From a virus (Duplodnaviria > Caudoviricetes): 63,393 bases of DNA. The translations under genes and the position numbers were made by a program. Location of the stretch: the IMG/VR virus record IMGVR_UViG_3300028197_000950, positions 1-63,393 of that record; one strand, given 5' to 3'. This document shows positions 1 to 63,393 of this stretch, piece after piece (the first letter of the stretch is position 1; every line of letters starts with the position of its first letter). The notes beneath the pieces were generated by a model. It saw nothing but the letters and a program-made list of their open reading frames with translations, made no database searches and was not told where the DNA came from.

Positions 1-143
1 CGGTTGTCCTCCAGGTAAAGGATACAATTACAAAGACTTAGCTAATATGCTAGAAAATATACACGACTACATAGGTCAGTATGCTACATTTACATACTTC
101 GAGCGAACTAAAGCAGGTAGTTACAGACATCCACATTACAAAG
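1..143 (+). repeat. Terminal overlap, copy 1 (matches 63251-63393)
   Basis: Identical except positions 73/63323 and 139/63389; lies inside the ligase ORF, so most likely an assembly circularisation overlap. Confidence 0.95.
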
Positions 144-163
144 CAATAAGAAATTATGAGTGA
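1..163 (+). CDS. C-terminal end of the ATP-dependent DNA ligase (continues from 62568 across the junction)
   Basis: Frame 2 reads GCPPGKGYNYKDLANMLENIHDYIGQYATFTYFERTKAGSYRHPHYKAIRNYE*, an OB-fold ligase tail; TGA at 161-163. Confidence 0.9.
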   Translation, partial: GCPPGKGYNYKDLANMLENIHDYIGQYATFTYFERTKAGSYRHPHYKAIRNYE

Positions 164-326
164 TTATGAAGCAACAGGTTTGGCAGAAGGTTTTATATCA
201 GCTGAATCAGAAGAACAAATAATAGATGCTTGGCAACATTTACACGACACTGGTCTTGCGTATAAACTGCAAGGCTCGTTTGGTAGAACTGCAAAACGTC
301 TATTAGAAGCAGGGATAATACAATGA
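156..326 (+). CDS. Small hypothetical protein (56 aa, MSDYEATGLAEG...LLEAGIIQ), not in ORF track
   Basis: ATG overlaps the ligase stop region; its stop overlaps the next ATG. Confidence 0.7.
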   Translation: MSDYEATGLAEGFISAESEEQIIDAWQHLHDTGLAYKLQGSFGRTAKRLLEAGIIQ

Positions 327-496
327 ACAATAACTGCAACTACTCGGGTCTTGCCTCTACAGAATCGTGGGGCAAGCCTACATGCGAGATGTGTAATAAA
401 ATTATGGAACAAGAAGATTACGATTTCTGCGATATATGTGGTAACTGTTTAGACGGTTACTATGACAATGTATTAACTAAATTTAAAGAAATATGA
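323..496 (+). CDS. Small Cys-rich putative zinc-binding protein (57 aa), not in ORF track
   Basis: CEMC...CDICGNC motifs; ATGA-coupled to the previous ORF. Confidence 0.6.
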   Translation: MNNNCNYSGLASTESWGKPTCEMCNKIMEQEDYDFCDICGNCLDGYYDNVLTKFKEI

Positions 497-861
497 GAAG
501 ATTAATATATGATATGTTTTATGCTGATGAGATCAGCGAAGACGTAGCTTACAAACTAATTGATAAGCTAAATAAAATAAGAGACAAAACTAAATATAGT
601 TGGGAAAGATGAAAGAAATGTTAAAAAAACGTAGATGTTTATCACATAGAAGATATGTAGAACATCGCATGGCACAGCTTCAAACTGAGATATTCAATGA
701 CGCTATGGCAACAGGAATAGTTAACTTAGAAAAAAGAAAACAATTATTAAAATATAGAACACATTTAAAAAACTTATGACAAAAAAATTAGAACCAATAT
801 TTAATTCTTTTCAAGAATATATAGAAGCTGAAAATATGATATTTGAAACTCTAGAGGCTAG

Positions 862-906
862 GGTGACACATGGTATTAAAGGTATAGAGTAGGGGGCAAA
901 TGTCAC
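862..906. promoter_or_regulatory. GGTGACA...TGTCAC operator-like site overlapping the start codon of the HTH gene
   Basis: 25/31 nt identical to the reverse complement of part of the inverted repeat at 57081-57127. Confidence 0.55.
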
Positions 907-1520
907 ACCGTAATTTAAAATATTTAAACGATAATAGAATAATATATCGTAGGTATTCATCAGATATACCAACAACTTCTTTTAGTTGGGGTTGGTATTA
1001 TAAAGATGGTACTCATGGGTATTATGCTATGTTTAATAGTAAAGCTAAAATAACATCTATAAGATCTTTAAAATGGCATTTACTTACTTTATGGTATTTA
1101 AATCCTGATATGAATAAAGATAAATTTACTTTACTAGCTGAATACATATGCTATAAACAAAACGGGTTTATAACGTTTAGTGCAGGAACTAAATTAACTA
1201 CTAAAATAATTAAAGATGTTTATAAACAAGATCTTGAAAACCCTCCAAAAAATAGACTACGTAAGATAGTATTTAAAGACTCATCTGGTTTAACTACTAT
1301 TGAAAAATTACAAATAGTAGGTAAAATAATAGGTCAAGCTAAAGGTATTAAAGAAGATGACATTTATGAAGCTATGCTGTATTTACACGAGCAAGGTAAA
1401 ATAACTGTCAGTAAATTAGCTAAAGCTTTAAATTGTACTAATAGAACAATATACAGGCACATGGGAAAAGAACTAAAACTAGAAAAACAACTATTAAATA
1501 AAGAAAATGAAAAAATATAA
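900..1520 (+). CDS. C-terminal helix-turn-helix DNA-binding protein (possible replication initiator or regulator)
   Basis: C-terminal ITVSKLAKALNCTNRTIYRHM is HTH-like; first gene of the replication module. Confidence 0.65.
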   Translation: MSHRNLKYLNDNRIIYRRYSSDIPTTSFSWGWYYKDGTHGYYAMFNSKAKITSIRSLKWHLLTLWYLNPDMNKDKFTLLAEYICYKQNGFITFSAGTKLTTKIIKDVYKQDLENPPKNRLRKIVFKDSSGLTTIEKLQIVGKIIGQAKGIKEDDIYEAMLYLHEQGKITVSKLAKALNCTNRTIYRHMGKELKLEKQLLNKENEKI

Positions 1521-2262
1521 TGTAAAAAACTACGTTAGATATAAAGAAGACGTAAAAAGAGCAATAAAATCAATACCTAGCAAAAGATTTATAGATTATA
1601 CACCTGAAGAGCTTAAAATAGTGTTTTTACCTTTAGTAGAGAATATAGGTAGAAAGTTTGCTACATCACAAGAGGCGTCAGGAGTTATGTCTATTAATGA
1701 TATAATACAAGAAGGTAGTCTTCAGTTATGTAAAGCTGTAGATAAAATAGATAGATTAAGATTAATGCAATCTGAAGATATTGAAATGACTTTAAAATCT
1801 TTTTTAGCAAAAAGAATTAGAGGTGGTATAAGAAGAGCTGTTGATACCAATAGAGGTACAATGCGTATACCAGAACATAAACTTAACGAAATACGTAAAG
1901 ATGGAGGAAAAGATAAAAAGATGGTAGCTATGTTCTTTAATAGTATATTTTTAAGTATCGATGCCAACCCTAACGATGAAGATATGGTATATCAAATACC
2001 TGATAAATCAGATCCTTATAATGAAACTTTATTAAACTCTTATATCATGAGTTTACTAAGTAAACATCTTGAGTGGAACGAAATGCTAGTTCTAAGCAAG
2101 AGTTATGGTTTAGATGGACCTAAATGGTCAGCAAATGAAATAGCAACAGCATTAGAGCTTAAAGGCGTATCTGCATATGTAAGAGTATCAGAGCTTAAAA
2201 AGCAAGCTGTACAAAAACTAATAGACAACGTAGATCACTCGCAAGTGCTTGACTACCTGTAA
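1507..2262 (+). CDS. Sigma-70-family RNA polymerase sigma factor
   Basis: Region-2-like DIIQEGSLQLCKAVDK and IRGGIRRAVD...MRIPEH; region-4-like YGLDG...EIATALEL...RVSELKKQAVQKL. Confidence 0.85.
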   Translation: MKKYNVKNYVRYKEDVKRAIKSIPSKRFIDYTPEELKIVFLPLVENIGRKFATSQEASGVMSINDIIQEGSLQLCKAVDKIDRLRLMQSEDIEMTLKSFLAKRIRGGIRRAVDTNRGTMRIPEHKLNEIRKDGGKDKKMVAMFFNSIFLSIDANPNDEDMVYQIPDKSDPYNETLLNSYIMSLLSKHLEWNEMLVLSKSYGLDGPKWSANEIATALELKGVSAYVRVSELKKQAVQKLIDNVDHSQVLDYL

Positions 2263-2283
2263 ATTATAATATAAACATGTAAT
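2259..2283 (+). promoter_or_regulatory. Class B promoter motif GTAAAT-N14-GTAAT upstream of the ERF gene
   Basis: Same bipartite spacing as four minus-strand copies. Confidence 0.6.
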
Positions 2284-2292
2284 TATAACTAT

Positions 2293-2847
2293 ATGACAAT
2301 ATACCAAAAATTAACCCAAATTCAAACAAAGTTTAAATCGAAGAAGAGTAGATTTAACTCATTCGGTAAGTACTATTTCAGGTCTGCCGAAGATATCCTA
2401 GAAGCTACAAAACCCTTTTTAAAGGAGCTAGACGTTGCAGTAACGATCACTGAAGAATTAATATCTTTTGATCCTGCTGTACTAAAAGTAACAGCTAAAA
2501 TTATGAATGGCGAAGCCGACGCAGGCTTAGGCTCTCATAAACATGCTGAAGCTGTAGCTATCGTAGGTGTTGACTTAGATCAGAAAGGTATGCAAATGCC
2601 ACAACGTTACGGTGCAGCTAGTTCTTACGGTAAGAAATATGCACTAGGTAATTTGTTTTTAATAGATGATACACAAGATGCAGATGCAACTAATAGTCAT
2701 GATAAAAAGCAAGCTACAAAAATAGCTATATCAGCTGTACAACTACAAAAAGCTAAAGAATATATAAAGTCTGGCGGTAAAGTTGAAGCAATAAAAGCTA
2801 AATATAAATTAACAAAAGAAGTAGAACAAGAGTTAACTACATTATGA
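2293..2847 (+). CDS. ERF-family single-strand annealing protein
   Basis: FNSFGKYYFRSAEDILEA and QRYGAASSYGKKYALGNLFLIDDTQDAD are ERF signatures. Confidence 0.85.
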   Translation: MTIYQKLTQIQTKFKSKKSRFNSFGKYYFRSAEDILEATKPFLKELDVAVTITEELISFDPAVLKVTAKIMNGEADAGLGSHKHAEAVAIVGVDLDQKGMQMPQRYGAASSYGKKYALGNLFLIDDTQDADATNSHDKKQATKIAISAVQLQKAKEYIKSGGKVEAIKAKYKLTKEVEQELTTL

Positions 2848-3578
2848 AAAACAAAAAAGAAGTACTAGAGAGGCTAAAGAACGATGAGGATTACTATGGT
2901 GCGTTTGGCAAACAGTTTATATCTAATTCAGATATAAGAACGTTAATGACAAACCCACTAGGTTTTAAAGAACCATCGGCTCAAGCTCCTCACTTTCTTA
3001 TTGGTGGTTACTTTCATACTGCAATACTAGAGCCTGAAAAAATAAAGAACTTCAAAATAGTTGAAGCTACGTCGCGTAATACAAAACTTTACAAAGAAAT
3101 AACGAACGGAGAAGTTTGTTTATTACAGCACGAAGTTGATAAGACAGAAGCTTTAGTTGATAAGATGATGAATAATACAATATGCAGAGATCTTATTCAT
3201 ACTGAAGGTAATGATTTTGAAGTTCCAGGCGTTACCGAAGTTTACGGTAATATGTGGAAAGGTAAAGCAGATATTGTTAACCACAAAGAAAAGCTAGTTG
3301 TTGATCTTAAAACTACATCAGACTTAGAGAAGTTTCATTGGTCAGCTAAGAAATACAACTACGATAGTCAAGCTTACATATACAGTCAATTATTTGGCTA
3401 TGATATGTTATTTATAGCTATCGACAAAAACACAGGTCAAATTGGTATATTCGACTGTTCACAGGATTTTTATAAGACTGGAGCAGATAAAGCTGAAAAA
3501 GCTTCTGAAATATATGATTTGTTTTATAAGAACGAAGACTTTGACCCTAATAATTACTTTATAAATAAAACCCTATAA
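2844..3578 (+). CDS. PD-(D/E)XK exonuclease (RecE/ExoVIII-like)
   Basis: GGYFHTAILEP, KGKADIV...VVDLKTT, YNYDSQAYIY; adjacent to ERF. Confidence 0.8.
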   Translation: MKNKKEVLERLKNDEDYYGAFGKQFISNSDIRTLMTNPLGFKEPSAQAPHFLIGGYFHTAILEPEKIKNFKIVEATSRNTKLYKEITNGEVCLLQHEVDKTEALVDKMMNNTICRDLIHTEGNDFEVPGVTEVYGNMWKGKADIVNHKEKLVVDLKTTSDLEKFHWSAKKYNYDSQAYIYSQLFGYDMLFIAIDKNTGQIGIFDCSQDFYKTGADKAEKASEIYDLFYKNEDFDPNNYFINKTL

Positions 3579-3579
3579 T

Positions 3580-3894
3580 ATGGCAGGAATAATAAAAGCA
3601 AGTATCAATTTAAATGCAATTGATAAATCAAAAATAATCGAAGGCAAGAAAGGTAAATACCTACCTATTACGATTACAGTAAATGATGAACCAGATCAGT
3701 TTGGTAATCAAGGCCCTGTTATAATCGATCAGTCTAAAGAAGAAAGAGAAGCTAAGATAGCTAAGACCTATCTTGGAAATTGTAAGGTAGTATGGACAAA
3801 CGGTGTTTTTCCAGACAAATTACCTTATGAAGGTGGTGGGCAAGCTCCAGCGCCTAAAGCACAGCCAAAAGTAGAATCAGATCTACCATTTTAA
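3580..3894 (+). CDS. Putative single-stranded DNA-binding protein
   Basis: Short beta-rich body, Pro/Gly linker and acidic SSB-type tail ESDLPF. Confidence 0.65.
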   Translation: MAGIIKASINLNAIDKSKIIEGKKGKYLPITITVNDEPDQFGNQGPVIIDQSKEEREAKIAKTYLGNCKVVWTNGVFPDKLPYEGGGQAPAPKAQPKVESDLPF

Positions 3895-3907
3895 TTAAAT
3901 TCAATTA

Positions 3908-5617
3908 ATGCAAGTTGAAGAAGTAGAAATAAACGGATTCTTAATTGAATCATTTAATCAGCACGGCTTAGACGTAGGTAAAACGCAGGGGATTTGTCCC
4001 CTGTGTTCTATTGATAGGAAACCTGAGAATAAGAAAGCCAAGTGTTCTTCTTATGATTGGGAACGTGGTATCGGTACTTGCCATAATTGTGATAAGTCTT
4101 ACCAGTTACATACATTTAAGCGTAAAGGCAAAGCTGAGCGTGACTATGTAATACCTGAAGTTAAACACAAACCAGTTGAATCAAAAGTAGTTGATTGGTT
4201 TAAAACAAGAGGTATATCTAAACAAACCTTAGATGAGGTTGGTGTAGGTGAAGGTAAAGAGTTTATGCCACAAACAGGCAAACCTGAGAATACTATTCAG
4301 TTTAATTATTATGTAGGTGGAAACCTAACTAATGTTAAATATAGAGATGGACGTAAGAACTTTAAGCTATATAAGGGAGCGGAAAAAGTATTTTACAATA
4401 TAGATAACACTGTAGGACATGATACATGTATTATAGTTGAAGGCGAAATGGATGTGTTAGCATTACACGAAGCTGGTATTACGAATGCTATATCAGTTCC
4501 AAATGGTGCTACATTAAATAGCAATAACTTAGATTACTTAGATAATTGTATTGATTACTTTGATGACAAAGAAAAGATAATCATTGCGGTAGATAATGAT
4601 CCACCAGGTTTAGCCTTACAGTCAGAGCTTGTAAGACGTCTTGGTGCTGAAGTTTGTTATCTAGCATCATTTGACGACTGTAAAGATGCTAATGAATATC
4701 TAATGAAATACAGTGCGCTAGAACTAAAGTCTAGAGTCTTAGACGCAAGACCTGTGCCATTAGAAAACGTTACAACATTTAAAGACATTGAAGATGAAGT
4801 CACAGACTTTGTTCGTAATGGTTTTAAACGTGGCTTTCAAATTGGTTTACCTAATTTTGATAATATCTTTTCTACATACACTAAACAGTTTATAACTGTT
4901 ACAGGTATACCTAGTTCAGGTAAGTCAGATTTTGTAGATCAAATGGTTGTAGGTTATAATAAAGAGTATGAGTGGAAGACGGCATTTGCATCTCCTGAAA
5001 ATGCTCCTACGTTTTTACATGCACATAAACTTATGCGTAAAGTCTGGGGTGACATGCCTAATAAAGGCGATATTGGAGGAGACAAATGGAATCAGGTAGC
5101 TGATCATGTTAATAAGAACTTTTTCTTTATTGATATGGAACGTTATACTCTTGAATCTGTTTTACGTAAAGGCGCTGAGCTAGTTAAACGTAAAGGTATT
5201 AAGTGTTTAGTTATTGATCCATATAATAAGGTTAGAGACGTCGATTCACATACTGAAGACGTTAACCGATACACAATGGAATACTTAACTAAGATTGAAA
5301 CCTTTGCTAAGAAATATGATGTACTAGTATTTATAGTAGCACATCCTACTAAAATGTATAAGACACAAGATGGTAAGATTGAAGAACCAACTATGTATAA
5401 CATTAAAGGTGGTGGTGAATGGTACGATGCTAGTTATCATGGTTTACTTGTTCATCGTGACTATGACGCTAAAACAACTAAAGTTAAAGTACTTAAATGT
5501 AAGTTTCAAAACTTAGGTGAAAACGGAGCTGAAGCTCATTTTACTTGGGAACCTAGATCAGGTTGTTTTGTACCTCATGATGTACCTGACTTAGATGAAG
5601 CTATGCCATGGGAGTAG
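3908..5617 (+). CDS. Bifunctional primase-helicase (T7 gp4/Twinkle-like)
   Basis: Zn finger CPLC...CHNC; Toprim IVEGEMD and AVDND; Walker A TGIPSSGKS; LVIDP; IVAHP. Confidence 0.92.
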   Translation: MQVEEVEINGFLIESFNQHGLDVGKTQGICPLCSIDRKPENKKAKCSSYDWERGIGTCHNCDKSYQLHTFKRKGKAERDYVIPEVKHKPVESKVVDWFKTRGISKQTLDEVGVGEGKEFMPQTGKPENTIQFNYYVGGNLTNVKYRDGRKNFKLYKGAEKVFYNIDNTVGHDTCIIVEGEMDVLALHEAGITNAISVPNGATLNSNNLDYLDNCIDYFDDKEKIIIAVDNDPPGLALQSELVRRLGAEVCYLASFDDCKDANEYLMKYSALELKSRVLDARPVPLENVTTFKDIEDEVTDFVRNGFKRGFQIGLPNFDNIFSTYTKQFITVTGIPSSGKSDFVDQMVVGYNKEYEWKTAFASPENAPTFLHAHKLMRKVWGDMPNKGDIGGDKWNQVADHVNKNFFFIDMERYTLESVLRKGAELVKRKGIKCLVIDPYNKVRDVDSHTEDVNRYTMEYLTKIETFAKKYDVLVFIVAHPTKMYKTQDGKIEEPTMYNIKGGGEWYDASYHGLLVHRDYDAKTTKVKVLKCKFQNLGENGAEAHFTWEPRSGCFVPHDVPDLDEAMPWE

Positions 5618-5796
5618 AATTAGTTAAAGGGGTTGATTACGATTATGTATATTCTATAAAAGCTAATAACGTTATTTATAAAACATATACTAAAGACACT
5701 GTTGATATGTATGAGGCTATATTAGATAAGTTTAATATAAAATATAAAACAACTTATGATAAAGACAGTAAATTGGAAACCACCACCGTGGAGTAA
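5608..5796 (+). CDS. Hypothetical protein
   Basis: ORF overlapping both neighbours in operon fashion. Confidence 0.5.
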   Translation: MGVELVKGVDYDYVYSIKANNVIYKTYTKDTVDMYEAILDKFNIKYKTTYDKDSKLETTTVE

Positions 5797-6007
5797 AGAG
5801 TATAGAAAAATATATTCTTGGTGTTTAAAACACGGAATAAAAATATACCCTGTAGCTACTGCTAAAGGAGAAAAAAATAAGAACTGTTATATAGAAGTAA
5901 GTGTAAATGGTAAAACAACGTTATCGCCTAAGCATTATGGTGTTAGTGAATTATGGCCTAAAATATTTGAGTTATATAAGTTTTATTATGACAAACGTAC
6001 AAACTAA
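5756..6007 (+). CDS. Hypothetical protein
   Basis: ORF in operon; its stop lies inside a class A motif. Confidence 0.6.
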   Translation: MIKTVNWKPPPWSKEYRKIYSWCLKHGIKIYPVATAKGEKNKNCYIEVSVNGKTTLSPKHYGVSELWPKIFELYKFYYDKRTN

Positions 6008-6029
6008 ATACGATAAAGTTTAGATAATA
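5999..6029 (+). promoter_or_regulatory. Class A motif ACAAACTAAATACGA-N9-GATAATA
   Basis: Exact consensus, 5 nt before the ATG at 6035. Confidence 0.75.
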
Positions 6030-6034
6030 TAAAT

Positions 6035-6721
6035 ATGATAGAAAATAAATTTAAAAATGCTAGTGAAGCTTTTGACTTTTATTATGGTACAATACCATAT
6101 GAAGGCAAAAACTTTGGTAATACTAAAGCTATGTTTAACCAGGGTTTTACTATACTAAACCCAGTTGATCGCATAATAACTAATGAAGCTAGAAACTTTA
6201 ATATTGAATATGCAGAAGCTGAATGGCAATGGTATTTATCAGGTGATCCATCTACAGCTAAACTTGGTGAAATATATGGTAAGATACCTAAAATATGGCA
6301 AGACATGGCTGATGGCAATGGTAGAGTTAATTCTAACTATGGTTATCAATGGGAAAGAGGTTATCAACTAGATAAAGTTGTAGCTATGTTAAAAGAAAAT
6401 CCTGATACAAGACAAGCGTGTGTGTCTATATATGATGGTAAGGAAATGAACAGATACAGGCACGATACACCTTGTACTTACGCTGTACAGTTTACAGTTG
6501 TAGATAACAAGCTTGATATGTGTGTTACGATGCGTTCTAATGATCTCTGGTTCGGTTTCTGTAATGATCAATATCAATTCAGTAAACTGCAAGAGATGGT
6601 CTCAGAACGTACAGGATATAATATTGGTGTGTATTATCATTTTGCACATAACCTACATATCTATGACGATCAGTTACCAGAACAAAATACACTAACATCT
6701 AGAGCTAAACAATATGGATAA
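6035..6721 (+). CDS. Thymidylate synthase-family enzyme, probably a dCMP hydroxymethylase/methylase
   Basis: Catalytic PCT, NSNYG and MRSNDLWFGFCND, with Asp at the ThyA Asn177 position. Confidence 0.8.
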   Translation: MIENKFKNASEAFDFYYGTIPYEGKNFGNTKAMFNQGFTILNPVDRIITNEARNFNIEYAEAEWQWYLSGDPSTAKLGEIYGKIPKIWQDMADGNGRVNSNYGYQWERGYQLDKVVAMLKENPDTRQACVSIYDGKEMNRYRHDTPCTYAVQFTVVDNKLDMCVTMRSNDLWFGFCNDQYQFSKLQEMVSERTGYNIGVYYHFAHNLHIYDDQLPEQNTLTSRAKQYG

Positions 6722-7577
6722 AATAAATTATTATTTATACCATATACCGGGTAAAAAAATAGGTGTTACACGTGATCTTATAAGCAGAGTCGTAGAACAA
6801 CAAGGTTACGACTTAGACGAAGTAGAAGTTCTAGAGCAAAGTACAGATATAAATTATATATCTGACCGCGAGTTAGAACTTCAATTGTCTCACGGCTATA
6901 GGGTTGACAGGCAAAAATACAAAGACTTATATATAAACCAAAAACCAAAATCAAATAATATGAATATAAATGCAACCGAACAAACCTCAACATTCCCTTG
7001 TCCAGTATCTAAACTTAAAGGTAGATTAATGGATAATATGGGTATGACATGGTTAACGTCTCACGGTAAGTTTGAGATTAATATGGATACAATAGCTTGG
7101 ATAATGAAAAATGCAACTACTTCTATGTATACAACTGAAAGATGTTATATATATAATAAGTCTTTTGCTAAGTATTTTAAAACAATTGAGTTTCCTTTTG
7201 GTGATGATGCTTATCAAGCTTATCATGATACTTTAACTGAAAGAGTTAAGCCAAGTAATGGTAAAGCTAAATTAAATACAGATGCTAGGTTTCAGTTAAT
7301 AAGGGACTGGGCTGGCGCAAGAGGTTTATATAGTAAAGGCGATACTAAAACTCAGTTCTGTAAGCTAATGGAAGAAGCTGGCGAACTAGGTAGAGCTATA
7401 CTAAAAGATGATAACCCTGAATTTAGAGATGCTATCGGTGATATGGTTGTAGTTCTTACAAATCTAGCTCATATGGGCGGAACAACTATTGAAGACTGTA
7501 TAGATGAAGCTTACGATGTTATTTCTAAGAGAACTGGTAAAATGGTTAACGGAACATTTGTTAAAGATGAAAAGTAA
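6714..7577 (+). CDS. Fusion of a GIY-YIG-like N-terminus, an unknown middle domain and a MazG-like nucleotide pyrophosphohydrolase
   Basis: YLYHIPGKKIGVTRDLISR at the N-terminus; KLMEEAGELGRA...DAIGDMVVVL (EExxE...DxxxD) at the C-terminus. Confidence 0.75.
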   Translation: MDKINYYLYHIPGKKIGVTRDLISRVVEQQGYDLDEVEVLEQSTDINYISDRELELQLSHGYRVDRQKYKDLYINQKPKSNNMNINATEQTSTFPCPVSKLKGRLMDNMGMTWLTSHGKFEINMDTIAWIMKNATTSMYTTERCYIYNKSFAKYFKTIEFPFGDDAYQAYHDTLTERVKPSNGKAKLNTDARFQLIRDWAGARGLYSKGDTKTQFCKLMEEAGELGRAILKDDNPEFRDAIGDMVVVLTNLAHMGGTTIEDCIDEAYDVISKRTGKMVNGTFVKDEK

Positions 7578-7860
7578 GACTATTAAATTCAGAGATCCAG
7601 TCGTTGAGAACGTCGTGGATAAGTTTGTATCAAGATCTGATGTTGGCTTTGCTAAGTATGGTCAGTCAATGCACAATGAAAGAACAACCAAACAAAAGGA
7701 TCTAGCAGGTTATCTTAATGATATACAAGAAGAGCTTATGGATGCTATACTATATATTCAAGCTGCACGTGAAGAACTAGCAGAACAAGAAGATCTAAAT
7801 ATATTAAGTGTTAACTCTCCTCTACCAGGTGAAGAACTAGAATATGGTTCGCCGGTATAG
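7567..7860 (+). CDS. All-alpha nucleotide diphosphohydrolase-like protein (start revised from 7504)
   Basis: GFAKYG...YLNDIQEELMDAILY motif; ATG at 7567 overlaps the end of the MazG gene. Confidence 0.55.
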   Translation: MKSKTIKFRDPVVENVVDKFVSRSDVGFAKYGQSMHNERTTKQKDLAGYLNDIQEELMDAILYIQAAREELAEQEDLNILSVNSPLPGEELEYGSPV

Positions 7861-8293
7861 TGAAAAGAAAGGTCCGGTAAGATCTAAAAAGGTTAAGCAT
7901 GATGGAATACAGTTTGCGTCAGGACTAGAAAAACATATGTATATGGCTTTAAAGAAAGCTAAAATTAAAGCACATTACGAGGGACAAACTTACGAGCTTG
8001 TCCCTTCTTTTAACTTTGAACAAGAAGCTTATGAAAGACAAAGCAATGGTAAAGGTGAGTACCGCAATAGAGGTAATAAGAAAATACTTAATATTAAGTA
8101 TACTCCAGATTTTGTGGGAGATAATTTTATTATTGAATGTAAAGGACGTGCTAATGAATCTTTTCCCATACGTTGGAAGTTATTTAAAGCTTTTGTACAT
8201 GAAAACTTACCGAACATTACGTTATACAAACCTCAAAATCAAAAGGAATGCGAAGAGACCGTAAACTTAATTCTTTCGAGCAGAAAGACTTAG
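7844..8293 (+). CDS. Endonuclease I-like PD-(D/E)XK resolvase
   Basis: FASGLE...YTPDF...IIECKG, as in the T7 gp3 family. Confidence 0.8.
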   Translation: MVRRYSEKKGPVRSKKVKHDGIQFASGLEKHMYMALKKAKIKAHYEGQTYELVPSFNFEQEAYERQSNGKGEYRNRGNKKILNIKYTPDFVGDNFIIECKGRANESFPIRWKLFKAFVHENLPNITLYKPQNQKECEETVNLILSSRKT

Positions 8294-8421
8294 CTAGAAG
8301 AAAATATGCTGAACGTCAATTACAAAAGTTTATAGACTGGAGTGTTGAGTCTAAAGGCTATTTAAAATATAAAGATTTAATGAAATATTCAGAACAATAT
8401 GGCACAACAAAAATCACATAG
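8248..8421 (+). CDS. Small hypothetical protein (57 aa), not in ORF track
   Basis: MRRDRKLNSFEQKDLARRKYAERQL...; fills the gap in the operon. Confidence 0.5.
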   Translation: MRRDRKLNSFEQKDLARRKYAERQLQKFIDWSVESKGYLKYKDLMKYSEQYGTTKIT

Positions 8422-8533
8422 CAGAACAGAAAGGGTGAAAATTAAAAGAAAAGGTATACACGCTAAGACAAAAACGTCTAGCTCTACATCTAGCCCATTA
8501 TATAAAAAGAAATACAACGGACAAGGACGATGA
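8399..8533 (+). CDS. Small basic protein (44 aa) ending YNGQGR, not in ORF track
   Basis: Lys/Arg-rich; stop ATGA-coupled to the ORF at 8530. Confidence 0.6.
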   Translation: MAQQKSHSRTERVKIKRKGIHAKTKTSSSTSSPLYKKKYNGQGR

Positions 8534-8757
8534 AAGAAAGTACATTATTAGAAATGCAAAATAAAATTGCGGCATTAACAAGAGTTGTGCAACAAATGAT
8601 AAATGAAATGAATATACTTAGTACTACTGCAATGGGTACTTTAGAAACTGTAAAATTAATGCCTGGTTATAAAGAGTCTTTAGATCAATTAAAATTACAA
8701 GCAGAAGAAATAGAAAAAGAAAGGAAAAATGGAATTATCGAACAAAATACTAAGTGA
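8530..8757 (+). CDS. Hypothetical coiled-coil protein
   Basis: ORF in operon upstream of the RNR. Confidence 0.6.
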   Translation: MKESTLLEMQNKIAALTRVVQQMINEMNILSTTAMGTLETVKLMPGYKESLDQLKLQAEEIEKERKNGIIEQNTK

Positions 8758-10591
8758 TATAACAGTGTACATGAAGTACGCTAAGTTCGTTCCTGAGTTG
8801 AATCGTAGAGAGACTTGGATAGAGCTAGTAGACAGAAACAAAGCTATGCATATTAAAAAATATCCAGAGCTATCAGAAAAAATAAATGAAGCCTATAAAT
8901 TAGTATATGATAAAAAAATTCTTCCAAGTATGCGTTCGTTACAATTCGGAGGTAAACCGATTGAGATTAGCCCTAATCGTGTCTATAATTGTGCTTATTT
9001 ACCAATTGATCACATTGATTCGTTCCACGAAACTATGTTCTTGCTTCTTGGAGGAACAGGTGTTGGATACTCTGTACAAAATCACCACGTAAAACAAATG
9101 CCTCCAGTTAATCAACCTTATGCTAAAAGAACTAGAAGGTTTTTAATTGGTGATAGTATTGAAGGTTGGGGAGATGCTATTAAAGTTCTCATGAAGTCTT
9201 ATATGGGTGAGAAAAGAAGTTCTACTGTAGAGTTTGATTACTCAGACATTAGACCTAAAGGCGCCCAGCTAGTTACTTCAGGTGGTAAAGCACCAGGACC
9301 TCAACCATTAAAAGAGTGTATACTAAAAATTAAAGGTATATTAGACGCTAAAGAAGATGGGACATCATTAACTACTGTTGAAGCTCACGATATAGTTTGT
9401 CACATAGCTGACTCAGTTCTAGCTGGTGGTATTCGTAGAGCTGCTTTAATTAGTTTATTTTCTGCTGAAGACAATGAAATGATTAGTTGTAAGTCAGGAA
9501 CTTGGTGGGAAACAAATCCACAAAGAGGTAGAGCTAATAACTCAGCTGTACTTATGAGACATAAAGTAACTCAAGAGTTTTTTATGGATCTGTGGAAACG
9601 TGTTGAGCTATCGGGATCAGGTGAACCTGGCATATACCTTAATAACGATAAAGACTGGGGTACAAACCCTTGTTGTGAAATAGCATTAAGACCTTTTCAG
9701 TTTTGTAACTTATGTGAAGTTAATGCTAGTGATCTTGAATCACAAGAAGATTTTAACTATAGAGTTAAGCAAGCTAGTTTCATAGGAACACTACAAGCCG
9801 GTTACACTGACTTTCATTATTTAAGAGACATATGGAAAGATACGACAGAGAAGGACGCCCTTATCGGTGTATCAATGACAGGGATAGGGAGTGCCGCTGT
9901 GCTGCAGTTGGATATGAAGGAAGCTGCAAATATAGTAAAACGAGAAAATACAAAGACAGCTAAAGCTATTGGTATTAATCCAGCAGCTAGATGTACAACT
10001 GTGAAGCCTGCTGGGACTACATCTCTGGCACTAGGAACTTCATCTGGTATTCACGCATGGCATAATGATTATTATACACGTAGAATTAGAGTTGGTAAAA
10101 ATGAATCTATGTATAAGCATTTATCTAAACATCACCCTGAATTAGTTGAAGATGAGTTTTTTAGACCTCATGATACTGCTGTGATTAGTATACCACAAAA
10201 AGCTCCTGATAATTCTATATTAAGAATGGAATCTCCTTTTGATTTGTTTGAAAGAATAAAGAAAGTTGCTCAAGAGTGGATTGTACCTGGCCATAGAAAA
10301 GGATCTAACACTCACAACGTTTCAGCTACAGTTAGTTTAAAGCAAACAGAGTGGGATCAAGCTGGAAAATGGATGTGGGAAAATAGAGATCATTACAATG
10401 GTTTATCTGTATTACCTTATGATGGCGGTACTTATACTCAAGCTCCGTTTGAAGACATAAGCAAAGTACAATATGATATGGCTATGAAACATCTAAAAGA
10501 TGTTGATCTTAGTAAAATTGTAGAAACAGAAGATGAAACAGACCTTGCAGGAGAATTAGCTTGTGCAGGTGATAATTGTGAAATAAAATAA
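8729..10591 (+). CDS. nrdJ: Class II (adenosylcobalamin-dependent) ribonucleotide reductase
   Basis: LPSMRSL, YNCAY, TNPCCEI, TTVKPAGT and C-terminal CAGDNC; no beta-subunit gene present. Confidence 0.9.
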   Translation: MELSNKILSDITVYMKYAKFVPELNRRETWIELVDRNKAMHIKKYPELSEKINEAYKLVYDKKILPSMRSLQFGGKPIEISPNRVYNCAYLPIDHIDSFHETMFLLLGGTGVGYSVQNHHVKQMPPVNQPYAKRTRRFLIGDSIEGWGDAIKVLMKSYMGEKRSSTVEFDYSDIRPKGAQLVTSGGKAPGPQPLKECILKIKGILDAKEDGTSLTTVEAHDIVCHIADSVLAGGIRRAALISLFSAEDNEMISCKSGTWWETNPQRGRANNSAVLMRHKVTQEFFMDLWKRVELSGSGEPGIYLNNDKDWGTNPCCEIALRPFQFCNLCEVNASDLESQEDFNYRVKQASFIGTLQAGYTDFHYLRDIWKDTTEKDALIGVSMTGIGSAAVLQLDMKEAANIVKRENTKTAKAIGINPAARCTTVKPAGTTSLALGTSSGIHAWHNDYYTRRIRVGKNESMYKHLSKHHPELVEDEFFRPHDTAVISIPQKAPDNSILRMESPFDLFERIKKVAQEWIVPGHRKGSNTHNVSATVSLKQTEWDQAGKWMWENRDHYNGLSVLPYDGGTYTQAPFEDISKVQYDMAMKHLKDVDLSKIVETEDETDLAGELACAGDNCEIK

Positions 10592-10599
10592 AATAAAAT

Positions 10600-10647
10600 A
10601 TGTGTGGATTGTGTCTAGGCGGTATTTGTGAATACTGTAACGTTTAA
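10600..10647 (+). CDS. Putative 15-aa four-cysteine micropeptide MCGLCLGGICEYCNV
   Basis: A-rich leader and CxxC-x4-CxxC; sits between the RNR stop and the terminator. Confidence 0.45.
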   Translation: MCGLCLGGICEYCNV

Positions 10648-10652
10648 AATAT

Positions 10653-10686
10653 AAAAAGGGGAAGTCGTAATGACCTCCCCTTTTTT
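10653..10686. terminator. Bidirectional rho-independent terminator between the converging arms
   Basis: AAAAA-GGGGAAGTC-GTAAT-GACCTCCCC-TTTTTT. Confidence 0.85.
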
Positions 10687-10692
10687 GGTTAC

Positions 10693-10722
10693 AGGAACTT
10701 TGGGTATGGTGCCCAGTTCTTT
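10693..10722 (+). terminator. Second hairpin with T-tract
   Basis: GGAAC-TT-TGGGTA-TGG-TGCCCA-GTTC-TTTTT. Confidence 0.45.
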
Positions 10723-10728
10723 TTGTTC

Positions 10729-13700
10729 CTACTTCATTAACTCAACTAGCTTTTCTACTCTATCAGCTTCTAATTTTAAAGCCTTTATTTCGTCTTTGCT
10801 TAAACCTAAACTATCTAGTTTTCTAACTTGCTCAGCTTTATTTAGTTTCTTATACTTGTATTCTTCAATAGCTTTTTTATCTACTATATTTTTCTTTTTA
10901 CTATTTTTAGCTATTATTAAATCTATTTTAGCTTTCTCTGTTTTAGCATTTTTTATAGTATACTCTCCAAAACCTAGACTTTTTAACATTTTAACTTGCT
11001 GATCAGAAGTTAATTTCTTAATAGTATCATAGTCTTTTGATCCTTTAGCTTTTTTGTAATTATCTATTTTAGATTTAGCTTTAACCTCTGCTTTTTGTTC
11101 AGGCGTTAGATCAGCCGCTGTTTTAGGACTTTCTAATTGCCATTTAGGCCAACCACCCATCATAGCTACTCTTTGCCATATTTCATTGTCTTCATCTAAA
11201 GCTCCTTCAATGTTTTTTATCTTATACATAACTCTATCAAGAGGAACATTAGTTGTAGCAGAAACTACTTTAGCAGCAGCTTCATAAGCTGGGTTATCTA
11301 AAGAAAATCCTTTCTCAAATATTAATTCTCTACGTTTTTTAGAATCAAACTGCCAACCAGCTTGCTTCAGTTTAGATAACTTAGAGTATATAGGTGGTGA
11401 GAACCTAGTCACTTCCCATACAGAATCTACATACTCCGGTCGATCTCTTCCTGATCTTTCGTAAATATCCATTAAAAAGTTTTTAGCTACAGAAACAGCT
11501 GCTCCTCCAATACCTAAACCTCTTAGTAGAGAGTCTAGCATACCGTTAGCTACATTTAAATACTTCTTATTTTTAGCTTCTTCTTTTTCATCATCATCAT
11601 CTCCAAAACCTAAAGCAAATACAGCTTGTTGTAAAGCGTTGAATATTACATTTTGAACAAATCCATAATAAACTATTCTACTAACATGAGACTTAGCATC
11701 TCCTCTACCGTTAACTAAATCTTGTATAGCTCTTTTTTGTATCCTAGCATACTGCATAGGTGTATTAGCAAAAGCTAATATTAACCTACCAACATTACTA
11801 GATTGTTGTTGAGATATTCTACTAGGATCAGAAGACTGTTGAGACTCTTCAGCTACTTGTCTAAATTCTATAAGAGCTTGTTCCTTAGCTTCAGTTTCTG
11901 TCTTGCCTTGACGTACTAAATCTTTTATTCTATTTCTATAAAAAGTAGCACCACCAGAAGCTATAGCAAAGCTATCAGCGTATTGTGTAGGTAAGAAACC
12001 TTTTTGTAATAAATAATTAATAGCAGCTTTAGCCTTGTTCTTACTTGTTGCAGCAGCATCAGCTATTTCAGACTCTGATATATTAAGTTTTAAACCATTA
12101 CGTCTATCTAGTAAGTAGTCAGAGTTCATTAGCTCTTTAAAATCAGACCAGTATTGTTTTTGATTAGCAAAAGCTTTACCAGCTTGATAAGGGTTATTAA
12201 AACTCCAGTTAACAAAGTTTATAGAAGATATTGTTTGTAACACTGCTGATCTAGTGTTAAAAAACATTATAGTACCTATCGAACCATTAACATAGTCTAA
12301 TATTTGGTTTTCTATTTTACTACCGCTAGTTAACCTGTTCTTACCAGTCTTCATTCTAGTTAACATGTTTGTCAACGCGTCTACATATTTAGTACCATAT
12401 ATAGCTTCTAGCTTATTTAAATTCTCTTTAGAGTATATAGTGTCAATAGACTCTTGCCATTCGCTTAGATATTTAGATCTTTTCTCTGTGTTGATTAAAT
12501 TTATTAAATCAGTTGTTATAGTACCAACAAGCCAATTAGCATCTGGTTTAGAATAACCATCACCCTTAGTTATTTGTAATATTTGCTCAGAAAATTCTTT
12601 TAGTGTAGCGTCATTTTCAACAGTGTCATTTAATTGTTTTAAATCTCTTTTAGAAAGCCCAGGAACTTCATAACCCATACTTGTGAATAAGTGTACTCTA
12701 ACAGCTTGTTCATTAGTAAAACCACTGCTGTTCTTTTTTCTAAGGTTTGCAGGTATGTTTAATGATTTTTTTAATTGCTTAAAATCGTTCATTAAATTTA
12801 ATCTAGACGTAGATAAATTCTCTTGAGCTTTAGTATATTTATCTATTAAATTAGTTTTATACCAAGCCATTTGAGCATCTCCCTTGCTACCTTTTGATAA
12901 AGTAGGATATACTAAACCTAAAAAGTCTTCAGCAGAATAAGGTATAAAGAATTTAAAATTACCTTTACTTGCTCCTATAGTTTTAGCTTTAGCCGCAGAG
13001 TATTCTTTAAATGCGTCTACACCAGTAGTTTCCTCTAGTAGGTCATTAAATTCATCACTAAGCTTTTTACTTTCTTTAATTCTAGCTTGTTGAACTTTAG
13101 ATTTAACATCTATGACTGACATTACATCTCTAACAGCTTTAACATTTTGATAAGCATCATCTGCGAAGTAGAAGTCGTTATAACCTTCTGCAGCTTTATT
13201 AACCATCCACTTTGCTTTAGCAGCTCCTGTTGAGTCACCTAGTCCAGTTATATTCTCTAATGGTATATCTAAACCTTGGCTATCTAAAAATTCTTTTATA
13301 GCTACTTGAGCAGCAGGGTTTCTAGCTGTTAGCACAAATACATCTTGTGTGCCTCTAGCGTCTTGTATTTTCTTAGCTATATCTAAAAGTGGACCAGGCT
13401 TTCCTTTAGTTACTTTATTAAACTCTGAAAAATCAAATTCATATCCTTGTTCTAGTAATTGAGCTCCTTGTGTTGCAAACTGTTCAGCGTTTAATTTGCC
13501 TTCTGTTCCATCAGGTGCTGTAAATAAAACATCTGATTTAGTAGTTGCTAAAGTATCGTCAAAATCAAATACCCTAATTTTTTTAACTGGCTGATCTAGC
13601 GAATTAGCTAATTTTAATGCTTCATCGACAGTTGAAGCATAATTAATTATATCTTCATTAGTTTCAGTTTTACTAAACTTAACAACTTCGTTAGATAATT

Positions 13701-16700
13701 CTTTTATGTTTGACTCTTTAGCAGGGACTTTGGCTTCTAACATTTTAACAGCCTCTGTTTTCATTAAAGAAGAAACACTTGATGCACTGTCTAAAGTATA
13801 GTCACTTTTAGGAATATTTCTTAATTTACTTGGTAATACTCTTAAATTAACAGTTGTCATCATTACGCCGTCTTTATTCACTGAAGATTTACCTTTATTT
13901 ACTCTTAAAGTAAGATCAACATTACCTGTTAATTCTGGTAAAGGTAATCCTAAAGGGTTTTTACCCATAAAAAATAATCCACTACCTTGTAATTGTATAT
14001 AGCTAGTTGGAGGTACTTTATTTTCATAAATCTCCCTTACTGGAGTTATATCAAATTCAGCTATTTGAGTTATTGCTTTTTGAAGTCCTTCTCCTTTTAT
14101 TCCATCTGGATATTTTTCTTTTATTGCGGAGTATTTAGGTTTTAAATCAGCAACGCCTTCAGCATCTAACCCTTCACCTAGTTGTATATATATATCTGCA
14201 GGAAGTTTACCTGTTTTATCATATACATTTAAATCAGCACCTAATTCACCTGCTCTTTTTCTATAAGCTTTTAAAGCCTTATCAGCTTTTTCAAATAATT
14301 CTTTTCTTATTCTTTCTTTAAAACTATAGTTTTTCTTTTTAACATTGTTGTTAAAATCTATTAAACCATTTCTAAATCTTAGACCAACATCTCCGTATTG
14401 AGCAACTGCTAATTTAACTTCTACATTAAGAGCATTGTCAAATATTGTAGCTGCAAAATCTGATATTCCTTTTTTATTACCCCCAGCTTGACCTGAAACA
14501 TTAAAACCTTTTATTTTTAAAGCTTTTAATCTTTCTATAATTACATTTTCATAAGCAAATCCTTTATTTGTACCTATCTTGTTGTATTCAAGATTTATAG
14601 CCTCTTGAAGTGTTATCCCAGGGTTATTATCTACTATTTGTCCAACTCTTTTTACAAATGTTTTTTCTTGATTTTTATCTAAATCTAATCCATCTAGTTT
14701 TTTAGCAAATAATAGTCTAGGATCTTTTTGAGTTTTCTTAGCAGACATAGCTTTAGTCTGATCACTTTCACCTTTTTTATTTCTTATTTCAGGTAAAGCA
14801 TCTTTGAACATCTGTCTACCTAAAGACTCTGCTAATTTACCTTTTCTATTGCTAACAGTAGATGGTTTTTCTTTTGTAAAGAAATCTACAGTAGCACCTG
14901 CACCAGGATTTAATATGTCATAAAGCATAACACCTTGAGACTCATTTTCAACATAAGCTCTACCTGAGTCTCTATACTTTCTTATATCAGCTTGACTTGT
15001 TAAACGTCTATTAGGCTTAGTAAACATTCTAGGTTTACCTTGTTTCATTAAACCCTTGTCTAAGTCTATTAAGTATTTAATATCTAAATCTCTAATATTA
15101 TTATAATTATCTTTTATAAAGGTTTTGTAGTCTTGTCCTTTTAATATATTATCTTTAACCCAAGATTTAAGCTCTGTACCAGCTAATTGATCTAGTTTAG
15201 TTCTAAAGTTCTTAGCGTTGGCATCAGGAAGCTTGTTAGAGACGTTCTCTGACACTTTCTTAAAATCTTCGACTTGTTCGTTGTTTAAACCTTTTTGATC
15301 TCCTACAATTAAGTTTCTTCTAAATTGAGATTTTGGAGCAGCAGAAGCTTCGCCACCATCTATTCTATTTATAATATCTTGTTCTGCACTTTTATCTTCA
15401 ATATCAAAAGCTTGGCCTTCACTAGTTGGCTTATCTATACTACGAGCATTAGAATCTGGTCTTGTTGCATATTCTTTCTTAACATCTAATAAAGCTTTTT
15501 GAGCTATACCACCCATACCATTTTCACTTGCTTTTCCATAGATAAAGCTAAATAAACTACGTCTATTACCGTCAAGTTCTGGTTTGAAGTTTTTTAATGT
15601 TCTTATTTGTAAGTTTTCTTTTATTTTTCTATTAACTTCTTCCTTAACACTTGGACTTAAACTTTGTAAATTTCCATCTCTAGTTATTAATTGATTTATA
15701 TAACTATTAAAATTTGAATTATTTTCAATAGCATCAAAAGCATCTAAAGCAGCTTCGCTTTCTTTAAAATCATCGTTTGTTTTAAGATCTTCAGTAATAT
15801 TCTGATCAAAAGAGTTAGACATGGATTTAGTATCAACGCTTATAGGTTTAGCTGCAACCATTTTAGTATCTCTAGATTTTATATCTTCAGTAGTAGTTTC
15901 AGATTGCTTATTTATAGGTATTACTTTTGTGTCGTTTTCAGATGCTATTAAGTCTCCAGACTTTTTAATTATATCAGAAAACTTAACTTTACCTTTAGCT
16001 AGCTTTCTTTGTGATCTAGTTAACTTACCTCTTCCAGTATTTCTAATATAATCATCAAGAACTTCCATAACATTGTTCTCATTAATTTCTATTTCCATAC
16101 CTAAACCTTGAAATAATCTTCTTACTCCAGCTTGAATTTCACCACCAACAGTTGTGCCTTTTTTAAACTCACCTCTTTTCTTGAGTTGAGTATAATAAGT
16201 TAATATTTCTTCAGCTACATCAGCATCTGTGTAGTTTTCATCTGACCTATACTTGTCTAATTGTCTTTCTATTTTTCTTGCTGTCTCAGGATCTACCTCA
16301 GCCATTTGCTTTTTCAAAGCTTCCGCTATACCGAATACTACATTTTTATTTTTAGGATCGCTTAAAGCTATATCTAAAAAGTTATGTAAAGATTCATGTT
16401 CTAAAACACCTTTAGTTGCCGTTTTAGACATTAGTATTATGCCTTTGTCTTTTAAATAAACACCTTCTGGATCTAATAAATCTTCTTTATTTAAATTATA
16501 TTTTTTAGCTATTTCATCAACGTTTTCATCATCAAATACTTCTACTTTAGATTCGTTTAATAAATTATCAGCATCTTCTTTAGATATATCTTGATCTTTA
16601 GCTAAGTTTTTTATTTTCTGTAATGACACAATTTTTAGTTGCTTGTCAGTAAAATCTAGTTGCTCTTGCTCAGTTAACTCCTTAGATATTTCATTGTTAC

Positions 16701-19700
16701 TATCTGTAGTTATTTCTTGAATTTGCTTGTTATTATCTTCTATTTGATTTTTTATTCTAGCATTAGTGTTTGGCCCTAATTTTTTTGCTTCTACTTCTAG
16801 CTTTTCATTAGCCTCTAATAATTGAGCAACTTCCATTTGAGCTTTACCATTTATGTTTGGGTCTATTTTATTAAACCTACTAAATGCTTTATTCATTTCA
16901 AAAGCATCTTCATCAAACTGCTCTTGAGTATATATCTCGCCATTAACCTCTTGTCCTATTTGCTCTTTTATTTGTGTTAAAGCTACTGATAGATCTTCTG
17001 GAGATCTTAAAGTATTAGCAAGTTCTTCCATGTTTTTTTCAAACTGCTTTCTTTCAGCAAAAGAATTTTCAGCTTCGTAATCGCTTAATATTTGTTCACT
17101 ATTTATCATAGCTTGAAAACTACCACCTGCATTACCTGATAAAAAAGAAACACCAGCCATATGTTTCATTTCTTTTTTAAACTCACTTGAAGTGTAAGCA
17201 GGTAATTCAAAACTCAATTGATTTCCTGTTCCTTTGTTAAACATCTCAGTAATAAAGTAATCCGCGCCTGTTTGAATAGTTTCATCTAAAAGTTCATCTA
17301 TACCAGATCCAGTTACTTTACCAAACTTAGATAAAGCTTTAGCGCTTAAATCTCCTATTTTCTTGTTAACAGCTATTTGAATATCTTTTGCAGTAACATT
17401 ACCTGTCAAGTTCTTCATTACAGAATTAGTTACTCTACCTACTACTTTTTCAGTTATTTTAATATTACCTTTCATTATACCTGCAGTAACATAAGACAAA
17501 GCACCTTGCACAGTTGCTTTTGCTAAAGCATATCCTTGCCTAGAAGCTGGCGACCATATTTCATCAAATCTTTTCTTAGCTTCTGACCTGCTTAGTTCAG
17601 GGTGATCAGCTATAAATTCATTTTCTACTCTAACAGCATCAGCTTGTTCAGCGGCTAGAGTTCCAAAGAAATAACCGCCAGCTAAACCTGTTAATGGAGC
17701 ACCTATGACAGCACCGTACATTTGAGCAAAAGAATTTATAGTTCCACCAACAAGGCTTTGAGCAAATTCTTGACTGAACTTTTCATCATTACCACTTAGT
17801 TGTAGTTGATCTTTTATCGCTTTAATATTACTATCTATACTTGCATTTTCAAAAGCAAATCTCTGTTTGTAAGACTTGTACTGTCTATCATTTATACCAA
17901 AAGCTTTTTTAATGAAATCAGGAGATCCACTTGAATATATCTCATGTCCAAGATAGTTTATACCTCTAGCAAATAATTGAAAAGCTTGAACTCTACCTAC
18001 ACTTGTCTCCGCAACTTGACCCACTACAGTATTATATAACTCTCTTATATAACTTCCTTGTGCTTCATATTTTTCAGACATTTTTTCTAAGCGACCACTA
18101 AGCATTAAATTTGAAGCTGTATATTCTCCTTCTAAAGCTGTTAAAAAATCATTATCAGCAAGTAAACCATCAAACTCATCTTTTAACTTAGTAAAACCAC
18201 CAATTCCGGCATTGTACTCCTCTGTTAAAGATTCTATATTTGGTATTTTATCATCATAAAATTCTTTGTATTTAGAGGATATACTTTTTTCTTTTTCTAA
18301 GTTTTTATTATAAGTCTTTATAGAGTCTTTTTGATCTGACATGAAACCTTTTTCCCACTTTACATACTCTTTAGTTAATTGCTTTGCTAAATCTGGGTTA
18401 TTAGCTATCTCTTTCTTTAATTGATCTACCTTTTTACTTTGAACATTAGAACCATTGTCTATTTCTTCTTTAAGAATTTTGTTATCTTTTTCTATTAATC
18501 TTATTTCTTCATTTGATTTTATAAACTGTTTTCTTAATAAAGTTTTTTGTTTTGTAATATCTTCTGAAATCTTAGAAGTATCTAGTATTATTTTTGTTCT
18601 TTGTTGGATATTAGACTTTTGTTCGTTTATATTTCCTTTTATGAGATTAATTGTTTTCTTTTTTTCTTTTATTTCCTTGCTGTTATCAGCCTTAGCTCCA
18701 GGAGCAGTGCTGTTTGATTTTTTGTATTCACTTATGTTTTTATCTATAAAGTTTGTAATACCTTCAATGTCTTCTACTTTGTTTCCTCTTGCACCAAAAT
18801 CAGCCTTATAAGAAAGACCTTTTCTTTCCATTAATTTATTAAAGTCATCTGTTTCATAAATTACTTCTCCAAAAGAATTTCTTTTTGGCATCTGATCGGC
18901 AGATATACCATTAGCTTCTAAAGTTTTTCTATAATCTACACTACCGTCATCTTTAAATACAGGGTTTTTATAAACATAAACGTCACTACCATCTCTAATA
19001 GCGCCAATACCATTATTTATATACTTTTCATTAATATTATCTCTTACAGCATCAGATTCTAGATTTTCAAACTCTCTTATATTTTTTCCTAGTTTCTTTT
19101 TTATACCAAATATTCCTGTCTGGCCATAGTTTTTCTCTGTTTTAATTTCATAGCCATTATCAGTATTTTTAAAATAACCACCTTTACCAGTCCAGTCCGT
19201 AGGTTTTGGCTTTTCTTGTTTTTCTTCTATGGAACTTAACATATTGTTATTACGATATGCTTGAACAAGTTTTGATTGTTTATTATTTTTGTTTTCTTTA
19301 AGCTCTTCTACCCTTTCTGGAGTTGTCTCAGGGTTGTTTAATTCTTGATCAATTACATTTATCTCATTTATAATTTCTGAAGGATTAGCAGGTATAAGTG
19401 AGCTTTCCGCGGTAACAACTAATTCTGGTAAAGTTTCATCTTTAGGATCTCTTATAGTAACTTGATCTGTAGTTACAACATCATCTTTTTTACCAAACAA
19501 TTCTTCTTCTTGCTCAAAAGTTAGGTATATTGGAGTATCTCCTTGAATTTCCTTGGCTGTATTAAAGTTGAAAAAGCCATTTTTTTTATCTTGCTTGTAG
19601 TAAGCTATATAATAATTTCCTTTAGAAGTTTCAACTGTAGATTCTTTATCTTCACCTGGCCTGTTTATTCTTTTTTTAGTTTCTGGCTCAGTATAATTAT

Positions 19701-20226
19701 AGTTTATTTTCTTTAATGAAACTAAGTTACCTGATCTTCTATCTGTATCTTCTTCTAGCCTAGTTAAAGGCTCAGATTGATTTTTTAATTTATCCGCGTC
19801 TTCAGCTATGTTAGATAAATCTACGTTTTTTCTATTAAATGAGTTTTGTATTTTAGTTTTTTCTTCATCATTTAAACTAGTTAAATCATAAGTTTCTATA
19901 ACATCGTATTTTCCTTCTGGTATATTTTCAGAGTTTTTTGGTACTTTGATTTTTCCCTTAGACTTTTTTTCTTCTTTAATATCTTTTTTACCTAAGTTTT
20001 CAGGATCATTTTCATTTTTTTGAGAGTCCAAAGAAGTATCTTCCGAGCTGGATTCCGTACTGTCTTGACTTTCCGCCGCTACAGGTGCAGCTTTCTCCGC
20101 AACGACTTTTGGCTTTTCCACCTCTGCAGGTTTATTGTCAATATCCCACTGGTTAAGTAGTTCTAAAGCTTCTGCTTTTTTTACTCCTTTATCTTTTAAA
20201 GATTGTACGTATTCTTTTTTAGTCAT
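10729..20226 (-). CDS. Giant (3165 aa) polyvalent, probably virion-ejected protein with zincin, PD-(D/E)XK and HAD-like domains
   Basis: HESLH followed by AEE; GFAYE...SDF...VEVK; VFDFDDTL...VLTAR...K...YFADD; last gene of the tail/ejection module. Confidence 0.75.
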   Translation of the reverse strand: MTKKEYVQSLKDKGVKKAEALELLNQWDIDNKPAEVEKPKVVAEKAAPVAAESQDSTESSSEDTSLDSQKNENDPENLGKKDIKEEKKSKGKIKVPKNSENIPEGKYDVIETYDLTSLNDEEKTKIQNSFNRKNVDLSNIAEDADKLKNQSEPLTRLEEDTDRRSGNLVSLKKINYNYTEPETKKRINRPGEDKESTVETSKGNYYIAYYKQDKKNGFFNFNTAKEIQGDTPIYLTFEQEEELFGKKDDVVTTDQVTIRDPKDETLPELVVTAESSLIPANPSEIINEINVIDQELNNPETTPERVEELKENKNNKQSKLVQAYRNNNMLSSIEEKQEKPKPTDWTGKGGYFKNTDNGYEIKTEKNYGQTGIFGIKKKLGKNIREFENLESDAVRDNINEKYINNGIGAIRDGSDVYVYKNPVFKDDGSVDYRKTLEANGISADQMPKRNSFGEVIYETDDFNKLMERKGLSYKADFGARGNKVEDIEGITNFIDKNISEYKKSNSTAPGAKADNSKEIKEKKKTINLIKGNINEQKSNIQQRTKIILDTSKISEDITKQKTLLRKQFIKSNEEIRLIEKDNKILKEEIDNGSNVQSKKVDQLKKEIANNPDLAKQLTKEYVKWEKGFMSDQKDSIKTYNKNLEKEKSISSKYKEFYDDKIPNIESLTEEYNAGIGGFTKLKDEFDGLLADNDFLTALEGEYTASNLMLSGRLEKMSEKYEAQGSYIRELYNTVVGQVAETSVGRVQAFQLFARGINYLGHEIYSSGSPDFIKKAFGINDRQYKSYKQRFAFENASIDSNIKAIKDQLQLSGNDEKFSQEFAQSLVGGTINSFAQMYGAVIGAPLTGLAGGYFFGTLAAEQADAVRVENEFIADHPELSRSEAKKRFDEIWSPASRQGYALAKATVQGALSYVTAGIMKGNIKITEKVVGRVTNSVMKNLTGNVTAKDIQIAVNKKIGDLSAKALSKFGKVTGSGIDELLDETIQTGADYFITEMFNKGTGNQLSFELPAYTSSEFKKEMKHMAGVSFLSGNAGGSFQAMINSEQILSDYEAENSFAERKQFEKNMEELANTLRSPEDLSVALTQIKEQIGQEVNGEIYTQEQFDEDAFEMNKAFSRFNKIDPNINGKAQMEVAQLLEANEKLEVEAKKLGPNTNARIKNQIEDNNKQIQEITTDSNNEISKELTEQEQLDFTDKQLKIVSLQKIKNLAKDQDISKEDADNLLNESKVEVFDDENVDEIAKKYNLNKEDLLDPEGVYLKDKGIILMSKTATKGVLEHESLHNFLDIALSDPKNKNVVFGIAEALKKQMAEVDPETARKIERQLDKYRSDENYTDADVAEEILTYYTQLKKRGEFKKGTTVGGEIQAGVRRLFQGLGMEIEINENNVMEVLDDYIRNTGRGKLTRSQRKLAKGKVKFSDIIKKSGDLIASENDTKVIPINKQSETTTEDIKSRDTKMVAAKPISVDTKSMSNSFDQNITEDLKTNDDFKESEAALDAFDAIENNSNFNSYINQLITRDGNLQSLSPSVKEEVNRKIKENLQIRTLKNFKPELDGNRRSLFSFIYGKASENGMGGIAQKALLDVKKEYATRPDSNARSIDKPTSEGQAFDIEDKSAEQDIINRIDGGEASAAPKSQFRRNLIVGDQKGLNNEQVEDFKKVSENVSNKLPDANAKNFRTKLDQLAGTELKSWVKDNILKGQDYKTFIKDNYNNIRDLDIKYLIDLDKGLMKQGKPRMFTKPNRRLTSQADIRKYRDSGRAYVENESQGVMLYDILNPGAGATVDFFTKEKPSTVSNRKGKLAESLGRQMFKDALPEIRNKKGESDQTKAMSAKKTQKDPRLLFAKKLDGLDLDKNQEKTFVKRVGQIVDNNPGITLQEAINLEYNKIGTNKGFAYENVIIERLKALKIKGFNVSGQAGGNKKGISDFAATIFDNALNVEVKLAVAQYGDVGLRFRNGLIDFNNNVKKKNYSFKERIRKELFEKADKALKAYRKRAGELGADLNVYDKTGKLPADIYIQLGEGLDAEGVADLKPKYSAIKEKYPDGIKGEGLQKAITQIAEFDITPVREIYENKVPPTSYIQLQGSGLFFMGKNPLGLPLPELTGNVDLTLRVNKGKSSVNKDGVMMTTVNLRVLPSKLRNIPKSDYTLDSASSVSSLMKTEAVKMLEAKVPAKESNIKELSNEVVKFSKTETNEDIINYASTVDEALKLANSLDQPVKKIRVFDFDDTLATTKSDVLFTAPDGTEGKLNAEQFATQGAQLLEQGYEFDFSEFNKVTKGKPGPLLDIAKKIQDARGTQDVFVLTARNPAAQVAIKEFLDSQGLDIPLENITGLGDSTGAAKAKWMVNKAAEGYNDFYFADDAYQNVKAVRDVMSVIDVKSKVQQARIKESKKLSDEFNDLLEETTGVDAFKEYSAAKAKTIGASKGNFKFFIPYSAEDFLGLVYPTLSKGSKGDAQMAWYKTNLIDKYTKAQENLSTSRLNLMNDFKQLKKSLNIPANLRKKNSSGFTNEQAVRVHLFTSMGYEVPGLSKRDLKQLNDTVENDATLKEFSEQILQITKGDGYSKPDANWLVGTITTDLINLINTEKRSKYLSEWQESIDTIYSKENLNKLEAIYGTKYVDALTNMLTRMKTGKNRLTSGSKIENQILDYVNGSIGTIMFFNTRSAVLQTISSINFVNWSFNNPYQAGKAFANQKQYWSDFKELMNSDYLLDRRNGLKLNISESEIADAAATSKNKAKAAINYLLQKGFLPTQYADSFAIASGGATFYRNRIKDLVRQGKTETEAKEQALIEFRQVAEESQQSSDPSRISQQQSSNVGRLILAFANTPMQYARIQKRAIQDLVNGRGDAKSHVSRIVYYGFVQNVIFNALQQAVFALGFGDDDDEKEEAKNKKYLNVANGMLDSLLRGLGIGGAAVSVAKNFLMDIYERSGRDRPEYVDSVWEVTRFSPPIYSKLSKLKQAGWQFDSKKRRELIFEKGFSLDNPAYEAAAKVVSATTNVPLDRVMYKIKNIEGALDEDNEIWQRVAMMGGWPKWQLESPKTAADLTPEQKAEVKAKSKIDNYKKAKGSKDYDTIKKLTSDQQVKMLKSLGFGEYTIKNAKTEKAKIDLIIAKNSKKKNIVDKKAIEEYKYKKLNKAEQVRKLDSLGLSKDEIKALKLEADRVEKLVELMK

Positions 20227-20238
20227 AATAATATTTTA

Positions 20239-22290
20239 TTAATCTTCAAATTGTTCTGCTAACTGCTCGTTAGATTCTTTTTCTTCTTTAACTACATCTG
20301 GCATTTTGTAACGATCTTTAATATCTGCTATTCTTCTAGTATATTGAGTTTGATAACCTTTATTTCGTTTTTTATTTTGTTCTTCAGAATTTCCATTTTT
20401 ACTATTATCAGTACCTTTATATATAGCTTCAAGATTTTCTAACATAACACTATCTTTACCCTTAAGTAAAGCAGCTATTTCATCTTTATTTTCTTCATAT
20501 AATTTATTTACATCCCATTTTGAAGGATCTTTTTGGTTTTGAGGTTTGTGATATTTTCCTCTATCGTCTTTAGATATTATACCAGCTGTTTGTAACATCA
20601 ATACCTTAGGATTCCAGCCAACATTTAAATGCTCCATTCTTAATATAGCTTTTTCAGAATCAGACAAAGCGTTGTAAACATCTTCACCTATGTCTGCTTT
20701 TAAACCTTTCTTATCAGTTCCATCAAAATAAGCCCCAGATTTACCAGGAAGAACTTTTGTTGAATTTAAATGATCATCAACTCTAGTGTCATCTTCATCT
20801 CCGTAACTAGGTATACCTGCAGTTCCTTCATCTCCGTCATAACCTCCATAAGTAGTTTCTATGTTTGTTAGAAAAGTATTTGAATCTTGCTCAAAATCTA
20901 CGTCCTCACCTTTTTTATTTTTATAAACAGGTTTTTCTATATCAGTATTAGAATCGTAAAAGTTTTTAACTAATACCTCTTCTTCTTTAACTACTTCAGT
21001 ATTACCTGTTTTATTATCATTTACTTCAACACCACCAGCGCCTGTTTGTTCATTATTAACTATTTCTTCTTCTTGTTTTTGACCTTCTGTATTTTCTTCT
21101 TGCTCTTCGTCTAGTGTAATTTGTAATTCGTTAGCACCTTGTAAAGATTGATCAGCTAAAAAACCTAAAGCAGGTTCATAAAAATCTTTATAAAAAAGCT
21201 TGTAAAGCTCTTTTTCTTCTTCAGTTGCATTAGGTCTTTTAGCTGCTTCAATTATTTGATCTGAAGTTTTACCAGAGTAAACAGTATCGTTTTCTTCTCC
21301 ATTAGGCCACTGTGTAGTGGAGATTCCAGCATCAAACATTTGATCTTCCCAAATACTCTCAGCAGCATTGCCATCTCCAGCTAGTAAACCTTCAAACATT
21401 CCTCCAGTTGCATAATCAGAACCAGGTTCTTTACCTATTATATCGTTTTTATAATCTGCCTGTTGTTGAGTAGTCATTGAAAAACCACCTTTATCGTTTT
21501 TGGTAGTATATTTTTCTAAAAAAGTTCCACCTTCACTTTTGTCTTCAATTATTGTTTTAAAAAACCCACTTGTAGTTTCCTCAGTTGGTATTGCAAATTT
21601 TAAATATTGTTCTCCTGCTTGTTGAGCTTTGTTAAATTCAGTTATATTTAAAGTTTGTTTAGTAGTTCTATCATATAGCATTATATTACCACCTTCTCTT
21701 CTAAATTCAATGTCTTCAGCTTCTGCACCACCACCAGATATTTTTCTTATTATCTGTAGTTGAGCTGCTGGAGCACCTGTATTGCTTAATTTTCCTCCAC
21801 TATTTAAATCGGCTTTAGTTGCTTTTTCTATTTCCGAATTAAAAGCAACCATGTTAGTAACACCCTCGCCATATTGGTTAACCATGTTCTCTATCATAGC
21901 TAGATCTTGCTGACCTAAGCTAGGATCTTTCATATCTTTAATACTATTCTTTATCCTGTAATAATCATCTATTAAACCATTCATAAACACATCGGCCTTT
22001 TTATCAGTTCCTTCAAATCCAGTATCATAAGCAGCACTACCAACTTTGTTATATAGTTTTTGAGTTTGCTTTTGGTAATCTTTATTTAATTCACTTAAAG
22101 CATCTGCTTTAGGAGCTATAGATTCTGTAACTAAAGATAAACCTGTATTTACTAGCGCACTAATGTTCTGTGTATTTCTAGCCTGTCTATTAGCCTCTTG
22201 TTGATCACTATCTTTTAAAGTCTCTTTAAGTAGAGTGTTGTTTAACTCTAATGCTCCGGTACTTATTTGTTTAGGTTTACTATAACTCAT
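20239..22290 (-). CDS. Putative internal virion/ejection protein
   Basis: 683-aa ORF between the pilot-like protein and the giant protein; function from position only. Confidence 0.55.
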   Translation of the reverse strand: MSYSKPKQISTGALELNNTLLKETLKDSDQQEANRQARNTQNISALVNTGLSLVTESIAPKADALSELNKDYQKQTQKLYNKVGSAAYDTGFEGTDKKADVFMNGLIDDYYRIKNSIKDMKDPSLGQQDLAMIENMVNQYGEGVTNMVAFNSEIEKATKADLNSGGKLSNTGAPAAQLQIIRKISGGGAEAEDIEFRREGGNIMLYDRTTKQTLNITEFNKAQQAGEQYLKFAIPTEETTSGFFKTIIEDKSEGGTFLEKYTTKNDKGGFSMTTQQQADYKNDIIGKEPGSDYATGGMFEGLLAGDGNAAESIWEDQMFDAGISTTQWPNGEENDTVYSGKTSDQIIEAAKRPNATEEEKELYKLFYKDFYEPALGFLADQSLQGANELQITLDEEQEENTEGQKQEEEIVNNEQTGAGGVEVNDNKTGNTEVVKEEEVLVKNFYDSNTDIEKPVYKNKKGEDVDFEQDSNTFLTNIETTYGGYDGDEGTAGIPSYGDEDDTRVDDHLNSTKVLPGKSGAYFDGTDKKGLKADIGEDVYNALSDSEKAILRMEHLNVGWNPKVLMLQTAGIISKDDRGKYHKPQNQKDPSKWDVNKLYEENKDEIAALLKGKDSVMLENLEAIYKGTDNSKNGNSEEQNKKRNKGYQTQYTRRIADIKDRYKMPDVVKEEKESNEQLAEQFED

Positions 22291-22300
22291 TTTTTTTATA

Positions 22301-22870
22301 TTAAGCTTGTGCTTCGTTTACATAAGATGTATTGAACGCATTTAAATTCTCCATAACACTTTGCTCTGTGTTATCTAGTTTAGTAGCAGCTCTATCTATA
22401 TCTGCATTTTGTCTAGTTTCAGTAGTATTGAATTTGAATTTCTCACCTTCAGCCATTTTGCTCTGCAGTGCCTGTGCTCCAGCTGCTGCTTTATCTTGAT
22501 TAGCTTTTTCTTGTTGTTCTAGTGAAGCAGAAATACCTCTTTTACTTTGCAATGCAGCTTGAGCCAATGCAGTAGCACCACCAGCTCCAGCCCCAGAAGC
22601 TGCCATAGTATCTAATGTATTTGCTAAAGCTATATCAGTTTGTTCAGCTTGAAACTCAGCGGCTTGAGTAGCAACACCTAAATTAGCCATTTGATTAGTC
22701 ATGCCAGCATATGGATTTATAGCTGGTTGCCTATTCTTTACTAAATTATCTAAAGCTTTTTGCTTAGCTTTTATTAGTTTTACACCTTTGTCTCTTTGCG
22801 CTTGTATTTTATCTCGTCTTAATTGTTCTGCCCTTTCTAGAGCACTGTTATTGTCTTTACATCTACCCAT
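22301..22870 (-). CDS. Putative DNA pilot/ejection protein
   Basis: Ala/Gln-rich coiled coil with a GAGAGGATALAQA segment. Confidence 0.55.
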   Translation of the reverse strand: MGRCKDNNSALERAEQLRRDKIQAQRDKGVKLIKAKQKALDNLVKNRQPAINPYAGMTNQMANLGVATQAAEFQAEQTDIALANTLDTMAASGAGAGGATALAQAALQSKRGISASLEQQEKANQDKAAAGAQALQSKMAEGEKFKFNTTETRQNADIDRAATKLDNTEQSVMENLNAFNTSYVNEAQA

Positions 22871-22883
22871 ATCTTTTTATTTA

Positions 22884-23285
22884 CTATATTACTTTAATTA
22901 TTTTATGCAAAGGATCACTTACATTCCAGTTTTTCTTTTTAAAAGTTGATATTAAACTTTTGTTGTCACTAACTGTTATTATATATTTCTTACCAGCTGC
23001 TTCAACCATATCTTCAACTATATTTAACAAGCTTATTAAAGCTTTGGCTCTAGTTATTCTATTAGCTTTTTTGTCAGATATTATCCAGTCAAACCACACT
23101 ATGTTTGAGTTACTCCAAAACAAGAAACCTGCTATTATAGGCTTATTGTTTTTTTCAATCATAACCCCACCTTTGCCATTTTCCGGTAACATATCTTGAG
23201 GTATCGGATCCCATCCCCAGTCTTTCCACCATTTTACTAGTGTACTATAATCTTTTTCTGTAAGATTTCTTACGTTTAATTCCAT
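22884..23285 (-). CDS. GNAT acetyltransferase-like protein
   Basis: N-terminal VRNLTEKDY and beta-alpha pattern; position between tail and ejection genes is typical of podoviruses. Confidence 0.55.
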   Translation of the reverse strand: MELNVRNLTEKDYSTLVKWWKDWGWDPIPQDMLPENGKGGVMIEKNNKPIIAGFLFWSNSNIVWFDWIISDKKANRITRAKALISLLNIVEDMVEAAGKKYIITVSDNKSLISTFKKKNWNVSDPLHKIIKVI

Positions 23286-23295
23286 TTAATTTAAT

Positions 23296-25077
23296 TTAAT
23301 ATGATGACGTTACAAAATTAGTAGCTGAAGACCATAGTTCTTTTGGACCACCTAGTTGAGTAGTTTCGTCTGTTTCAATTTTTACTGTAGCAAAATATCC
23401 TTTAATTCCGCTCATCTTATTGCCAAATATAATTTCATCAGCTGTAGGCGTTGAATTATTTACTAGATTAGCAACGTATCTATTTTCTTTCCTATCAAAC
23501 CCGGCTCTAAATGGTTGGCCTGTATTTATATCTGTGTATAAACCTTCATTGTAACTTTTTATTGATAATATTTTATCATTATTCTGTACATAGGAAGATG
23601 TGCCGTCTGGATTAACGTCTTGTCCAGTAAAACCAGATATATAAGAAACTACTTCCCATCCATTGCTACCTTCGTAAGATATAGTATTAAAGTTTTTCAT
23701 TACATCTGGCTGCGGGTTAAAAACAAAAGTCACATTAGATGGACTTCTTGAGTTATAAAAAACTCCTCTTTCATTTAGTCCTGGCGTGTCAAAATATTGT
23801 TGATAAACTTGAGAACTATTAATTGATGTGTTCCCTTTACCTATAGTATAGAATTTATTTAATATACTAAATAATGCTACGGGTTTATAAGTAAAAAAGC
23901 TAACCCAACCGTTTATTTCCTCATCAAAAGCTAATGTCTTATATGATTCTCTTGCTGTAGAAGCTTGGCTAGAGTTTTTCTGAAGTGATAAGACATAGTT
24001 TTTAGCATGTATATCAAAACCTCCTTTTATCTGGCCTTTTGTTGGAAAAACAAATGTTAAAGTACCACTTAAATCATTTTCAAAAACAGTAGAATAATAT
24101 ATAATTGTATTACCGCCACTAATTTCAATATTAGTTATATACCCTTGAGTCTGTATATTATTAGCTCCTTGTATATACATGCCAGTTGTTATATTGTAAC
24201 CACTTTCTATATTGTTTACAGTTACCAACGTATCACCAGTTGTTCCTTCTGAAACCCAAGTTGCAGTAAAAGTATTTAAAGTTTGTTCATTTGATATTTC
24301 AGCTAACTCATCTCTAAAATAATCACGCATACCATACATACTTATTTCAGTTAAACCATCATTAGATAATCTCATTATAGCATTACGGCTTTTATCAGAA
24401 AAATACTTCCTATAGTTATATATTGCAAATGATTCTGGATTTTTACTTATTCCGTACTCTCCTTTATAAGGAACAAACTGACCTATCACCTTTTGACCTG
24501 CTTGTGTTTGTGTACCACTTTCGGTTGTATATATAGTATCTTTATCTATTAATGCTCTATGTATTCTATTCTCTTGAAATACTATTAAGTTAGTTTCTTC
24601 AGCATGTGTAAGTTGTATTGATCCGTGAACAGGATCTAAAGATCTAGTTATAGCATCTCCAACAGAAAATACATTAGTTTGATTTATACCGGTTCTAGAA
24701 TTATAAATACCTGAGTAAATCAAAGTACTTATTCTTCTTTGTTGCTGTGGATATTCTTCGTCTAAATAAGCTCTAACACCTTGGTCAGTAAAAGTATCAT
24801 TATAACCACCTCTAATTCTAGACTCTTCAATATACCAATTACTGTTTCCAGCTACTGGTGTGGTAGCGGAGGTTGGGTTCAGAGGAACAAATAATAGCCC
24901 ATTAAGGAGTGCTGTGTTAATTGCAATGTCTGTAAGTGGCGCTATTGCCGGCCAAGAAAAAACTGGGTAAGAATTGTTTTGAACATCGCCAGCTTGCTGT
25001 TCCCATCGAACTGCTAATGTTCTTCTCACTATGTAAGTGTTGAAAAAATCTACTTCTATTACTGCTCCGGTTGACAT
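23296..25077 (-). CDS. Tail structural/stabilisation protein (beta-rich)
   Basis: GEYGISKNPESF, YFSD...IMRLS.DGLTEIS and TLAFDE..NGWVSF resemble podoviral nozzle/stabilisation proteins. Confidence 0.65.
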   Translation of the reverse strand: MSTGAVIEVDFFNTYIVRRTLAVRWEQQAGDVQNNSYPVFSWPAIAPLTDIAINTALLNGLLFVPLNPTSATTPVAGNSNWYIEESRIRGGYNDTFTDQGVRAYLDEEYPQQQRRISTLIYSGIYNSRTGINQTNVFSVGDAITRSLDPVHGSIQLTHAEETNLIVFQENRIHRALIDKDTIYTTESGTQTQAGQKVIGQFVPYKGEYGISKNPESFAIYNYRKYFSDKSRNAIMRLSNDGLTEISMYGMRDYFRDELAEISNEQTLNTFTATWVSEGTTGDTLVTVNNIESGYNITTGMYIQGANNIQTQGYITNIEISGGNTIIYYSTVFENDLSGTLTFVFPTKGQIKGGFDIHAKNYVLSLQKNSSQASTARESYKTLAFDEEINGWVSFFTYKPVALFSILNKFYTIGKGNTSINSSQVYQQYFDTPGLNERGVFYNSRSPSNVTFVFNPQPDVMKNFNTISYEGSNGWEVVSYISGFTGQDVNPDGTSSYVQNNDKILSIKSYNEGLYTDINTGQPFRAGFDRKENRYVANLVNNSTPTADEIIFGNKMSGIKGYFATVKIETDETTQLGGPKELWSSATNFVTSSY

Positions 25078-25097
25078 ATCATTAATTTAGTTTTTTA

Positions 25098-28000
25098 TTA
25101 ATTACCCCTTATTTGGCTATTAACCACACTTGAACCGCTAGCTGGAGAAATACCCTCTTCAACAGGTTCTAATGGAACGTCTGGAGCAACTGGTAATACG
25201 CTTGCTCCAGCGGCTATTCTACTATTTAATTCAGTTACTAACCCAGAAGTTGATGTTTCCCAATATATTTCAAGTTTAGAAACTCTTGGAACAATTTCTG
25301 CTATAGAAAACCCATAATCTTCATTAAGACTACCAGGCAAGCCAAATACCTCTTGATTAGCACCAGATACTATTATAGCAGGTGGATTGTTTCCACTTTG
25401 CTGTAAACCTACAACTTCTGAATCAATAGAATCATCACTAAGTCCTAAGTCTAAAACTTTTCCATAGCCTTGAATACTAGCTGTAGAAGCTCCAAAATAA
25501 AAATTACCAGGATAAACACTACCTCTACTAAAGAAAGTTGGAGTTCCAGTTAGGTATTGAAAATCTGAACCAACTCTAATATTTAGCCTAGTATCACTAG
25601 TGCCAAATTGGTTTTGCTCAGGTGCTACCGCTCCTAAATCAGCAGGTATCTTATTTACGTTGTCAGCTAATAAAGAAGTTATATACGTAGTAAGATAGTT
25701 ATTTATACCACCTGCGTTTATTCTAGCGCCACTAGCAATAGTTTGAAAACCTCCTAAATAAGCGTTGTAATATTCTTCTGCTAATTGCTTTACTACTATT
25801 TTATAACTATACCAACCTAATTTGTTTTCTTGAGTGTAAACAGTTAAGTCAGATGAGTTGGGTATACTTAAGGTTTTGTTTACTGTTATAGTCTTGTTTG
25901 TAGAGTCAATAGAATTTACAGCAGCAGTAAATAAGTTTGCTGTGCTAGATTGAGGTCCAGTAACTATATCTCCTACAGATATTTGATCAAAATCATTATT
26001 AACAGGTTGTACATTTAGTTGAGTAGCGTTAACTGTAGAATTTATTTTTCCACTAAAAGAAGAGCCGTTACCAACAACACATAGCTTATCTCCAATTTCA
26101 TAACCACTTCCACCATCAGTAACTACACCTTGCGCAACCAGTAGTGGAGCACTGAAAGCTCCAGAATTTAGTACCGTTATTTGAAGTTTAGCACCTGATC
26201 CGTTGCCAGAATATCCTGTTTGATAAACTAAATCTAAAGGAGCTGTTCCACCACCATTAACAAGAGTAAATCCAGTACCCTCTTCTAAAGTATTATAAGG
26301 CCCAGGTTCTCCAGTGTTAACCCAATAAACAGTGTCTGGAAACCCTTTTAAAGACGGTAAGGATCCGTCACTAATAGATATCACATTACTACTAATAACC
26401 TCAGCATTTGTCTTAAATTTATAACTAACAGCTTTGTATATACCTGGATATCCTTGAGGATTATCCTTTAAAGACGGTATACCTAAACCAGAAAAAAGCA
26501 CTTTTATAGAATTACCTTTCCATAATTCTGGTCTTATTGAATCAGTTCCAGACCTACCTGTAGAATATGGACTATAAAAAGTAGAACCATCAAAAGTAGT
26601 ATTTCCACCATCTTGGGACTGTTGGAATTGTATTTCATTTGATAATATAACATCAGACTGTCTTCCGTATCTATCAGCTAAAACTATACCTACTTGATAT
26701 GTTCTGTTTTGTTTTACTGTATGGATAGGATATGCCATTGAACAATTAGAGCTGTAATTACTAGTGCCTATAATGTTAAAATTAGATGAACTTCTAGCTT
26801 CGTATTTTTCACTAACAGATATTGAGTAATCTAAGCCAGTAGGTGGAGAATGTTTATCTATAAAATTGCCATATATTACTCTATTGCCTGAAATAGATTG
26901 AGACTTTGCTCTAATAGGCACTTTATCAAAAACTCTTTCTACTTCTCTTGAAGGCAGTGTTCTAAAAGGGTTTTTTGATTGATAATCATATATAAGATTT
27001 CTAGATGCACCTTGTGTAGGGTCAAAATCAGAAACTTTAAATTCTTCTAAAACTTGAATTGAAAGAGCATTAGATTCTCTATATATTAATTGTACTTCAG
27101 TTACTTTTAATGCGGTTTCTAATTGAGCTTGTGTATACGGTAATGGAATTGTTATTCTTACTTGATCTACTTCGTTCTCAAAAAAATCTAATATTGTGCT
27201 ATTAGAAATTGCATCTATTACACCTTTGCTAGGGTCAGCCCTAATATCAGTTCCTAAATCATATCTTGTAGGAATATAACCTTTATTTCTAGGTATAAAA
27301 GCTGGTTGAGTAAATGGAGATATTAAAGAGAACTCCCCGTCATCAAATTTAAATCTATAAGCAAATCTAACAAATTTATCAGTTAAAAACTCATCATCAC
27401 CAGGCCAACTACTTATGTAATTAGGATTAGGCCATGCTAATGTAACTTTAGTGCCCTCATCAAATGCGAAATCGGGGCCAGATATAGCTCTTGGAGGAGA
27501 AATGCCTAATAATTTATAGTTTGGATTTACACCAGGGACTGCTGGAACGTCTGTTACACTAGTTATTATTGTTTCAAAACCATTAAATGTATCTGTTATT
27601 TTCATCTTTGTGAAAACTCCATCAGGATTTGATAGCCCCGAACCATTTGGAAAGGCATCACCGGCAATTATTGAAATTTCATTTGCAGTTGCTGGATTTG
27701 GATATGCAGCACATCGCGAAAAAACACTAGGTGCAAGATATTCGTCTGTTACATTTTTTGAAGAAGTATCTACAAAACAAAGTGACGTTTTTCCAATTAA
27801 ATTTATTGCACTTGTTAAACGAAAACTATAAGGAGATACATAACTTACTGTTCTTATATAAACGTCTGGATAACCGACAACTGCCATACCAGGTATTAAG
27901 TTTTCAGTACTATCATTAGTTGTAATTGTTAAAACAGTACCACTAGAAGTTATATTATCTATACATACTTCATTCCATAAAATTGGAGCTTGATAAGGAT

Positions 28001-28565
28001 AGTATTTAGCAACTGATATTTGATCCTCTGTAGTATAGTATCCAGGAGAGAAAGGGTTAACAGTTGGGGTATCTTGGTTTACATTTATTTTTCTAGGTTG
28101 ATTCCTATCGTCTGTCCAGAATAAAAGTTTTTCTAATAAATCTATGCCCGTTACAGGGTGTGTTTTAGAGAAATTTAAAAAACTACCTTCAACAAGTATT
28201 TTAAATCTAAGCAGTGGATCTGTTTGTTTATTATCAAACTTTAATATATAACAAGAAGCACCATAAGGAGCTACGTTATCTAATGTGCTTACAGACGTAT
28301 CAACATAGTTTGTTGCAATAAAATAAGCTGATTCTGAACTTTCATCTATTGTATGGCCAATTATTTCTAAATTTGGAATAGATCCTAAGCCCCAATCACC
28401 TAAAAATGTATTTCCTAATATATTTTCTAAAGCGCCAACGTCTTCTCCCTCTGACCTACTTACCTGAACATTTTCCGCGTCTCTATACTCACCTTTAGAA
28501 AGCAGTCTGTCATCAAGATCTTTATTCATCTTGGATTTTATAAAAGTATTCCTTGCGTTAGCCAT
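25098..28565 (-). CDS. Large tail stabilisation/muzzle-like protein with inserted modules
   Basis: KMNKDLDDRL...GEYRDAEN, LLFWTDDRNQPRKIN, VRFAYRFKF and GNRVIYGNF. Confidence 0.7.
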   Translation of the reverse strand: MANARNTFIKSKMNKDLDDRLLSKGEYRDAENVQVSRSEGEDVGALENILGNTFLGDWGLGSIPNLEIIGHTIDESSESAYFIATNYVDTSVSTLDNVAPYGASCYILKFDNKQTDPLLRFKILVEGSFLNFSKTHPVTGIDLLEKLLFWTDDRNQPRKINVNQDTPTVNPFSPGYYTTEDQISVAKYYPYQAPILWNEVCIDNITSSGTVLTITTNDSTENLIPGMAVVGYPDVYIRTVSYVSPYSFRLTSAINLIGKTSLCFVDTSSKNVTDEYLAPSVFSRCAAYPNPATANEISIIAGDAFPNGSGLSNPDGVFTKMKITDTFNGFETIITSVTDVPAVPGVNPNYKLLGISPPRAISGPDFAFDEGTKVTLAWPNPNYISSWPGDDEFLTDKFVRFAYRFKFDDGEFSLISPFTQPAFIPRNKGYIPTRYDLGTDIRADPSKGVIDAISNSTILDFFENEVDQVRITIPLPYTQAQLETALKVTEVQLIYRESNALSIQVLEEFKVSDFDPTQGASRNLIYDYQSKNPFRTLPSREVERVFDKVPIRAKSQSISGNRVIYGNFIDKHSPPTGLDYSISVSEKYEARSSSNFNIIGTSNYSSNCSMAYPIHTVKQNRTYQVGIVLADRYGRQSDVILSNEIQFQQSQDGGNTTFDGSTFYSPYSTGRSGTDSIRPELWKGNSIKVLFSGLGIPSLKDNPQGYPGIYKAVSYKFKTNAEVISSNVISISDGSLPSLKGFPDTVYWVNTGEPGPYNTLEEGTGFTLVNGGGTAPLDLVYQTGYSGNGSGAKLQITVLNSGAFSAPLLVAQGVVTDGGSGYEIGDKLCVVGNGSSFSGKINSTVNATQLNVQPVNNDFDQISVGDIVTGPQSSTANLFTAAVNSIDSTNKTITVNKTLSIPNSSDLTVYTQENKLGWYSYKIVVKQLAEEYYNAYLGGFQTIASGARINAGGINNYLTTYITSLLADNVNKIPADLGAVAPEQNQFGTSDTRLNIRVGSDFQYLTGTPTFFSRGSVYPGNFYFGASTASIQGYGKVLDLGLSDDSIDSEVVGLQQSGNNPPAIIVSGANQEVFGLPGSLNEDYGFSIAEIVPRVSKLEIYWETSTSGLVTELNSRIAAGASVLPVAPDVPLEPVEEGISPASGSSVVNSQIRGN

Positions 28566-28569
28566 TTAT

Positions 28570-29721
28570 TTAATGTTTAATCCATTTAGATTTACCTCTC
28601 ATAACTTGAACTATTTCACCTAGTTTTATATTTGAAAGTCTTATTTTAGCATTTCTTAATTTAGCTGATCTTTCTCTTTGATATCTTTGAACAATGTATT
28701 CCTGGGTGTTTGCTTTAGTAGATAGTATAGAATGGTTAATGTGAGCATATAATGCATCCTCGGCCATCTTAGGCACCTTAGAATCCATATCGTAAGCTAA
28801 ACCATCTGATATATATTCTAAAACTATTATTTTACCAGCAATATCACTAGAGAAAGTAAATTTTCCTTCTCTTTCATTTATTTGAAACCAACCGTTGAAT
28901 TGAGAAGTTTGAGGCTCAAGTCCATACCTTTGACCATATGTTAGTTTCCACCAGTCACCTCTAAAAGTATTAGGGTTATTGTCATCTATTTCACCAGTTA
29001 TATTATTATCATCTGCAGAAGCCCATCTTTCTTCTGTTATCGATTGAGAAGCTAAGTTATTACCTCCAAAAGAGTTTTGAGTAGGTATACCTGTCGTATC
29101 TTGAATAGGTAATTCGTAAGGTGATGAAGTTAAATTGTTTACAGGATAAATTATATGTTGGATGCCTGAGTTATCTACCCATGAACACCTAACGTAATTA
29201 ACATAGTCTTGTGGAATTGGCACTCCTAGTCCTGCTGGCACTGTTAATTCTTGTGATTTAATACTTTTTAAAGTGTCATAACTAAATTCTTGTAAACCTC
29301 TTTTAGCATGGAATATAACATCAGATCTTTTTATTCTAGGTATTAATTTATCCATACCAACATAAGCAACCATAAAGTTATTTACTACATCTTTTAAGCT
29401 TATATATTCATAACTACCATAGTTATTTTCAATAGCAGGTGTAGTTAATTCTACATATACGTTACCTGTGTAAGTGCCTCTTAGAGTTAATGTGTTTGTT
29501 AAAGCATTAGATACATAAGAAAGATCTTGATTTTGAATATTTCCATCTACGTATATGTTATAATTAGATCCTGGAAGTATTTGATTGCCTAAGCTGTCAA
29601 AAGCGCTAACTATTGGAGTATCAAATGTACATACGAACGTAGGATCTACTGTTGAATTAAGGTCTGGAAAAGCTTGTTGACCAGCATAGTATTGAGCATT
29701 AGTTTCGTTTATTAGTCCCAT
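28570..29721 (-). CDS. Tail ring/tubular structural protein
   Basis: Conserved-looking PQDYVNYVR; position after the adaptor gene. Confidence 0.55.
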   Translation of the reverse strand: MGLINETNAQYYAGQQAFPDLNSTVDPTFVCTFDTPIVSAFDSLGNQILPGSNYNIYVDGNIQNQDLSYVSNALTNTLTLRGTYTGNVYVELTTPAIENNYGSYEYISLKDVVNNFMVAYVGMDKLIPRIKRSDVIFHAKRGLQEFSYDTLKSIKSQELTVPAGLGVPIPQDYVNYVRCSWVDNSGIQHIIYPVNNLTSSPYELPIQDTTGIPTQNSFGGNNLASQSITEERWASADDNNITGEIDDNNPNTFRGDWWKLTYGQRYGLEPQTSQFNGWFQINEREGKFTFSSDIAGKIIVLEYISDGLAYDMDSKVPKMAEDALYAHINHSILSTKANTQEYIVQRYQRERSAKLRNAKIRLSNIKLGEIVQVMRGKSKWIKH

Positions 29722-29727
29722 GTTTTA

Positions 29728-30480
29728 TTATCTTTTAGTATTTGCTTCATTAGCGGCTGAAAGCTGTGTAGCTGATTGAACTATTTGTGGATCTCTTATT
29801 ATGACTCCAGCATATTTTAGTATTTCTATTATAACATCTGTTTGTTGACTATCACTTATTTCAAAATTAACAGAACCAGTACTTGGTATAACAGGTGTTA
29901 ATGAAAAACCAGGTGTTCCATCCCAAACATAATTTCCAAGAGTAGTGTTAACCCCATATCCCCAAACAACGTCGTTAGGTTTTCTAATGTAATTAAATGT
30001 TACATCGTTATTTGTATATGTATTTGTAACTGTTGGAAATACAGTTAATTTATCTTGCTTGTATTTAGCTATAGGAAAATTTGACGTAGGAGCTGTTAAT
30101 GGTGATAATATCTGTTCAGTATATTCTCTAGCGCTTACTATTTCTATTTCTGGAGAATTAAAACCTTTATTGTAATTTACTGAACCAAATCTATGTAAGT
30201 CTATTGGTTGTGTGTAAACATTGGCTGAGTGAGAAGATGCATCGCTGTTTTTTATAAAAACTTGAAACTCTTCCATTGTATGATCCATTCTGGAAGCAAA
30301 CTCTACATTTGTTTTCGGCATACGTGTATACTGATTATAGTCTTCAAAAAACTTTTCAAATATCTCTAATTGAACTTGAGTTGCTAATTGATTAAACTCA
30401 TATGGAGTTAAATATCCTCTTTGCTCTTTATTAAGAATACTTAATACTGTTGTGTATACCGTATTTACATTTATTGCCAT
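29728..30480 (-). CDS. Head-tail adaptor/ring protein
   Basis: NKEQRGYLTPYEFN...YIRKP pattern; position after the capsid module. Confidence 0.55.
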   Translation of the reverse strand: MAINVNTVYTTVLSILNKEQRGYLTPYEFNQLATQVQLEIFEKFFEDYNQYTRMPKTNVEFASRMDHTMEEFQVFIKNSDASSHSANVYTQPIDLHRFGSVNYNKGFNSPEIEIVSAREYTEQILSPLTAPTSNFPIAKYKQDKLTVFPTVTNTYTNNDVTFNYIRKPNDVVWGYGVNTTLGNYVWDGTPGFSLTPVIPSTGSVNFEISDSQQTDVIIEILKYAGVIIRDPQIVQSATQLSAANEANTKR

Positions 30481-30499
30481 TTTAATTCTTTATTTAAAA

Positions 30500-30980
30500 A
30501 AAAGATACGTCCCTTCTAGCAGCCCGTGCTTAACGCCGGTAAATCCCTCATTCTTTTACTCATTCTTTTCCCATTTTCCTACTCAGTGTCCCAAAAATTC
30601 AATTCATTTTATATTTTAATAGCCTTTCATCAGTGTTCTTCATTTCAAATCCTTTTCAAATCCTTTTCAAATCCTTTGTTCTGTCCCTTTATTTGTCAAT
30701 TATAAATAATCAACTACACGGTACCACTAGAAGTTAGTACCCTTTTCCACATAGTAATATAACCTATCCGCAATAACTCCAGGATAAATTACAACCGTCA
30801 CTCTATCTGTTTCGATTACAACATATGGAATTTATGCATAAATTTATCATATTGCTTCTAATATCATTCAATGCGTAAGTTCTATTTCCAAATCACAACA
30901 TACCCATCGTGTGGGTATATCGCAGTTGATCCTTAATAAAACATACTAAAGAATGAAAAATTATATTATTACCATGCTTA
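30500..30980 (-). ncRNA. Candidate structured non-coding RNA (about 470 nt)
   Basis: No sense-strand ORF over about 16 codons; class B motif directly upstream; G-U-supported helices on the minus strand; purine-rich repeats; ends in a U-tract. Confidence 0.55.
30643..30675 (-). repeat. Three perfect 11-nt tandem repeats (AGGATTTGAAA on minus)
   Basis: tttcaaatcct at 30643, 30654 and 30665. Confidence 0.95.
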
Positions 30981-30988
30981 ATTATAAT

Positions 30989-31013
30989 ATTACTTGTTTA
31001 TTCTATTTATTAC
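30989..31013 (-). promoter_or_regulatory. Class B promoter motif GTAATA-N14-GTAAT
   Basis: Immediately after the stop of 31018-31800, pointing into the non-coding segment. Confidence 0.6.
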
Positions 31014-31017
31014 TTGT

Positions 31018-31800
31018 TTATTTCATTTTTTTCTCTATTGATCTAAAAACTTCTAAACCTTCATCTGTTTTAAACCAAGCAGCTAAAGCTGAGTATGGGT
31101 TTTCATCAAAAGGTACTGTCATTAGTTTTCTATCATTAGATGCCCAAGAGAATGATCTATTGTCTCCGCTAAGTTTTATAATGCTTTCTTCAACAGCTAC
31201 AATTCCAATATTTCTTAATTGTACGTTTTCATCATTAGCTAAATCTATAAATAATTCAGGGCTTTGCTTAGCAAATAGTAATATATCTCTTTTTATTTCT
31301 TTAGAACTCATACTAGTAACTGAAGATCCTAGTTCTACTCTTAATATAGCCTCTGCAAAATCAGTATCCATACTAGAAGCAGCATTCATAGCTAATAATT
31401 GAGTCTCTAAACTGTCAACTTGATCTATAGCTTGAACCGCCTTGTCATGTTCTTCAAATATAATACCTTTATGAGGGTGTTTAGCCAAGAATTCTTGTAA
31501 ATTTCTTTTTTCTTTTTTAACTGATAAAATACCAGAGTCAAAAACAATATGCTTCAATGTAACTTGACCATTTTGCTCATCTACAAATATACTGTTTTGA
31601 TTTGTTGCGTATCTTAGTTCTCTTTCATAACCTTTATCTTTATCAAACCAAACTAAAGGAAATCTTCTAGTATGTTTGCTGGGTATTGTATGAGTTAAAG
31701 GTTGGCCTTTTATTATGTAATAATTTCTATCTTTATATTCCCAAGTGTCTTTTTTAACCTCTTGCTTGGGAGCAGGAGCTTTTATTTCTTTTGTTTTCAT
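31018..31800 (-). CDS. Conserved head-module protein of unknown function
   Basis: 260-aa ORF, RELRYATNQ.SIFVDEQ, with a (TTATA)n leader. Confidence 0.6.
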   Translation of the reverse strand: MKTKEIKAPAPKQEVKKDTWEYKDRNYYIIKGQPLTHTIPSKHTRRFPLVWFDKDKGYERELRYATNQNSIFVDEQNGQVTLKHIVFDSGILSVKKEKRNLQEFLAKHPHKGIIFEEHDKAVQAIDQVDSLETQLLAMNAASSMDTDFAEAILRVELGSSVTSMSSKEIKRDILLFAKQSPELFIDLANDENVQLRNIGIVAVEESIIKLSGDNRSFSWASNDRKLMTVPFDENPYSALAAWFKTDEGLEVFRSIEKKMK

Positions 31801-31822
31801 AATATAATATAATATAATAATT

Positions 31823-31850
31823 AAAAAAGATCCTACCTAAGTAGGACCTT
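31823..31850 (-). terminator. Rho-independent terminator after the capsid and small paralog genes
   Basis: Minus strand AAGGTCCTAC-TTAG-GTAGGATC-TTTTTT. Confidence 0.8.
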
Positions 31851-31870
31851 GTATTTGTTTTAGTTACGTA

Positions 31871-32146
31871 CTAAATTGCTTCAGCAGTAGCTGAGCTAAC
31901 TAGTTGTGAAAATTCTATATCTAATGTTGAACCAGAAGATCCATTAAGAATGTTTACACCCTTAATAATAGCATTAACATCGTCTTGATTTAAAGAGACG
32001 TTATCATCTTCAAGCTTGAGCTGGTATCCACTACCATATTCTATAACAATTTCACCGCCATCATCTCTAACTGAAACAACATCTTCGGTTGAAATTAAAT
32101 TTACCGGCAACGTGTTAGAATCAAATTTATATTTTAAATATCCCAT
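31871..32146 (-). CDS. Small capsid-associated protein, paralog 2
   Basis: Similar to 32160-32426 (MGY start, DVVSV/DIVDV, I..GV/AV.IxGxSG). Confidence 0.6.
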   Translation of the reverse strand: MGYLKYKFDSNTLPVNLISTEDVVSVRDDGGEIVIEYGSGYQLKLEDDNVSLNQDDVNAIIKGVNILNGSSGSTLDIEFSQLVSSATAEAI

Positions 32147-32159
32147 AATTTATTTTTTT

Positions 32160-32426
32160 TTATATTCTTGCTGTTGAAATACTTGTTATAGGCGCACTTA
32201 ACTCATCTGGAGCAATACCTTCTCCTGAAGCTCCTTCAATTTTTAAAACAGCGTTCACTATCTTAATAGAATCTTTACTTCCAATACTTGAAAAATTAAC
32301 AGTACATTTAGTTCCAGTTGTGTAGCTAAATATAATAGTATTACCGGATTGAGTAACATCTACTATATCATCCGCAGGTAATAGATCAAAAGTTCTATCA
32401 GCCTTGAATAATTTTACATATCCCAT
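32160..32426 (-). CDS. Small capsid-associated protein, paralog 1
   Basis: Directly downstream of the major capsid gene. Confidence 0.6.
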   Translation of the reverse strand: MGYVKLFKADRTFDLLPADDIVDVTQSGNTIIFSYTTGTKCTVNFSSIGSKDSIKIVNAVLKIEGASGEGIAPDELSAPITSISTARI

Positions 32427-32451
32427 ATTTTCTTATTTTTTAAATGTTAAT

Positions 32452-32480
32452 AAAGTGGAGAGCGTTAACCCTCCACATTT
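32452..32480 (-). terminator. Hairpin after the major capsid gene (leaky terminator or stabiliser)
   Basis: GTGGAG(GG)-TTAACG-(CT)CTCCAC-TTT. Confidence 0.6.
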
Positions 32481-32489
32481 ATATAATAA

Positions 32490-33992
32490 TTAAGCTCCTT
32501 TGAATAACACGAAGTTATTAGCAGCTTGTGTAACTAAACATCTTTCAGATAAGAAATGAACTTGCATTGCATCTAAAGAAGAAGTGTAAGCTCCACCAAC
32601 GGAACCAGTAATCCAGTTTTTGAATCTTCGATCTTCAGTTTCAGAAGCTCTGTAACGTACATGTAAGAAAGGACGTCTAATGTTAGAACCTAACATTTGA
32701 TCATATACTGTTGAAGTTCCAGCAGGAACTAAAACACCATCAATCTCACTGTCCATTCCTCTTGTAGAAGCGTCATTTAAGTATTTCCAATCAGTCTTGT
32801 AGAAGTCATAAGAACCTCTTCTGAATCCTGAAAATCCAAAGTTTAATGCCATTTCTTGCTCATTATCAAATAAACCATAAGAAGCTGAAGCTGTAGAAGC
32901 AAAACCTCCACCTGCCATAGCAGCAATCATATCGTCAAAATCAAGAGATGTTGATCTTGATAAAAACAACATATTTTCTTCAATAGCACCTTGCTTATCT
33001 AAGTTCTTAAGAATTTCATCAAAATCACCCATTGCACCTGAACCAGGAGCAGCAGCACCAGCAAAGCCAGAATATACATTACCTCTTGCTTCGATAGCAG
33101 CGAATAAACCTTCAGAACCTAATAAACCTAAAGCACTTAATTTAGTAGCTGTACCATCAGCTTCTTTTGCATTTTCACCTTCAACCATTTGCATTTCAAG
33201 ATAATCTTCAAAACGTAATCTAGTTTCAGACTCAGACTTTAGATACCATAAGTATCCAGATGTTCCGTCTTCAGTAGCAACTTCAATCCACCCAATTTGA
33301 GCAGTATCAGAACCATTGATCTCGTACTTGTCTTTGATAATTACAGGTCTGTTAGAAAACTGAGTGAAAGATGGCTCAATAGAACCGTCCATACCAGGTG
33401 TTCCTTTTCTAAATTCAGCACCATAAACAAATATGTTTACATTTGGTGTTCCAGCTAAAGCGGGGTTTAAAGTATCTGTTCCGTACAGCTCAAATGTAAA
33501 ACCAGTCACTGCAGTTGCAGCTGGCGATGCAGGTATTGTATCAATAACTAAACCTTTTTGAACTATTAAACCTGTAGCCTCATCAGAGAATAAAACTGTT
33601 TGACCAACTCTAATTGCTGAAGTTGTAGCAGCAGGAGTTTGTCCAGTTAAATCAGGTGAACAACTATAAGCAGCAGCACCACCACCAGTAATACCAGCAG
33701 CTGTTAAGCCTTTATAAGCTACATGCAATCTATTTTGTTCAGACCAAATTACTTGATCAGAAGTCATAGGCATTTCAGCTCCTACCATTCTCAAGAAACC
33801 AGATAAAGTTCGGTTTCCGTATCTTTCTACTTCTGCTTCGTAAAGCTCAGGTAGATATTGTTGCGCAAAGTTAAGGCCAGTGCCGTCACCTGTTACGTCA
33901 TCATTGAAATTAAGGTAGTTAGATTCTAGAGCCATTCTCCTTTGTGAAGGAATTATTGACGCTGGAAAACTACCAGTTTGTGTAAAACTCAT
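32490..33992 (-). CDS. Major capsid protein
   Basis: 500 aa after scaffold and portal; QQYLPELYEAEVERYG, LNFGFSGFRRGSYDFYK; strongly biased codons. Confidence 0.8.
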   Translation of the reverse strand: MSFTQTGSFPASIIPSQRRMALESNYLNFNDDVTGDGTGLNFAQQYLPELYEAEVERYGNRTLSGFLRMVGAEMPMTSDQVIWSEQNRLHVAYKGLTAAGITGGGAAAYSCSPDLTGQTPAATTSAIRVGQTVLFSDEATGLIVQKGLVIDTIPASPAATAVTGFTFELYGTDTLNPALAGTPNVNIFVYGAEFRKGTPGMDGSIEPSFTQFSNRPVIIKDKYEINGSDTAQIGWIEVATEDGTSGYLWYLKSESETRLRFEDYLEMQMVEGENAKEADGTATKLSALGLLGSEGLFAAIEARGNVYSGFAGAAAPGSGAMGDFDEILKNLDKQGAIEENMLFLSRSTSLDFDDMIAAMAGGGFASTASASYGLFDNEQEMALNFGFSGFRRGSYDFYKTDWKYLNDASTRGMDSEIDGVLVPAGTSTVYDQMLGSNIRRPFLHVRYRASETEDRRFKNWITGSVGGAYTSSLDAMQVHFLSERCLVTQAANNFVLFKGA

Positions 33993-34002
33993 TTTTTAGT
34001 TT

Positions 34003-35097
34003 TTAGTTTTTATTTTTGTTTGTTTGTATTTTCAACTTAGTACTGTCTTTGCCAGAAATAGCTTTAACTTTTAACCCTCCTATATAGATTTCACCATTAC
34101 TTTTAGGTCGTGATGCGGTTTCTATATTTTTAGATTTATCAACTATATTTTTAATTCCGTCGGATTTACCTTGTTCATAAAAATGCTTAGCGATTGTATC
34201 GGCATTTCTAGCAGCGTACATAGCTTTGTGATAACCTTTATAATCAGATACAGACCCATCTTCATTTAAGAACATCTTAGTGAAGTCGGATATTTTAGAC
34301 TGATCTTTAGCTAAATTTTGAGCATTGCTGACATTATAGTTAAACTTTTTTTCCCCTACGTTAAACTCAAAACCTTTGAAATTCTCAGAGAAGTAGTCTG
34401 TACTTACGTCAATAAACTCTTGCTGTTGTTGTACTGCTTTTTCTTGTACTTTGTTGTATCTATTGAAAAAGTCCATTGCTTTTTGTTGATCTTCGGTTAC
34501 ATTGGATTTCAACTTGATCTCCTGGTAATATTTATCCTTAGTATCTTCTAAAAAGGTTTTGGCATTTGCAATTTCTTCTTTAAAAGCGAGTTTTTTCTTT
34601 TTTATATCTCGCTCTTCATCCAAATCTTCATCAATTCCAAAATTATCATCCATTATGAAAGTAATCTCTTCTTCGTTCAAATGTGGTTTAGTGCTTTTGT
34701 AATATTCTTTTAATAAAACATTTTCATCAACGCTAGAAAAATCTGTATCTAATCTAACGTAGTCTTTTACTGTACCTCCAGTTTCTTTCATAAATTCAAC
34801 TAATTTATTTAATCCTTCTGGTAGTTCTACAATTGGTTTTGTGACTTCTTTTTTTAATTCCGTCTCTTCATTATTCTCAGTAATTTCTACAACGACATCT
34901 TCAACTTTTTCAGTTTTATCTTCTTTTTGTAAATTTACTTTTGTAATTTCTTTTTCAGCTTTTTCAGCTTTTTCTGTTTTATTAAATTCTATTTTTATTG
35001 GAGTATCTTTTTTTGTTAATTTTTTAACTTGTTTTTTTACTTTAAACTCACCTTGAGTTAACTCACCTCCGGCTGTTTCTTTTATTTCTTCTGACAT
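34003..35097 (-). CDS. Capsid scaffolding protein
   Basis: Glu/Lys-rich helical protein between portal and capsid genes. Confidence 0.65.
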   Translation of the reverse strand: MSEEIKETAGGELTQGEFKVKKQVKKLTKKDTPIKIEFNKTEKAEKAEKEITKVNLQKEDKTEKVEDVVVEITENNEETELKKEVTKPIVELPEGLNKLVEFMKETGGTVKDYVRLDTDFSSVDENVLLKEYYKSTKPHLNEEEITFIMDDNFGIDEDLDEERDIKKKKLAFKEEIANAKTFLEDTKDKYYQEIKLKSNVTEDQQKAMDFFNRYNKVQEKAVQQQQEFIDVSTDYFSENFKGFEFNVGEKKFNYNVSNAQNLAKDQSKISDFTKMFLNEDGSVSDYKGYHKAMYAARNADTIAKHFYEQGKSDGIKNIVDKSKNIETASRPKSNGEIYIGGLKVKAISGKDSTKLKIQTNKNKN

Positions 35098-35119
35098 AAT
35101 ATAATATAATAATTAATAA

Positions 35120-37525
35120 TTACTCTAAAATCCCTTCTGGCATAGAGTCTTGCATTCCACCACCTTGTTTAAAATCTATAGGTGGTAAATTTAAGTTTCT
35201 TTGGTTTATCATTTCACTCTGTTGAGTTCCTTCAATTCTAGTTCTAGTATCTTTTCTATCTTCAATCATGGTTTCTTTAGCACCTAGTCTTTCTAGTTCC
35301 ATTTGCTTTAGTTGCTTATCAAACATAAATTGCATTTCCATCATCTGTTTCTTTAACTCTGCGTCTTGCTGCATCTTATTAATATCAAACTCAGATTTAC
35401 CTTTAGCAATTTGTAAAGTTGTTTCAGCTAATGCTTGTTGCTTTTGCATTTCAGCTAATGCAGCTCTTTCGCTGGATTCAGCATTTGCTTTAGCTTGAGC
35501 TTGTATGTTAGCTTGAGAAGCAGCTTGATCTTCAGCAGCTTTTTGTTTCCTCTTAATCTTTATATATTGATTAGCTAATTTTAAGTTTTTAATATCTCTT
35601 ATTTCTATAGCGTCTTCTAAGTTTATAGATTGCTGCTGCAGTGCCATTTGTATGTTTTGCTCTAACTGAGCTTTTTCTTCTTCGTCTGGAACTAGCTCTA
35701 AATATATACCAAACTCGAACATATTTAAACTATACATGTCTTCTAGCGTTCCTACATTATAAGAGCTTATACTTGATTTTAAAGCTTCTTTAGTTAAAGG
35801 GTACTCTAACATGTCAGATATTCTTAAGGCGATGTTCTCACAGGTTCTAGCTGATAAATATAAACTAGCTTGAACTATATGCTTAGTAGCTGTATTTGAA
35901 TTAGCAGCAGCTAACTTTTGGAGACCTACCAAAGAATCTTTGTTTGGCTGACTGCCATCTCTAGCTTCATTTAGACCAGTTGCATCTCTCATCATCTGTA
36001 AGTAGTATTGGTAAGTTTGTATAAGAGACTGTATTTTTGCTCCACCTGATCCTGATTGTAATTCTTGTATAGGCACTTTTCCAGGGTTGGCTCCTCCATC
36101 TTGTGTCATGGATCTACCTAATATACTACCAGTTTGGAAATACATATTAAGAGCTTCTGCAGGATTATAGTTTGTTCCATTTCCTAAGTCAACCTCTGCC
36201 AAACCATCTACATCTAAAAAAACACCATCAGGAACTGTTCTAGCTAAAACTTGTTGTAGTTTAAGATGAGTTAATTGAATCATGTCAGCAAAGCCCGTCA
36301 TTCTACTTACTAATGACTCTATACGGCCTTTATACATTTTAGGAGCACATATGTTATAATTCATATTAACCTTTACTAAATTAGAATCAGGTCTAACCAT
36401 GTTTTTAGCTAATTTCCAGCTTAACATCATCTCATGCCCTAAAACCTTTGCTCCTTGATATAGTACTTCAATAGATCTAGATACTCTATCAAATTTATCA
36501 TTTTTAGGAGGGTTAAAAGTATCAGGCTTTTCTAAAACTTTTTCTAAACCTGTGTTTGTTTCTTTTATTTTAAACACTTGGTTTTGGAAAGTCTTGTACT
36601 CAAAATAAAGTACTGCTACACTATTGTTATCTTGTCTGCCATTAAATTGATAATTATAACTAGAGTTTCCAGGATATTGCTGTATACGTTCCATTTCCTC
36701 GTCTGTTAAATCTGGAAATTCTTTTTTAAGTTCATTTAAACTTATATATTTGACCTCTCCAACATACCATATATCTTGAAAATTAGGATCATCTGTATAT
36801 GAATAGACTAAATCTGCTGGATCAACATATTTAACAGTAACTCCTTCTGATAAATTAAAAGAAGTTTTAACAGCTCCTATACCTAGCACTACTAAATCCT
36901 CAGCCATTCTTCTTCTAGTAAGTTCAAACTTATTAAAAGTTAAAGTATTATTTATAGCTTCTTCTTCAGCTATTTCTATAGACTGCTTGTAAGTAAGCTG
37001 CATATGAACGTCTAGTTCTTCTTTGTTTTGAGGTAGATCTTCAGGATTAGAAGTAGAATACATATTCATACCTGTAACTTGTTTTATTTGATCTATTAAT
37101 TTCTTAGCTTCTATATCTCTTAATATACTTTCAGCGTACTCAGTTCTTTTCTTTATAGACTCTGGATCTTGCGCGTAAGCTTTTATATCATATAGCTTAC
37201 CATCCATACCATTAACTACTATATCTACAAATTTTGGTATTATAGGTACTGGCTGCCAATCTAAGTTTAGATAAGATAAATCACCATTTATAGCTAATTC
37301 ATCTTTGTATTTTTGCACAGATTGCTCTGCTCTTGCATATAATCTTAGATTTCTAAAATTATTAAAATTTGTGTTAAACCTACCAGATACTCCAGTTCTA
37401 GTACCGCTAAACCAATCGCCTTCAATTGCTCTACCAACTTGTCTGCCGTAATCTAAGCTTTCTTTGACTTCATCAGGTACTACCTGATCAGGGAAAGAAC
37501 TGCCGTTGTTAGTATTTATTTGCAT
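35120..37525 (-). CDS. Portal protein
   Basis: 801 aa after the terminase; PIIPKFVDIVVNG, TGLNEARDG, Gln-rich coiled-coil barrel. Confidence 0.8.
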   Translation of the reverse strand: MQINTNNGSSFPDQVVPDEVKESLDYGRQVGRAIEGDWFSGTRTGVSGRFNTNFNNFRNLRLYARAEQSVQKYKDELAINGDLSYLNLDWQPVPIIPKFVDIVVNGMDGKLYDIKAYAQDPESIKKRTEYAESILRDIEAKKLIDQIKQVTGMNMYSTSNPEDLPQNKEELDVHMQLTYKQSIEIAEEEAINNTLTFNKFELTRRRMAEDLVVLGIGAVKTSFNLSEGVTVKYVDPADLVYSYTDDPNFQDIWYVGEVKYISLNELKKEFPDLTDEEMERIQQYPGNSSYNYQFNGRQDNNSVAVLYFEYKTFQNQVFKIKETNTGLEKVLEKPDTFNPPKNDKFDRVSRSIEVLYQGAKVLGHEMMLSWKLAKNMVRPDSNLVKVNMNYNICAPKMYKGRIESLVSRMTGFADMIQLTHLKLQQVLARTVPDGVFLDVDGLAEVDLGNGTNYNPAEALNMYFQTGSILGRSMTQDGGANPGKVPIQELQSGSGGAKIQSLIQTYQYYLQMMRDATGLNEARDGSQPNKDSLVGLQKLAAANSNTATKHIVQASLYLSARTCENIALRISDMLEYPLTKEALKSSISSYNVGTLEDMYSLNMFEFGIYLELVPDEEEKAQLEQNIQMALQQQSINLEDAIEIRDIKNLKLANQYIKIKRKQKAAEDQAASQANIQAQAKANAESSERAALAEMQKQQALAETTLQIAKGKSEFDINKMQQDAELKKQMMEMQFMFDKQLKQMELERLGAKETMIEDRKDTRTRIEGTQQSEMINQRNLNLPPIDFKQGGGMQDSMPEGILE

Positions 37526-39751
37526 TTATTTTTTTATTTTAGATAAACTTCCTTCGTTATTATATTTCATTATACCCAAGTCAATACTTTTTTTAATAAT
37601 AGTAGATACAGGCGTATACCTGTTCTTGTTGCAAGCCATTATAGCTAAACCAGAACTTATAGAAGCATCATGTTTTGTTCTGTTGTTTATATCAAAAGTA
37701 GCCCAGTCTTCTAGTGTTTTTTGAAAAAACATATCACCATATTCTTCGTTTGAATATCCAATATGACTTTCTATATAAGACTCAATAGCTGCTGCATGTG
37801 CTTGTTTTATATCTTCGCTTGAGTTAGGTATTCCACCAATTTCTTTTTCTGTTATAGATAATTTATTCCATACTCTATCAGGTCTGTTCATTGAAAAACC
37901 TCTATAACCTCTACGTTTAAAATAGTATAATAACCTTGGTTTGTTGTTCTCACACAATATTGGCATACCATAAAATACACAAGCCATAAGTACATCTTCA
38001 AAGAATATTTCAGCTGTTTGAGGTCTTGATATATATTCTAAAAAGAAATGGTTAGGTGGTGCATCTTCCATAGAGAACTTAGTTAAACCATGTAATGATC
38101 CATTAGATCCTTTTCCATCTACAGTTCCAGAGATATCATAACTATCACAACCAAATGCACCTATCTGTTCATTGCCAGGGTATTTTATGCCATTTTTAAT
38201 TACAACTCTATTTTGTAGATTAATATTAGGAACCCAAGATACTTTAAACCTACCGTTTCTATTAGGCATAAATACTACTTTAGTATCTTTAACTCCATTA
38301 ACCCATTGAAAATTACCTACAGATACTCTACTTAAGTTGTTAATTTCGTCATTATAATCTATTTGTTGATATATTTTAGTTAAATTAAACAAACTTTGTT
38401 TAGACTCATCTCTAAAAGCGTGTTGCTCTGTTCTTGGAAATTGTCTATAGTATTCATTTAAACTGTCCTGATCTGACTTTAAACCATCTACTTCATTTTC
38501 CCAGTGTTCAATAACGCCTGTTGTAATGTCATAACCGTCAACTCCTTTGATTGTATCTTTTTCTCTAATGAAAACAGGTGATCCGTAAGAATCCATGAAT
38601 CCTTCGTAGTTCCACTCCATAGGGACGAACAGAGAATAGAGTCCAGAAGAAGTTTGTCCGTTACGATTTCTTTTTGTAACGTCTGAATTATAGTATAACT
38701 TTTTGAAGTTGTTTCCACCTTTATCTAATGCATTTGAAGTTGAGCCCATCATACACTTACCTACGATTCTTGATCCTAGCCTTAGTGTTGTTTTTGTGAC
38801 TCTCCAGTTATTTAATATATTATCAGGTCTTTCCCATTTTCCGCTTTCATCGTGTGCTAATAGCTTTAGCTTTTCACCATCGTAAGAGTTATCACCTGTG
38901 TTTTTCCAGTCAATGGTTGTATCAAGTCCGTCAAGTTCTCTTAATTGCTCATTACTCTCAAGCTTTCTTCTAGTAAGTTTTGAAGCCGGAACCCTATACG
39001 CCAGTTCTGTCTTAGGACGATCCATACCGTCTTGGATCGGCTTGAAGAAAAACGGATAGTTAACGGATATTGGCACGACTTTATCTGTAAACATTTTTTT
39101 AGCATCTGCTCCAGATTTAGATAATATACCGAATCTGGCATCACTGGATATCGTCGCTTGATTAACAAGCTCTGCTGAGGACATAAATGAAAATCCAGAC
39201 CTTCTGTTTTTAAGATAGCACATACCGTAACATCTGTTATCTGCCTTGCATGCTTCCCAAAATATAAAGAATAATCTATTTGCTTCTCTATAATCTGGCG
39301 CTCCAACGTCGATCTTTGACCATTGTAAGTACATGTAGTGAGTACCAGTAATATAAGTAAGTAAACCTTTATTATAGAACCAATAGCCTTGATCTCTTCT
39401 TGTAAATTCTTTATCAATATAATCATACCACTCTTCTTTAAACTCAGTGTCATAATCTTCCCAGTCAAACCTAGATTTTATTCTACTTAGTTCTTTTGGA
39501 TACTCTTGTTTTTCCCATCTTTGATCCTTTTTAGCTTCGCTTCGTTTAAACGGTTCATTTGCTGCTGGTAAAGCAATCCTGAGATTTTGTATTTCAATGA
39601 TTTGTCCAATTTTTCCAGTTTTACTTATTACTATAAAATCATAATCAGAGTTATAACCATACTCCCATTTTTTTAAACGATTTTGTTTATTTAATATCTT
39701 AGGATTAATTAAATCTTTAACCTCTTTCCAAAGAGTTTGTTTGTAACTCAC
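37526..39751 (-). CDS. terL: Terminase large subunit
   Basis: LKNRRSGFS, HDESGK, GSTSN, FGCDSYD, CENNK and HDASISSG. Confidence 0.88.
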   Translation of the reverse strand: MSYKQTLWKEVKDLINPKILNKQNRLKKWEYGYNSDYDFIVISKTGKIGQIIEIQNLRIALPAANEPFKRSEAKKDQRWEKQEYPKELSRIKSRFDWEDYDTEFKEEWYDYIDKEFTRRDQGYWFYNKGLLTYITGTHYMYLQWSKIDVGAPDYREANRLFFIFWEACKADNRCYGMCYLKNRRSGFSFMSSAELVNQATISSDARFGILSKSGADAKKMFTDKVVPISVNYPFFFKPIQDGMDRPKTELAYRVPASKLTRRKLESNEQLRELDGLDTTIDWKNTGDNSYDGEKLKLLAHDESGKWERPDNILNNWRVTKTTLRLGSRIVGKCMMGSTSNALDKGGNNFKKLYYNSDVTKRNRNGQTSSGLYSLFVPMEWNYEGFMDSYGSPVFIREKDTIKGVDGYDITTGVIEHWENEVDGLKSDQDSLNEYYRQFPRTEQHAFRDESKQSLFNLTKIYQQIDYNDEINNLSRVSVGNFQWVNGVKDTKVVFMPNRNGRFKVSWVPNINLQNRVVIKNGIKYPGNEQIGAFGCDSYDISGTVDGKGSNGSLHGLTKFSMEDAPPNHFFLEYISRPQTAEIFFEDVLMACVFYGMPILCENNKPRLLYYFKRRGYRGFSMNRPDRVWNKLSITEKEIGGIPNSSEDIKQAHAAAIESYIESHIGYSNEEYGDMFFQKTLEDWATFDINNRTKHDASISSGLAIMACNKNRYTPVSTIIKKSIDLGIMKYNNEGSLSKIKK

Positions 39752-40023
39752 TTGCTTCTCCCTTCAGCAAAACCTTTAAAAGTTTTTTGATCTTTAACTT
39801 CTTTAGGTTTTTCGTTTAAAATATCTTCTTCTACTTGTATTCTAGTTAATATTTCAAAAGCATCAAATATCGCTAATTTTTTTGTTGCAGCAGCATTTTT
39901 TAATCTGTCAGCGCTTACATCGTCGTCTGAGTCTACAATCTTTTCTTTTGCTACTTTAATTAGTTCTTCAACTGCTTTCTGCCCAGCTTGGATTATTTTC
40001 TTTTTCGTTTCCTTTATATTCAT
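39748..40023 (-). CDS. Small helical protein, possible terminase small subunit
   Basis: ATGA-coupled immediately upstream of terL. Confidence 0.45.
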   Translation of the reverse strand: MNIKETKKKIIQAGQKAVEELIKVAKEKIVDSDDDVSADRLKNAAATKKLAIFDAFEILTRIQVEEDILNEKPKEVKDQKTFKGFAEGRSK

Positions 40024-40561
40024 GGGTTAAGGCTATATCATTTGATTTCATACAATAGAGTCGTTCACCATCTATAATAAACTCAAATTCAGAGTTTGGG
40101 GTAAACGTAATAAGTGTTCCAGGAGTTACTCCTAGCGCTTCTAAGGTCTTATTAGTATATTTTACTATACCAACGTTAGGTTGTTCTTTTCTATTCTCTA
40201 GAAAACTGGTATTTAAAACTGGTTTTATAAAGCAATAATCTAAATGTGGCTTTAAGTTGTACATATAGATTTGCTCAGGTGAAACAAAATAAAGATCATC
40301 TTTAAAATAAGTTGAACTATTTCTTTCTTTTCCTTTTTGATCATACCATCTTCTAAATATATTATGATGAATATAAATTTCATCTCCTACATTTACTTTA
40401 GTTTTAAGAGCAGCCGGAGTAGAAACTACAACTGCTTTTTTACTAATAAATTGATGATCTTCAATGCCTGTATTAATAATAAGTTTTTTACTACCTATTT
40501 TTTTTACATTATCGTATCTTTTATTTAAAGGTTTTACGATAAAGCTATATAAGCTTTTCAT
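39968..40561 (-). CDS. GroES-like co-chaperonin (double-length)
   Basis: AVVVSTP...VNVGDEIY and a second GIVKY...GVTPGTLITF...LYCMKSNDI unit. Confidence 0.6.
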   Translation of the reverse strand: MKSLYSFIVKPLNKRYDNVKKIGSKKLIINTGIEDHQFISKKAVVVSTPAALKTKVNVGDEIYIHHNIFRRWYDQKGKERNSSTYFKDDLYFVSPEQIYMYNLKPHLDYCFIKPVLNTSFLENRKEQPNVGIVKYTNKTLEALGVTPGTLITFTPNSEFEFIIDGERLYCMKSNDIALTHEYKGNEKENNPSWAESS

Positions 40562-40785
40562 TAATACTTAAGATCGTATTCTACAGAAACAGCCATATTA
40601 GAATTAAACTTTTTCCAAGGTAAAACCTCATCGTTTTTAGTTATAAAAATGTTATACGATTGATCTTTGTCTTTGAAAATAATATCACTAATTATATGAC
40701 CACCATAAACTTCTTGTCCAGTAGCATAATGCATAGCTTCATTCTTATAATCAGCCCCTATACTAATTTTCCTTATCTTCGACAT
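40561..40785 (-). CDS. Hypothetical protein
   Basis: TAATG-coupled ORF. Confidence 0.6.
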   Translation of the reverse strand: MSKIRKISIGADYKNEAMHYATGQEVYGGHIISDIIFKDKDQSYNIFITKNDEVLPWKKFNSNMAVSVEYDLKY

Positions 40786-41011
40786 CTTCTTTTATCTCAG
40801 TGTAAGAACCATTTTCTAAGTTTATATTAACTCTTCCGTATTCTTTTTCTAAAATTTCTTTAAAATCTTCTATATCTCTATTAGCAGCAGATATATCATG
40901 TAATAACCCATGCTTTTGAGCTTCTAAAACACCTACGTTGTGTAGCATCTCAGCGAGTTGAGTTTGCTGTTCTTTAATTAATTTTAAATCTTCTTCTTTT
41001 ATTTTATTCAT
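40763..41011 (-). CDS. Small coiled-coil protein
   Basis: LEKEYGRVNINLENG C-terminus; follows a class B motif. Confidence 0.6.
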   Translation of the reverse strand: MNKIKEEDLKLIKEQQTQLAEMLHNVGVLEAQKHGLLHDISAANRDIEDFKEILEKEYGRVNINLENGSYTEIKEDVEDKEN

Positions 41012-41043
41012 TTTATTTGATTTTATTTGATTGTTAATTATAT

Positions 41044-41069
41044 ATTTACTTGTTTTAAATTTTATTTAC
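41044..41069 (-). promoter_or_regulatory. Class B promoter motif GTAAAT-N14-GTAAAT upstream of the packaging/head operon
   Basis: Intergenic, with the same 14-nt spacer. Confidence 0.6.
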
Positions 41070-41071
41070 TC

Positions 41072-41695
41072 TTAATCATCATCAACAGGCGTAGGTCCTG
41101 CCATAAATCCTGGACCACAACTTTTTGGATCGTCAGCTCTTCCAAAATCTTGAATTTCAAAAGAATTTCCACTTGATGCTTCTTTATAGTAACCAGGGTC
41201 AGCTACATTTCTACCGTCTTTAACCTCACTTTTATAAATTGTATCACCTCTTACTACATTACCTTCACCTTCTTTATATAATAATCCATATTCAGCTTGC
41301 TCACAAGCTTCTTCATGGCTTTCTGCCGGCTTAATTGTTGAATTAAAAGGTAATAGCGGTGTTGGACAATTACCAATATTACTTACTACGTTTGAGCCTT
41401 TCGTCATCCCATAATAACCAGAAGACTTATCAGCTTTTTTATATGCTAAGAAAAATTCAGTAATAAGTGGTTTAGTTCCCTCTGGGTCTATATATATTTT
41501 ATCACCAACTGCTAGAGGGTCATCTCCATTATCTTTATAGTATGTAGTATCTATTTCAAAATCACAAGCCGCTAAACCTTCGCCTCCATTTAAAGTACTA
41601 AGAAAAGGTCTTATTACTACTGGTCTAGGCTCTGGTGGTATTCCTCCACCTCCTGGCTTTAAAGCTGATATTGGTATTCCTAATCTTATTTTCAT
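41072..41695 (-). CDS. Putative virion surface protein with two internal repeats
   Basis: N-terminus MKIRLGIPI...PGGGG; duplicated PF.ST...AC...YK...GD.IY unit. Confidence 0.55.
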   Translation of the reverse strand: MKIRLGIPISALKPGGGGIPPEPRPVVIRPFLSTLNGGEGLAACDFEIDTTYYKDNGDDPLAVGDKIYIDPEGTKPLITEFFLAYKKADKSSGYYGMTKGSNVVSNIGNCPTPLLPFNSTIKPAESHEEACEQAEYGLLYKEGEGNVVRGDTIYKSEVKDGRNVADPGYYKEASSGNSFEIQDFGRADDPKSCGPGFMAGPTPVDDD

Positions 41696-41931
41696 ATCAA
41701 CTCGTCTTCTGTTGGTGGATCAGGAATTATATCCCATTTGGCTAATTGTAATAACCAATCTTCTTCATTATAATATGAGTCAATTATAGGTTGTCCAGAG
41801 TCAAGTTCTGTTCCTGCTAAGCAAAAACCATAATGAACAACACTAGGTTTACCGACTCTAACAAATAAAACTTTTGCTTGATTATGTGCTATAAACCACG
41901 TGTCTTTTTCTACTACTTTTTTTACACTCAT
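41692..41931 (-). CDS. Hypothetical protein
   Basis: ORF in operon. Confidence 0.55.
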   Translation of the reverse strand: MSVKKVVEKDTWFIAHNQAKVLFVRVGKPSVVHYGFCLAGTELDSGQPIIDSYYNEEDWLLQLAKWDIIPDPPTEDELI

Positions 41932-41936
41932 TTTAA

Positions 41937-43655
41937 TTAATTTATTCTTGTATCACCTGTAATTGTCCAACCAGCTATGGCGCCTGCTAGATAATCTCTT
42001 GCCTCACCAGCATCACCAAAATTAGCTCCACCACTTGCTGAATTATTAAATTGTAAACTTGCTAAAGCTGCTATTTGAGCAGCATTTACATTATAAGGAG
42101 CTGAATTATTGTAAACTTGATTTGCCCAGCCAACAATAGTATTTGTCCAATTAACATCACTTAATGTCTGATTCTTATAGAATAAATACTGCATTGTATT
42201 AATATTTGGACCTAATGTCATTGATCCTAAATCATAATTATAATCTACATCAAAAAGAAATCTATCAAGAAAACCATTAACATTCCAAGAACTTAAATCA
42301 AAATCAATTTTAGTTTCAGCAAATAAGTAATAGAAGTTGACGCAGTTATCAACATTCCAAGAGCTTAAATCACCATCAAATTTAGTTGCCTTGTAAAGAA
42401 ATTGATACATACTTGTAACATTACTCATGTCCCAAGAACTAATATCTGAATTAAATTCATAATTAAAAGCAAAAGTTCCTATAGCATTTACAAGTGAGGA
42501 AGTGTCCCAATCGCTAATATCACTATCAAAATCATAAGTTTGATAAAACATAAACTGCATATTTGTAACATTACTAACGTCCCAAGCATAATAGGTATTA
42601 TCATCAACAGTAACTTGCTTTGTATTTATACCAGGATTTTCATTGTTCATAGCTGTTCTTCTAAGCATACTAAACATATTAGTAACATTAGAAGTATCCC
42701 AAGTAGATATATCACCATTAAATGATGTGGCGTTCATAAGCAAACTATTAGCATCCCATATTTTTGAAAAGTCCCACGTATTTAGGTCTTTATTAAGACT
42801 CGTACAACCTTGAAAACAATAGCGTATGGATTTTAATGGTCCTTCTTCATCCCCCAATTTCCACGTTTCTAAGCCTTTACCTTCAAATGCAATATTATTA
42901 GTAAACATATAATCCATTGTAGTACATGACGAAAAATCCCAATTACCTACACTTGAATTAAAATCACTAATTTTACTTTGAGAATACATAAATTGATCTA
43001 TTCTTTTCACGTTGGAAATATCCCAATTGTCTAAGTCTTGATTAAAGACTCTAGTATCTCTAAACATGGAAAACATAGTGGTAATGTTAGAAACATCCCA
43101 AGTGTTAATTGACTCATTACCTTTAAAGTTAAAACAACCATTAAACATGTGTGACATATTAGTAGCTGCAGAAAAATCAGGCGTGTCTGTAGCTGTCATA
43201 TCCATAGCTTCGCAATACTGAAACATATAATACGGAAGATATAAAGAGTGTTGTCCCCATTGTATAATTTCTCTTATGTCTTGCCTACCAGCGCCTAGCT
43301 CTTTGTAAATAGACCACATGCCTCCAAAACTTGCAGTATCGTTTTTTTTATTACCTATAGACATTACAGGGTTCTCAACAGTACCATCATATTGGTGTGT
43401 TACAGGTTGAATTGTTCCACCTGTCCCTGATAAAATATCTACTGTACCATCACCCCAGTCTATAGTTAAATCTCCAGTTGTCTTGTAAAGTCTAAAAATT
43501 CTAGCTTCCTTAGGTGCACCAATAGAAACATTCCAAGATAATTTATAAGGATATGGATCTGTAGGTATAATTACACGACCACCACCACCACCAGGTCTAG
43601 AAATACCAGGTAAACTAGATAAAGATGGTATTGGGAAGCCGATACCTAATTTCAC
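41937..43655 (-). CDS. BspA/DUF285-type repeat surface protein with a PKD-like domain (GTG start)
   Basis: IDWGDGT followed by many WDxSNVTxMxxMF...FNxDI repeats. Confidence 0.8.
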   Translation of the reverse strand: MKLGIGFPIPSLSSLPGISRPGGGGGRVIIPTDPYPYKLSWNVSIGAPKEARIFRLYKTTGDLTIDWGDGTVDILSGTGGTIQPVTHQYDGTVENPVMSIGNKKNDTASFGGMWSIYKELGAGRQDIREIIQWGQHSLYLPYYMFQYCEAMDMTATDTPDFSAATNMSHMFNGCFNFKGNESINTWDVSNITTMFSMFRDTRVFNQDLDNWDISNVKRIDQFMYSQSKISDFNSSVGNWDFSSCTTMDYMFTNNIAFEGKGLETWKLGDEEGPLKSIRYCFQGCTSLNKDLNTWDFSKIWDANSLLMNATSFNGDISTWDTSNVTNMFSMLRRTAMNNENPGINTKQVTVDDNTYYAWDVSNVTNMQFMFYQTYDFDSDISDWDTSSLVNAIGTFAFNYEFNSDISSWDMSNVTSMYQFLYKATKFDGDLSSWNVDNCVNFYYLFAETKIDFDLSSWNVNGFLDRFLFDVDYNYDLGSMTLGPNINTMQYLFYKNQTLSDVNWTNTIVGWANQVYNNSAPYNVNAAQIAALASLQFNNSASGGANFGDAGEARDYLAGAIAGWTITGDTRIN

Positions 43656-43658
43656 AAT

Positions 43659-44075
43659 TTAAAATAAAGCTATTATTCTTTTATCTACTTCTGCAGCCGT
43701 GAATGCTTCAGCGGGCGCTATACTTGTTACTTCCCAAACTTTAGTTACTAAAATTGGTAAAAAAGAACCTGCTGTTACACCATAAAAAGTGACTGATTTA
43801 GCAAGTGATGTGTCTGCTGGTTGTCCTTCCATAACTACTGTTATATTACAAGATACTCCAACATACAAACAAGCTCCCCTGCTTAATACACTAACACTGT
43901 CTCCAGTTGTTGGTGTTCCGGTTTCTACTACTTGTTGTCCTGTGGGATCTTCACCAGCATTTCCCCTTACAATGTTTGAACCTGTTATAGGATTTACTGA
44001 ATGAGCAAAAACTCTAGGTTGAGCTGCTTCGTTACCAGATAATCCATCTATATCTATATTAGTTATATCTGCCAT
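43659..44075 (-). CDS. Small beta-rich structural protein
   Basis: LYVG...VTF.GV.AGSFLPILVTKV...IIALF. Confidence 0.55.
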   Translation of the reverse strand: MADITNIDIDGLSGNEAAQPRVFAHSVNPITGSNIVRGNAGEDPTGQQVVETGTPTTGDSVSVLSRGACLYVGVSCNITVVMEGQPADTSLAKSVTFYGVTAGSFLPILVTKVWEVTSIAPAEAFTAAEVDKRIIALF

Positions 44076-44077
44076 TA

Positions 44078-44524
44078 TTATTTATTTATTTTTGTTATTT
44101 TTTCAGCACCACGACTTCCGAAGTAGGCTACGTAAACTGTTATTAATAGTGTTTTTAAAAGTTCTATCCAAGCTTCATCAACATCAAATTGTAAATGAAA
44201 AGAATCTACAGACATCATTAACACAGCGGAAGCTGTTAAAAATATAAGAGCTAGCGGCCTTGTGTTTTTTGAAAGCCATGAGTCACTTTTCATATCGCTC
44301 CTCCACCTGCTAGATACTTCTTTCATTTCAGCTATATCTTGTTCTATAAGCTTCATAGCCTGCTCTTTATCTATTGCCTTAATCTTATTATCACTTGATA
44401 TAAGATTTTTTACCACGCCAAGTGTTCCTTGATTAGGTAGTACATCTCCAAGAGCTTGTAATACCTTAGGAGCTTTGCTTGAAAGAAAAGCACCTATTTT
44501 TGTTTCTTTAAACGATTTTTTCAT
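44078..44524 (-). CDS. Holin-like membrane protein
   Basis: RWRSDMKSDSWLSKNTRP, two TM segments, AYFGSRG.EK. Confidence 0.7.
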   Translation of the reverse strand: MKKSFKETKIGAFLSSKAPKVLQALGDVLPNQGTLGVVKNLISSDNKIKAIDKEQAMKLIEQDIAEMKEVSSRWRSDMKSDSWLSKNTRPLALIFLTASAVLMMSVDSFHLQFDVDEAWIELLKTLLITVYVAYFGSRGAEKITKINK

Positions 44525-45816
44525 TAAGCAAAAAATTGTTTAATTTTAGCCCTTCTATCTGCGCTAGCTCGTCCTCTTTTTTGTTTTCTACCAGCCGAAC
44601 CAAGGGCTATAGATTCTTTTGCGGCCGCTAGTGGAGCAAATGTTTTTTTGTTAGCTTTTCTTTCAGACTTAGCTAATTTTTTACCTGACTTACTAGTAAC
44701 TCCTCCTTTTTTTGTTTTTAAACCAAATATCCCAGATTTACCACCACCTAAACATGATACGTCTGTGCTTTGAGGTGTACAAACTTTTGCTTCCTTGTAT
44801 TTAGTTACTTTAGGATCATTAACTTTATTTTTATCTTTATTGTTAGCTCTAGTTTTAGTTTTATTAGTTTCGTAAGTAGACGTACTTATAGTAGGCGCAC
44901 CTTTCAAAACCATTGATCGTTTAATACCTGGATTAATTTGTACAGCCGGTCTAATTGGCAATTTCTCTATTTTAGGAGGTGATTTTTTACCTGGATTTTC
45001 TTTATTCCATTTTATAGCTTTAGTCTCAAAATCTTTATAAGGTATGGACTTGTCTGTTTTATTGTAAGCTTCTTTATATCCAGTTACTTTTAAAGGCTTA
45101 ACAAAAGGTTTATTATCACCTTCAGTAGAACTACCGGGGGTTGATTCTTTAATTGGTACTGTTTTAAATTGTGTAACAGTTTCTGGAGTATTAATTTCAA
45201 TTTTAGTATCTGGAGGAGCTGGAGTTGTTGTTGTTGTAACAGGTCCTTTTGTATTTACTGATTTTGTTTTTCTACCTGTTTCAGAATTTTTAGTTATATT
45301 TTTGGTTACAGTTTCTCCTTTTCGGTTTGTTTTTACTTTAGTTTTAGTTGTTTTTGGGTCTTCATTTTCAGAAGCACCATCGTACATAGAAGCTCCTATT
45401 AAGCCTCTGCTTGTCATTTGGCTAAAAGGTTTATTATTACCTCTGTGACCGTTTAATTTAAATTTTGTTGATCCCATTTCTTCTGATTCTTTGTTCCTTG
45501 ATTTTTCACTAGCCTTGTAAGCTTCCTTCTCCCAAGGTAATTGTTCGTTGTGTTCGTTTAAATTTGCTCTAGGGTAAGTTTTACCTTTCCAATAGAAATT
45601 TTCTTTATCATAATCTAAATCACCTTTGGCTTGTTGCTCTTGGTGGACTTTTTCATGAGCTATAACATGCTGCTCCTCTTCTGGGCTAATACCGCTCTGC
45701 ACTATTATACCAGTATGGTTTGATTTACCAATAGATCCGTCTGTTAAATCTTTCTTGTAAACAGCTATGTTCATATTAGATTTATCGTATGGTGCACCTT
45801 TTAGTTTAAAACCCAT
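44524..45816 (-). CDS. Zincin-like metallopeptidase domain with a long Lys/Thr-rich tail
   Basis: VIAHEKVHQEQ...LPWEKEAY (HExxH plus downstream E). Confidence 0.7.
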   Translation of the reverse strand: MGFKLKGAPYDKSNMNIAVYKKDLTDGSIGKSNHTGIIVQSGISPEEEQHVIAHEKVHQEQQAKGDLDYDKENFYWKGKTYPRANLNEHNEQLPWEKEAYKASEKSRNKESEEMGSTKFKLNGHRGNNKPFSQMTSRGLIGASMYDGASENEDPKTTKTKVKTNRKGETVTKNITKNSETGRKTKSVNTKGPVTTTTTPAPPDTKIEINTPETVTQFKTVPIKESTPGSSTEGDNKPFVKPLKVTGYKEAYNKTDKSIPYKDFETKAIKWNKENPGKKSPPKIEKLPIRPAVQINPGIKRSMVLKGAPTISTSTYETNKTKTRANNKDKNKVNDPKVTKYKEAKVCTPQSTDVSCLGGGKSGIFGLKTKKGGVTSKSGKKLAKSERKANKKTFAPLAAAKESIALGSAGRKQKRGRASADRRAKIKQFFA

Positions 45817-45819
45817 TAT

Positions 45820-46032
45820 TTATTTTTTAGTCTTTTTTTCAGCTTTTATTTGTTTATTAGTTAAAGGAACATCAGCATCGGTAGAAGGACGCATTTTTAT
45901 TGTGCCTTTATCACAGTAAAACTCTCTTCTTTCTCTAGCAGCTTCTTCTTTACCACCTTCTTTTTCTGCATAACCAGCTTCCCAAGCTTTCCAAGCTTTT
46001 CCACATTTACCTTTATTACCTAATTTGCTCAT
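45820..46032 (-). CDS. Small Lys-rich protein
   Basis: TAATG-coupled ORF. Confidence 0.55.
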   Translation of the reverse strand: MSKLGNKGKCGKAWKAWEAGYAEKEGGKEEAARERREFYCDKGTIKMRPSTDADVPLTNKQIKAEKKTKK

Positions 46033-46487
46033 TATTTATTTTTATTATTATAACCTTTAACCGCCATTTTATTTCTAGCATCGTATTCAGATTGAGTCAT
46101 GTTAGTTCCGAAAACCTTAGGTTCATTTTTTTTAGCTTTTTTAGCTTTTATTGATGCAACTTTGTCTTTAATTTTGTTTTTAATTTTACCCTTTGGCTTC
46201 ATTGAAGCGCCATCAGAAGCTAGTATTTTAGATTTTAAACCGTCTGGTAAATTCTTTTGTTTACCTTTTAACGGAACTGAAGCACCATCTTCTTTTTTAG
46301 TTTTACAACCAAAGTTATTAGCATAGTTAGCCATTTTAACTACGGCTGGAGAATACTTTTTAGTACGAGATCTCATTACTTTGCTAGCAGCTTTACAAGT
46401 GTCCATACCACCCATATTCTTTTCTACCCACGCAGTGAATTTACCTTCGTTCTTTTTCTTTATTTCTGGAAATTCTTTTTTAGCCAT
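46032..46487 (-). CDS. Lys-rich protein with two DGAS motifs
   Basis: ORF track translation. Confidence 0.6.
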   Translation of the reverse strand: MAKKEFPEIKKKNEGKFTAWVEKNMGGMDTCKAASKVMRSRTKKYSPAVVKMANYANNFGCKTKKEDGASVPLKGKQKNLPDGLKSKILASDGASMKPKGKIKNKIKDKVASIKAKKAKKNEPKVFGTNMTQSEYDARNKMAVKGYNNKNK

Positions 46488-46493
46488 TTTGTT

Positions 46494-46643
46494 TTATTTA
46501 TTAATATTATACGGAAAATTTTTATTAAACCATTGTTTGCGTTCGTCACAACCGCAACCACCTGGGATCATATCTGCAACTCTTTTTATACCTGTTGCCT
46601 TTGTAAATTTTTCTATGCTATCGCCTAAACCTCTTGATTTCAT
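46494..46643 (-). CDS. Small protein (49 aa) MKSRGLGDSIEKFTKATGIK...GCGCDERK, not in ORF track
   Basis: ATGA-coupled; fills the gap in the operon; CGC motif. Confidence 0.65.
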   Translation of the reverse strand: MKSRGLGDSIEKFTKATGIKRVADMIPGGCGCDERKQWFNKNFPYNINK

Positions 46644-46921
46644 TTTTCTTTATTTGATTGACAAAAACTTCTAGCTGCGCCTACGCTATCAAATCCCCAC
46701 TTTTTTAAAGCTATAGCTTTTCTAGTTGGTTTACCATTTGGTTTTTTCATAGGACCTTTCATACCAGCAAATCTACAAGCAAAAGAAACTCTACGTTTGT
46801 TTTTACCAGTAGTTAATCTTTTACCTAGTGTTTTGCCTGTTTCTGATTTATACTCAGAACGCATTTTACGATTTGATTTTTCGTATCCAGCGTCGTTCAT
46901 AATTCTCTTGCTTTTTCCCAC
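46640..46921 (-). CDS. Basic protein with SFACRF...GPMKKPNGKPTRK.IALKKW motif
   Basis: ORF in operon. Confidence 0.6.
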   Translation of the reverse strand: MGKSKRIMNDAGYEKSNRKMRSEYKSETGKTLGKRLTTGKNKRRVSFACRFAGMKGPMKKPNGKPTRKAIALKKWGFDSVGAARSFCQSNKEK

Positions 46922-47280
46922 CCACGCTTAACCATTCTATCAGCTCTCTTTGTTTTAACGTCTTTTTTTTTACGTTTATAATCTTGAAAATATGCATCAG
47001 AACTTGTGTCTGTAAACTTGTCTTTAGTTACACGTACTCTTTTTTTTCTTTCTTCTTTAAGCCTTTGTTTTTCTGCTTTTGGAGATTCACTAATTATATA
47101 AGTGTAACCATTGTCCTTATCTTTCATTGAAGCTCCATCTTTTTTACCTTTAATAGGTCTACAAGCAGGAACCATTTTTTCACCTTTTTTCTTCATGACT
47201 ATTTGGCCATCACTACCCATTGCTGTGTAACCTTTCCAACATGGATTTTTCTTTTTTGATTTACCTCTTTTAGTTGCCAT
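46897..47280 (-). CDS. Basic protein with PCWKGY...VPAC motif and DGAS
   Basis: ORF in operon. Confidence 0.6.
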   Translation of the reverse strand: MATKRGKSKKKNPCWKGYTAMGSDGQIVMKKKGEKMVPACRPIKGKKDGASMKDKDNGYTYIISESPKAEKQRLKEERKKRVRVTKDKFTDTSSDAYFQDYKRKKKDVKTKRADRMVKRGWEKAREL

Positions 47281-47411
47281 TATTTTTTACAGTTTTTAGA
47301 TTTTTTATGGTCATAACCATTTTTTTTTAAAGACAAATGTTTTTTCATGGTTTTAGCCATTACTTCTTTACAGTCTTTATACATCATATGGGGTTTAAAT
47401 TCTTCAGCCAT
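47280..47411 (-). CDS. Small basic protein (43 aa) MAEEFKPHMMY..., not in ORF track
   Basis: TAATG-coupled at both ends. Confidence 0.65.
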   Translation of the reverse strand: MAEEFKPHMMYKDCKEVMAKTMKKHLSLKKNGYDHKKSKNCKK

Positions 47412-47767
47412 TATCTACGTTTTTTTGATTTCAATGCTAAAACTTGTTTAGCTAATTCATCTAGTTTTCCATCAGTCTTTGTGCCATCTTTTACAAGTGT
47501 AGAAAGCACTTTAATTTCTTCAGATAATATATCATTCATCTGCTCCATCATATCAACTCTTTCTTTTAGATCTTCTATATTAGCATGATTCCATTGTTCT
47601 TTTAAATCATATTCTAATCTCTTAACCTCTGTAGGTGGCATTCTTTTCGCTAAATCAATATCATCTTGTAATGTATAATACATACCAACTAAAGTAGTTG
47701 TTAACATAATTATACCTATTACTGTTTTTATATCAATTTTAAATTCTGTGTTTTCAGATATTTTCAT
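47411..47767 (-). CDS. Membrane-anchored coiled-coil protein, possible spanin (start revised from 47938)
   Basis: One TM helix then coiled coil, directly after the endolysin. Confidence 0.55.
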   Translation of the reverse strand: MKISENTEFKIDIKTVIGIIMLTTTLVGMYYTLQDDIDLAKRMPPTEVKRLEYDLKEQWNHANIEDLKERVDMMEQMNDILSEEIKVLSTLVKDGTKTDGKLDELAKQVLALKSKKRR

Positions 47768-48164
47768 ACTCCTCTGTTGCATCAAATGACGGGCATGCTT
47801 TGTTAGCAAACTCGTTGTGTGAATAAATAACTGCCCCTGGGTACATTGCCTTAAGTGTTTTAAGCACATGTAAGAGACTATCTTTCTGTTCTTGTGTTCT
47901 TGTATCTTTAGGTGTCTTTCCATCAGCCTCAACGCCACCGCAATAGCAAATCCCTATTGAGTTTCGATTGTGACCTTTGCAATGAGCTCCTATTTTATCA
48001 ATATCACGACCTTTGTTTATCGTTCCGTCTAAATCAATATAAAAATGATAACCTATATTGTTCCAGCCTTTAGCTAAGTGCCAGTCTCTAATAGTATCTA
48101 CAGAAATCTGCTGTCCTTCTCTAGTTGCGGAACAATGTATTATAATCTCTTTTACTAATCTCAT
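47754..48164 (-). CDS. Endolysin, N-acetylmuramoyl-L-alanine amidase (T7 lysozyme-like)
   Basis: IIIHCSAT, GW..IGYH, GAHCKGHN.NSIGIC, H....KACPSF. Confidence 0.92.
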   Translation of the reverse strand: MRLVKEIIIHCSATREGQQISVDTIRDWHLAKGWNNIGYHFYIDLDGTINKGRDIDKIGAHCKGHNRNSIGICYCGGVEADGKTPKDTRTQEQKDSLLHVLKTLKAMYPGAVIYSHNEFANKACPSFDATEEYENI

Positions 48165-48589
48165 TTCTGTGGAGTTTCTGGATCTTCTCTAACTCCTAAT
48201 TTTGGAGCAAATCTTGCACTTTTGTTTTTTATAGCCTCTGCTTTTTGCTCAGGACTCATTTTCTTGTGAGTTTGCCCTCTGTCTATTTTTTTTTGTGCTC
48301 TTTTTTCGCTTAGTGAAGCTCCCATTGGTATTGGTTGAGTATTTGCTTGTGGAAATAATACAGTACTCATAGGATTACCTTGATTTACTTGGTTTATTCC
48401 ATTTACTTTAGTTTCTTCAAAAGTTGGCCTAGCTGATCCAGTTCCATTAGAATAAGGATTTTGGTTCACCTGACCCGGCATTGGTTGAGTAGGCAACATA
48501 CCTGGAACTTGATTTTGTATTTGAGCATTTTGAACTTGTTCAGCTGTTTCAGCAGCTTGTTCAACCTTTTTGTCTAGATTATTGATCAT
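48161..48589 (-). CDS. Low-complexity Gln/Pro-rich protein
   Basis: ORF in operon. Confidence 0.55.
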   Translation of the reverse strand: MINNLDKKVEQAAETAEQVQNAQIQNQVPGMLPTQPMPGQVNQNPYSNGTGSARPTFEETKVNGINQVNQGNPMSTVLFPQANTQPIPMGASLSEKRAQKKIDRGQTHKKMSPEQKAEAIKNKSARFAPKLGVREDPETPQK

Positions 48590-48747
48590 TTTATCTTCTT
48601 TTTATGCAATAATAACCATTTATGTACGGTGTACCCTATAGTTAAAGTTAATAATAATATTTCTAACATCGGCTCTACCCAGTTTAATGCGGCTAAAGCA
48701 AATGAAGATGCATTTAGTAAATACAGCTTCATATCTTCCATATCCAT
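48586..48747 (-). CDS. Small membrane protein (53 aa), possible holin, not in ORF track
   Basis: Hydrophobic core with basic tail HKKKIK; coupled start and stop. Confidence 0.6.
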   Translation of the reverse strand: MDMEDMKLYLLNASSFALAALNWVEPMLEILLLTLTIGYTVHKWLLLHKKKIK

Positions 48748-48917
48748 TATCTATTTGCGTTTAACACTGCGTTTCCTTTATAAGGAATATTGTCTATAGT
48801 TCCTATCATAGGTGATATAGTTGAGTTATTACTTTTCATAACTCTAGTACCTACTATAGGCTTAGCAGTGTTTAATACTTTTCCCGCTGGTGGTTGTTTT
48901 TCTCCGTAACTTGGCAT
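48747..48917 (-). CDS. Small protein (56 aa) MPSYGEKQ..., not in ORF track
   Basis: TAATG-coupled; fills the gap in the operon. Confidence 0.55.
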   Translation of the reverse strand: MPSYGEKQPPAGKVLNTAKPIVGTRVMKSNNSTISPMIGTIDNIPYKGNAVLNANR

Positions 48918-48922
48918 AATTT

Positions 48923-50107
48923 TTATTTTTTTAATTTTACTTGTTTACCTAAATTTAAAGAGCCAGATGTTGTTGGGCTTTTTTGTGTAGGATCTATTTT
49001 TATGTTTTGAGCAATTGCACTCATTTTATCTGTATTAGCTTTTACTTGAGCAGATAATTTGCTACCTGATATAGGTTTGTTAGTATTTATTTGACTTAAT
49101 GATTTTCTTTCTTTTTTAACTGCGTTTACAGCTTTTCTTCTTTTAACAGCGTCAATTCCTGAATCTAATAAAAACTTACCTATTAAACCTACACTACCTG
49201 GATTAACACTTACTCCTCCTATATTTAGATTAGACCCTTGATTGTTTTGCAAATTATGCATCATTTTTACAAAATTTGTTTTTGGAGCTCTTTTGTTACT
49301 AGTAGCCTCAGACGAGAATCCTTTATTACTTTTGTCTTCAGACGCATAACTAGCTCCTGAAGGATTACTATAAGAACTTTGTCTATCTTGAGCAGGAAAA
49401 GATTGAGGTTGCTCTTCTTCTGGAGTCGAATCTGTAACACCTAGTTGAGGATTAATTTCTTGTTCTACTCCTGAGCTTTCGTTTTTAGCTTGTTGTTTTT
49501 GAATTAAATTAGAAGTTTGATTAATAGCCATTTCACCAGCTTTAGCTTTTAAATCACCTGCGTCTTTACCTGTTATATCAGCAGCTTTGTCAAAGCCTTT
49601 ATCTATTTTTCCTTGTGCTTTTTCAGCAAATGATTTAGTTTTTTCTATAGCTTTACCTAGCTTCTGGTGTTTAGAAGAGAATTTTGCTAATTTTTGAGCT
49701 TTAGCAACACTTTTTTGACCAGCTTGACCAAGTTTCTGAATCTGAGGCATTGTATTTTGAGTTAGCTTAACAGCACCTTTTGTAGTGGCCTTAGTTGTTG
49801 TTGCAGCTGTTTTGGTAGCTTTTGCTGTAGTACTTACTGCTTTAGTTGCTTTTGCTGTAGTACTTACTGCTTTAGTTGCTTTAGCTGCTTTTGCTGCTTT
49901 AGCCGCTGTCATAGCTACTTTGGTTGCTTTAGCTGCTTTTGCTGCTTTAGCGGCAGTTGCTGCTATTTTTACTGCTTTAGCTGCTTTAGCTGCTTTTGCA
50001 GCTACTACTCCCATTTTTATAAGCTTAGCAGCACCTATTATAGCTGATATAGGTTCTGAAGCGCCATCATTATGTATAGGAGTATTTTTAGGTTGTTTAT
50101 AAGCCAT
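48923..50107 (-). CDS. Ala/Lys-repeat (histone H1-like composition) protein
   Basis: AAK/ATK repeats, including a 30-nt duplication near 49818-49877. Confidence 0.65.
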   Translation of the reverse strand: MAYKQPKNTPIHNDGASEPISAIIGAAKLIKMGVVAAKAAKAAKAVKIAATAAKAAKAAKATKVAMTAAKAAKAAKATKAVSTTAKATKAVSTTAKATKTAATTTKATTKGAVKLTQNTMPQIQKLGQAGQKSVAKAQKLAKFSSKHQKLGKAIEKTKSFAEKAQGKIDKGFDKAADITGKDAGDLKAKAGEMAINQTSNLIQKQQAKNESSGVEQEINPQLGVTDSTPEEEQPQSFPAQDRQSSYSNPSGASYASEDKSNKGFSSEATSNKRAPKTNFVKMMHNLQNNQGSNLNIGGVSVNPGSVGLIGKFLLDSGIDAVKRRKAVNAVKKERKSLSQINTNKPISGSKLSAQVKANTDKMSAIAQNIKIDPTQKSPTTSGSLNLGKQVKLKK

Positions 50108-50108
50108 A

Positions 50109-50543
50109 TTATCTTGTTTTGTCTTTGTTAACGTAATCTATTGATTTAGTAATTACTTTATAACTATATCTATTACTTTTTTCTAATTTAGTTGTAGGCA
50201 TATCTTCTTCACCTAGCATAATACGGTACATGCGACTTATCAGCTGTTTGCACTTATACGAAACTTTATATATATGATATTTTTGAGTGGTGTGGTTTCT
50301 TTTCCGCCACACTGTAATCCACCCTTGTTTCAATAATCTGTTCCAGCGCCTGTTATCCCAGCTGAATGAGTACGTACCTTTTATAAAATCATTTTTATTA
50401 AACATACCTACAGCATCTAAGTAAATTAGTAGCTCTAAGTCCGCATCGTTTAATTCATTAGTTTTACAAGCCCATTTTCTAATTATTCTATAATGTTTAA
50501 GTAAACCTAGCTCTTTTATATCGCTAGATGTTAACTTTCTCAT
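50109..50543 (-). CDS. Winged-helix-like protein
   Basis: LNDADLELLIYL...RLLKQGWI...YKVSYKCK pattern. Confidence 0.55.
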   Translation of the reverse strand: MRKLTSSDIKELGLLKHYRIIRKWACKTNELNDADLELLIYLDAVGMFNKNDFIKGTYSFSWDNRRWNRLLKQGWITVWRKRNHTTQKYHIYKVSYKCKQLISRMYRIMLGEEDMPTTKLEKSNRYSYKVITKSIDYVNKDKTR

Positions 50544-50800
50544 AACACAATAACTATATCAAATTCTTTAATGACCTTATATTGTTCTTTTTCTATTTCG
50601 ATGTTGAAGCCAGACGACTTATCATAGTAAACTTCGTCGCCTGGTACTATACCTTCAACAAGGGTACCGACTGCTACAACCGTAGCCTTTCGGTACCTTA
50701 TATCTTCTCTTTGCTTTTCAGCTAAGATTAAACCACCCTTAGTGGTTACATCAGTTTCTTTAATTGGATTAACAACTACATACTTACCTATTGCTTTCAT
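50540..50800 (-). CDS. groES: Co-chaperonin GroES
   Basis: TKGGLIL mobile loop, ATVVAVG, PGDEV; coupled to groEL. Confidence 0.88.
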   Translation of the reverse strand: MKAIGKYVVVNPIKETDVTTKGGLILAEKQREDIRYRKATVVAVGTLVEGIVPGDEVYYDKSSGFNIEIEKEQYKVIKEFDIVIVL

Positions 50801-52347
50801 GCTCGTACATTATTTATTACACAATCAGTGGATAATATAGTAGTAGCTACTGAAGCCGCGTTAAGTAATGCACTTTTAGTTACTAGCAAAGGATCAATAA
50901 TTCCGGCTTTTACCATATTAACCGTTTTTCCTGTAACCACATCTAATCCTATACCTTCTTCTCTAACAGAAACATTATCACTGTCTATACCAGCATTTTT
51001 AAGTATCAATTTATAAGGCTCTTTAATAGCACAGTAAAGTACTTCTTCGCCTATTGACATTGGTTTTAATTGCTGTGCAGCGTTTAATAAAGCTATACCG
51101 CCTCCTGGCACTATACCTTCTTTTATCGCAGCTTTTGTAGCACAAATAGCATCTTCTACTCTATCTCTTTTTTCTTTTAACTCTATTTCAGAATTAGCCC
51201 CAACTTTAACTGTAGCAACTTTAGCTTTTAATTTAGCTAAACGTCTTTCTAATCTAATAACTACATTAGGGTTTTTAGTTTCTTTAACCTGTTTCTCTAA
51301 TAAAGTAATAACTTCTTTAACTTCGCTATTATCAGATAAATCAACTTTTAAAATAGTTTCTTCATTATCTGAAACAGATTTTAAGCAAGTTCCTAGATGT
51401 TCTGGTTCTATAATATCCATATCATCACCTAAGTCTTCGTTAATAAGTGTAGCACCAGTAACTGCGCATAAATCATTTAGAGTATCCTTCTTACTAATAC
51501 CATAAACCGGCGCATCTATAATGTTAACCTTTATGTTTCCTTTTACTTTATTCATTGAAAGTGCTGAAACTACTTGCGGGTCAACATCTGCTATTATGAG
51601 CAAACTTTTACCTTTCTTTATCACATATTCAAGAACTGACTGAATCTTCCGCACGTTGGGTATTACTGATTCTACTATGAGAACCAACGGATTTTCAAGT
51701 TCAGCCGTGCCCTTTTCCTTGTTGGTAATAAAATGGTTATTTTTCAAGGGCTGATCATATTGCACGCCTTCTACTAGCTCAACTATAGTCTCTGGCTGTT
51801 CGTTTGTTTCCATCATAACAACACCTGTTTCGTCTACTAATCTAAACGCTTCTCCTATGATCTTCCCAAGCTCTTTGTCATTGTTGGCTGATATTGTAGC
51901 CACTTGATCAATCTTTTTACCTTTTACTTTATTTGATTTTTTATTTAAATAAGCTATAACTTTTTTAACACCTGAGTCAATACCTTCTTTTAATTCTCTT
52001 GAGGTATCTAGCTCGCTATGTTTGTAAGCTTCATCTAAAATAGCTTTTGCTAATACTGTAGCAGTTGTAGTACCGTCACCTGCGTCTGATACTGTTCTTT
52101 GTGCTGCTTGTTTTATTAACGTAGCTCCAATATTTTCTAAAGAATCTTGTAATGTAACTGCATTAGCTACTGTTACTCCATCTTTTGTTATTTGTGGCAT
52201 ACCATTAGCATCTTCTAATATAACACATTTACCACTTGCTCCTAGAGTTGAACCTACTGCATTAGTAAGTTTTTCAACTCCAGTTAATATCTGACTTCTG
52301 GCACCATCACCAAAAGCCAGATTTTTAACTAACTTTAATTCTTGCAT
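50797..52347 (-). CDS. groEL: Chaperonin GroEL
   Basis: ITKDGVTVA, AGDGTTTATVLA, EGIVPGGG and GIIDP. Confidence 0.95.
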   Translation of the reverse strand: MQELKLVKNLAFGDGARSQILTGVEKLTNAVGSTLGASGKCVILEDANGMPQITKDGVTVANAVTLQDSLENIGATLIKQAAQRTVSDAGDGTTTATVLAKAILDEAYKHSELDTSRELKEGIDSGVKKVIAYLNKKSNKVKGKKIDQVATISANNDKELGKIIGEAFRLVDETGVVMMETNEQPETIVELVEGVQYDQPLKNNHFITNKEKGTAELENPLVLIVESVIPNVRKIQSVLEYVIKKGKSLLIIADVDPQVVSALSMNKVKGNIKVNIIDAPVYGISKKDTLNDLCAVTGATLINEDLGDDMDIIEPEHLGTCLKSVSDNEETILKVDLSDNSEVKEVITLLEKQVKETKNPNVVIRLERRLAKLKAKVATVKVGANSEIELKEKRDRVEDAICATKAAIKEGIVPGGGIALLNAAQQLKPMSIGEEVLYCAIKEPYKLILKNAGIDSDNVSVREEGIGLDVVTGKTVNMVKAGIIDPLLVTKSALLNAASVATTILSTDCVINNVRA

Positions 52348-52379
52348 TTAATTTAATTTGATATAATTGATTTTGAATA

Positions 52380-52673
52380 TTACTCGAAGGTTTTAATTAC
52401 TTTCGGTCCTTTGGTAAACTCTAGTTTTCTAGCATAATGTTCAATAGAAGCATCTATTGCTTGCTCTGCTCCAGCTATTGTTTCTCTTCTGGTTACGTCA
52501 ACCCATAATTCCGAGTCTTCCATACTGTTATATTCGGTTTGTAAAAATCCATTAGGTAATTGAACTATTCTCCAGTTTTTCTTCTGTGAAATATGTTTCC
52601 AGTATTTAATGGTTTCTTCTGTTGGTTGTGGTGCACTAGACCACGTATTAGTGCGGGTATATAAAAACGTCAT
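52380..52673 (-). CDS. Hypothetical protein
   Basis: First ORF after a class B motif. Confidence 0.6.
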   Translation of the reverse strand: MTFLYTRTNTWSSAPQPTEETIKYWKHISQKKNWRIVQLPNGFLQTEYNSMEDSELWVDVTRRETIAGAEQAIDASIEHYARKLEFTKGPKVIKTFE

Positions 52674-52711
52674 TGTATTTGGTTTTAAGTTAAACGTTGG
52701 TTATTTATATT

Positions 52712-52736
52712 ATCACTTGATAATTCGGTTATTTAA
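52712..52736 (-). promoter_or_regulatory. Class B promoter motif TTAAAT-N14-GTGAT upstream of the chaperonin operon
   Basis: Intergenic, with the same spacer. Confidence 0.55.
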
Positions 52737-52741
52737 TTTTT

Positions 52742-54562
52742 TTATGGATTTATTAAAGTATTACTTATTACATAGTAACTAGTTCCGTTCCAAAATACAG
52801 TTGCAGCTCTATAAACTGCTACTGCAGCATCTGAATACTGTAAAGTTGCTATAACAGCTCCTGAAAATTTTATCCTAACAAAACTGGTTACAAAGCTAGG
52901 GTCAACCACAAAAGTAATAAGCCTGTTTGCTGTTAAGCCCCCTGGTAGTCTTAACTCTGCATCCCCAGTAGCTCCACTCCATGTTAATATTTCTAAACTA
53001 CCTATGGTTGAAGGAAGATTTACAGCTTGGCCATCTACTAATCCTCTAGTGTTAGGAGTCATAAAGCTTGGTAAAGCACTTATTTGAGCTGGTGTTATTT
53101 GATTAAAATTACCTATAGCACTAGTTGTTAAAAGATTGAATGTATCTGTTAATGTTTGTGCAAAGTTAATTGAACCATATTCACCAGCCTTTAGTTGACC
53201 TGTGTTTAATGCTTCAAAAATGTTTTTTCTAGCATTATCAGCAGTACCTGCTCCAACAACAAACTTAGCATTATCCTTAGACTCATTCCATCTACCTACT
53301 GCCACTTGATTGTTACCAGCTACAATTAGATTAGAACCAAAGGCCATTCCGGCAGAACCAGTACCTGATATTGAATTATTAAAACCTCCTAAAATAGCAG
53401 CATTAAAAGCTCCTGTTGTTATAGTGTTATTTCTACCACCAATTATCATACCATAGTTAGCACCATTAGTATTTCCTATTCCACCTAATATAGCACTGTA
53501 TTTACCTTCAGTAGAATTTCTTGCACCAACACTTGAATCTGCAGTATCATAAGATCCTATAATAGTTGAATATGAGTTTGCAGTTCCACCACTTCCTACT
53601 GCTGTTCCTCCGGTTGTTCCAATTGCAATAGATCCTGTTAAAGCAGTTGATGATCCAGAGTTTTGATTTGCAACTCTACCTATTGCTATATTACTTCCAG
53701 CACTAACTGTTGAATTAAAAACAGATGTGCCTATTAATATATCATCAGCCAATGTACCACTAGTAGCTTGGCCTGCGCTTTCTCCTATTACAACTGAGTT
53801 TTTAGCAGAAGTAGCTGTTGAAGATATTAAAGAACTTGCTCCTATTACTACAGACTCATCAGCATCGCCTGTAAAAGCTTTACCAGCCCATCTACCTATA
53901 GCTACAGCATTTAATAAAGTTGTTTTTAAATCATATATTGATTGCCCTATAGCAACATTGTTCTTACCAGTAACTAAATCACCTAAACAATCAAACCCCA
54001 TTGCTATATTAGAAACAGTATCTCCTCTAACTCCAGTTAAAGAAAATAAAGCTTTCTTGCCAAGAGCTATATTATTACCACCTAGAGTTAATGATCCTAA
54101 CGTATCTACTCCAATACCTACATTATTAGTACCTCCAGTTGCTATAGTTAATGACTGATAACCTATTGCTACGTTTTCACCAGATGTTTCAGCACCTGAT
54201 CCAGTTAAGCCCTTTATAAAACTTTTTAAAGACTCATCACCTATAGCTACATTGTTTTGATTTATAGTAGCATTTACTAATGCCCCAGAATTAGTACCTA
54301 TTAAAACAGATCCTCTGGTTCCAATTTGAGAAACTCCGCCACCGCTAGATGTTTGTAAAAAAGAAGAGTTGCCAAGTGTATTGGCTGACATCCATAATGG
54401 TATTCTACCTATCGCACCACCACCAAACACACCAGATGTTAAACTCTGTATATTAGATATTTTAACTGTTTTTGTTTTATTACTATCTTCTTTGTCAGAT
54501 ATTAATAATAAATCATTGGCAGTTGGGTTGGTTTTTACTGGATAAGTATATATTATAGCCAT
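52742..54562 (-). CDS. Tail fibre/adhesin with YadA-head-like NxAIG repeats
   Basis: NVAIG/NIALG repeats at about 14-residue spacing; N-terminus MAIIYTYP. Confidence 0.75.
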   Translation of the reverse strand: MAIIYTYPVKTNPTANDLLLISDKEDSNKTKTVKISNIQSLTSGVFGGGAIGRIPLWMSANTLGNSSFLQTSSGGGVSQIGTRGSVLIGTNSGALVNATINQNNVAIGDESLKSFIKGLTGSGAETSGENVAIGYQSLTIATGGTNNVGIGVDTLGSLTLGGNNIALGKKALFSLTGVRGDTVSNIAMGFDCLGDLVTGKNNVAIGQSIYDLKTTLLNAVAIGRWAGKAFTGDADESVVIGASSLISSTATSAKNSVVIGESAGQATSGTLADDILIGTSVFNSTVSAGSNIAIGRVANQNSGSSTALTGSIAIGTTGGTAVGSGGTANSYSTIIGSYDTADSSVGARNSTEGKYSAILGGIGNTNGANYGMIIGGRNNTITTGAFNAAILGGFNNSISGTGSAGMAFGSNLIVAGNNQVAVGRWNESKDNAKFVVGAGTADNARKNIFEALNTGQLKAGEYGSINFAQTLTDTFNLLTTSAIGNFNQITPAQISALPSFMTPNTRGLVDGQAVNLPSTIGSLEILTWSGATGDAELRLPGGLTANRLITFVVDPSFVTSFVRIKFSGAVIATLQYSDAAVAVYRAATVFWNGTSYYVISNTLINP

Positions 54563-54570
54563 ATGTAATT

Positions 54571-54990
54571 TTATTTTAGTTCCTCAGGTTCTGCAACTAC
54601 TGCCCCATCTGTGCCTCTAGGACCAGAAACTATAGTTACTTTTCCCCATGCAAAATCTGTTCCTGTACCGCTTGAAACCCATAGACCTTTTTCTATACCA
54701 CTATTTAAACCTAACTCCCAATACATAGCTCCTCCAGTACGAGCGCCACCATTTGCTGTTGGCCTACCGTCTGAATAAGGTATTTGCATAAAGTTAGTTG
54801 TTGTTTTACTAGAATCCACAGCGTCATTATCAGTGCCTTGGCCAATTAATACTGTGTTTTCAGTAAATTTTGGACTTCCTTGACTGCCATACAATTCTGT
54901 AAAATTATCATTACACATTGTGAATGCCTCGTCTAAAGGTGTTCCGCTAGGATTATTTTTTGGTGTTGAAATTATAGTTTTTTGTGCCAT
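54571..54990 (-). CDS. Putative fibre/baseplate-associated protein
   Basis: G.PL.EAF..CNDNFTELY N-terminal motif typical of fibre anchors. Confidence 0.55.
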   Translation of the reverse strand: MAQKTIISTPKNNPSGTPLDEAFTMCNDNFTELYGSQGSPKFTENTVLIGQGTDNDAVDSSKTTTNFMQIPYSDGRPTANGGARTGGAMYWELGLNSGIEKGLWVSSGTGTDFAWGKVTIVSGPRGTDGAVVAEPEELK

Positions 54991-55022
54991 TTTTATTTAT
55001 TTATATTTTTTTTAAATTTTTT

Positions 55023-55844
55023 TTATACAGTTGCACCTGACGCTAGAGGACTACCTGCTGATGCTAGTGGTAAGCCTGAAGCTGCATTACCAGCAAAACT
55101 TCCTCCACCGCCACCTGAGTTATCCGCCCATTCCATAATTGCATTACTCCCGTTAATAGAAGCTATAGCTAGAACTTGACCAACTTGACCAATTACTGCT
55201 GGTAATACTATTGTATAATCATTAGTTGATCCTTGACTCAAAGGTCCAGATATTCCAATATAACCGTCATTAGAGTCATTTCCAAATCTTATTCTTCCTG
55301 CAGCTGGGGTAGCAGCCGTCCATGCTTTAACTAAAATTCCATCTGGATCAGTTCTAAGTTTTTCATTATCATTAGCACCTGGACCTCCATTGTAATATAA
55401 AGATATACTACCAGCCGTAGTCCCACCGGAAGATGTTTTAAGCCTTATAGTTCCATCGGTTTTTATAGTTGTATTATAAGGTGTTATTCTAAAAGACTCT
55501 TGATCATCGCTTTCAGTATACACTAGAAATGATGAGGTATCATTAAATCCAAAAAAATTATTATTGTCTCCATCATGCTTTATAAACCTAGGTATTAATA
55601 CGTCTAAGCCTCCTTGATCTTTTATTATAGAATCAGTTAAAGTAGAACCGTCACTTGACCACTTAGGTATTGTGCCAGCTGTGCCAGTACCCGTGACATT
55701 ATCTACGGGTAATATAGCATCTCTAATAGAACTTACACTAGTTTTCTTTGTTTTCTTTTTTGGGTCTACAGTTTCACTATCTGTTATTACAACTGTATCT
55801 GCCAGTGCCGCGGCTTTAAATGGATAACTGTAGATTATTGCCAT
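55023..55844 (-). CDS. Tail fibre-like protein
   Basis: N-terminus MAIIYSYP shared with 52742-54562; Gly/Thr-rich. Confidence 0.65.
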   Translation of the reverse strand: MAIIYSYPFKAAALADTVVITDSETVDPKKKTKKTSVSSIRDAILPVDNVTGTGTAGTIPKWSSDGSTLTDSIIKDQGGLDVLIPRFIKHDGDNNNFFGFNDTSSFLVYTESDDQESFRITPYNTTIKTDGTIRLKTSSGGTTAGSISLYYNGGPGANDNEKLRTDPDGILVKAWTAATPAAGRIRFGNDSNDGYIGISGPLSQGSTNDYTIVLPAVIGQVGQVLAIASINGSNAIMEWADNSGGGGGSFAGNAASGLPLASAGSPLASGATV

Positions 55845-55854
55845 AATTTATTTA

Positions 55855-56361
55855 TTAAGTTTTAGATTTTTTCTTACTCATATCAATAACAATAGCCTTT
55901 GCAGTTGGTTTACCTTTTTTAGCAGGAACTAGTTTACCAGCGGTTTTCATTGCTTTCTTGGTAGGAATAAGTTTTTCGCCTCTTTTCATTGCTTTTTTAG
56001 CAGGAATAAGCTTTTCACCTCTTCTCATTGCTTTCATTTCAGGCTTACCATCTAAATAAAGATTTTCAGTTATACCGCCTTGATTTTTAAGAGCACCAGG
56101 GCTAGCTACAACGTGAGGTCTTAAAGGAGATTTTCTAACAACAGGAGATATTCTACCTTCATCAACTTGAAGTCCTGAAACCTTACTATTGTTTGCATCT
56201 CTATAATTTTGTCCTGAACCAGTATATTGTGGATTTTGATTTGAATTAGCAGCGGCGTTAATAGTCTTAGTGCCTAAATTAGTCATTGATCTATTTGTCT
56301 TTCCACCAGGAGTAAAACCATTTCTTTGGCTAGCTCCGTATCTGTTAGTCTTTAAGCTCAT
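55855..56361 (-). CDS. Basic low-complexity protein with three 13-aa repeats
   Basis: MKAMRRGEKLIPA / KKAMKRGEKLIPT / KKAMKTAGKLVPA. Confidence 0.6.
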   Translation of the reverse strand: MSLKTNRYGASQRNGFTPGGKTNRSMTNLGTKTINAAANSNQNPQYTGSGQNYRDANNSKVSGLQVDEGRISPVVRKSPLRPHVVASPGALKNQGGITENLYLDGKPEMKAMRRGEKLIPAKKAMKRGEKLIPTKKAMKTAGKLVPAKKGKPTAKAIVIDMSKKKSKT

Positions 56362-56987
56362 TATTTAAAGCCTTTCATGTGCTTCATAATAGAATGTCTA
56401 CCTCTAGCATCGTGCTTAGCATCTTTCTTTAAAGCATGTGCATGATCAAAGTCATTCTTAGCATTAGCCATCTTTCCATGTGCAGCTTCATATCTTCCAT
56501 CAAACTTTAATTTCTTCTCGTGAGAGTAATCATCCATCGATGCTTCTTTATCTTGGTATGCGTTCATAGAAGACCCGTGCTTTTTGCCATACATAGAAGG
56601 TCCAGCTATATCAGCCATCATATCCATTTGGCCTGCAGCAAATTCTCTACCTATTATAGCAGCTTCTTTGTTTTTACCAGATTGTCCTTTTCCGTACTTT
56701 CTTTTTTTAGCTCTTTTAGCTCTTCTTCTTTCTTGACCCTTAGTTGCAGATGCTCCATGCATTGACATTCCATCGGATGTAGCTTTAGTTTCTGCTGGTG
56801 TTGCTGATTTAGCAGCTTTTCCAGCTTCTGCAGCGGCTTGTGCAGCTTTACCTGCGCCTTTTTTACCCATCTCTCCTCCAGCTTTTTCTCCTTTTTTCTT
56901 ACGTTTTTTTAATTTAATTTTAGATCCAAGTTTTTTTAGTGAATCTTTAAACTTTCCTGAAGCTCCGTCTTCTTTATTTTTCATCAT
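56361..56987 (-). CDS. Lys/Ala/His-rich protein with GAS-like motifs; first late gene
   Basis: ORF downstream of a class B motif. Confidence 0.6.
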   Translation of the reverse strand: MMKNKEDGASGKFKDSLKKLGSKIKLKKRKKKGEKAGGEMGKKGAGKAAQAAAEAGKAAKSATPAETKATSDGMSMHGASATKGQERRRAKRAKKRKYGKGQSGKNKEAAIIGREFAAGQMDMMADIAGPSMYGKKHGSSMNAYQDKEASMDDYSHEKKLKFDGRYEAAHGKMANAKNDFDHAHALKKDAKHDARGRHSIMKHMKGFK

Positions 56988-57034
56988 GATTTTATTTTTT
57001 TTAATATTTTTAAGTAATTACCTTAATATAAGAG

Positions 57035-57059
57035 ATTACACAGTAAACTTAATATTTAC
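57035..57059 (-). promoter_or_regulatory. Class B promoter motif GTAAAT-N14-GTAAT heading the late arm
   Basis: 48 nt upstream of the ATG at 56987. Confidence 0.6.
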
Positions 57060-57080
57060 ATATATAGTGATTAATAAAAA

Positions 57081-57127
57081 GGTGACAAATGCCCCTTATT
57101 CTATAGCTCTAAGGGGTAAATGTCACC
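57081..57127. repeat. Inverted repeat in the divergence zone (candidate origin/operator)
   Basis: GGTGACA-AATGCCCCTTA...TAAGGGGTAAA-TGTCACC. Confidence 0.7.
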
Positions 57128-57319
57128 CTATTTAGATATATATAAGTAAAGTACTGCAATATCAAATTTTTATTTTGTATTTTTTAGCAAAGTCAGTTTT
57201 ATATTTCGGGGTTCCCATCGTTTTCACGATTATGTTTTGTATATATGCGAATAATCGATACGATATTGCGGCAGAGTTTTAGGCTTCAGCGTTTCACATT
57301 GTTATATATACTAACTAGT

Positions 57320-57350
57320 ACATACTATATACGACGACATGTGGATAATA
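57320..57350 (+). promoter_or_regulatory. Class A motif (variant ACATACTATATACGA-N9-GATAATA)
   Basis: First copy of the early arm. Confidence 0.6.
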
Positions 57351-57398
57351 ATAATGTAACTACGAAAGATACAAACTAAACTAATAAATAAATAACAT

Positions 57399-57494
57399 AT
57401 GACTAATATAATAAATAAACTTACATCACTCGAAATAGTATTACCAATAATCTTTATCACTTATGAATTAATGTTCTTAATATATATAATGTAA
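57399..57494 (+). CDS. 31-aa single-TM micropeptide, not in ORF track
   Basis: MTNIINKLTSLEIVLPIIFITYELMFLIYIM after an A-rich leader. Confidence 0.45.
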   Translation: MTNIINKLTSLEIVLPIIFITYELMFLIYIM

Positions 57495-57559
57495 GATCAT
57501 TAGAGATAATGTGATACACTTAACAACTAATAATAATAATTAAATAAATATACACTTAT

Positions 57560-57590
57560 ACAAACTAAATACGACACTAACAAGATAATA
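57560..57590 (+). promoter_or_regulatory. Class A motif
   Basis: Exact consensus. Confidence 0.75.
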
Positions 57591-57621
57591 ATAATAACTA
57601 AACTAAATAAATAATAACAAT

Positions 57622-57858
57622 ATGAAAACTAATAACTTAACAACAAAAAGATTTGTAATAAGAAAATCTTTACTCGGTACAAATACAGTAATAACATTTA
57701 CTAACAAAAAAGATATAACTTTTACTTATGATCATGATGAGATTTACTCAACATTTCAACAAAAGTTTGAAGAAATGCAATGTTTTCAACAGTACAAATC
57801 TTATACAAATAGTAATACTGTTCCAAAATTCTGTAGAGAATTAAGTACTCAGTCTTAA
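57622..57858 (+). CDS. Early hypothetical protein
   Basis: Follows a class A motif. Confidence 0.65.
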   Translation: MKTNNLTTKRFVIRKSLLGTNTVITFTNKKDITFTYDHDEIYSTFQQKFEEMQCFQQYKSYTNSNTVPKFCRELSTQS

Positions 57859-57926
57859 AACTAAAAGTCGAAGTTGATAGTAATACTTTAACGACTATAA
57901 ATAACACGAACATATTACTCGACACA

Positions 57927-57972
57927 TAACTGAAATGGTTGTAAGTGAGATTCGATTTCTCACTCAGTTACA
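57927..57972 (+). ncRNA. tRNA-like acceptor-stem/T-arm element
   Basis: TAACTGA/TCAGTTA stem; GTGAGA-TTCGATT-TCTCAC arm; AATGGT linker; no anticodon arm. Confidence 0.5.
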
Positions 57973-58000
57973 AACTAATTACGACAATCGTAAGATAATA
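57970..58000 (+). promoter_or_regulatory. Class A motif (one mismatch)
   Basis: ACAAACTAATTACGA-N9-GATAATA. Confidence 0.72.
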
Positions 58001-58009
58001 ATAATAACT

Positions 58010-58129
58010 ATGTATAATGAAATAAAAATACTACAAGAGTTTTCAAAGAAAGTCTTTGATATGACTCCAATAACCATCAATCAATTATTGATGATAAAAA
58101 AAGAATTTAATAACTATAAAAATAAATAA
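58010..58129 (+). CDS. Small early protein (39 aa; start revised from 57935)
   Basis: ATG 9 nt after a class A motif. Confidence 0.5.
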   Translation: MYNEIKILQEFSKKVFDMTPITINQLLMIKKEFNNYKNK

Positions 58130-58130
58130 T

Positions 58131-58334
58131 ATGTCTTATAATATAAACTCACCTTCAAACTGGTCATGGTCAAAAGCATTTGACGAAATGGACAAATATG
58201 TTCATCAAACAGAAATGACTCAACAATCTATAAATCACGTAATCGGTTATCCCGGTGAAGCTAATGGTGTCTTTATGTCACTAGATAAATCACAACAAGA
58301 TGATGTTTACGATATACTAAATCAAATACTATGA
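58131..58334 (+). CDS. Early hypothetical protein
   Basis: ORF in operon. Confidence 0.6.
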   Translation: MSYNINSPSNWSWSKAFDEMDKYVHQTEMTQQSINHVIGYPGEANGVFMSLDKSQQDDVYDILNQIL

Positions 58335-58402
58335 ATAAAGAACAGAAACTATTTATAGCAATATTAATTTGCTCAATACTAATAATAATAACAGATGTCG
58401 TT

Positions 58403-58433
58403 ACAAACTAAATACGACAAATAATAGATAATA
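58403..58433 (+). promoter_or_regulatory. Class A motif
   Basis: Exact consensus. Confidence 0.75.
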
Positions 58434-58438
58434 ATAAT

Positions 58439-58657
58439 ATGAATATAAAACAACATAAGCAAAAGCTTAACAAAGAATACAATCAAGCGATTGTCGATAA
58501 AGTACTAAACTCAATGTGGTCAAAGCTCGGTAACGAACTAGATAATGTAATGATCAGTGAAGGTCCTTACTCTGAAACTAATAATGAAATGTTTGACGAT
58601 CAAGATTGTTACGCAGGTATTATACTAAATACTATGAAACTACAATGTGATGAATAA
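58439..58657 (+). CDS. Early hypothetical protein
   Basis: Between a class A motif and the hammerhead. Confidence 0.6.
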   Translation: MNIKQHKQKLNKEYNQAIVDKVLNSMWSKLGNELDNVMISEGPYSETNNEMFDDQDCYAGIILNTMKLQCDE

Positions 58658-58707
58658 GTTTAACTGATGAGAGTTTAATACTCGAAACTACGTAAGTAGT
58701 CTTAAAC
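58658..58707 (+). ncRNA. Type I hammerhead ribozyme
   Basis: GTTTAA-CTGATGA-GAGT(TTAAT)ACTC-GAAA-CTAC(GTAA)GTAG-TC-TTAAAC: all core nucleotides, three stems, GUC cleavage triplet. Confidence 0.93.
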
Positions 58708-58725
58708 AATAATAACTAACTAAAT

Positions 58726-58962
58726 ATGAAAAAAATAATAATAAGTATTGCTGCACTCGGCGCAATGTCATTCACAAGTAATCAATTATATTACTCAACT
58801 CAACTAGTCTATGCTATGAATAACATAGAAGATATGAAAGAGTGGATTATACAAGATGTTGAAAACAATAAAATTGATAGTGTATATGCAGAGTTTTACT
58901 TTGAAACACTAGATGAAACTCACGGTTTTATTAATGACTTTTTCGAGCACGAATGCAAATAA
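58726..58962 (+). CDS. Small protein with an N-terminal signal peptide
   Basis: MKKIIISIAALGAMSFT followed by an acidic body. Confidence 0.65.
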   Translation: MKKIIISIAALGAMSFTSNQLYYSTQLVYAMNNIEDMKEWIIQDVENNKIDSVYAEFYFETLDETHGFINDFFEHECK

Positions 58963-58992
58963 CAAACTAAATACGAACACTAATAGATAATA
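58962..58992 (+). promoter_or_regulatory. Class A motif
   Basis: Exact consensus. Confidence 0.75.
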
Positions 58993-59014
58993 ATAATATA
59001 ATAAATAAATAAAT

Positions 59015-59188
59015 ATGAATAAAAAAACAATAACATCAATCACAGGATTACTAATGATAGTAGTTCTAGCAATGGCAACATCATGCTCAACTACACAATA
59101 TGCTAATAAAACATACGCTAAAAAGAAGTTTAACGGTAAGATTACTGCTCGTGCTCATCACTACAATGCTTGTCCAGCTTACCAATAA
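59015..59188 (+). CDS. Small putative lipoprotein (57 aa), not in ORF track
   Basis: MNKK, hydrophobic stretch, lipobox-like ATSC. Confidence 0.65.
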   Translation: MNKKTITSITGLLMIVVLAMATSCSTTQYANKTYAKKKFNGKITARAHHYNACPAYQ

Positions 59189-59197
59189 AATATAATT

Positions 59198-59368
59198 ATG
59201 ACTGAACAGCAAAAAATAGAAGCAATCGCTCAAGATATACAAGATGGTATCTACGGTTGGACACAGAAATGTGGAACAGAGTGGCAGAAGTGGACATACT
59301 CATTAATGCAAGCTAAAAAAATATATGAAGGTGATTTAATAATAAGTTTAAGTATAGAAAATGAATAG
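59198..59368 (+). CDS. Small early protein (56 aa), not in ORF track
   Basis: MTEQQKIEAIAQDIQDGIYGW...; fills the gap. Confidence 0.55.
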   Translation: MTEQQKIEAIAQDIQDGIYGWTQKCGTEWQKWTYSLMQAKKIYEGDLIISLSIENE

Positions 59369-59552
59369 AGATAGAGAATGGGATTTTATGGAAGAACATA
59401 GAGAGCTAATGAAAACAGAAGATGAAAGATCTTTACTAGCAACTTTTGGAATAGTAGTTAGAGAACTAGCTATTAAGTATCCTAATAACCAAGAATTAGG
59501 TGCAGAAGTAAGAGAATTAATACAAGATTACAAACTAAATACGAATAGCTAA
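59361..59552 (+). CDS. Early hypothetical protein with YPNNQELGAEVR motif
   Basis: ORF in operon. Confidence 0.6.
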   Translation: MNRDREWDFMEEHRELMKTEDERSLLATFGIVVRELAIKYPNNQELGAEVRELIQDYKLNTNS

Positions 59553-59560
59553 AGATAATA
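59530..59560 (+). promoter_or_regulatory. Class A motif
   Basis: Exact consensus. Confidence 0.75.
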
Positions 59561-59565
59561 ACAAT

Positions 59566-59709
59566 ATGAAAACAATTAAATTTTACCCAAGCGACAGGTC
59601 TCTAATGAGATTAGATGGCAAATTACTAAAAGGTTACACTATAGATAGTATACCAGACAATATAAACTCATGGTTTAACTATAAAGGTCTAACATTTGTA
59701 ACAAGTTAA
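59566..59709 (+). CDS. Small early protein (47 aa), not in ORF track
   Basis: ATG 5 nt after a class A motif. Confidence 0.55.
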   Translation: MKTIKFYPSDRSLMRLDGKLLKGYTIDSIPDNINSWFNYKGLTFVTS

Positions 59710-59760
59710 CGGACATGAGTGTGATGTTGTAACTCGATCCAAAAACATACGAGCGTTAAC

Positions 59761-59801
59761 TCGCGATAGCTCATACTTAACCAGTATGGGCTTTTCGTGG
59801 T
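59761..59801 (+). promoter_or_regulatory. Conserved start-abutting RNA hairpin, copy 1
   Basis: TCGCGA-T-AGCTCATACT(TAACC)AGTATGGGCT-TT-TCGTGG-T-ATG. Confidence 0.65.
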
Positions 59802-60239
59802 ATGAAATGTAACCACAATATTCCACAAGCAAGATTAGATCTTGGCTATAAAGTATGTATCGATTGTAGTACAGTAGAAAAACTCGGCTGTATCGACACT
59901 ATAAATCATAAAACTGGCAATACTATTCAAGTAATGTCACATGAAGATGCAGAAAAAGCCAATAAGTTAACAAAACGAGCAGGTTTTGGTATACTAAGAT
60001 CTATGGCTAATGGTTCAAGTCAACGTAAAGCTAATATGATCACTGGATGCTCAACTACTTATGTAGGTAACGACGTTATGTTCGAGCAAATAGGTAAAAC
60101 TTACATGGATTATTTAGAAGTTGATGAAGAAATTGCCCAGCGCTATCTCGATCGAGCGCTAAACAATGCAGATATATCTGAAAACCAATATAATAAGATA
60201 AAAATGCTTTGTAACAGACTAAATACGATCACTATTTGA
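59802..60239 (+). CDS. Protein with an N-terminal DksA/TraR-like zinc-finger segment
   Basis: C...IPQARLDLGYKVCIDCS. Confidence 0.6.
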   Translation: MKCNHNIPQARLDLGYKVCIDCSTVEKLGCIDTINHKTGNTIQVMSHEDAEKANKLTKRAGFGILRSMANGSSQRKANMITGCSTTYVGNDVMFEQIGKTYMDYLEVDEEIAQRYLDRALNNADISENQYNKIKMLCNRLNTITI

Positions 60240-60244
60240 TAATA
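60214..60244 (+). promoter_or_regulatory. Class A motif (one mismatch)
   Basis: ACAGACTAAATACGA-N9-GATAATA. Confidence 0.7.
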
Positions 60245-60258
60245 TATTAAACAAATAT

Positions 60259-60405
60259 ATGAATAAAATAACAAAACAGCTCGAAAACTTGTACTCTTGG
60301 ACAAAATTCTATCAAGATCGAGCAGATAAAGAAGCAATTAGAAAATGTCAAACTGAAATCGCGCAGTTGAAACAAGCGTTTAATCAATTGAAATCTAAAA
60401 AATGA
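60259..60405 (+). CDS. Small early protein (48 aa), not in ORF track
   Basis: Follows a class A motif; ATGA-coupled to 60402. Confidence 0.55.
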   Translation: MNKITKQLENLYSWTKFYQDRADKEAIRKCQTEIAQLKQAFNQLKSKK

Positions 60406-60686
60406 AAGATACTAATGCAATAGATAAAGCTATTAGACAAAAATGTGAAAAAGAAATATGGTTTATAGTTGATAGTTTCTTAAATGAAATAGAAACTAAA
60501 TTAAGAGGTGAATATAATAACTCTAGTTTTTACTATTTAAATGCTCCTAATTCAAAAGTTAAATTCACTGTAATGGGTATGGAACAACTTAAAACTGTAT
60601 TAAACAATATGTTAATAGAAGGTCACATAGAATCTATGTTGAGTATAAAATCACGAGAATTAATCAAAAAACTTGAATTATTATGA
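60402..60686 (+). CDS. Early hypothetical protein
   Basis: ORF in operon. Confidence 0.6.
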   Translation: MKDTNAIDKAIRQKCEKEIWFIVDSFLNEIETKLRGEYNNSSFYYLNAPNSKVKFTVMGMEQLKTVLNNMLIEGHIESMLSIKSRELIKKLELL

Positions 60687-60988
60687 AAAATAGAACACTA
60701 AACGAAATTAGACAATCAAAAGAGTATCAACAAGCCGTTAAATCAGGAAATAATCTAGATTTAAATGTTGATGTAGCTATAGATGAAATAGTAGATAATC
60801 TTAATACTCACATGTTTGATATAATATTTCAAGCAGTAAATGATGAAATGCATAAGTATACTGTGTTTCAAGAACAAACTTATCTAACTGATGAAGGTAT
60901 GGATATGTTTGAAGAGCAATGGTTCGAGTTTTATCATGAGCATCACGGTGAAATTCTAGGTAAAATAATGAAAACTCTTACAAACTAA
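60683..60988 (+). CDS. Early acidic hypothetical protein
   Basis: Stop lies inside a class A motif. Confidence 0.6.
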   Translation: MKNRTLNEIRQSKEYQQAVKSGNNLDLNVDVAIDEIVDNLNTHMFDIIFQAVNDEMHKYTVFQEQTYLTDEGMDMFEEQWFEFYHEHHGEILGKIMKTLTN

Positions 60989-61010
60989 ATACGAACACTT
61001 AAAGATAATA
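60980..61010 (+). promoter_or_regulatory. Class A motif
   Basis: Exact consensus. Confidence 0.75.
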
Positions 61011-61015
61011 CATAT

Positions 61016-61156
61016 ATGAATGATATAATAAAACAAACTCTTACAGAAAAGATAGACTCTCTAACTAAGTCTGTGTGGGGTGTTAGCAATGATGAGCTAA
61101 CAGAAATAGTCTATAAAATAGACAAGCTAAAACAACAATTAAAACTAATAAAATGA
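61016..61156 (+). CDS. Small early protein (46 aa), not in ORF track
   Basis: ATG 5 nt after a class A motif; coupled to 61153. Confidence 0.55.
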   Translation: MNDIIKQTLTEKIDSLTKSVWGVSNDELTEIVYKIDKLKQQLKLIK

Positions 61157-61500
61157 CAGAAGAAAAACTAGCTTTAGAAACATTAAAAGCACTAGGTGTT
61201 AAAGATACATCAAGTCCATCTCAAACAAAAAGAGGTACAACTTGTTTTACTTTACCGACAGGTGATTGTGTGTCTGAGCACAAAACAGGTTATATTAGAA
61301 AAAATCTACTAAATAAAAACGGTGGAATATATACTTGTTATCAACTAAATCCACAATACAAGACAATTGAAAAGTCTATAAACTGGAACGGTGAAGAGCG
61401 TACTTTTGATAGAAACAACAGAATGTTGATATGGAACAGAGCTGAAAGACTAAAAAGATTAGTTCTTTACACAATAAAAAAAATAAACGAAACTAAATAA
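61153..61500 (+). CDS. Early hypothetical protein
   Basis: ORF in operon. Confidence 0.6.
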   Translation: MTEEKLALETLKALGVKDTSSPSQTKRGTTCFTLPTGDCVSEHKTGYIRKNLLNKNGGIYTCYQLNPQYKTIEKSINWNGEERTFDRNNRMLIWNRAERLKRLVLYTIKKINETK

Positions 61501-61501
61501 T

Positions 61502-61942
61502 ATGACAATAACTGAAGAAAAAATGATAAAAATAGCTAAGCAAGCACTTGGTTTAGAAATAACTGATAGCTTTGATACAAGCTGTGACTTATACTGCTAC
61601 AATGAATCTACTGTAGATGGCTATGACGTATGGGTATTAACTCATAGCTTGAATGATATAAATGTATGTGAAAACGTATATTACTATGAAGGTGACTTAG
61701 CATCTGCTGTTATGGAAGAAATTCAATACAACGGCGGTAGCGAAACTCTATTACATATGGATAGCTACTTGTGGGACGACTTATATATGGACGATCAAAT
61801 GCTTGAATATTTCGGTGAAACTATCGATGATATTATTGAAAACAATGATGAAGAAGGCTATGGTTTAACTAAAGCTGAAATACAAGAATTAAAAGATGAA
61901 CATGGCTTAGAAGCCGAAGAAATTGAAGAAACTGTTAGTTAG
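61502..61942 (+). CDS. Highly acidic early protein
   Basis: Strong Asp/Glu excess. Confidence 0.62.
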   Translation: MTITEEKMIKIAKQALGLEITDSFDTSCDLYCYNESTVDGYDVWVLTHSLNDINVCENVYYYEGDLASAVMEEIQYNGGSETLLHMDSYLWDDLYMDDQMLEYFGETIDDIIENNDEEGYGLTKAEIQELKDEHGLEAEEIEETVS

Positions 61943-61960
61943 TTAATAGTAGTTTAGTTT

Positions 61961-62024
61961 CCACGTTAGCTCGTACTTTCCCTTCGGCGTAAGCCCACAG
62001 GTGACGGTACGGGCTTTTCGTGGT
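61961..62024 (+). promoter_or_regulatory. Conserved start-abutting RNA hairpin, copy 2
   Basis: CCACG-TT-AGCTCGTACT...GGC(GTAA)GCC...GGTACGGGCT-TTT-CGTGG-T-ATG. Confidence 0.65.
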
Positions 62025-62240
62025 ATGAATAATATAGGAATAATGCAAGCGTTTATGTTACTAGGTGACTTAGACACTAAACAAGAGGACAAGCTAAGCA
62101 ATAAAGCTATAGCTTATAAAGAAAGAATAGTTTTCTCTACAATGAGAGCTAGTATACCTGGTTGGCAACCGCCAAGTAACTGGAATAGTTTAACTAATAA
62201 AGAAAAACTAAAAAGACTTGATAAACTACAATCAGTATAA
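62025..62240 (+). CDS. Early hypothetical protein (start revised from GTG 62001)
   Basis: ATG in the same hairpin context as 59802. Confidence 0.6.
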   Translation: MNNIGIMQAFMLLGDLDTKQEDKLSNKAIAYKERIVFSTMRASIPGWQPPSNWNSLTNKEKLKRLDKLQSV

Positions 62241-62242
62241 TT

Positions 62243-62273
62243 ACAAACTAAATACGATAACTAACAGATAATA
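62243..62273 (+). promoter_or_regulatory. Class A motif
   Basis: Exact consensus. Confidence 0.75.
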
Positions 62274-62278
62274 TTATT

Positions 62279-62587
62279 ATGATGAACGAAGACGAAATAG
62301 AAAGACTAGCTGACTTGTTGTTCGATAGAATAATGGAAAAGCAAGAAGAAGCAGACAGAGAGTATGCTGAACAAATAGTTAAATTAGCTAAAGATGGTTA
62401 TGTAGTAAATGACATAACTGACAAACTAGAACTCAATGAAGAAGAAAAACTAGTAGGTGAATTAGCTAAAATGCAGACAATTATGATGATTCTCGAAGAC
62501 AGAGAAGAATATGAAAAAGCTGCAGTAATACAAAAGAAAATTAAAAATATAAACAAGAAATTAAATAATGGATCAGGAAGATATTAA
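62279..62587 (+). CDS. Protein with a C-terminal UVR-like motif
   Basis: EDREEYEKAAVIQKKI. Confidence 0.55.
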   Translation: MMNEDEIERLADLLFDRIMEKQEEADREYAEQIVKLAKDGYVVNDITDKLELNEEEKLVGELAKMQTIMMILEDREEYEKAAVIQKKIKNINKKLNNGSGRY

Positions 62588-63393
62588 AGCAATGCTAGCG
62601 CATAAGTACAATGAAGATAAAGCAGATTATCCTGCGTTTATACAACCAAAACTAGATGGCGTACGCTGTTTATTTACTGCAAAAGGCGCTGTCTCTCGTG
62701 CTAACAATCAATTTATGAATGTACAGCATATAGAACAAGCTTTAAAGCCTTTCTTTGCAAAGAATCCTACAGCTATTCTTGACGGCGAATTATACAATCA
62801 CGGCCTAAAAGATGACTTTGAAAAGATTATATCTCTTGTAAAGAAGAAAAAACCAACAGATGATGACAGGCTTGAAGCAGCTGAACTAGTAGAATATCAC
62901 ATTTATGATGTGGCTAGTATGTCAATAGCTAATTATACTACAAGATTAAATTATATAAATTCAATATCAAACTTTCAATGGAATCATATACTACGTAGAG
63001 TTGACACTAAAGTTGCATTAGACTTTGACGATGCTCTTAAAATGCACAATAAAAACCTTAAACTAGGTTATGAAGGCAGTATATACAGATCATTTGAAGG
63101 CAAATACAAAGGTACAAGATCATGGGATCTTATGAAGTTTAAAGACTTTCACGATGCAGAAGCTCATATCGTAGGTTACGAAGAAGGTAAAGGCAAGCGC
63201 GAAGGTACACTAGGTAAATTCTTTATGCAAGATGATGACGGAAATAAGTTCGGTTGTCCTCCAGGTAAAGGATACAATTACAAAGACTTAGCTAATATGC
63301 TAGAAAATATACACGACTACATCGGTCAGTATGCTACATTTACATACTTCGAGCGAACTAAAGCAGGTAGTTACAGACATCCACATTATAAAG
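62568..63393 (+). CDS. ATP-dependent DNA ligase (runs off the end, finishes at 163); missed by ORF track
   Basis: QPKLDGVR (motif I), ILDGEL (III), YHIYDV (IIIa), YEGSIYR (IV), LMKFK (V). Confidence 0.92.
   Translation, partial: MDQEDIKAMLAHKYNEDKADYPAFIQPKLDGVRCLFTAKGAVSRANNQFMNVQHIEQALKPFFAKNPTAILDGELYNHGLKDDFEKIISLVKKKKPTDDDRLEAAELVEYHIYDVASMSIANYTTRLNYINSISNFQWNHILRRVDTKVALDFDDALKMHNKNLKLGYEGSIYRSFEGKYKGTRSWDLMKFKDFHDAEAHIVGYEEGKGKREGTLGKFFMQDDDGNKFGCPPGKGYNYKDLANMLENIHDYIGQYATFTYFERTKAGSYRHPHYK
63251..63393 (+). repeat. Terminal overlap, copy 2
   Basis: Matches 1-143 with two substitutions. Confidence 0.95.

Follow-up and report, generated by a model that had tools for sequence, protein, structure and literature searches.

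The window analysed here, a stretch of 63,393 nt, carries on its minus strand a structured RNA of about 484 nt between p260, a gene of unknown function, and the virion structural gene that had been called the adaptor. The RNA is a member of a small, so far undescribed family in some marine Flavobacteria-type phages. It is organised in two domains, each closed by its own helix (P1 and P2), and behaves as a cassette between its neighbouring genes. A structured minus-strand non-coding RNA of ~470-480 nt had been proposed in a preliminary description of this DNA, and folds, covariation and contigs from RNA libraries support it. In our preferred reading, to which we assign somewhat less than an even chance, the gap would be an "RNA moron", an accessory element that brings its own terminator and yields a stable trans-acting RNA. 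The coordinates are collected in Table 1.

Table 1. Position of the RNA, its helices and the neighbouring elements in the window.
Feature	Position	Strand	Basis or remark
RNA, ~484 nt, AAGCAU to end of U-run	30496..30979	-	limits from family conservation; fold z; RNA-library contigs
P1 5' strand (GCAUGGUAAU)	30968..30977	-	pairs with 30749-30758; same helix in 8/8 folds
P1 3' strand (AUUACUAUGU)	30749..30758	-	contains family-wide UACUAUG
5' domain closed by P1	30759..30967	-	hairpins including 30895-30923, palindrome hairpin 30829-30844, 30759-30792
Conserved core of 5' domain	30793..30852	-	58/60 identical to L004
P2 5' strand, A-run and GGGUACU..CUUCUAGUGGUACCGUGU	30716..30748	-	compensatory changes versus L004
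3' domain closed by P2	30530..30715	-	69% purine; tandem repeats 30643-30677, 30547-30569
P2 3' strand into U-run (30496-30503)	30497..30529	-	putative intrinsic terminator
p260, upstream gene, 260 aa	31018..31800	-	ORF; PHROG phrog_34748 match, E 1.4e-30
Virion structural protein gene ("adaptor"), 250 aa	29728..30480	-	ORF; PHROG phrog_14543, E 1.9e-25
Motif copy 1 (AAACAAGTAATA)	31008..31019	-	overlaps p260 stop codon; copy present in all relatives
Motif copy 2 (30988-30999), then TATAAT (30981-30986)	30981..30999	-	putative promoter of the RNA

Locus and fold of the RNA

The gap spans 30481-31017 (537 nt) and is the longest ORF-free stretch in the minus-strand arm (10729-57000), in agreement with its first description as the only large gene-free gap there; the runner-up measures 70 nt when ORFs of >=40 aa are counted and 333 nt at a 60-aa limit. 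GC skew on the plus strand falls to -0.51 at the gap, i.e. the minus strand is G-rich. Homologues of p260 lie immediately 5' of the adaptor gene in all related loci (83/83). The preliminary description had asked whether relatives have only a short spacer here. This is the case in 77 of the 83 loci, where 55-89 nt with a conserved motif, a GC hairpin and a T-run separate the two genes. A long RNA is found at five of the loci in addition to the window, and small ORFs at one. The Flavobacterium elemo phages and Maribacter phage Panino, which are available in culture, are without the RNA.

A motif had been noted just before the RNA start. It is present there as AAACAAGTAATA, with exactly two mismatch-free copies on the minus strand, the second of which is restricted to RNA-bearing loci. 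A similar motif lies at 41053, where the packaging/structural block begins with its first ORF 42 nt further downstream. At the RNA locus, a contig from the RNA libraries begins directly past the motif. From the duplicated motif, the motif at 41053 and the start of the RNA contig, it is plausible that the RNA has its own promoter.

For the minus strand, folding gave a z value of -3.43 over the entire gap and of -4.29 over the RNA itself (0/100 shuffles each), compared with -2.29 and -1.31 for the plus strand, so that the claimed preference for minus-strand folding was borne out. P1 joins the 5' end, AAGCAURGUA, to UACUAUG. P2, of ~30 bp, starts immediately 3' of P1 and pairs the segment that follows with the 3' end, directly ahead of the U-run. 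Its basal helix (30736-30748 with 30497-30510) abuts the run of eight T at 30496-30503, likewise in 8/8 family members, and this run is the U-tract at which the RNA had been said to end before the adaptor gene. The stem thus stands directly against the U-run, as in an intrinsic terminator. However, P2 encloses ~186 nt rather than forming a short hairpin, and a terminator consensus scan (loop 3-8) did not call it.

The two domains differ in mean pairing probability, with 0.65 in the 5' domain and 0.42 in the 3' domain. The 3' half had been described as purine-rich and repetitive, which is correct for the window: the tandem repeats there are 11 nt in 3.2 copies and 12 nt in 1.9 copies. The copy number varies, as an X18 variant has 11-nt deletions at 30561 and 30643. 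In L004, the nearest relative, the repeats are missing and the inner helices of the 3' domain are poorly preserved, and the purine richness is not family-wide (49% in type C).

Several smaller elements of the preliminary description could be placed in the minimum-free-energy fold. The 16-nt palindrome is part of it, as are the hairpins at about 30895-30923 and 30759-30792. L004 does not retain the hairpin at 30720-30741, whose bases belong to the P2 5' strand; the proposed GC-richer hairpin likewise has its 3' half in P2 in the fold. A 10-bp closing helix (30921-30930 with 30709-30718) had also been proposed. These segments are complementary, but the helix is absent from the fold and cannot nest with P1 and P2, and both strands are deleted or rewritten in L004. 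In the model, P1 and P2 take the place of this closing helix and of the 30720-30741 hairpin. As a pseudoknot, the closing helix would be a doubtful candidate: at about the corresponding positions L004 carries another 7-bp complement (UACAACA/UGUUGUA), for which the chance odds are estimated at ~0.04, but types B and C give no consistent picture. A hammerhead-like CUGAUGA in the 3' domain was dropped, being neither conserved in L004 nor hit by Rfam.

The search of Rfam 15 included the models for GOLLD, ROOL, HEARO, OLE, tmRNA, RNase P, group I and II introns, riboswitches, ribozymes, pRNA, ToxI and CRISPR repeats. No hit was obtained inside 30496-30979 at E up to 10, none in the whole window at gathering scores, and none inside the RNAs of L004, L051, L037 and L101 at E up to 1. 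Hence the Rfam check proposed earlier yielded no family match, in line with the initial failure to recognise tmRNA, RNase P or a group I intron. Hits to snoRNA, FTX and Phage_DGR models (E 4.6-9.2) lay outside the RNA and were taken as chance, and so was a CRISPR-DR47-like match (E 0.031) within the capsid gene of L051 and L101. ARAGORN found 0 tRNA or tmRNA genes in the 63.4-kb record. Type III antitoxins (ToxI-like) have tandem repeats of roughly 35 nt or more, which are bound by the toxin endonuclease. The repeats here are only 11-12 nt long in 1.9-3.2 copies and are absent from L004, a size that does not fit the earlier idea of an antitoxin mimic. Candidate antisense targets within the phage genome were also searched for, and k-mer matches were no commoner than in shuffles. 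A literature search for non-coding RNAs of Cellulophaga or Flavobacteria phages returned no paper.

No conserved ORF was found across the RNA family, and the frames of the RNA have no match in Pfam or PHROG. After the ATG in P1, the frame runs for 5 codons in L004 and 12 in the window; in types B and C the open frames containing it fall in different reading frames.

RNA family, covariation and cassette history

RNAs of 300-484 nt were found on 8 contigs, representing 7 distinct sequences of three sequence types (A, B and C). All eight share the locus, the upstream motif, the AAGCAURGUA start, P1, and P2 with the U-run, and the two-domain plan appeared in 8/8 independent minimum-free-energy folds. 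Sense-strand z values ranged from -3.7 to -9.0 (6/6 sequences, 0/100 shuffles), antisense values from -0.7 to -5.0. The energy of the architecture was -38 to -53 kcal/mol against shuffle means of -8 to -16, and 0/200 shuffles equalled it for each of 5 sequences.

Covariation had been suggested as a check, and compensatory changes support the helices in both comparisons. Between types B and C, 14 of 59 pairs were changed on both sides, and 92.2% of the cells were paired compared with 37.5-54.5% in slid alignments (0/500 shuffles). For the window and L004, 91.2% were paired versus 39.6-46.6% when slid, with 7 double changes versus 0-4; helices 1-9 of this alignment had 87.5-100% of their cells paired. 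RNAalifold on the MAFFT alignment of the two was not used, as indels misplace P1 and P2. P2 of L004 is a 28-bp helix of its own, built from different sequence. Mismatches were G-U only, and together with the sense/antisense asymmetry of the folds this points to selection on the RNA. A covariance model from types B and C (R1) gave no significant hit on the window or type A (best E 0.88-0.89). The case for a single family of all three types therefore draws on the common locus and motif, the P1 sequence, the architecture and short patches of similarity.

With blastn, nothing matching the gap was found in 50,697 phage records, and exact-pattern scans of viral and metagenome contigs gained only the L004 contig, L101 and L102. 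Other scan hits were rejected. L085 and L087-L094 had no similarity to the gap outside the seed; L095, L103, L104 and L106-L110 were chance hits, lying in coding sequence or lacking p260 and adaptor homologues; L105 is a small Rep-encoding ssDNA-type virus with a stem-loop that fits the pattern by chance.

Judged by sequence comparison, the history of the cassette is uncoupled from that of its flanks. The window and L004 are 99% identical in the flanks and 75% in the RNA, within which a 60-nt core is 97% identical. Conversely, L051 and L053 are 77% identical in the flanks and 95% in the RNA. A quick p260 tree needs at least four changes for the RNA loci. The earlier suggestion of an acquired insert thus holds in a sense, as the cassette is absent from 77/83 relatives and has a history unlike that of its flanks. 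Like a moron, it lies between genes that are adjacent in relatives and has its own evolutionary history. Classical morons carry protein cargo, whereas the cargo here is RNA, without a conserved ORF or any match in Pfam and PHROG.

Contigs from RNA and DNA libraries

Contigs from two metatranscriptome studies, which are not strand-specific, cover the RNA. Contig depth, a single figure and a poor measure of expression, was 163 for the X6 contig 30511-31441, compared with 2.9 and 6.9 for contigs of the same strain on the adaptor gene and the 5' part of p260. Part of the X6 signal may be the 3' end of p260 mRNA, because the contig includes 423 nt of p260. In the second study, X18, contigs on the RNA had a depth of 90-109 versus 4-13 for the listed flank contigs; one contig matches 30533-30968, with loose ends beyond that have no match to the window. 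The DNA runs X7 and X8 had a depth of 4.3-5 over the RNA region. In the DNA runs X9-X17, about half of the sequence words were present. The depth far above that of the neighbouring genes is a hint that the RNA is abundant.

The RNA-library contigs end at 30511 (X6) and near 30520 (X18), where contigs cannot show true ends. The X8 DNA contig 29898-30769 crosses the terminator region, and the stop of the RNA contigs where it continues gives a weak hint of a 3' end there. With the X7 contig 30571-31086 it makes DNA contigs from other studies available across both junctions. The stretches 30302-30510 and 31442-31570 have no X6 contig cover, to which no weight was given.

Possible function and rival explanations

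In the proposed mechanism, the cassette would consist of an extra promoter-like motif, the two-domain minus-strand RNA and a terminator, and would have replaced a short terminator. P1 would tie the 5' end to the internal UACUAUG and close a compact, hairpin-rich 5' domain. P2 would tie the segment past P1 to the 3' end, providing a stop of transcription and a buried 3' end. Since both ends are paired, the RNA should be stable and accumulate. It may act in trans: with its loose fold, purine richness and repeats, the 3' domain, presented on the P2 stem, might bind and titrate a factor of the host or of a competitor, either protein or RNA, as a decoy or sponge in host takeover or counter-defence. 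P2 and the U-run would retain the older task of insulating the tail genes from upstream transcription.

The closest counterpart is the simple terminator of the relatives (e.g. L005-L036, Flavobacterium phage elemoE, MW202828), which shares the position between p260 and the virion gene, the upstream motif, the T-run, the downstream AAAAATATTAAAATG and a stem directly on the U-run. Its hairpin measures ~16-18 nt, whereas here a 30-bp helix encloses ~186 nt, with a separate 230-nt domain before it and a second motif copy. Transcription from the lambda late promoter gives a short transcript that is terminated at tR' unless Q acts, and HK022 has its put RNA. The arrangement resembles these in that a putative promoter is followed by a presumably terminated non-coding transcript just 5' of late genes. 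Unlike there, no Q-like protein or put-like element was identified, and the leader is optional and far larger. With the phi29 pRNA it shares being a structured podovirus RNA linked to virion genes, but the present RNA has no Rfam match and, being absent from 77/83 relatives, cannot be an essential part of packaging.

GOLLD and ROOL are about 580 and 800 nt long. The present RNA is likewise large, structured, phage-borne and sporadic among relatives, but it measures 300-484 nt, matches neither covariance model and has a built-in, terminator-like helix. A neighbourhood of tRNA genes, which is frequent though not obligatory for RNAs of this type, is absent from the 63.4-kb record. GOLLD and ROOL are described as large, highly structured, phage- or prophage-borne, sporadic and abundant in lytic growth (PMC7567579; PMC12286853). 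An abundant ~800-nt non-coding transcript in an ORF-less gap of ICP1 and long non-coding RNAs of phage K are likewise described (PMC7567579; PMC9241854); by these descriptions they resemble our case, with its apparently abundant RNA, in yielding an abundant transcript from one large ORF-less space of a lytic phage, although hosts and phage groups differ. AsxR and AgvB, according to PMC4104026, are anti-sRNAs of 51-60 nt at the moron site of lambdoid prophages, which are bound by Hfq and titrate another RNA. As described there, they resemble the present cassette as accessory units with RNA cargo between conserved late genes, near a late promoter and with their own terminator, two elements that have putative counterparts here, and related copies combine a conserved and a variable part; they are much shorter than the 300-484 nt found here.

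Instead of acting in trans, the RNA could be a cis-acting leader or attenuator of the tail-gene block, in which P2 and the U-run decide between a stop and read-through into the adaptor gene. A factor on the 3' domain, or Q-like or put-like antitermination, would then tune the head/tail expression ratio, and the abundant RNA would be the terminated leader. We regard this as rather unlikely, even though the RNA lies exactly between the promoter-like motif and the next start codon, the terminator-like helix stops 15 nt short of the ATG, a plain terminator occupies this position in relatives, downstream contigs are far less deep in both RNA libraries, and lambda offers the parallel of a terminated late-promoter transcript. 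Moreover, the 3' domain of types B and C contains a second UUUUACUAUG, which could pair with the 5' end in place of the first copy. However, type A lacks this partner, L053 has it in mutated form, and no conserved antiterminator was found in the family. As 77/83 relatives manage without the RNA, such a leader is not needed for basic control. Ends buried in long helices suit a stable product better than a short-lived leader, and allele swapping between near-identical phages would be unusual for a housekeeping regulator. Another view takes the locus as an overgrown terminator or selfish insert without function of its own, expanded by insertion and recombination. Its structure would be kept only because termination and protection of the upstream mRNA 3' end require it, and what is seen in the RNA libraries would come from a stable 3' piece of p260 mRNA. 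Place and U-run are indeed identical to those of the ancestral terminator, the X6 RNA contig runs from within p260 through the RNA, the distribution is patchy, and the 3' domain shows poor conservation in its interior and a variable repeat number. Yet compensatory changes preserve 5'-domain helices that are dispensable for termination, P1 sequence and RNA start are conserved over three otherwise unalignable types, and the 60-nt core stands out from the RNA as a whole. The near-identical cassette in phages with 77% identical flanks suggests selection on the cassette. Together with the motif duplication confined to RNA-bearing loci and the stop of the X18 contig 2 nt upstream of AAGCAU, this makes an insert without function improbable in our judgement.

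By analogy with GOLLD and ROOL, for which RNA-only complexes are reported in PMC12286853, the RNA might self-assemble into a loop-loop multimer, for example through the self-complementary UGCA loop of the palindrome hairpin, and work as a particle. Size, ornate fold, phage origin, sporadic occurrence and apparent abundance would fit, and the hairpin lies inside the best conserved core. We nevertheless consider such an architectural RNA very unlikely: Rfam models do not match, tRNA genes are not nearby, by our estimate a palindrome of this size is expected by chance about twice in this genome, and nothing corresponding to it is present in types B and C. That the gap is no RNA gene at all, but the remnant of a protein gene, an element acting as DNA (an origin, a packaging site or an array of protein-binding sites formed by the 11-nt repeats) or an assembly artefact, appears extremely unlikely. 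The 11-nt period of the repeats and the duplicated 20-nt motif would suit a DNA element, but the repeats are missing in L004 and cumulative GC skew shows no turn at the gap. A stop-to-stop frame of 34 aa in the window and 53 aa in L004 has conservative V/I and Y/F changes; however, it shows 8 non-synonymous versus 1 synonymous change, then a frame shift, and has no family match. Independent DNA contigs (X7, X8) span both junctions, and the G-U-only mismatches and the fold asymmetry also speak against this explanation.

The trans-acting RNA moron can be extended to a more general proposal, which we put forward as doubtful: marine Flavobacteria-type podophages may trade terminator-born RNA morons, in which the P1/P2 frame displays a fast-changing decoy domain against a defence or RNA-binding host factor, and divergent alleles in 99% identical phages would be the trace of an RNA arms race. 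Only a few large structured RNAs are known from phages, namely GOLLD, ROOL and some abundant transcripts that await characterisation, and none has an assigned role. The present family offers a simple frame, natural alleles with compensatory changes, a plain terminator as defined ancestral state and close relatives lacking the RNA, which makes comparison and swap experiments straightforward. If it is a decoy, the protein morons known from phages would be joined by an accessory module made of RNA, and this in a group of marine viruses that is abundant. Between near-identical phages, the RNA locus is one of three hypervariable spots, the others being a small-ORF cassette and a tail protein, and this placement suggests a role in host interaction.

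The gap and its counterparts in related phages

The 63.4-kb viral record is complete, and its capsid protein shares 41-50% identity with those of Flavobacterium, Cellulophaga and Maribacter podophages. From about 57000 down to 10729 the minus strand is almost continuously occupied by genes, and the structural arm is closed by a single ORF of 3165 aa (10729-20226, minus strand). As claimed in the preliminary description, the largest ORF-free stretch of this gene run is the gap at 30481-31017 (537 nt); the runner-up measures 70 nt when ORFs of at least 40 aa are counted, or 333 nt at a 60-aa limit. Two copies of the motif AAACAAGTAATA, 20 nt apart, lie at the upstream edge of the gap, and the cumulative GC skew does not turn there.

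Coordinates of the gap-flanking genes and of RNA features in the window
Feature	Position	Strand	Remark
p260 gene	31018-31800	minus	upstream flank of the gap
Virion structural gene ('adaptor' of the preliminary description)	29728-30480	minus	downstream flank of the gap
Helix P1	30968-30977 with 30749-30758	minus	window fold
Helix P2	30716-30748 with 30497-30529	minus	window fold, about 30 bp
Run of 8 T	30496-30503		near the downstream end of the gap

The locus was compared in 80 adaptor-encoding viral contigs (the best 80 of 586 confirmed relatives) and 3 GenBank phages. Whether relatives have just a short spacer here had been proposed as a check; p260 and adaptor gene are separated by 55-89 nt in 77 of the 83 loci. 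In this layout the stop codon lies within a single motif copy (AACAAGTGATTATA), followed by a GC hairpin, a T-run and AAAAATATTAAAATG, which reads as a plain terminator. Hairpins resembling terminators were also seen on the minus strand of the window at 31827-31850, just before p260, and at 32455-32476, after the capsid gene; the loop of the latter, TTAACG, recurs in the spacer terminators of the relatives.

Long ORF-poor gaps were found at five loci (L004, L037, L041, L051, L053), and a pattern scan contributed two more carriers (L101, L102). Including the window, the RNA is thus carried by 8 contigs with 7 distinct sequences (L051 equals L102), which fall into type A (window, L004), type B (L051/L102, L053, L101) and type C (L037, L041). 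All eight have the second motif copy and, downstream of it, TATAA(T/A/C)-T and then AAGCAURGUA. In Maribacter phage Panino (L002, 8172-9462), five small annotated ORFs separate the adaptor gene from the p260 homologue. Therefore, the site is an insertion hot spot for RNA and protein cargo. The adaptor homologue of about 25 related loci (L037-L064, from position 3001) gave a two-piece match over ~1000-1120 nt, not 750, which would imply a ~300-nt insertion between adaptor residues 189 and 202, perhaps an extra domain or an intron. A tandem pair of adaptor-like matches, ~1.3 kb apart, was present in L042, L073 and L078.

The RNA behaves as a cassette. Between window and L004, the flanking genes are 98-99% identical at the DNA level, compared with 75% and many indels in the RNA, of which a 60-nt core is identical at 58 positions. 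The pattern is reversed between L051 and L053 (RNA 95%, flanks 77%). In a p260 tree (quick search, midpoint root) the six RNA-bearing rows stood at no fewer than four separate places, each beside short-spacer kin. Window and L004 also differ at two further hypervariable spots, a section of the 1155-aa tail protein and the small-ORF cassette that separates p260 from the capsid gene. The latter (31856-32487) holds two small paralogous ORFs of 88 and 91 aa, both starting MGY, and its L004 counterpart has a different sequence with one 101-aa ORF; it is a second hypervariable cassette. In the tail protein gene (25098-28565), DNA identity to L004 falls from ~98% to 50-70% after the first ~35 codons (from ~28460 downwards), a pattern typical of a host-range determinant.

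Fold and strand of the RNA

Each of the eight sequences was folded singly, from AAGCAU through the end of the U-run. All eight folds share one plan of P1, linker and P2, and this frame is conserved. In P1 the 5' end GCAURGUA pairs with an internal UACUAUG (8/8). A short A-rich linker joins it to P2, where the segment after the linker pairs with the 3' end and leads into the U-run (8/8); the U-run pairs with the A-run of the linker. We scored this plan by requiring internal pairing of the 5' end and pairing between the following 40 nt and the final 34 nt. Five sequences scored -38 to -53 kcal/mol, compared with shuffle means of -8 to -16, and none of 200 dinucleotide shuffles of each matched the observed value. 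For the whole RNA, sense-strand z-scores were -4.3 (window), -9.0, -5.3, -4.8, -3.7 and -6.2 (0/100 shuffles each), and the antisense values of the same six sequences were -1.3 (window), -5.0, -1.6, -2.4, -2.9 and -0.7. The P1 mismatches of type A are G-U, on the sense strand only. The z-scores and these mismatches place the RNA on the same strand as the genes, which is the minus strand in the window, in agreement with the preliminary description.

Covariation was evaluated separately for types B and C and for type A. The consensus of the five B and C sequences has 59 pairs, 14 of them changed on both sides; 92.2% of cells were paired, compared with 37.5-54.5% when partners were slid by 1-3 columns, and for four of the five measures no shuffle out of 500 came up to the real alignment, with the bias that this structure was derived from the same five sequences. 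For type A, the window's own fold was placed on a MAFFT alignment with L004. Here, 91.2% of cells were paired compared with 39.6-46.6% in slid controls (103 of 128 cells in L004 alone), and 7 double changes were counted compared with 0-4; the shuffle control (53/500) is weak, with just two sequences. Helices of the 5' domain kept 87.5-100% of their pairing. P2 kept 89%, with 6 one-sided and 3 double changes, and its other departures adjoin indels. The own fold of L004 has a 28-bp P2 at the same place with partly different sequence (GGUAC/GUAUC versus GCAUG/CGUGC and CCGUG/CACGG versus CAAGG/CCUUG, among others). Pairing is poorly conserved in the inner helices of the 3' domain (70-87%), and an extra 17-nt hairpin occurs at the same spot in L004 and in a variant from the metatranscriptome X18. 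The RNA folds better than shuffles and shows covariation; the lack of both was among the grounds for refutation given in the preliminary description.

That description was largely right, with structural details corrected. Its hairpins near 30898-30920 and 30765-30786 and its palindrome (30829-30844) recur in the fold. The 10-bp closing helix (30921-30930 with 30709-30718) is unsupported: it is absent from the fold and would cross P1, and L004 has each of its two strands either deleted or rewritten. L004 does offer another 7-bp complement at comparable positions, which would allow a pseudoknot. Nor is the hairpin at 30720-30741 supported, as L004 does not keep it and its bases form part of P2.

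The 3' domain of the window is 69% purine and less paired than the 5' domain (0.42 vs 0.65), with short tandem repeats whose copy number differs among strains. An 11-nt repeat at 30643-30677, whose core (GGAUUUGAA on the RNA) would be complementary to a common tRNA T-arm sequence, is missing from L004. A 16-nt sequence in the 5' strand of P2, TAACTTCTAGTGGTAC (30721-30736), is repeated exactly and in direct orientation at 27937-27952 (both on the minus strand); an estimated ~0.02-0.05 such matches would arise by chance. The second copy is part of the coding strand of the gene for the 1155-aa tail protein, in the section diverging from L004. The repeat may be a footprint of recombination, or the 3' strand of P2 could pair with this site.

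RNA libraries, coding potential and known families

Parts of the stretch are contained in 20 public runs from 14 studies, of which four were examined, all as contigs. The RNA is present in two metatranscriptomes. In X6, the window is matched without difference over 30511-31441 (423 nt of p260 included) by a 931-nt contig of depth 163, and same-strain contigs of the flanks had 2.9 (adaptor gene, 30025-30301) and 6.9 (5' part of p260, 31571-31735). In X18, from a different study, depths were 109 (30533-30690) and 90 (30662-30968), 4-13 for the listed contigs on the adaptor gene and 31018-31131, and 123 for one contig with a doubtful joint in p260. One X18 contig continues 10 letters past 30968, its end lying 2 nt upstream of AAGCAU. 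The RNA-run contigs end at 30511 (X6) and near 30520 (X18), a region crossed by a contig of the DNA run X8 (29898-30769). These contigs are a good hint of an abundant RNA, not proof, as they reveal neither strand nor true ends and a single depth per contig is a poor expression measure. In the DNA runs X7 and X8 depth was 4.3-5 over the RNA region. Since their contigs span both junctions, the insert is not an assembly artefact, a possibility raised earlier.

A search of Rfam 15, also suggested earlier, gave no match inside the RNA in the window or three other members. In L051, where a small ORF upstream of p260 ends (1710-1832), an RsmY-like match (23.9 bits, gathering score 57, E 0.048) is probably due to chance. 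No tRNA or tmRNA genes were found, and no frame of the RNA matched Pfam or PHROGs. By our own reading, the ATG in P1 opens 5 codons in L004 and 12 in the window, and the longest sense frame common to both has 8 non-synonymous and 1 synonymous changes before a frameshift. In types B and C, open frames containing this ATG are in different reading frames. Searches of openly accessible articles yielded no account of non-coding RNAs from Cellulophaga or Flavobacteria phages. The RNA belongs to an undescribed, real family of structured phage RNAs, and an explanation of the gap other than RNA is highly improbable.

Possible action of the RNA

The cassette resembles a moron in sitting between otherwise adjacent late genes, with a terminator-like end of its own and a separate history, but its cargo is RNA. 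Prophage anti-sRNAs at the lambdoid moron site provide a precedent, although those are 51-60 nt long (PMC4104026). Abundant long non-coding transcripts of unknown role from ORF-less gaps are described for ICP1 and phage K (PMC7567579, PMC9241854).

The second motif copy would serve as promoter of the RNA, and P2 with the U-run would stop transcription in place of the ancestral hairpin. Since both its ends lie within helices, the RNA should be stable and accumulate, and its 3' domain would be available for binding and titrating a factor of the host or of a rival. We tentatively favor such a trans-acting accessory RNA ('RNA moron'), because the 3' domain is purine-rich, less paired and has repeats of varying number, and because the ends are buried. 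Against this reading, the purine bias does not extend to the whole family (type C has 49%), antisense matches of the RNA in the phage genome do not exceed chance, and type A escapes detection by a model derived from types B and C. The cassette may also be an overgrown terminator without function of its own, which we consider unlikely, and it is similarly doubtful that the RNA is a cis-acting leader tuning read-through into the tail genes. GOLLD and ROOL, phage-linked RNAs that form RNA-only complexes according to PMC12286853, differ from the RNA of the window, which fits neither model and is without tRNA neighbors; a self-assembling RNA of this kind is very unlikely.

Compared with these alternatives, the trans-acting RNA remains our preferred reading, and a motif similar to its putative promoter, AAACAAGTAAATATATAATTAAC, occurs at 41042-41053 on the minus strand. 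It lies 42 nt upstream of an 82-aa ORF (40763-41011), the first of the packaging and structural block. This motif has few genomic copies and is a candidate for a late promoter.

Follow-up and report, generated by a model that had tools for sequence, protein, structure and literature searches.

The small-gene block of this phage is, as a whole, best explained as an early operon punctuated by RNA, a reading to which we assign a probability of about one half. Its RNA parts most likely cut or shape the early messages, since a given gene border may carry one part in some relatives and a different part, or a promoter, in others. The window, 63,393 bp long, is the entire genome of a 63-kb podovirus with kinship to phages that infect Flavobacterium, Cellulophaga and Maribacter; its host is of the Flavobacterium type, and the phage is a flavophage. 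This kinship, together with the finding of no RNA polymerase gene among the 19 large ORFs scanned (a subset of the ORFs in the genome), takes away the T7 frame in which the region had originally been read. The + strand block is presumed to be early from its position, and to call its members host-takeover genes was a guess, as 10/10 early ORFs scanned were without a Pfam family.

Occupation of the intergenic gaps

The survey of + strand ORFs between 57,622 and 62,587 gave eight gaps of more than 25 nt:

Gaps between + strand ORFs, first half: 57859-58009, 58413-58438, 58658-58725, 58963-59014
Gaps between + strand ORFs, second half: 59710-59801, 60989-61015, 61943-62024, 62241-62278

Half of these (4/8) hold a class A motif alone and the other four a structured element each; in 57859-58009 the structured elements are followed by a class A copy at the end of the gap. 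The claim that the gaps not taken by class A hold structured elements is thus borne out in 4/4 cases, and all four, between 57.86 and 62.02 kb, contain RNA structures conserved in relatives. That the elements are structures of + strand RNA also holds, with compensatory changes behind every stem set. No processed RNA end was seen at any element in the metatranscriptome contigs of four runs, which are of little length, are interrupted at the class A repeats and are of a kind that does not display ends. The region around the elements is variable and accessory and consists of small ORFan genes, which start directly after a class A copy, coupled to the preceding stop codon, or behind an RNA module.

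The class A motif

57560..57589, + strand: class A motif, ACAAACTAAATACGA-N8-AGATAAT, putative promoter, repeat upstream of an ORF
57970-57999, 58403-58432, 58962-58991 and 59530-59559, + strand: other copies
60214-60243, 60980-61009, 62243-62272 and 5999-6028, + strand: other copies
57320-57349, + strand: degenerate copy

The nine near-perfect + strand copies form a count that was reached by 0/100 shuffles, and all copies lie on the + strand upstream of ORFs. The -10-like GATAAT is found exactly 6 nt before an ATG in 5/10 window copies, and the same GATAAT-N6-ATG spacing recurs in 34/77 class A copies in 13 relatives. Copy number and recurrent spacing are promoter-like behaviour, in agreement with the earlier proposal, and point to class A being a repeated promoter. 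The + strand block would be transcribed from about ten such repeats, many of which would place the ATG at the 5' end expected for a leaderless message. A Shine-Dalgarno-like tetramer was present in 0/20 early genes; the cited portions of two reports (PMC6847099, PMC9976891) describe Bacteroidia ribosomes as making no use of Shine-Dalgarno sequences, with initiation tuned by mRNA structure.

The pseudoknot and the mini tRNA-like element

57866..57919, + strand: H-type pseudoknot (PK), conserved, 31 distinct copies
57927..57971, + strand: mini tRNA-like element (TRL), conserved fold of 45 nt

In PK, P1 is formed by 57866-57870 with 57892-57896, and the loop segment 57879-57885 pairs with 57913-57919. 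P1 is 100% paired in the 31 distinct copies, with changes on both sides at 4/5 pairs, and the second helix is 94% paired, with a compensatory change at 1/7 pairs (an AU<->CG switch in 11 sequences), against 22-40% in slid controls; tallies over these 31 copies are biased, because loci beyond L001-L014 were fetched using patterns drawn from the elements themselves. No Rfam match was obtained for PK.

TRL has an acceptor-like stem of 7 bp (57927-57933 with 57964-57970) followed by a discriminator-like C (57971), a T stem of 6 bp (57945-57950 with 57958-57963), the T loop TTCGATT (57951-57957) and the linker AAATGGTTGTAA, and lacks both the D arm and the anticodon arm. At its 3' end it shares sequence with the class A copy that follows. 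Among 19 copies, both partners have changed at 12/13 pairs, and pairing is kept in 93.5% of cells, compared with 37-47% in slid controls. ARAGORN called no tRNA and Rfam gave no match; the window TRL scores 79.4 bits with model R1. The TRL model matched 13/100 hammerhead-bearing viral loci (four of these 13 belonged to its training set) versus 1/100 control loci. We suggest that TRL could be a stand-in substrate for host tRNA-end enzymes, RNase P on the 5' side and RNase Z or a similar enzyme on the 3' side, which would part the pseudoknot-ended first message from the next promoter.

The T-loop of TRL and its GG-containing linker are kept and might be recognised by a tRNA-binding protein, and one could imagine the elements as early decoy or counter-defence RNAs, for example tRNA look-alikes soaking up tRNA-targeting nucleases or RNAs binding defence proteins. 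Their location in a variable accessory region of ORFan genes and their patchy presence in relatives would fit such a role. We nevertheless consider it improbable: TRL offers no anticodon arm to an anticodon nuclease, a self-cleaving hammerhead substitutes for it in locus L338, and the exact spacing of other elements to an ATG or promoter (below) is unexpected for a free decoy.

The hammerhead ribozyme

58658..58707, + strand: type-I hammerhead ribozyme, all core positions present

The hammerhead is genuine. Its open stem I (58658-63 with 58702-07) is joined by the core segments CUGAUGA (58664-70) and GAAA (58684-87), stem II (58671-74 with 58680-83) and stem III (58688-91 with 58696-99, GUAA closing loop). 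The descriptor matched once in the genome and in 0 of 300 dinucleotide shuffles. The element is conserved in 3/14 protein-ascertained relatives as well as in L230, L360 and L338; the core is intact in 7/7 family copies, and stem II carries compensatory changes in L012. It belongs to a wider class of 159 distinct sequences, in at least 120 IMG/VR contigs, with stem I of the form NNUUAA/UUAANN, a 4-bp stem II and a U-rich 5-nt loop; stems II and III are 95-99% paired and show all four Watson-Crick pair types. Against RAGATH-1 the window copy scores 20 bits, below the gathering score of 56.3, and no window element reaches an Rfam gathering threshold. The cut is predicted after C 58701, where self-cleavage would leave a 24-nt A/U-rich leader before the ATG at 58726.

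The long hairpins

59762..59801, + strand: HP1, bipartite hairpin, homologue of HP2
61961..62024, + strand: HP2, bipartite hairpin, paralogue of HP1
59708..59757, + strand: optional multi-stem insert on the 5' side of HP1, six copies, outer stem covaries

In HP1, P1 pairs CGCG (59762-65) with CGTG (59796-99) and P2 pairs AGCTCATAC (59768-76) with GTATGGGCT (59784-92) around the loop 59777-83; the tail stops 1-2 nt before the ATG at 59802. In HP2, P1 pairs CCACG (61961-65) with CGTGG (62019-23), P2 pairs AGCTCGTAC (61968-76) with GTACGGGCT (62007-15), the loop is a 30-nt structured insert (61977-62006), and a single U lies before the ATG at 62025. The multi-stem element at 59708-59757 had been counted as a separate device and turned out to be an optional insert inside the first hairpin. 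Its outer stem, AACG with CGTT, accompanies inner hairpins at 59713-59727 and 59733-59753 and varies in the six copies (AACG/CGTT, AACATA/TATGTT, AACACA/TGTGTT); the insert is missing from HP1 of L002, L004 and L009, and a metatranscriptome variant has 25 other letters in place of 59708-59765.

Among the window elements only the two HPs are thermodynamically unusual (z = -3.2 for HP1 and -4.4 for HP2 against shuffles), the pseudoknot/TRL stretch (-0.6) and the hammerhead (-0.5) being no more stable than shuffled sequence. P2 and the tail are almost invariant in sequence; pair 6 of P2 is GC in 20 and AU in 16 of 36 distinct copies with no mismatch, and a Watson-Crick P1 of at least 5 bp with the invariant tail is found in 81% of copies versus 27% of shuffled flanks. 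Loop length varies between 7 and 53 nt, and the longest 5' insert has 76 nt. With 14-16 bp in total (P1 + P2), the helices are shorter than expected of a classical RNase III site, and cutting by RNase III is just one way among several to read the long hairpins. HP is unlike tRNA in detail, with its 9-bp P2, no T-loop and 1-3 U between helices, and searches at E up to 10 matched none of the non-hammerhead elements of the window to any Rfam family, including the RAGATH ones.

A U.G wobble retained in 35/36 copies, which on the opposite strand is an A.C mismatch, favours HP acting as + strand RNA, and the + strand fold is more stable than that of the - strand (-30.5 vs -23.6 and -34.2 vs -28.0 kcal/mol). 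Both observations speak against hairpins acting as DNA, be it as signals for replication or packaging or, on the model of phage N4, as hairpin promoters for a virion RNA polymerase, and so does the variation in loop and insert length. The DNA role would be suggested by a 3165-aa ORF among the structural genes and by HP occupying class A promoter sites of relatives with equal ATG abutment; the ORF, however, is without a PHROG, Pfam or PDB match and without a DFDxD-type motif, and we regard this role as very improbable.

Behind HP an ATG follows immediately in 28/34 copies, class A in 2 and other sequence in 4, and the starts belong to at least seven gene families. This placement bears on the suggestion that only the hammerhead cuts RNA, the HPs serving the upstream gene as leaky intrinsic terminators (attenuators) or by stabilising its 3' end, and TRL and the pseudoknot having unrelated tasks as regulatory leaders or small non-coding RNAs, their shared region being coincidental. 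HP does resemble a terminator in its GC-rich 9-bp stem followed by UUUU, in staying with the upstream gene where loci are rearranged (L009 and L001), and in the class A promoter immediately behind it in L210 and L250, as expected behind a terminator; PK is leader-like in lying directly behind class A in L009 and L011-L013. However, HP fails a scan requiring at least 5 T in 8, which the convergent terminator of the phage at 10653-10685 passes, its U run is paired inside P1 above chance, it adjoins the ATG of many gene families, and it is replaced at the same border by a tRNA-like element with equal ATG geometry, or by a promoter. Unrelated jobs also fit poorly with the hammerhead standing in the place of TRL in L338, and altogether we find this suggestion rather unlikely.

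For the punctuated operon, in which we infer each cleavage event and the enzymes involved, the HP pair would be a new protein-recognised processing signal. After a cut at the foot of P1, HP would cap the 3' end of the upstream message and the neighbouring AUG would be freed; this AUG would otherwise be masked from host ribosomes that are SD-blind and sensitive to structure near the start codon.

Exchange of elements between relatives

It is clear that element types are swapped at orthologous positions, a given gene border being occupied by one element in some relatives and by another element or a promoter in others. Behind the pseudoknot (31 copies) the slot holds TRL in 13, the hammerhead in 1 (L338), a small CCACG...CGTGGTA hairpin in 1 (L285) and none in 16. 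When the window and 14 protein-ascertained relatives are compared, the 145-aa ORF is preceded by HP in the window and in 8 relative loci, by class A in 5, and is directly coupled in 1. Behind the w59566-family gene (31 distinct contexts, biased by the same element-derived patterns) HP follows directly in 12, a larger tRNA-like element in 10, class A in 6, coupling in 1 and other sequence in 2. Kinship among loci inflates all such locus counts. The larger tRNA-like element (10 copies) has an ATG after 2 nt in 6/10; of the other four, two lead into class A and two into an A-rich leader. Like HP, it usually stops 1-2 nt before the ATG. The same downstream ORF family (MK.IK.TMKEIYDAM) stands behind HP in L001 and L230 and behind the tRNA-like element in L011 and L013.

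Presence and absence of the insertion/deletion type, inserts within the internal and terminal loops of HP, and one conserved element bordering many different genes, as for recombination hot spots, could also be expected of selfish or neutral mobile RNA/DNA modules, or recombination boundaries of a mosaic region, with no role in expression. We give this little credence, since every copy is intergenic and on the sense strand, helices are maintained by compensatory changes, the hammerhead core is intact throughout its family, and the distance to the ATG is fixed. Of the original prediction of repeated promoters and interchangeable modules, the structures, the promoter-like class A and the swaps in relatives stand, the T7 frame and the separate multi-stem device fall, and the host-takeover label is a guess.

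Comparison with known systems

Phage T7 carries RNase III processing hairpins between its early genes. The HPs are likewise homologous long irregular hairpins with an internal loop between early genes, and cutting them would give a T7-like outcome, in which the upstream mRNA ends in a hairpin and the one after it begins with a short leader. Unlike those of T7, they have 14-16 bp with near-invariant P2 and tail, end 1 nt before the AUG and are putatively cleaved, in a phage that is not T7-like. HP is a new long hairpin type, in two copies in the small-gene region between repeated promoters and genes.

RAGATH denotes the idea of gene neighbourhoods rich in twister and hammerhead ribozymes, and here, too, different RNA devices cluster in phage-like regions; the non-hammerhead elements of the window, in contrast, matched no RAGATH family. 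One hammerhead-bearing locus, L018, also carries twister-P3 above the gathering score.

In the cited part of their report, Perreault et al. (2011) describe clustered hammerheads flanking genes in prophages and phages, propose that they cut long phage transcripts into gene-length mRNAs, and describe a halovirus hammerhead, 13 nt upstream of an early-gene start codon, whose cleavage site lies close to a mapped transcript 5' end (PMC3088659). Ours is similarly a consensus hammerhead that lies in sense orientation between genes of a phage operon, but it is a single type-I copy from a large uniform class, and slot sharing with non-ribozyme elements is a trait of the present lineage absent from that part of their account.

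In plant mitochondria, t-elements and acceptor-like stem-loops define mRNA 5' and 3' ends via RNase P and RNase Z, according to the section of Forner et al. (2007) cited here (PMC1920247). TRL is also a non-canonical tRNA-like fold with a conserved T-arm; the t-element motif GGTTCRANYCC is exact in the TRL of several relatives and matches at 9/11 positions in the window. TRL differs in coming from a bacterial phage, in being far smaller (45 nt, no D or anticodon arm) with a presumptive cleavage, and in alternating, with its kin, with a ribozyme and promoters.

Finally, Lopez-Galiano et al. (2026), in the portion cited, report that self-cleaving ribozymes enable cap-independent translation initiation in eukaryotic RNA viruses (PMC13725137). 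The hammerhead described here is comparably a type-I ribozyme upstream of an ORF, predicted to give a translatable 5' end by self-cleavage, in this case in a DNA phage whose host has SD-blind ribosomes.

Genome layout, host and related loci

The 63,393 bases of the window are the entire assembly, and the large ORFs form three blocks:

1-10,591, + strand: primase/helicase, thymidylate synthase, MazG, ribonucleotide reductase, Erf, exonuclease and a sigma-like protein
10,729-56,987, - strand: portal, terminase, virion proteins, a GroEL-like protein and a 3165-aa ORF without family
57,000 to the end, + strand: small ORFs leading into a ligase-like gene

Since the genome is circularly permuted, the region with the structured elements is the head of a single 17-kb rightward block. 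A search with a protein of the capsid region returned 85 phage records, every one below 60% identity, comprising phages of Flavobacterium (68), Cellulophaga (15) and Maribacter (1) and one further Caudoviricetes record. From the matches to Flavobacterium, Cellulophaga and Maribacter phages we take the virus to be a podovirus of a Flavobacteriia-type host and no relative of T7, so the T7 frame in which the region was originally read has to be given up.

None of the 19 large ORFs scanned against PHROGs was an RNA polymerase gene, and none of the 10 early ORFs scanned had a Pfam family. The 3165-aa ORF (10729-20226, - strand), which lies with the virion genes, matched no sequence in PHROG, Pfam or PDB and lacks a DFDxD-like motif; an ejected polymerase reading the class A motif described below is one conceivable role for it. 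The sigma-factor-like protein (1507-2262; PHROG 351, with a weak Sigma70_r2 match under the Pfam cut-off) adjoins a HTH protein (900-1520), and this pair may switch the host polymerase to later promoters. The phage also encodes its own GroEL-like chaperonin (50797-52347, - strand, PHROG 5725, E = 3e-129).

For comparison, the 145-aa ORF at 59802-60239 retrieved 14 IMG/VR loci (L001-L014) with protein identities of 56-86%. Further loci came from IMG/VR pattern scans with pieces of the elements, and counts from such loci are biased by this ascertainment; loci of one contig were de-duplicated by context only. Against cultured phages, blastn with the early region, the pseudoknot plus mini-tRNA and the first hairpin, as well as tblastn with the 145-aa ORF, gave zero matches, and hence no cultured relative carrying the elements could be named.

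Class A motif and early gene starts

The class A motif ACAAACTAAATACGA, a repeated promoter-like sequence, occurs with at most one mismatch in 9 copies in the genome, all on the + strand, 8 of them within 57.5-62.3 kb and 1 at 5999. When three mismatches are allowed there are 17 matches against 5.1 expected, a number that none of 100 shuffles reached, and AGATAAT lies 8 nt downstream of every copy. Exactly 6 nt separate GATAAT from the next ATG in 5 of the 10 window copies, and the same holds for 34 of 77 copies from 13 relatives; if GATAAT is the -10 element, this spacing would place the start site on the A of ATG. We infer that class A is a promoter and that leaderless messages may be made from it. 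A Shine-Dalgarno-like tetramer was found within 20 nt upstream of none of 20 early genes, which fits a Bacteroidia host, since two reports describe Bacteroidia ribosomes as not using Shine-Dalgarno pairing and their initiation as tuned by mRNA structure (PMC6847099, PMC9976891).

Of the + strand gaps above 25 nt in the stretch 57,622-62,587, four hold more than class A alone, and each of these contains a structure. The elements in these gaps are:

57866-57919, + strand: H-type pseudoknot (PK)
57927-57971, + strand: 45-nt tRNA-like helix or mini-tRNA (TRL)
58658-58707, + strand: hammerhead ribozyme
59708-59757, + strand: multi-stem insert
59762-59801, + strand: bipartite hairpin HP1, with helices P1 and P2
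61961-62024, + strand: bipartite hairpin HP2

Read by eye, 9 of the 20 early gene starts follow class A, 8 overlap the preceding stop or lie at most 9 nt from it, and 3 stand behind a structured element, namely the hammerhead, HP1 and HP2. The fourth structured gap, with PK and TRL, lies between a stop codon and the following class A copy. This copy (57970-57999) has an internal palindrome with a 3-nt centre, TACGA-CAA-TCGTA, whose arms co-vary in the relatives (CTACGA-TAG-TCGTAG, CGACA-AAG-TGTCG or AACGA-TAG-TCGTT; L002 4066, L003 813, L005 4109, L008 4367), and the palindrome may act as an operator or form a hairpin that overlaps this single promoter.

Two further features of the region were observed. 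A long imperfect hairpin at 57076-57132 (arms of 23 nt with 78% complementarity) occupies part of the divergent stretch that separates the leftward structural block from the rightward small-gene block, and similar TGTGACA...TGTCACA hairpins occur in relatives 3' of the w57622-family gene. An unlisted 26-codon ORF at 58331-58411 (MNKEQKLFIAILICSILIIIITDVVTN, frame translated by eye) overlaps the stop of the preceding gene and extends into a class A copy. Its product looks like a small membrane peptide; a near-identical stretch is present in L014 (matched via an off-frame query), and 58335-58400 is missing from one metatranscriptome variant.

A complete hammerhead of a large class

A hammerhead core is defined by CUGANGA, GAAA, a cleavage-site residue other than G, and two closing pairs, G10.1-C11.1 and A15.1-U16.1. 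All of these are found in the window, with CTGATGA at 58664-58670, GAAA at 58684-87, C58701 as the cleavage-site residue and the pairs G58671-C58683 and A58687-T58700; the consensus lines are those of the Rfam alignments. The element is of type I with stem I open, its minimum-energy fold recovers all three stems, and a descriptor search matched it once in the genome and in none of 300 dinucleotide shuffles. Two further descriptor matches in related loci (L005 7999, L008 10584) were discarded as long and poorly matched.

Three of the 14 protein-ascertained loci (L009, L012, L014) carry a copy, as do L230, L360 and L338. In the cores of these relatives N7 alone varies (T or C), stem II is changed on both strands between the window (GAGT/ACTC) and L012 (GATC/GATC), and five copies close stem III with GUAA, GCAA or GCGA, L230 with ACAA. 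A pattern made of stem I plus core matched at least 120 stretches of IMG/VR, and among the matches listed single contigs had as many as 5 copies. In 159 distinct sequences of this wider class, pairing in stems II and III is 95-99% and includes all four pair types. The window hammerhead belongs to a very large and uniform class.

Rfam was searched by gathering score on the window and 13 related loci, and by E-value on 5 kb and two stretches of about 120 nt. Neither the hammerhead nor anything else in the window or in the 13 related loci gave a gathering-score match. The best match of the window copy was RAGATH-1-hammerhead with 20 bits against a threshold of 56.3 (E = 7.3), a low score because the stems are short and AT-rich; GC-richer members of the class score 24.7-30.2 bits to Hammerhead_1, where the gathering score is 34. 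L018, an unrelated viral contig, has a twister-P3 at 174-241 (42.5 bits against a gathering score of 39.9) about 370 nt upstream of a hammerhead (610-661) of the same class as that of the window.

If the RNA is cut after C58701, as the hammerhead model predicts, the leader that remains would be 24 nt long and A/U-rich. Where relatives lack the hammerhead, the corresponding genes are coupled directly to the preceding ORF. Perreault et al. 2011 (PMC3088659) describe phage hammerheads that flank genes and propose that they may cut operon transcripts.

Pseudoknot and mini-tRNA

In the gap 57859-57969 there are two separable modules, PK and TRL. PK was found in 13 of 13 relatives covering the region, and 31 distinct copies show compensatory changes in 4 of 5 P1 pairs and in 1 pseudoknot pair. 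It lies 3' of an ORF in the window and directly 3' of class A in L009 and L011-L013. What comes after PK varies among the 31 copies, with TRL in 13, a hammerhead in 1 (L338, with stems I and II identical to those of the window), a small CCACG...CGTGGTA hairpin in 1 (L285) and nothing in 16.

TRL is built of a 7-bp acceptor-like stem, a linker of 12 nt (AAATGGTTGTAA in the window) in which AATGGTT is invariant, a 6-bp T stem and the loop TTCGATT, and 12 of its 13 pairs change on both sides. The T-arm motif GGTTCRANYCC, quoted for t-elements in PMC1920247, is matched exactly in the TRL of L001, L216, L332 and L054, and the window copy agrees with it at 9 of 11 positions. There is no D arm and no anticodon arm, ARAGORN called no tRNA at the mimics in the window or in 14 loci, and a 131-nt Rfam search with E up to 10 matched neither tRNA nor tmRNA, from which we conclude that TRL is a mimic and no real tRNA.

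A covariance model of TRL scored the window copy at 79 bits and found nothing else credible in the genome. It gave 17 matches in 13 of 100 hammerhead-bearing viral loci (at most four per locus; 4 of the 13 were in the training set), as compared with 1 match in 1 of 100 control viral loci fetched via chance 14-mer matches, and TRL forms a widespread family that is missing from Rfam. Two hammerhead-bearing contigs, L083 (2447-4283) and L099 (36-2061), have four and two TRL copies, respectively, within 2 kb. Going by its shape and its exchange with a hammerhead in L338, TRL may be a substrate of RNase P or RNase Z, and this interchange of hammerhead and mimic is the strongest argument for the mimics as cutting signals.

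Neither PK+TRL (z = -0.6) nor the hammerhead (z = -0.5) folds more stably than its shuffles, and for this reason covariation was used as evidence instead.

The HP hairpins and the multi-stem insert

HP1 and HP2, with z values of -3.2 and -4.4 against shuffles, are the only elements that are clearly more stable, and the opposite strand gives a weaker fold. Both window copies contain AGCTCRTAC ... GTAYGGGCT TTTCGTGGT ATGAA. In a set of 36 distinct copies, from which L161 and L196 were left out as unrelated chance pattern matches, pair 6 of the 9-bp helix P2 never shows a mismatch, being GC 20 times and AU 16 times, and a U.G wobble is retained in 35, which argues that the fold is meant for the + strand RNA. 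An upstream Watson-Crick partner of at least 5 bp, usually (CC)ACGAA, is available to the invariant tail in 81% of copies, as compared with 27% of shuffled flanks; for partners of at least 6 bp the figures are 50% and 8%. Inserts of up to 76 nt in the 5' internal loop and up to 53 nt in the terminal loop are tolerated. In HP1 the multi-stem insert has displaced (CC)ACGAA, and a new CGCG partner adjoins P2. The original prediction counted this multi-stem element as a device of its own; its structure holds up, with 6 copies and a covarying outer stem, but it is an insert in HP1 and no separate device. A pseudoknot in the insert (GGA with TCC) is not claimed, as it clashes with stem 2 and only 6 copies are at hand. 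In L370 (- strand of the locus, from 5640 in reverse-complement numbering) the insert sits in the anticodon-arm position of a complete tRNA-like scaffold with a 7-bp acceptor, a AAATGGTAAGT linker and the T-arm GCAGG-TTCGATT-CCTGC, in which ARAGORN calls no tRNA.

Of 34 HP copies, 28 run directly into ATG, 2 into class A and 4 into other sequence, and the ATG genes abutting it belong to at least 7 different gene families. In the rearranged loci L009 and L001 it keeps company with the upstream gene. A plain terminator, meaning a GC-rich hairpin with an unpaired U run behind it, was rejected as its sole role, since a scan for intrinsic terminators that listed the convergent terminator of the genome at 10653-10685 listed neither HP, and the U run is 4 U only and drawn into P1; a leaky terminator or a stabiliser of the upstream 3' end fits part of the data. 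RNase III sites of the T7 early-mRNA type are long irregular helices of about two turns with an internal loop, located between cistrons. HP is intercistronic and contains an internal loop, but P1 and P2 together make just 14-16 bp, a short helix for this enzyme.

A N4-like hairpin promoter, or a crAss-like virion polymerase that reads HP, was also rejected, given that the 3165-aa ORF lacks PHROG, Pfam and PDB matches and the DFDxD-like motif; the variable loops and the U.G wobble of HP favour RNA as well. No Rfam support was found for HP or PK as a known ribozyme, and catalysis by HP is unlikely because its simplest copies are plain hairpins with a small internal loop. PK, the multi-stem insert and HP gave chance-level Rfam matches only (snoRNA, miRNA, L17DE at 15 bits), and the three motifs PK, HP and TRL are absent from Rfam.

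Exchange of elements at gene borders

Element swaps at orthologous positions in relatives had been proposed as a check, and swaps between HP, tRNA-like elements, class A and direct coupling were indeed found. Upstream of the 145-aa ORF there is a HP in the window and in 8 of the 14 loci, class A at the 6-nt spacing in 5 and direct coupling in 1. After the w59566-family gene, a biased sample of 31 distinct contexts has HP directly in 12, a larger tRNA-like element in 10, class A in 6, coupling in 1 and other sequence in 2, while the unbiased set (the window and the 12 loci with the gene) has HP in 10, the tRNA-like element in 2 and coupling in 1.

In the larger tRNA-like element, a second mimic present in relatives, a 7-bp acceptor-like stem (AGCGAGG/TCTCGCT) and the T-arm GAGAGG-TTCGAAT-CCTCTC are combined with a central arm that varies. 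The element rests on complementarity seen by eye, with arms fixed by the search pattern, and ARAGORN was negative on it. Behind it stand a discriminator-like C and a single T, and of 10 copies 6 then continue with ATG, 2 with class A and 2 with an A-rich leader, which is the grammar of HP as well. A single family of downstream ORFs is preceded by HP in L001 and L230 and by the larger tRNA-like element in L011 and L013. These comparisons support the core idea that promoters and several kinds of RNA modules occupy equivalent positions.

Pieces of the region 57000-62600 are present in near-identical form in marine metatranscriptome and metagenome runs of 12 studies (up to 0.36 of sampled words). 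Parts of the region are matched by 24 runs, and the 4 that were examined consist of contigs, mostly of 150-650 nt and many broken at class A, which record no molecule starts or ends and are therefore neutral on processing. Many strain variants are seen among them; one lacks the multi-stem insert and another lacks ORF 60402-60686.

Discussion

HP is interchangeable with a tRNA mimic and a promoter and abuts the start codon as they do, which points to a role in the 5' end of the next message. Our best guess from these sequence comparisons is that HP creates or unmasks this end. The host is of a kind dependent on an open start region for initiation, and a stable GC-rich helix one base before AUG should otherwise block initiation.

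A further-reaching reading, with a probability of about 0.3, is that in phages of Bacteroidota, hosts with ribosomes that disregard Shine-Dalgarno sequences, RNA cutting may substitute for a promoter, with the hammerhead, the mini-tRNA mimics and HP as interchangeable punctuation. A host tRNA-end enzyme such as RNase Z would cut HP and the larger tRNA-like element 1-2 nt before AUG and thereby yield leaderless or near-leaderless mRNAs with a 5' phosphate, and PK followed by the tRNA mimic would be a cassette forming 3' ends. HP would then be a new class of processing signal. In detail it is not tRNA-shaped.

Hammerheads between phage genes are known, and tRNA-like processing signals are known from organelles. 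In the open-access literature we found no paper on mini-tRNA mimics alternating with hammerheads in phage operons and no description of the HP and PK motifs. What is new here is the HP element, the AUG-abutting geometry common to HP, the tRNA mimic and the leaderless-type promoter, and the host context without Shine-Dalgarno sequences. The cutting of phage operons by ribozymes into messages of gene size has stood as a suggestion since 2011. This locus and its relatives constitute a natural experiment, with either nothing or one of four parts (promoter, ribozyme, tRNA mimic, new hairpin) at one gene border in different phages, and with such varied parts at one border their functional equivalence is directly testable. 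If HP and the mimics release AUG-first messages, they would be a viral solution for internal translation starts in hosts without Shine-Dalgarno pairing, and would provide compact and portable RNA-processing parts for Bacteroidota genetics.

The 3' end of MALAT1 is formed upstream of the tRNA-like mascRNA, an arrangement that PK upstream of TRL resembles, and by this analogy PK may protect the end created by the predicted cut at TRL. If cutting does stand in for a promoter, the phage punctuation would be a bacterial-virus counterpart of mitochondrial tRNA punctuation. The closest described analogue of TRL is the t-element of plant mitochondria, which, according to PMC1920247, directs RNase P and RNase Z in forming mRNA ends.

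Follow-up and report, generated by a model that had tools for sequence, protein, structure and literature searches.

A 50-nt segment on the plus strand of the window (i.e. the whole stretch of DNA analysed, a complete virus record of 63,393 nt), at positions 58658-58707, is a real type I hammerhead ribozyme and very probably active. Phage elements of this kind have been known since 2011, and the present one is unexceptional among them; we think it likely that it functions as a hammerhead within a polycistronic early transcript of small ORFs, where it would cut the RNA and act as a start mimic or insulator for the downstream gene.

Reading the sequence directly, the segment opens with the 5' strand of stem I (GUUUAA, 58658-58663), which would form six base pairs with the 3' strand at the other end of the motif (UUAAAC, 58702-58707), the latter constituting the first six nucleotides of the predicted 3' product. 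Between these strands lie the catalytic core CUGAUGA, corresponding to C3 U4 G5 A6 U7 G8 A9 (58664-58670), the stem II hairpin GAGU-UUAAU-ACUC (58671-58683; four base pairs between 58671-58674 and 58680-58683, with a 5-nt U-N-A-N-U loop), the core residues G12 A13 A14 as GAA (58684-58686) and the stem III hairpin ACUAC-GUAA-GUAGU (58687-58700; 58687-58691 paired with 58696-58700, that is A15.1-U16.1 and four further pairs below a GUAA loop). They are followed by C17 at 58701, and the hammerhead consensus position places the scissile bond at 58701/58702. The earlier note had described this motif, and all consensus core positions are indeed found in it: C3 U4 G5 A6 N7 G8 A9, G12 A13 A14 and an H17 that is not G, together with three helices of 6, 4 and 5 bp that carry the closing pairs G10.1-C11.1 and A15.1-U16.1. 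Stem I is open at both ends of the motif and stems II and III are closed by loops, an order that defines the type I topology; the assignment to this type, likewise made earlier, is upheld by the presence of the whole consensus core and by covariation in all three stems.

This covariation was assessed with a covariance model (R1) built on seven 50-nt copies, which returned 53 matches at E<=1 in 39 sources (the window and 38 loci, 455,858 bases), one of them in the window. In the resulting alignment, which is fitted to the model, standard pairs occupy 98.1% of 648 cells, against 69.6% after shuffling and 28-38% when the partners are slid by 1-3 columns. Changes on both sides are seen in 12 of the 15 pairs, including all six pairs of stem I, and there are 174 double-change cells as compared to 42.7 +/- 5.1 in shuffles. 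The pairs G10.1-C11.1 and A15.1-U16.1 are each kept in 44 of 45 informative rows, and stem III covaries across the class. The first search pattern fixed one stem II sequence; countering this caveat, additional copies in the same loci vary freely. At the level of the aligned sequences all three stems are backed by covariation.

Gene neighbourhood and the predicted transcript

The genome encodes a portal protein, a large terminase, a GroEL-like protein and crAss-type tail-muzzle domains, along with plus-strand replication genes for a Toprim/DnaB-like primase-helicase, a MazG and an RNR-like protein. Comparison of the large terminase identified cultured podophages of marine Flavobacteriia as its relatives: the 87 matches include 68 Flavobacterium, 15 Cellulophaga, 2 Tenacibaculum and 1 Maribacter phages, and the best of them, at 64% identity, is to an uncultured genome. 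Among named genomes the nearest by this protein is MW202828.1 (64% identity), which contains no ribozyme copy, and a blastn comparison of the 3-kb neighbourhood with named phages gave no match. The crassvirus muzzle domains occur in two structural proteins, at 23296-25077 (-) and 25098-28565 (-) of the window (PF25729, E = 2e-9; PF25731, E = 1e-12), in a genome of only 63 kb whose large terminase groups with those of Flavobacterium and Cellulophaga podophages.

The ribozyme is situated in a block of small plus-strand ORFs at 57.3-62.3 kb, which starts at a divergent junction with the structural genes and is followed by the replication genes, a position from which it is plausible that these are early genes. 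Within the same block a 23-nt direct repeat, GTAYGGGCTTTTCGTGGTATGAA, occurs at 59784-59806 and 62007-62029 (+) with 96% identity between the copies, and ends on the start codon of the ORF at 59802-60239. The hammerhead lies on the coding strand between two plus-strand ORFs, and no ORF of at least 30 aa covers 58658-58725 on either strand. The upstream ORF (58439-58657, 72 aa), which belongs to no Pfam family, has homologs in L008, L032 and L038 at 82-88% identity; its TAA at 58655-58657 abuts stem I, so that the motif begins on the base after the upstream stop, just as was first stated. The product of the downstream ORF (58726-58962, 78 aa) has a hydrophobic N-terminus, MKKIIISIAALGAMSFTS, which makes a signal peptide plausible. 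Its homologs in related phages start with MNKII or MKKLI followed by a hydrophobic run, and are encoded directly behind the preceding ORF with no hammerhead in between.

The predicted cut after 58701 and the start of the next ORF at 58726 agree with the 24-nt leader anticipated in the earlier note, namely the A/U-rich stretch at 58702-58725. Stem I ends 18 nt before the downstream AUG and leaves the start codon untouched. Comparable spacing recurs in other phages that contain this ribozyme: an ATG-initiated ORF of at least 30 aa lies within 80 nt of 40 of 42 distinct copies, with a median distance of 22 nt from cut to ATG, and in a wider set the figures are 88 of 93 copies and a median of 26 nt. 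Of 35 copies for which an upstream ORF could be detected, 28 have its stop codon between -6 and +3 nt relative to stem I. Judged from these sequences, members of the subclass nearly always fill the space between the stop of the preceding gene and a leader of about 20-26 nt. Most leaders in the class are A/U-rich and devoid of a Shine-Dalgarno sequence, L021 and L022 showing AGGAGG in the same place; the genes of the present genome are also without a Shine-Dalgarno sequence.

Most of the neighboring small genes are preceded by a promoter-like repeat, ACAAACTAAATACGA-N9-GATAATA, which has ten full copies in the genome, all on the plus strand (at most two mismatches in the 15-mer). One of these is at window position 5999 and nine are in the 57.3-62.3 kb region, at 57320, 57560, 57970, 58403, 58962, 59530, 60214, 60980 and 62243 (+), and in most copies the repeat ends 13-39 nt ahead of an ATG. 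The copy at 58403-58432 (+; repeat family D1) stands just before the upstream ORF, and the next, at 58962-58991 (+), starts on the last base of the stop codon of the downstream ORF. The gene behind the ribozyme has no full repeat of its own; an eleventh match to the 15-mer, at 58715 within the leader, is a partial look-alike that does not include the GATAATA box. The leader that the ribozyme would create is 86% identical to the leader behind the repeat copy at 58962 (repeat D5). The repeat is specific to the plus strand in 14 of 16 related loci, with an extra minus-strand copy in L036 and none found in L016. From this arrangement we infer that ACAAACTAAATACGA-N9-GATAATA is a promoter and that its 58403 copy would mark the transcript start. 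The core of the repeat, AAATACGAC...TA(A/T)AG, presumably resembles T7-type promoters, and no single-subunit RNA polymerase gene was identified in the genome. A 3165-aa ORF at 10729-20226 (-) of the window was considered as a possible virion RNA polymerase acting behind the promoter-like repeats; it has neither a D[FY]DxD motif nor a Pfam family nor a PDB relative (E<=1). The sole hit of this ORF is a weak match to a PHROG polynucleotide kinase over residues 2212-2386 (E = 6e-5); were this match true, the phage would encode a kinase for 5'-OH ends beside a ribozyme that makes such ends.

On the reading that we favor, both flanking ORFs would be on one transcript, which would start from the 58403 repeat and carry the 72-aa ORF, the ribozyme and the 78-aa ORF in that order. 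The ribozyme would fold co-transcriptionally and cut itself after C58701, whereupon the message for the 72-aa protein would be left with the hairpins of stems II and III and a 2',3'-cyclic phosphate at its 3' end. Provided that the RNA cleaves, a 5'-OH end at 58702 would follow from known hammerhead chemistry, and the downstream message would begin with this end and a 24-nt unstructured A/U-rich leader. Such a leader would match those behind the promoter-like repeats in length and composition, and the ribozyme would therefore act as a mimic of transcription start, or an insulator, for the gene that lacks a repeat. Translation and decay of the downstream gene would then be uncoupled from the upstream cistron, in hosts that, going by the relatives of the phage, would be Flavobacteriia whose genes are devoid of Shine-Dalgarno sequences. 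The start-mimic component of this reading depends on the repeat being a promoter. The earlier note had further envisaged a monocistronic, possibly stabilized mRNA. The first of these terms is not supported, as a search of the plus strand from 56900 to 60500 revealed no terminator-like site and the next gene block follows immediately, on account of which the 3' product may run on; the message might conceivably be stabilized.

Parts of the early region occur in 24 public runs, all stored as contigs. In four marine metatranscriptome runs short contigs cover parts of 57.4-60.4 kb, no listed piece spanning 58658-58707, and such contigs cannot show RNA ends and hence say nothing either way on cleavage. 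Certain pieces from run X3 match the window with 0 differences (e.g. 58223-58474 and 58758-58977), and one X5 contig departs from the window at 58653 into a different gene, as in the relatives that are without the ribozyme.

Distribution among phages and competing explanations

Fourteen related contigs were gathered by means of the 145-aa protein of 59802-60239, with L033, L036 and L038 as the carriers among them; two further carriers, L008 and L016, were reached by a pattern search instead. A near-identical 50-mer is thus present in 5 of 16 related viral contigs, each of the five carrier records having one ribozyme copy in its entire length. Their cores vary solely at N7 (U or C), stem II of L036 is GAUC/GAUC and has two compensatory pair changes, and the stem III loop takes the forms GUAA, ACAA, GCGA and GCAA. 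Identity across the hammerhead is 86-98% among the carriers with L016 set aside and 54-59% for L016, and the 120-nt flanks are at a background identity of 61-69%, except where the upstream 72-aa gene is shared. In L016 (14559-14643) stem III is enlarged by about 35 nt, the remaining ribozyme being unchanged. None of the 11 other related records, six of which are at least 90% complete, has the ribozyme anywhere, and in these non-carriers homologs of the flanking genes abut or overlap the neighboring ORF. On this sequence comparison the element is conserved where present and dispensable for the lineage; likewise, any benefit for expression is not essential, because the non-carriers have the downstream gene directly behind the preceding ORF.

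Beyond these relatives, a strict pattern that combined the core, the stem II of the window and GAAAC detected 24 viral loci, with a complete hammerhead in 23 of them. A looser pattern, consisting of the core, a 4+5+4 frame for stem II in which the loop begins and ends with U, and CGAAAC, recovered at least 119 viral stretches. Examination of 80 of these loci yielded 104 matches, 96 of them distinct, and 93 of the 96 are full type I hammerheads; among the latter stem I is exactly 6 bp in 91, is preceded by A in 90 and is followed by A in all 93. Across 179 distinct copies an A stands before stem I in 99% and after it in 98% (the next base being A in 75%), the outer pair of stem I is G-C in 95%, and loop II has U1 in 100%, A3 in 88% and U5 in 96%. 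Position N7 is U in 116, C in 59, G in 3 and A in 1 of these copies, and H17 is C in 156 and A in 23. As read from these sequences, members of the subclass open with an A and the 5' strand of a 6-bp stem I; CUGAYGA comes next, then a stem II of 4 bp whose loop is U-N-A-N-U, GAAAC, a stem III that varies, H, and the returning 6-bp strand with AA behind it.

In 596 Gb of bacterial and archaeal contigs the looser pattern marked a full hammerhead in just 12 of 82 matches, and these cellular contigs can serve as a chance control because they show that the pattern by itself does not make a hammerhead. All 12 copies in the cellular contigs (loci L192, L198, L201, L206, L210, L221, L224, L231, L240 and L242) have the same 6-bp, A-flanked form and span several phyla, with assignments to a Nitrosopumilus MAG, Bacteroidota, and MAGs of Bdellovibrionales type, of Phycisphaerales and of proteobacteria; they are probably phage or prophage DNA that was binned with the MAGs.

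Forty loci contain 2-6 copies each, all on the same strand within a locus and a median of 511 nt apart. Of 98 pairs of copies from the same contig, 45 share an identical stem I, as against 5.6% between contigs, and the corresponding within-contig figures are 20 of 98 for stem II and 22 of 98 for stem III. Tandem copies with a common stem I are seen, for example, at L022 421-2232, L019 4420-7817 and L002 2536-6001. Given this within-contig identity, the processed messages of any one phage would all begin with the same 6-8 nt.

The patchy presence described above (five of the 16 related contigs, none of the 11 other whole records) could also be understood if the element were a portable junction, i.e. 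a selfish element or a recombination site of the early cassette, with incidental effects on the expression of its neighbors. Consistent with this, the almost unchanged 50-mer occupies at least three different gene junctions with unrelated flanks among the related contigs, and it is stem I in particular, and to a lesser extent stem II, that is held in common within a contig. A linker used for recombination would, however, need neither an intact core nor compensatory changes in three stems nor a fixed distance to the start codon, and we regard this explanation as unlikely; it may nevertheless coexist with an RNA processing function.

The same packing of genes admits a regulated switch, in which translation of the 78-aa ORF would be set by cleavage, or by its inhibition when ribosomes terminate at the adjacent stop. 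A terminating ribosome would cover stem I in the 28 of 35 copies where the stop abuts or overlaps it, and before cleavage stem I holds the first six nucleotides of the leader. Against such a switch, the start codon lies clear of stem I by the 18 nt noted earlier, no ligand-binding or extra conserved domain is found in the 179 class copies, and there is no strongly competing fold, the hammerhead being the minimum free energy structure or within 0.4 kcal/mol of it in contexts of 91, 161 and 241 nt. We consider a switch of this kind quite improbable.

That the motif is a chance look-alike or a dead relic with no self-cleavage appears very improbable, even though a part of the evidence taken in isolation would allow it. 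Segment 58658-58707 is the single match to the hammerhead descriptor in the whole genome, and in 1000 dinucleotide-preserving genome shuffles a match with stems of at least 6, 4 and 5 bp arose in 1, one with at least 5, 4 and 4 bp in 4 and one with at least 4, 3 and 3 bp in 76; the bare core pattern without the stems was not enriched, with 5 matches against 5.41 expected. A motif of this 1-in-1000 rarity is by itself not decisive, because it is expected to turn up occasionally when very much sequence is searched. In thermodynamic terms the structure is weak (-7.8 kcal/mol with stem I included) and its energy is unremarkable, at -8.0 kcal/mol with z = -0.62, 55 of 200 shuffles folding equally well. 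Comparison with the Rfam hammerhead models, which had been proposed as a check, gave 0 matches at the gathering thresholds over the whole window: none of RF00163, RF00008, RF02275-RF02277 and RF03152 reaches its gathering score on the element, and RF03152, the sole hammerhead family to appear locally at E<=10, scores 20 bits against a gathering score of 56.3. When run in E-value mode over the whole window, Rfam produced a single match, to an irrelevant lncRNA model (E = 0.12), and no second ribozyme class was found there. The nine other loci that contain about 20 covarying copies are also without a hammerhead match at the Rfam gathering thresholds, for which reason we attribute the shortfall to the models; four copies in L022 reach 27.7-32.8 bits with RF03152, again compared to its threshold of 56.3. 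Chance is ruled out by the conservation (86-98% amid unrelated flanks) and covariation across other viral contigs, to which may be added the fit of every core position to the consensus and the contrast between 93 of 96 complete viral matches and 12 of 82 in cellular contigs.

Cleavage followed by self-ligation, which would produce the circular or spliced RNA that has been suggested where a hammerhead lies on either side of a gene unit, is scarcely credible and was rejected for this genome: tandem copies with the same stem I in other contigs would let the 5' end of a unit re-pair with its own 3' ribozyme, and the possibility was raised in PMC3088659, yet its authors reported that no such product was detected, and with a single copy here and in each of the five carrier records there is no unit flanked by two ribozymes.

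Putative tertiary contact and a cultured carrier

Outside the core, the near-invariant positions include the A's that flank stem I and U1, A3 and U5 of loop II. We propose that the flanking A's and the U...U of loop II may form a contact that permits fast cleavage at cellular Mg2+ concentrations. In four copies from two loci, L070 and L074, a U placed 3' of the sixth stem I pair goes together with an A as the final base of loop II, and this swap from U:A to A:U may be covariation of a tertiary pair. Mutual information was used to look for a pseudoknot that would join loop II to the flanks, and gave no convincing signal apart from two pairs: the final base of loop II with the first base of the 3' flank (z = 13.7, on few variant sequences) and a weak loop2/flank pair (z = 5.4).

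A wider synthesis is possible, and we advance it tentatively and as a whole. In phages whose Bacteroidota hosts lack Shine-Dalgarno sequences, efficient translation might need a short and free A/U-rich 5' end, which the portable 50-nt hammerhead would supply to any gene that comes to lie behind another and is without a promoter; an inverted, minimal loop-loop contact, in which the U at the end of loop II pairs with an A outside a stem I of fixed 6-bp length, would give fast cleavage; and the genome-specific stem I would constitute a common 5' tag on every message that a given phage processes in this way.

A member of the same subclass occurs in a cultured phage, Flavobacterium phage vB_FspP_elemoA_7-9A, which grows on Flavobacterium sp. 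BAL314 (NC_055852.1 17286-17351, minus strand, 46.2 bits). In this genome the hammerhead is annotated as a 35-aa "hypothetical protein", gp68 (L045 5962-6069, corresponding to NC_055852.1 17275-17382), on the strand opposite to that of all its neighbors, and gp68 is probably a spurious call. The same phage has an unannotated ORF of 21 codons whose TAG stands directly before stem I. As both this phage and its host are in culture, they offer a system for studying the cut in infected cells and what it does to the gene behind it, and genome annotations could be corrected where a ribozyme sits under an ORF call. The analysis contributes the precise consensus of a common subclass that falls below the curated Rfam thresholds, its patchy, junction-hopping distribution in this phage lineage, and the occurrence of a member of the same subclass in a cultured phage. 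An uncultured marine phage is thereby shown to carry a compact hammerhead that is well supported.

Relationship to known hammerheads

The nearest curated model is RF03152 (RAGATH-1), which has in common with our element the short stems I and II, the closed stem III and the type I order; the model has in addition an upstream hairpin and linker, which are absent from the element. Ribozymes are also used as insulators in synthetic constructs, as in RiboJ, which derives from a type III hammerhead and has an added hairpin. Like RiboJ, the phage element would cut in front of a gene, strip away the upstream context and leave a standard leader, but it is natural, of type I and without the added hairpin.

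Among natural systems, Perreault et al. 2011 (PMC3088659) reported hundreds of hammerheads in bacteria and prophages, among them clusters that flank single genes, and constructs of about 2 kb from a polycistronic prophage region with clustered hammerheads that self-cleave in vitro. According to the available text of that report, long phage transcripts were proposed to be cut into gene-length mRNAs, the biological role being left open, and in a halovirus a variant hammerhead precedes a start codon by 13 nt, a 5' end having been mapped close to where it would cleave. The present element resembles these systems as a DNA-encoded hammerhead on the coding strand between phage genes. Unlike their clusters it is represented by one copy in this genome, as in the five related carrier records, and the pseudoknot stressed in that text has no covariation counterpart here.

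The loop-loop tertiary motif of natural hammerheads, as treated in the available text of Dufour et al. 2009 (PMC2632901), involves positions that match ours, namely the last base of loop II (U in 96%) and the base 3' of stem I (A in 98%). Here, however, stem I is open, the flanking A's take the place of "loop 1" and the identities are swapped, with U/A in our element and A/U in theirs. The four copies with the U:A to A:U swap are suggestive of an inverted version of the contact in PMC2632901, but their number is small.

A recent report (PMC13725137, 2026) names type I as the usual form of hammerhead in the DNA genomes of bacteria and phages, and deals with ribozymes of RNA genomes with eukaryotic hosts, which by the account of its authors, as given in the available text, do without the usual loop-loop contacts and differ from the present element in these respects. 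In one RNA virus described there a type I hammerhead spans a 66-nt intergenic region and cleaves 7 nt before the next start codon, and its 5' end was verified in vivo and tied to translation of the ORF that follows.
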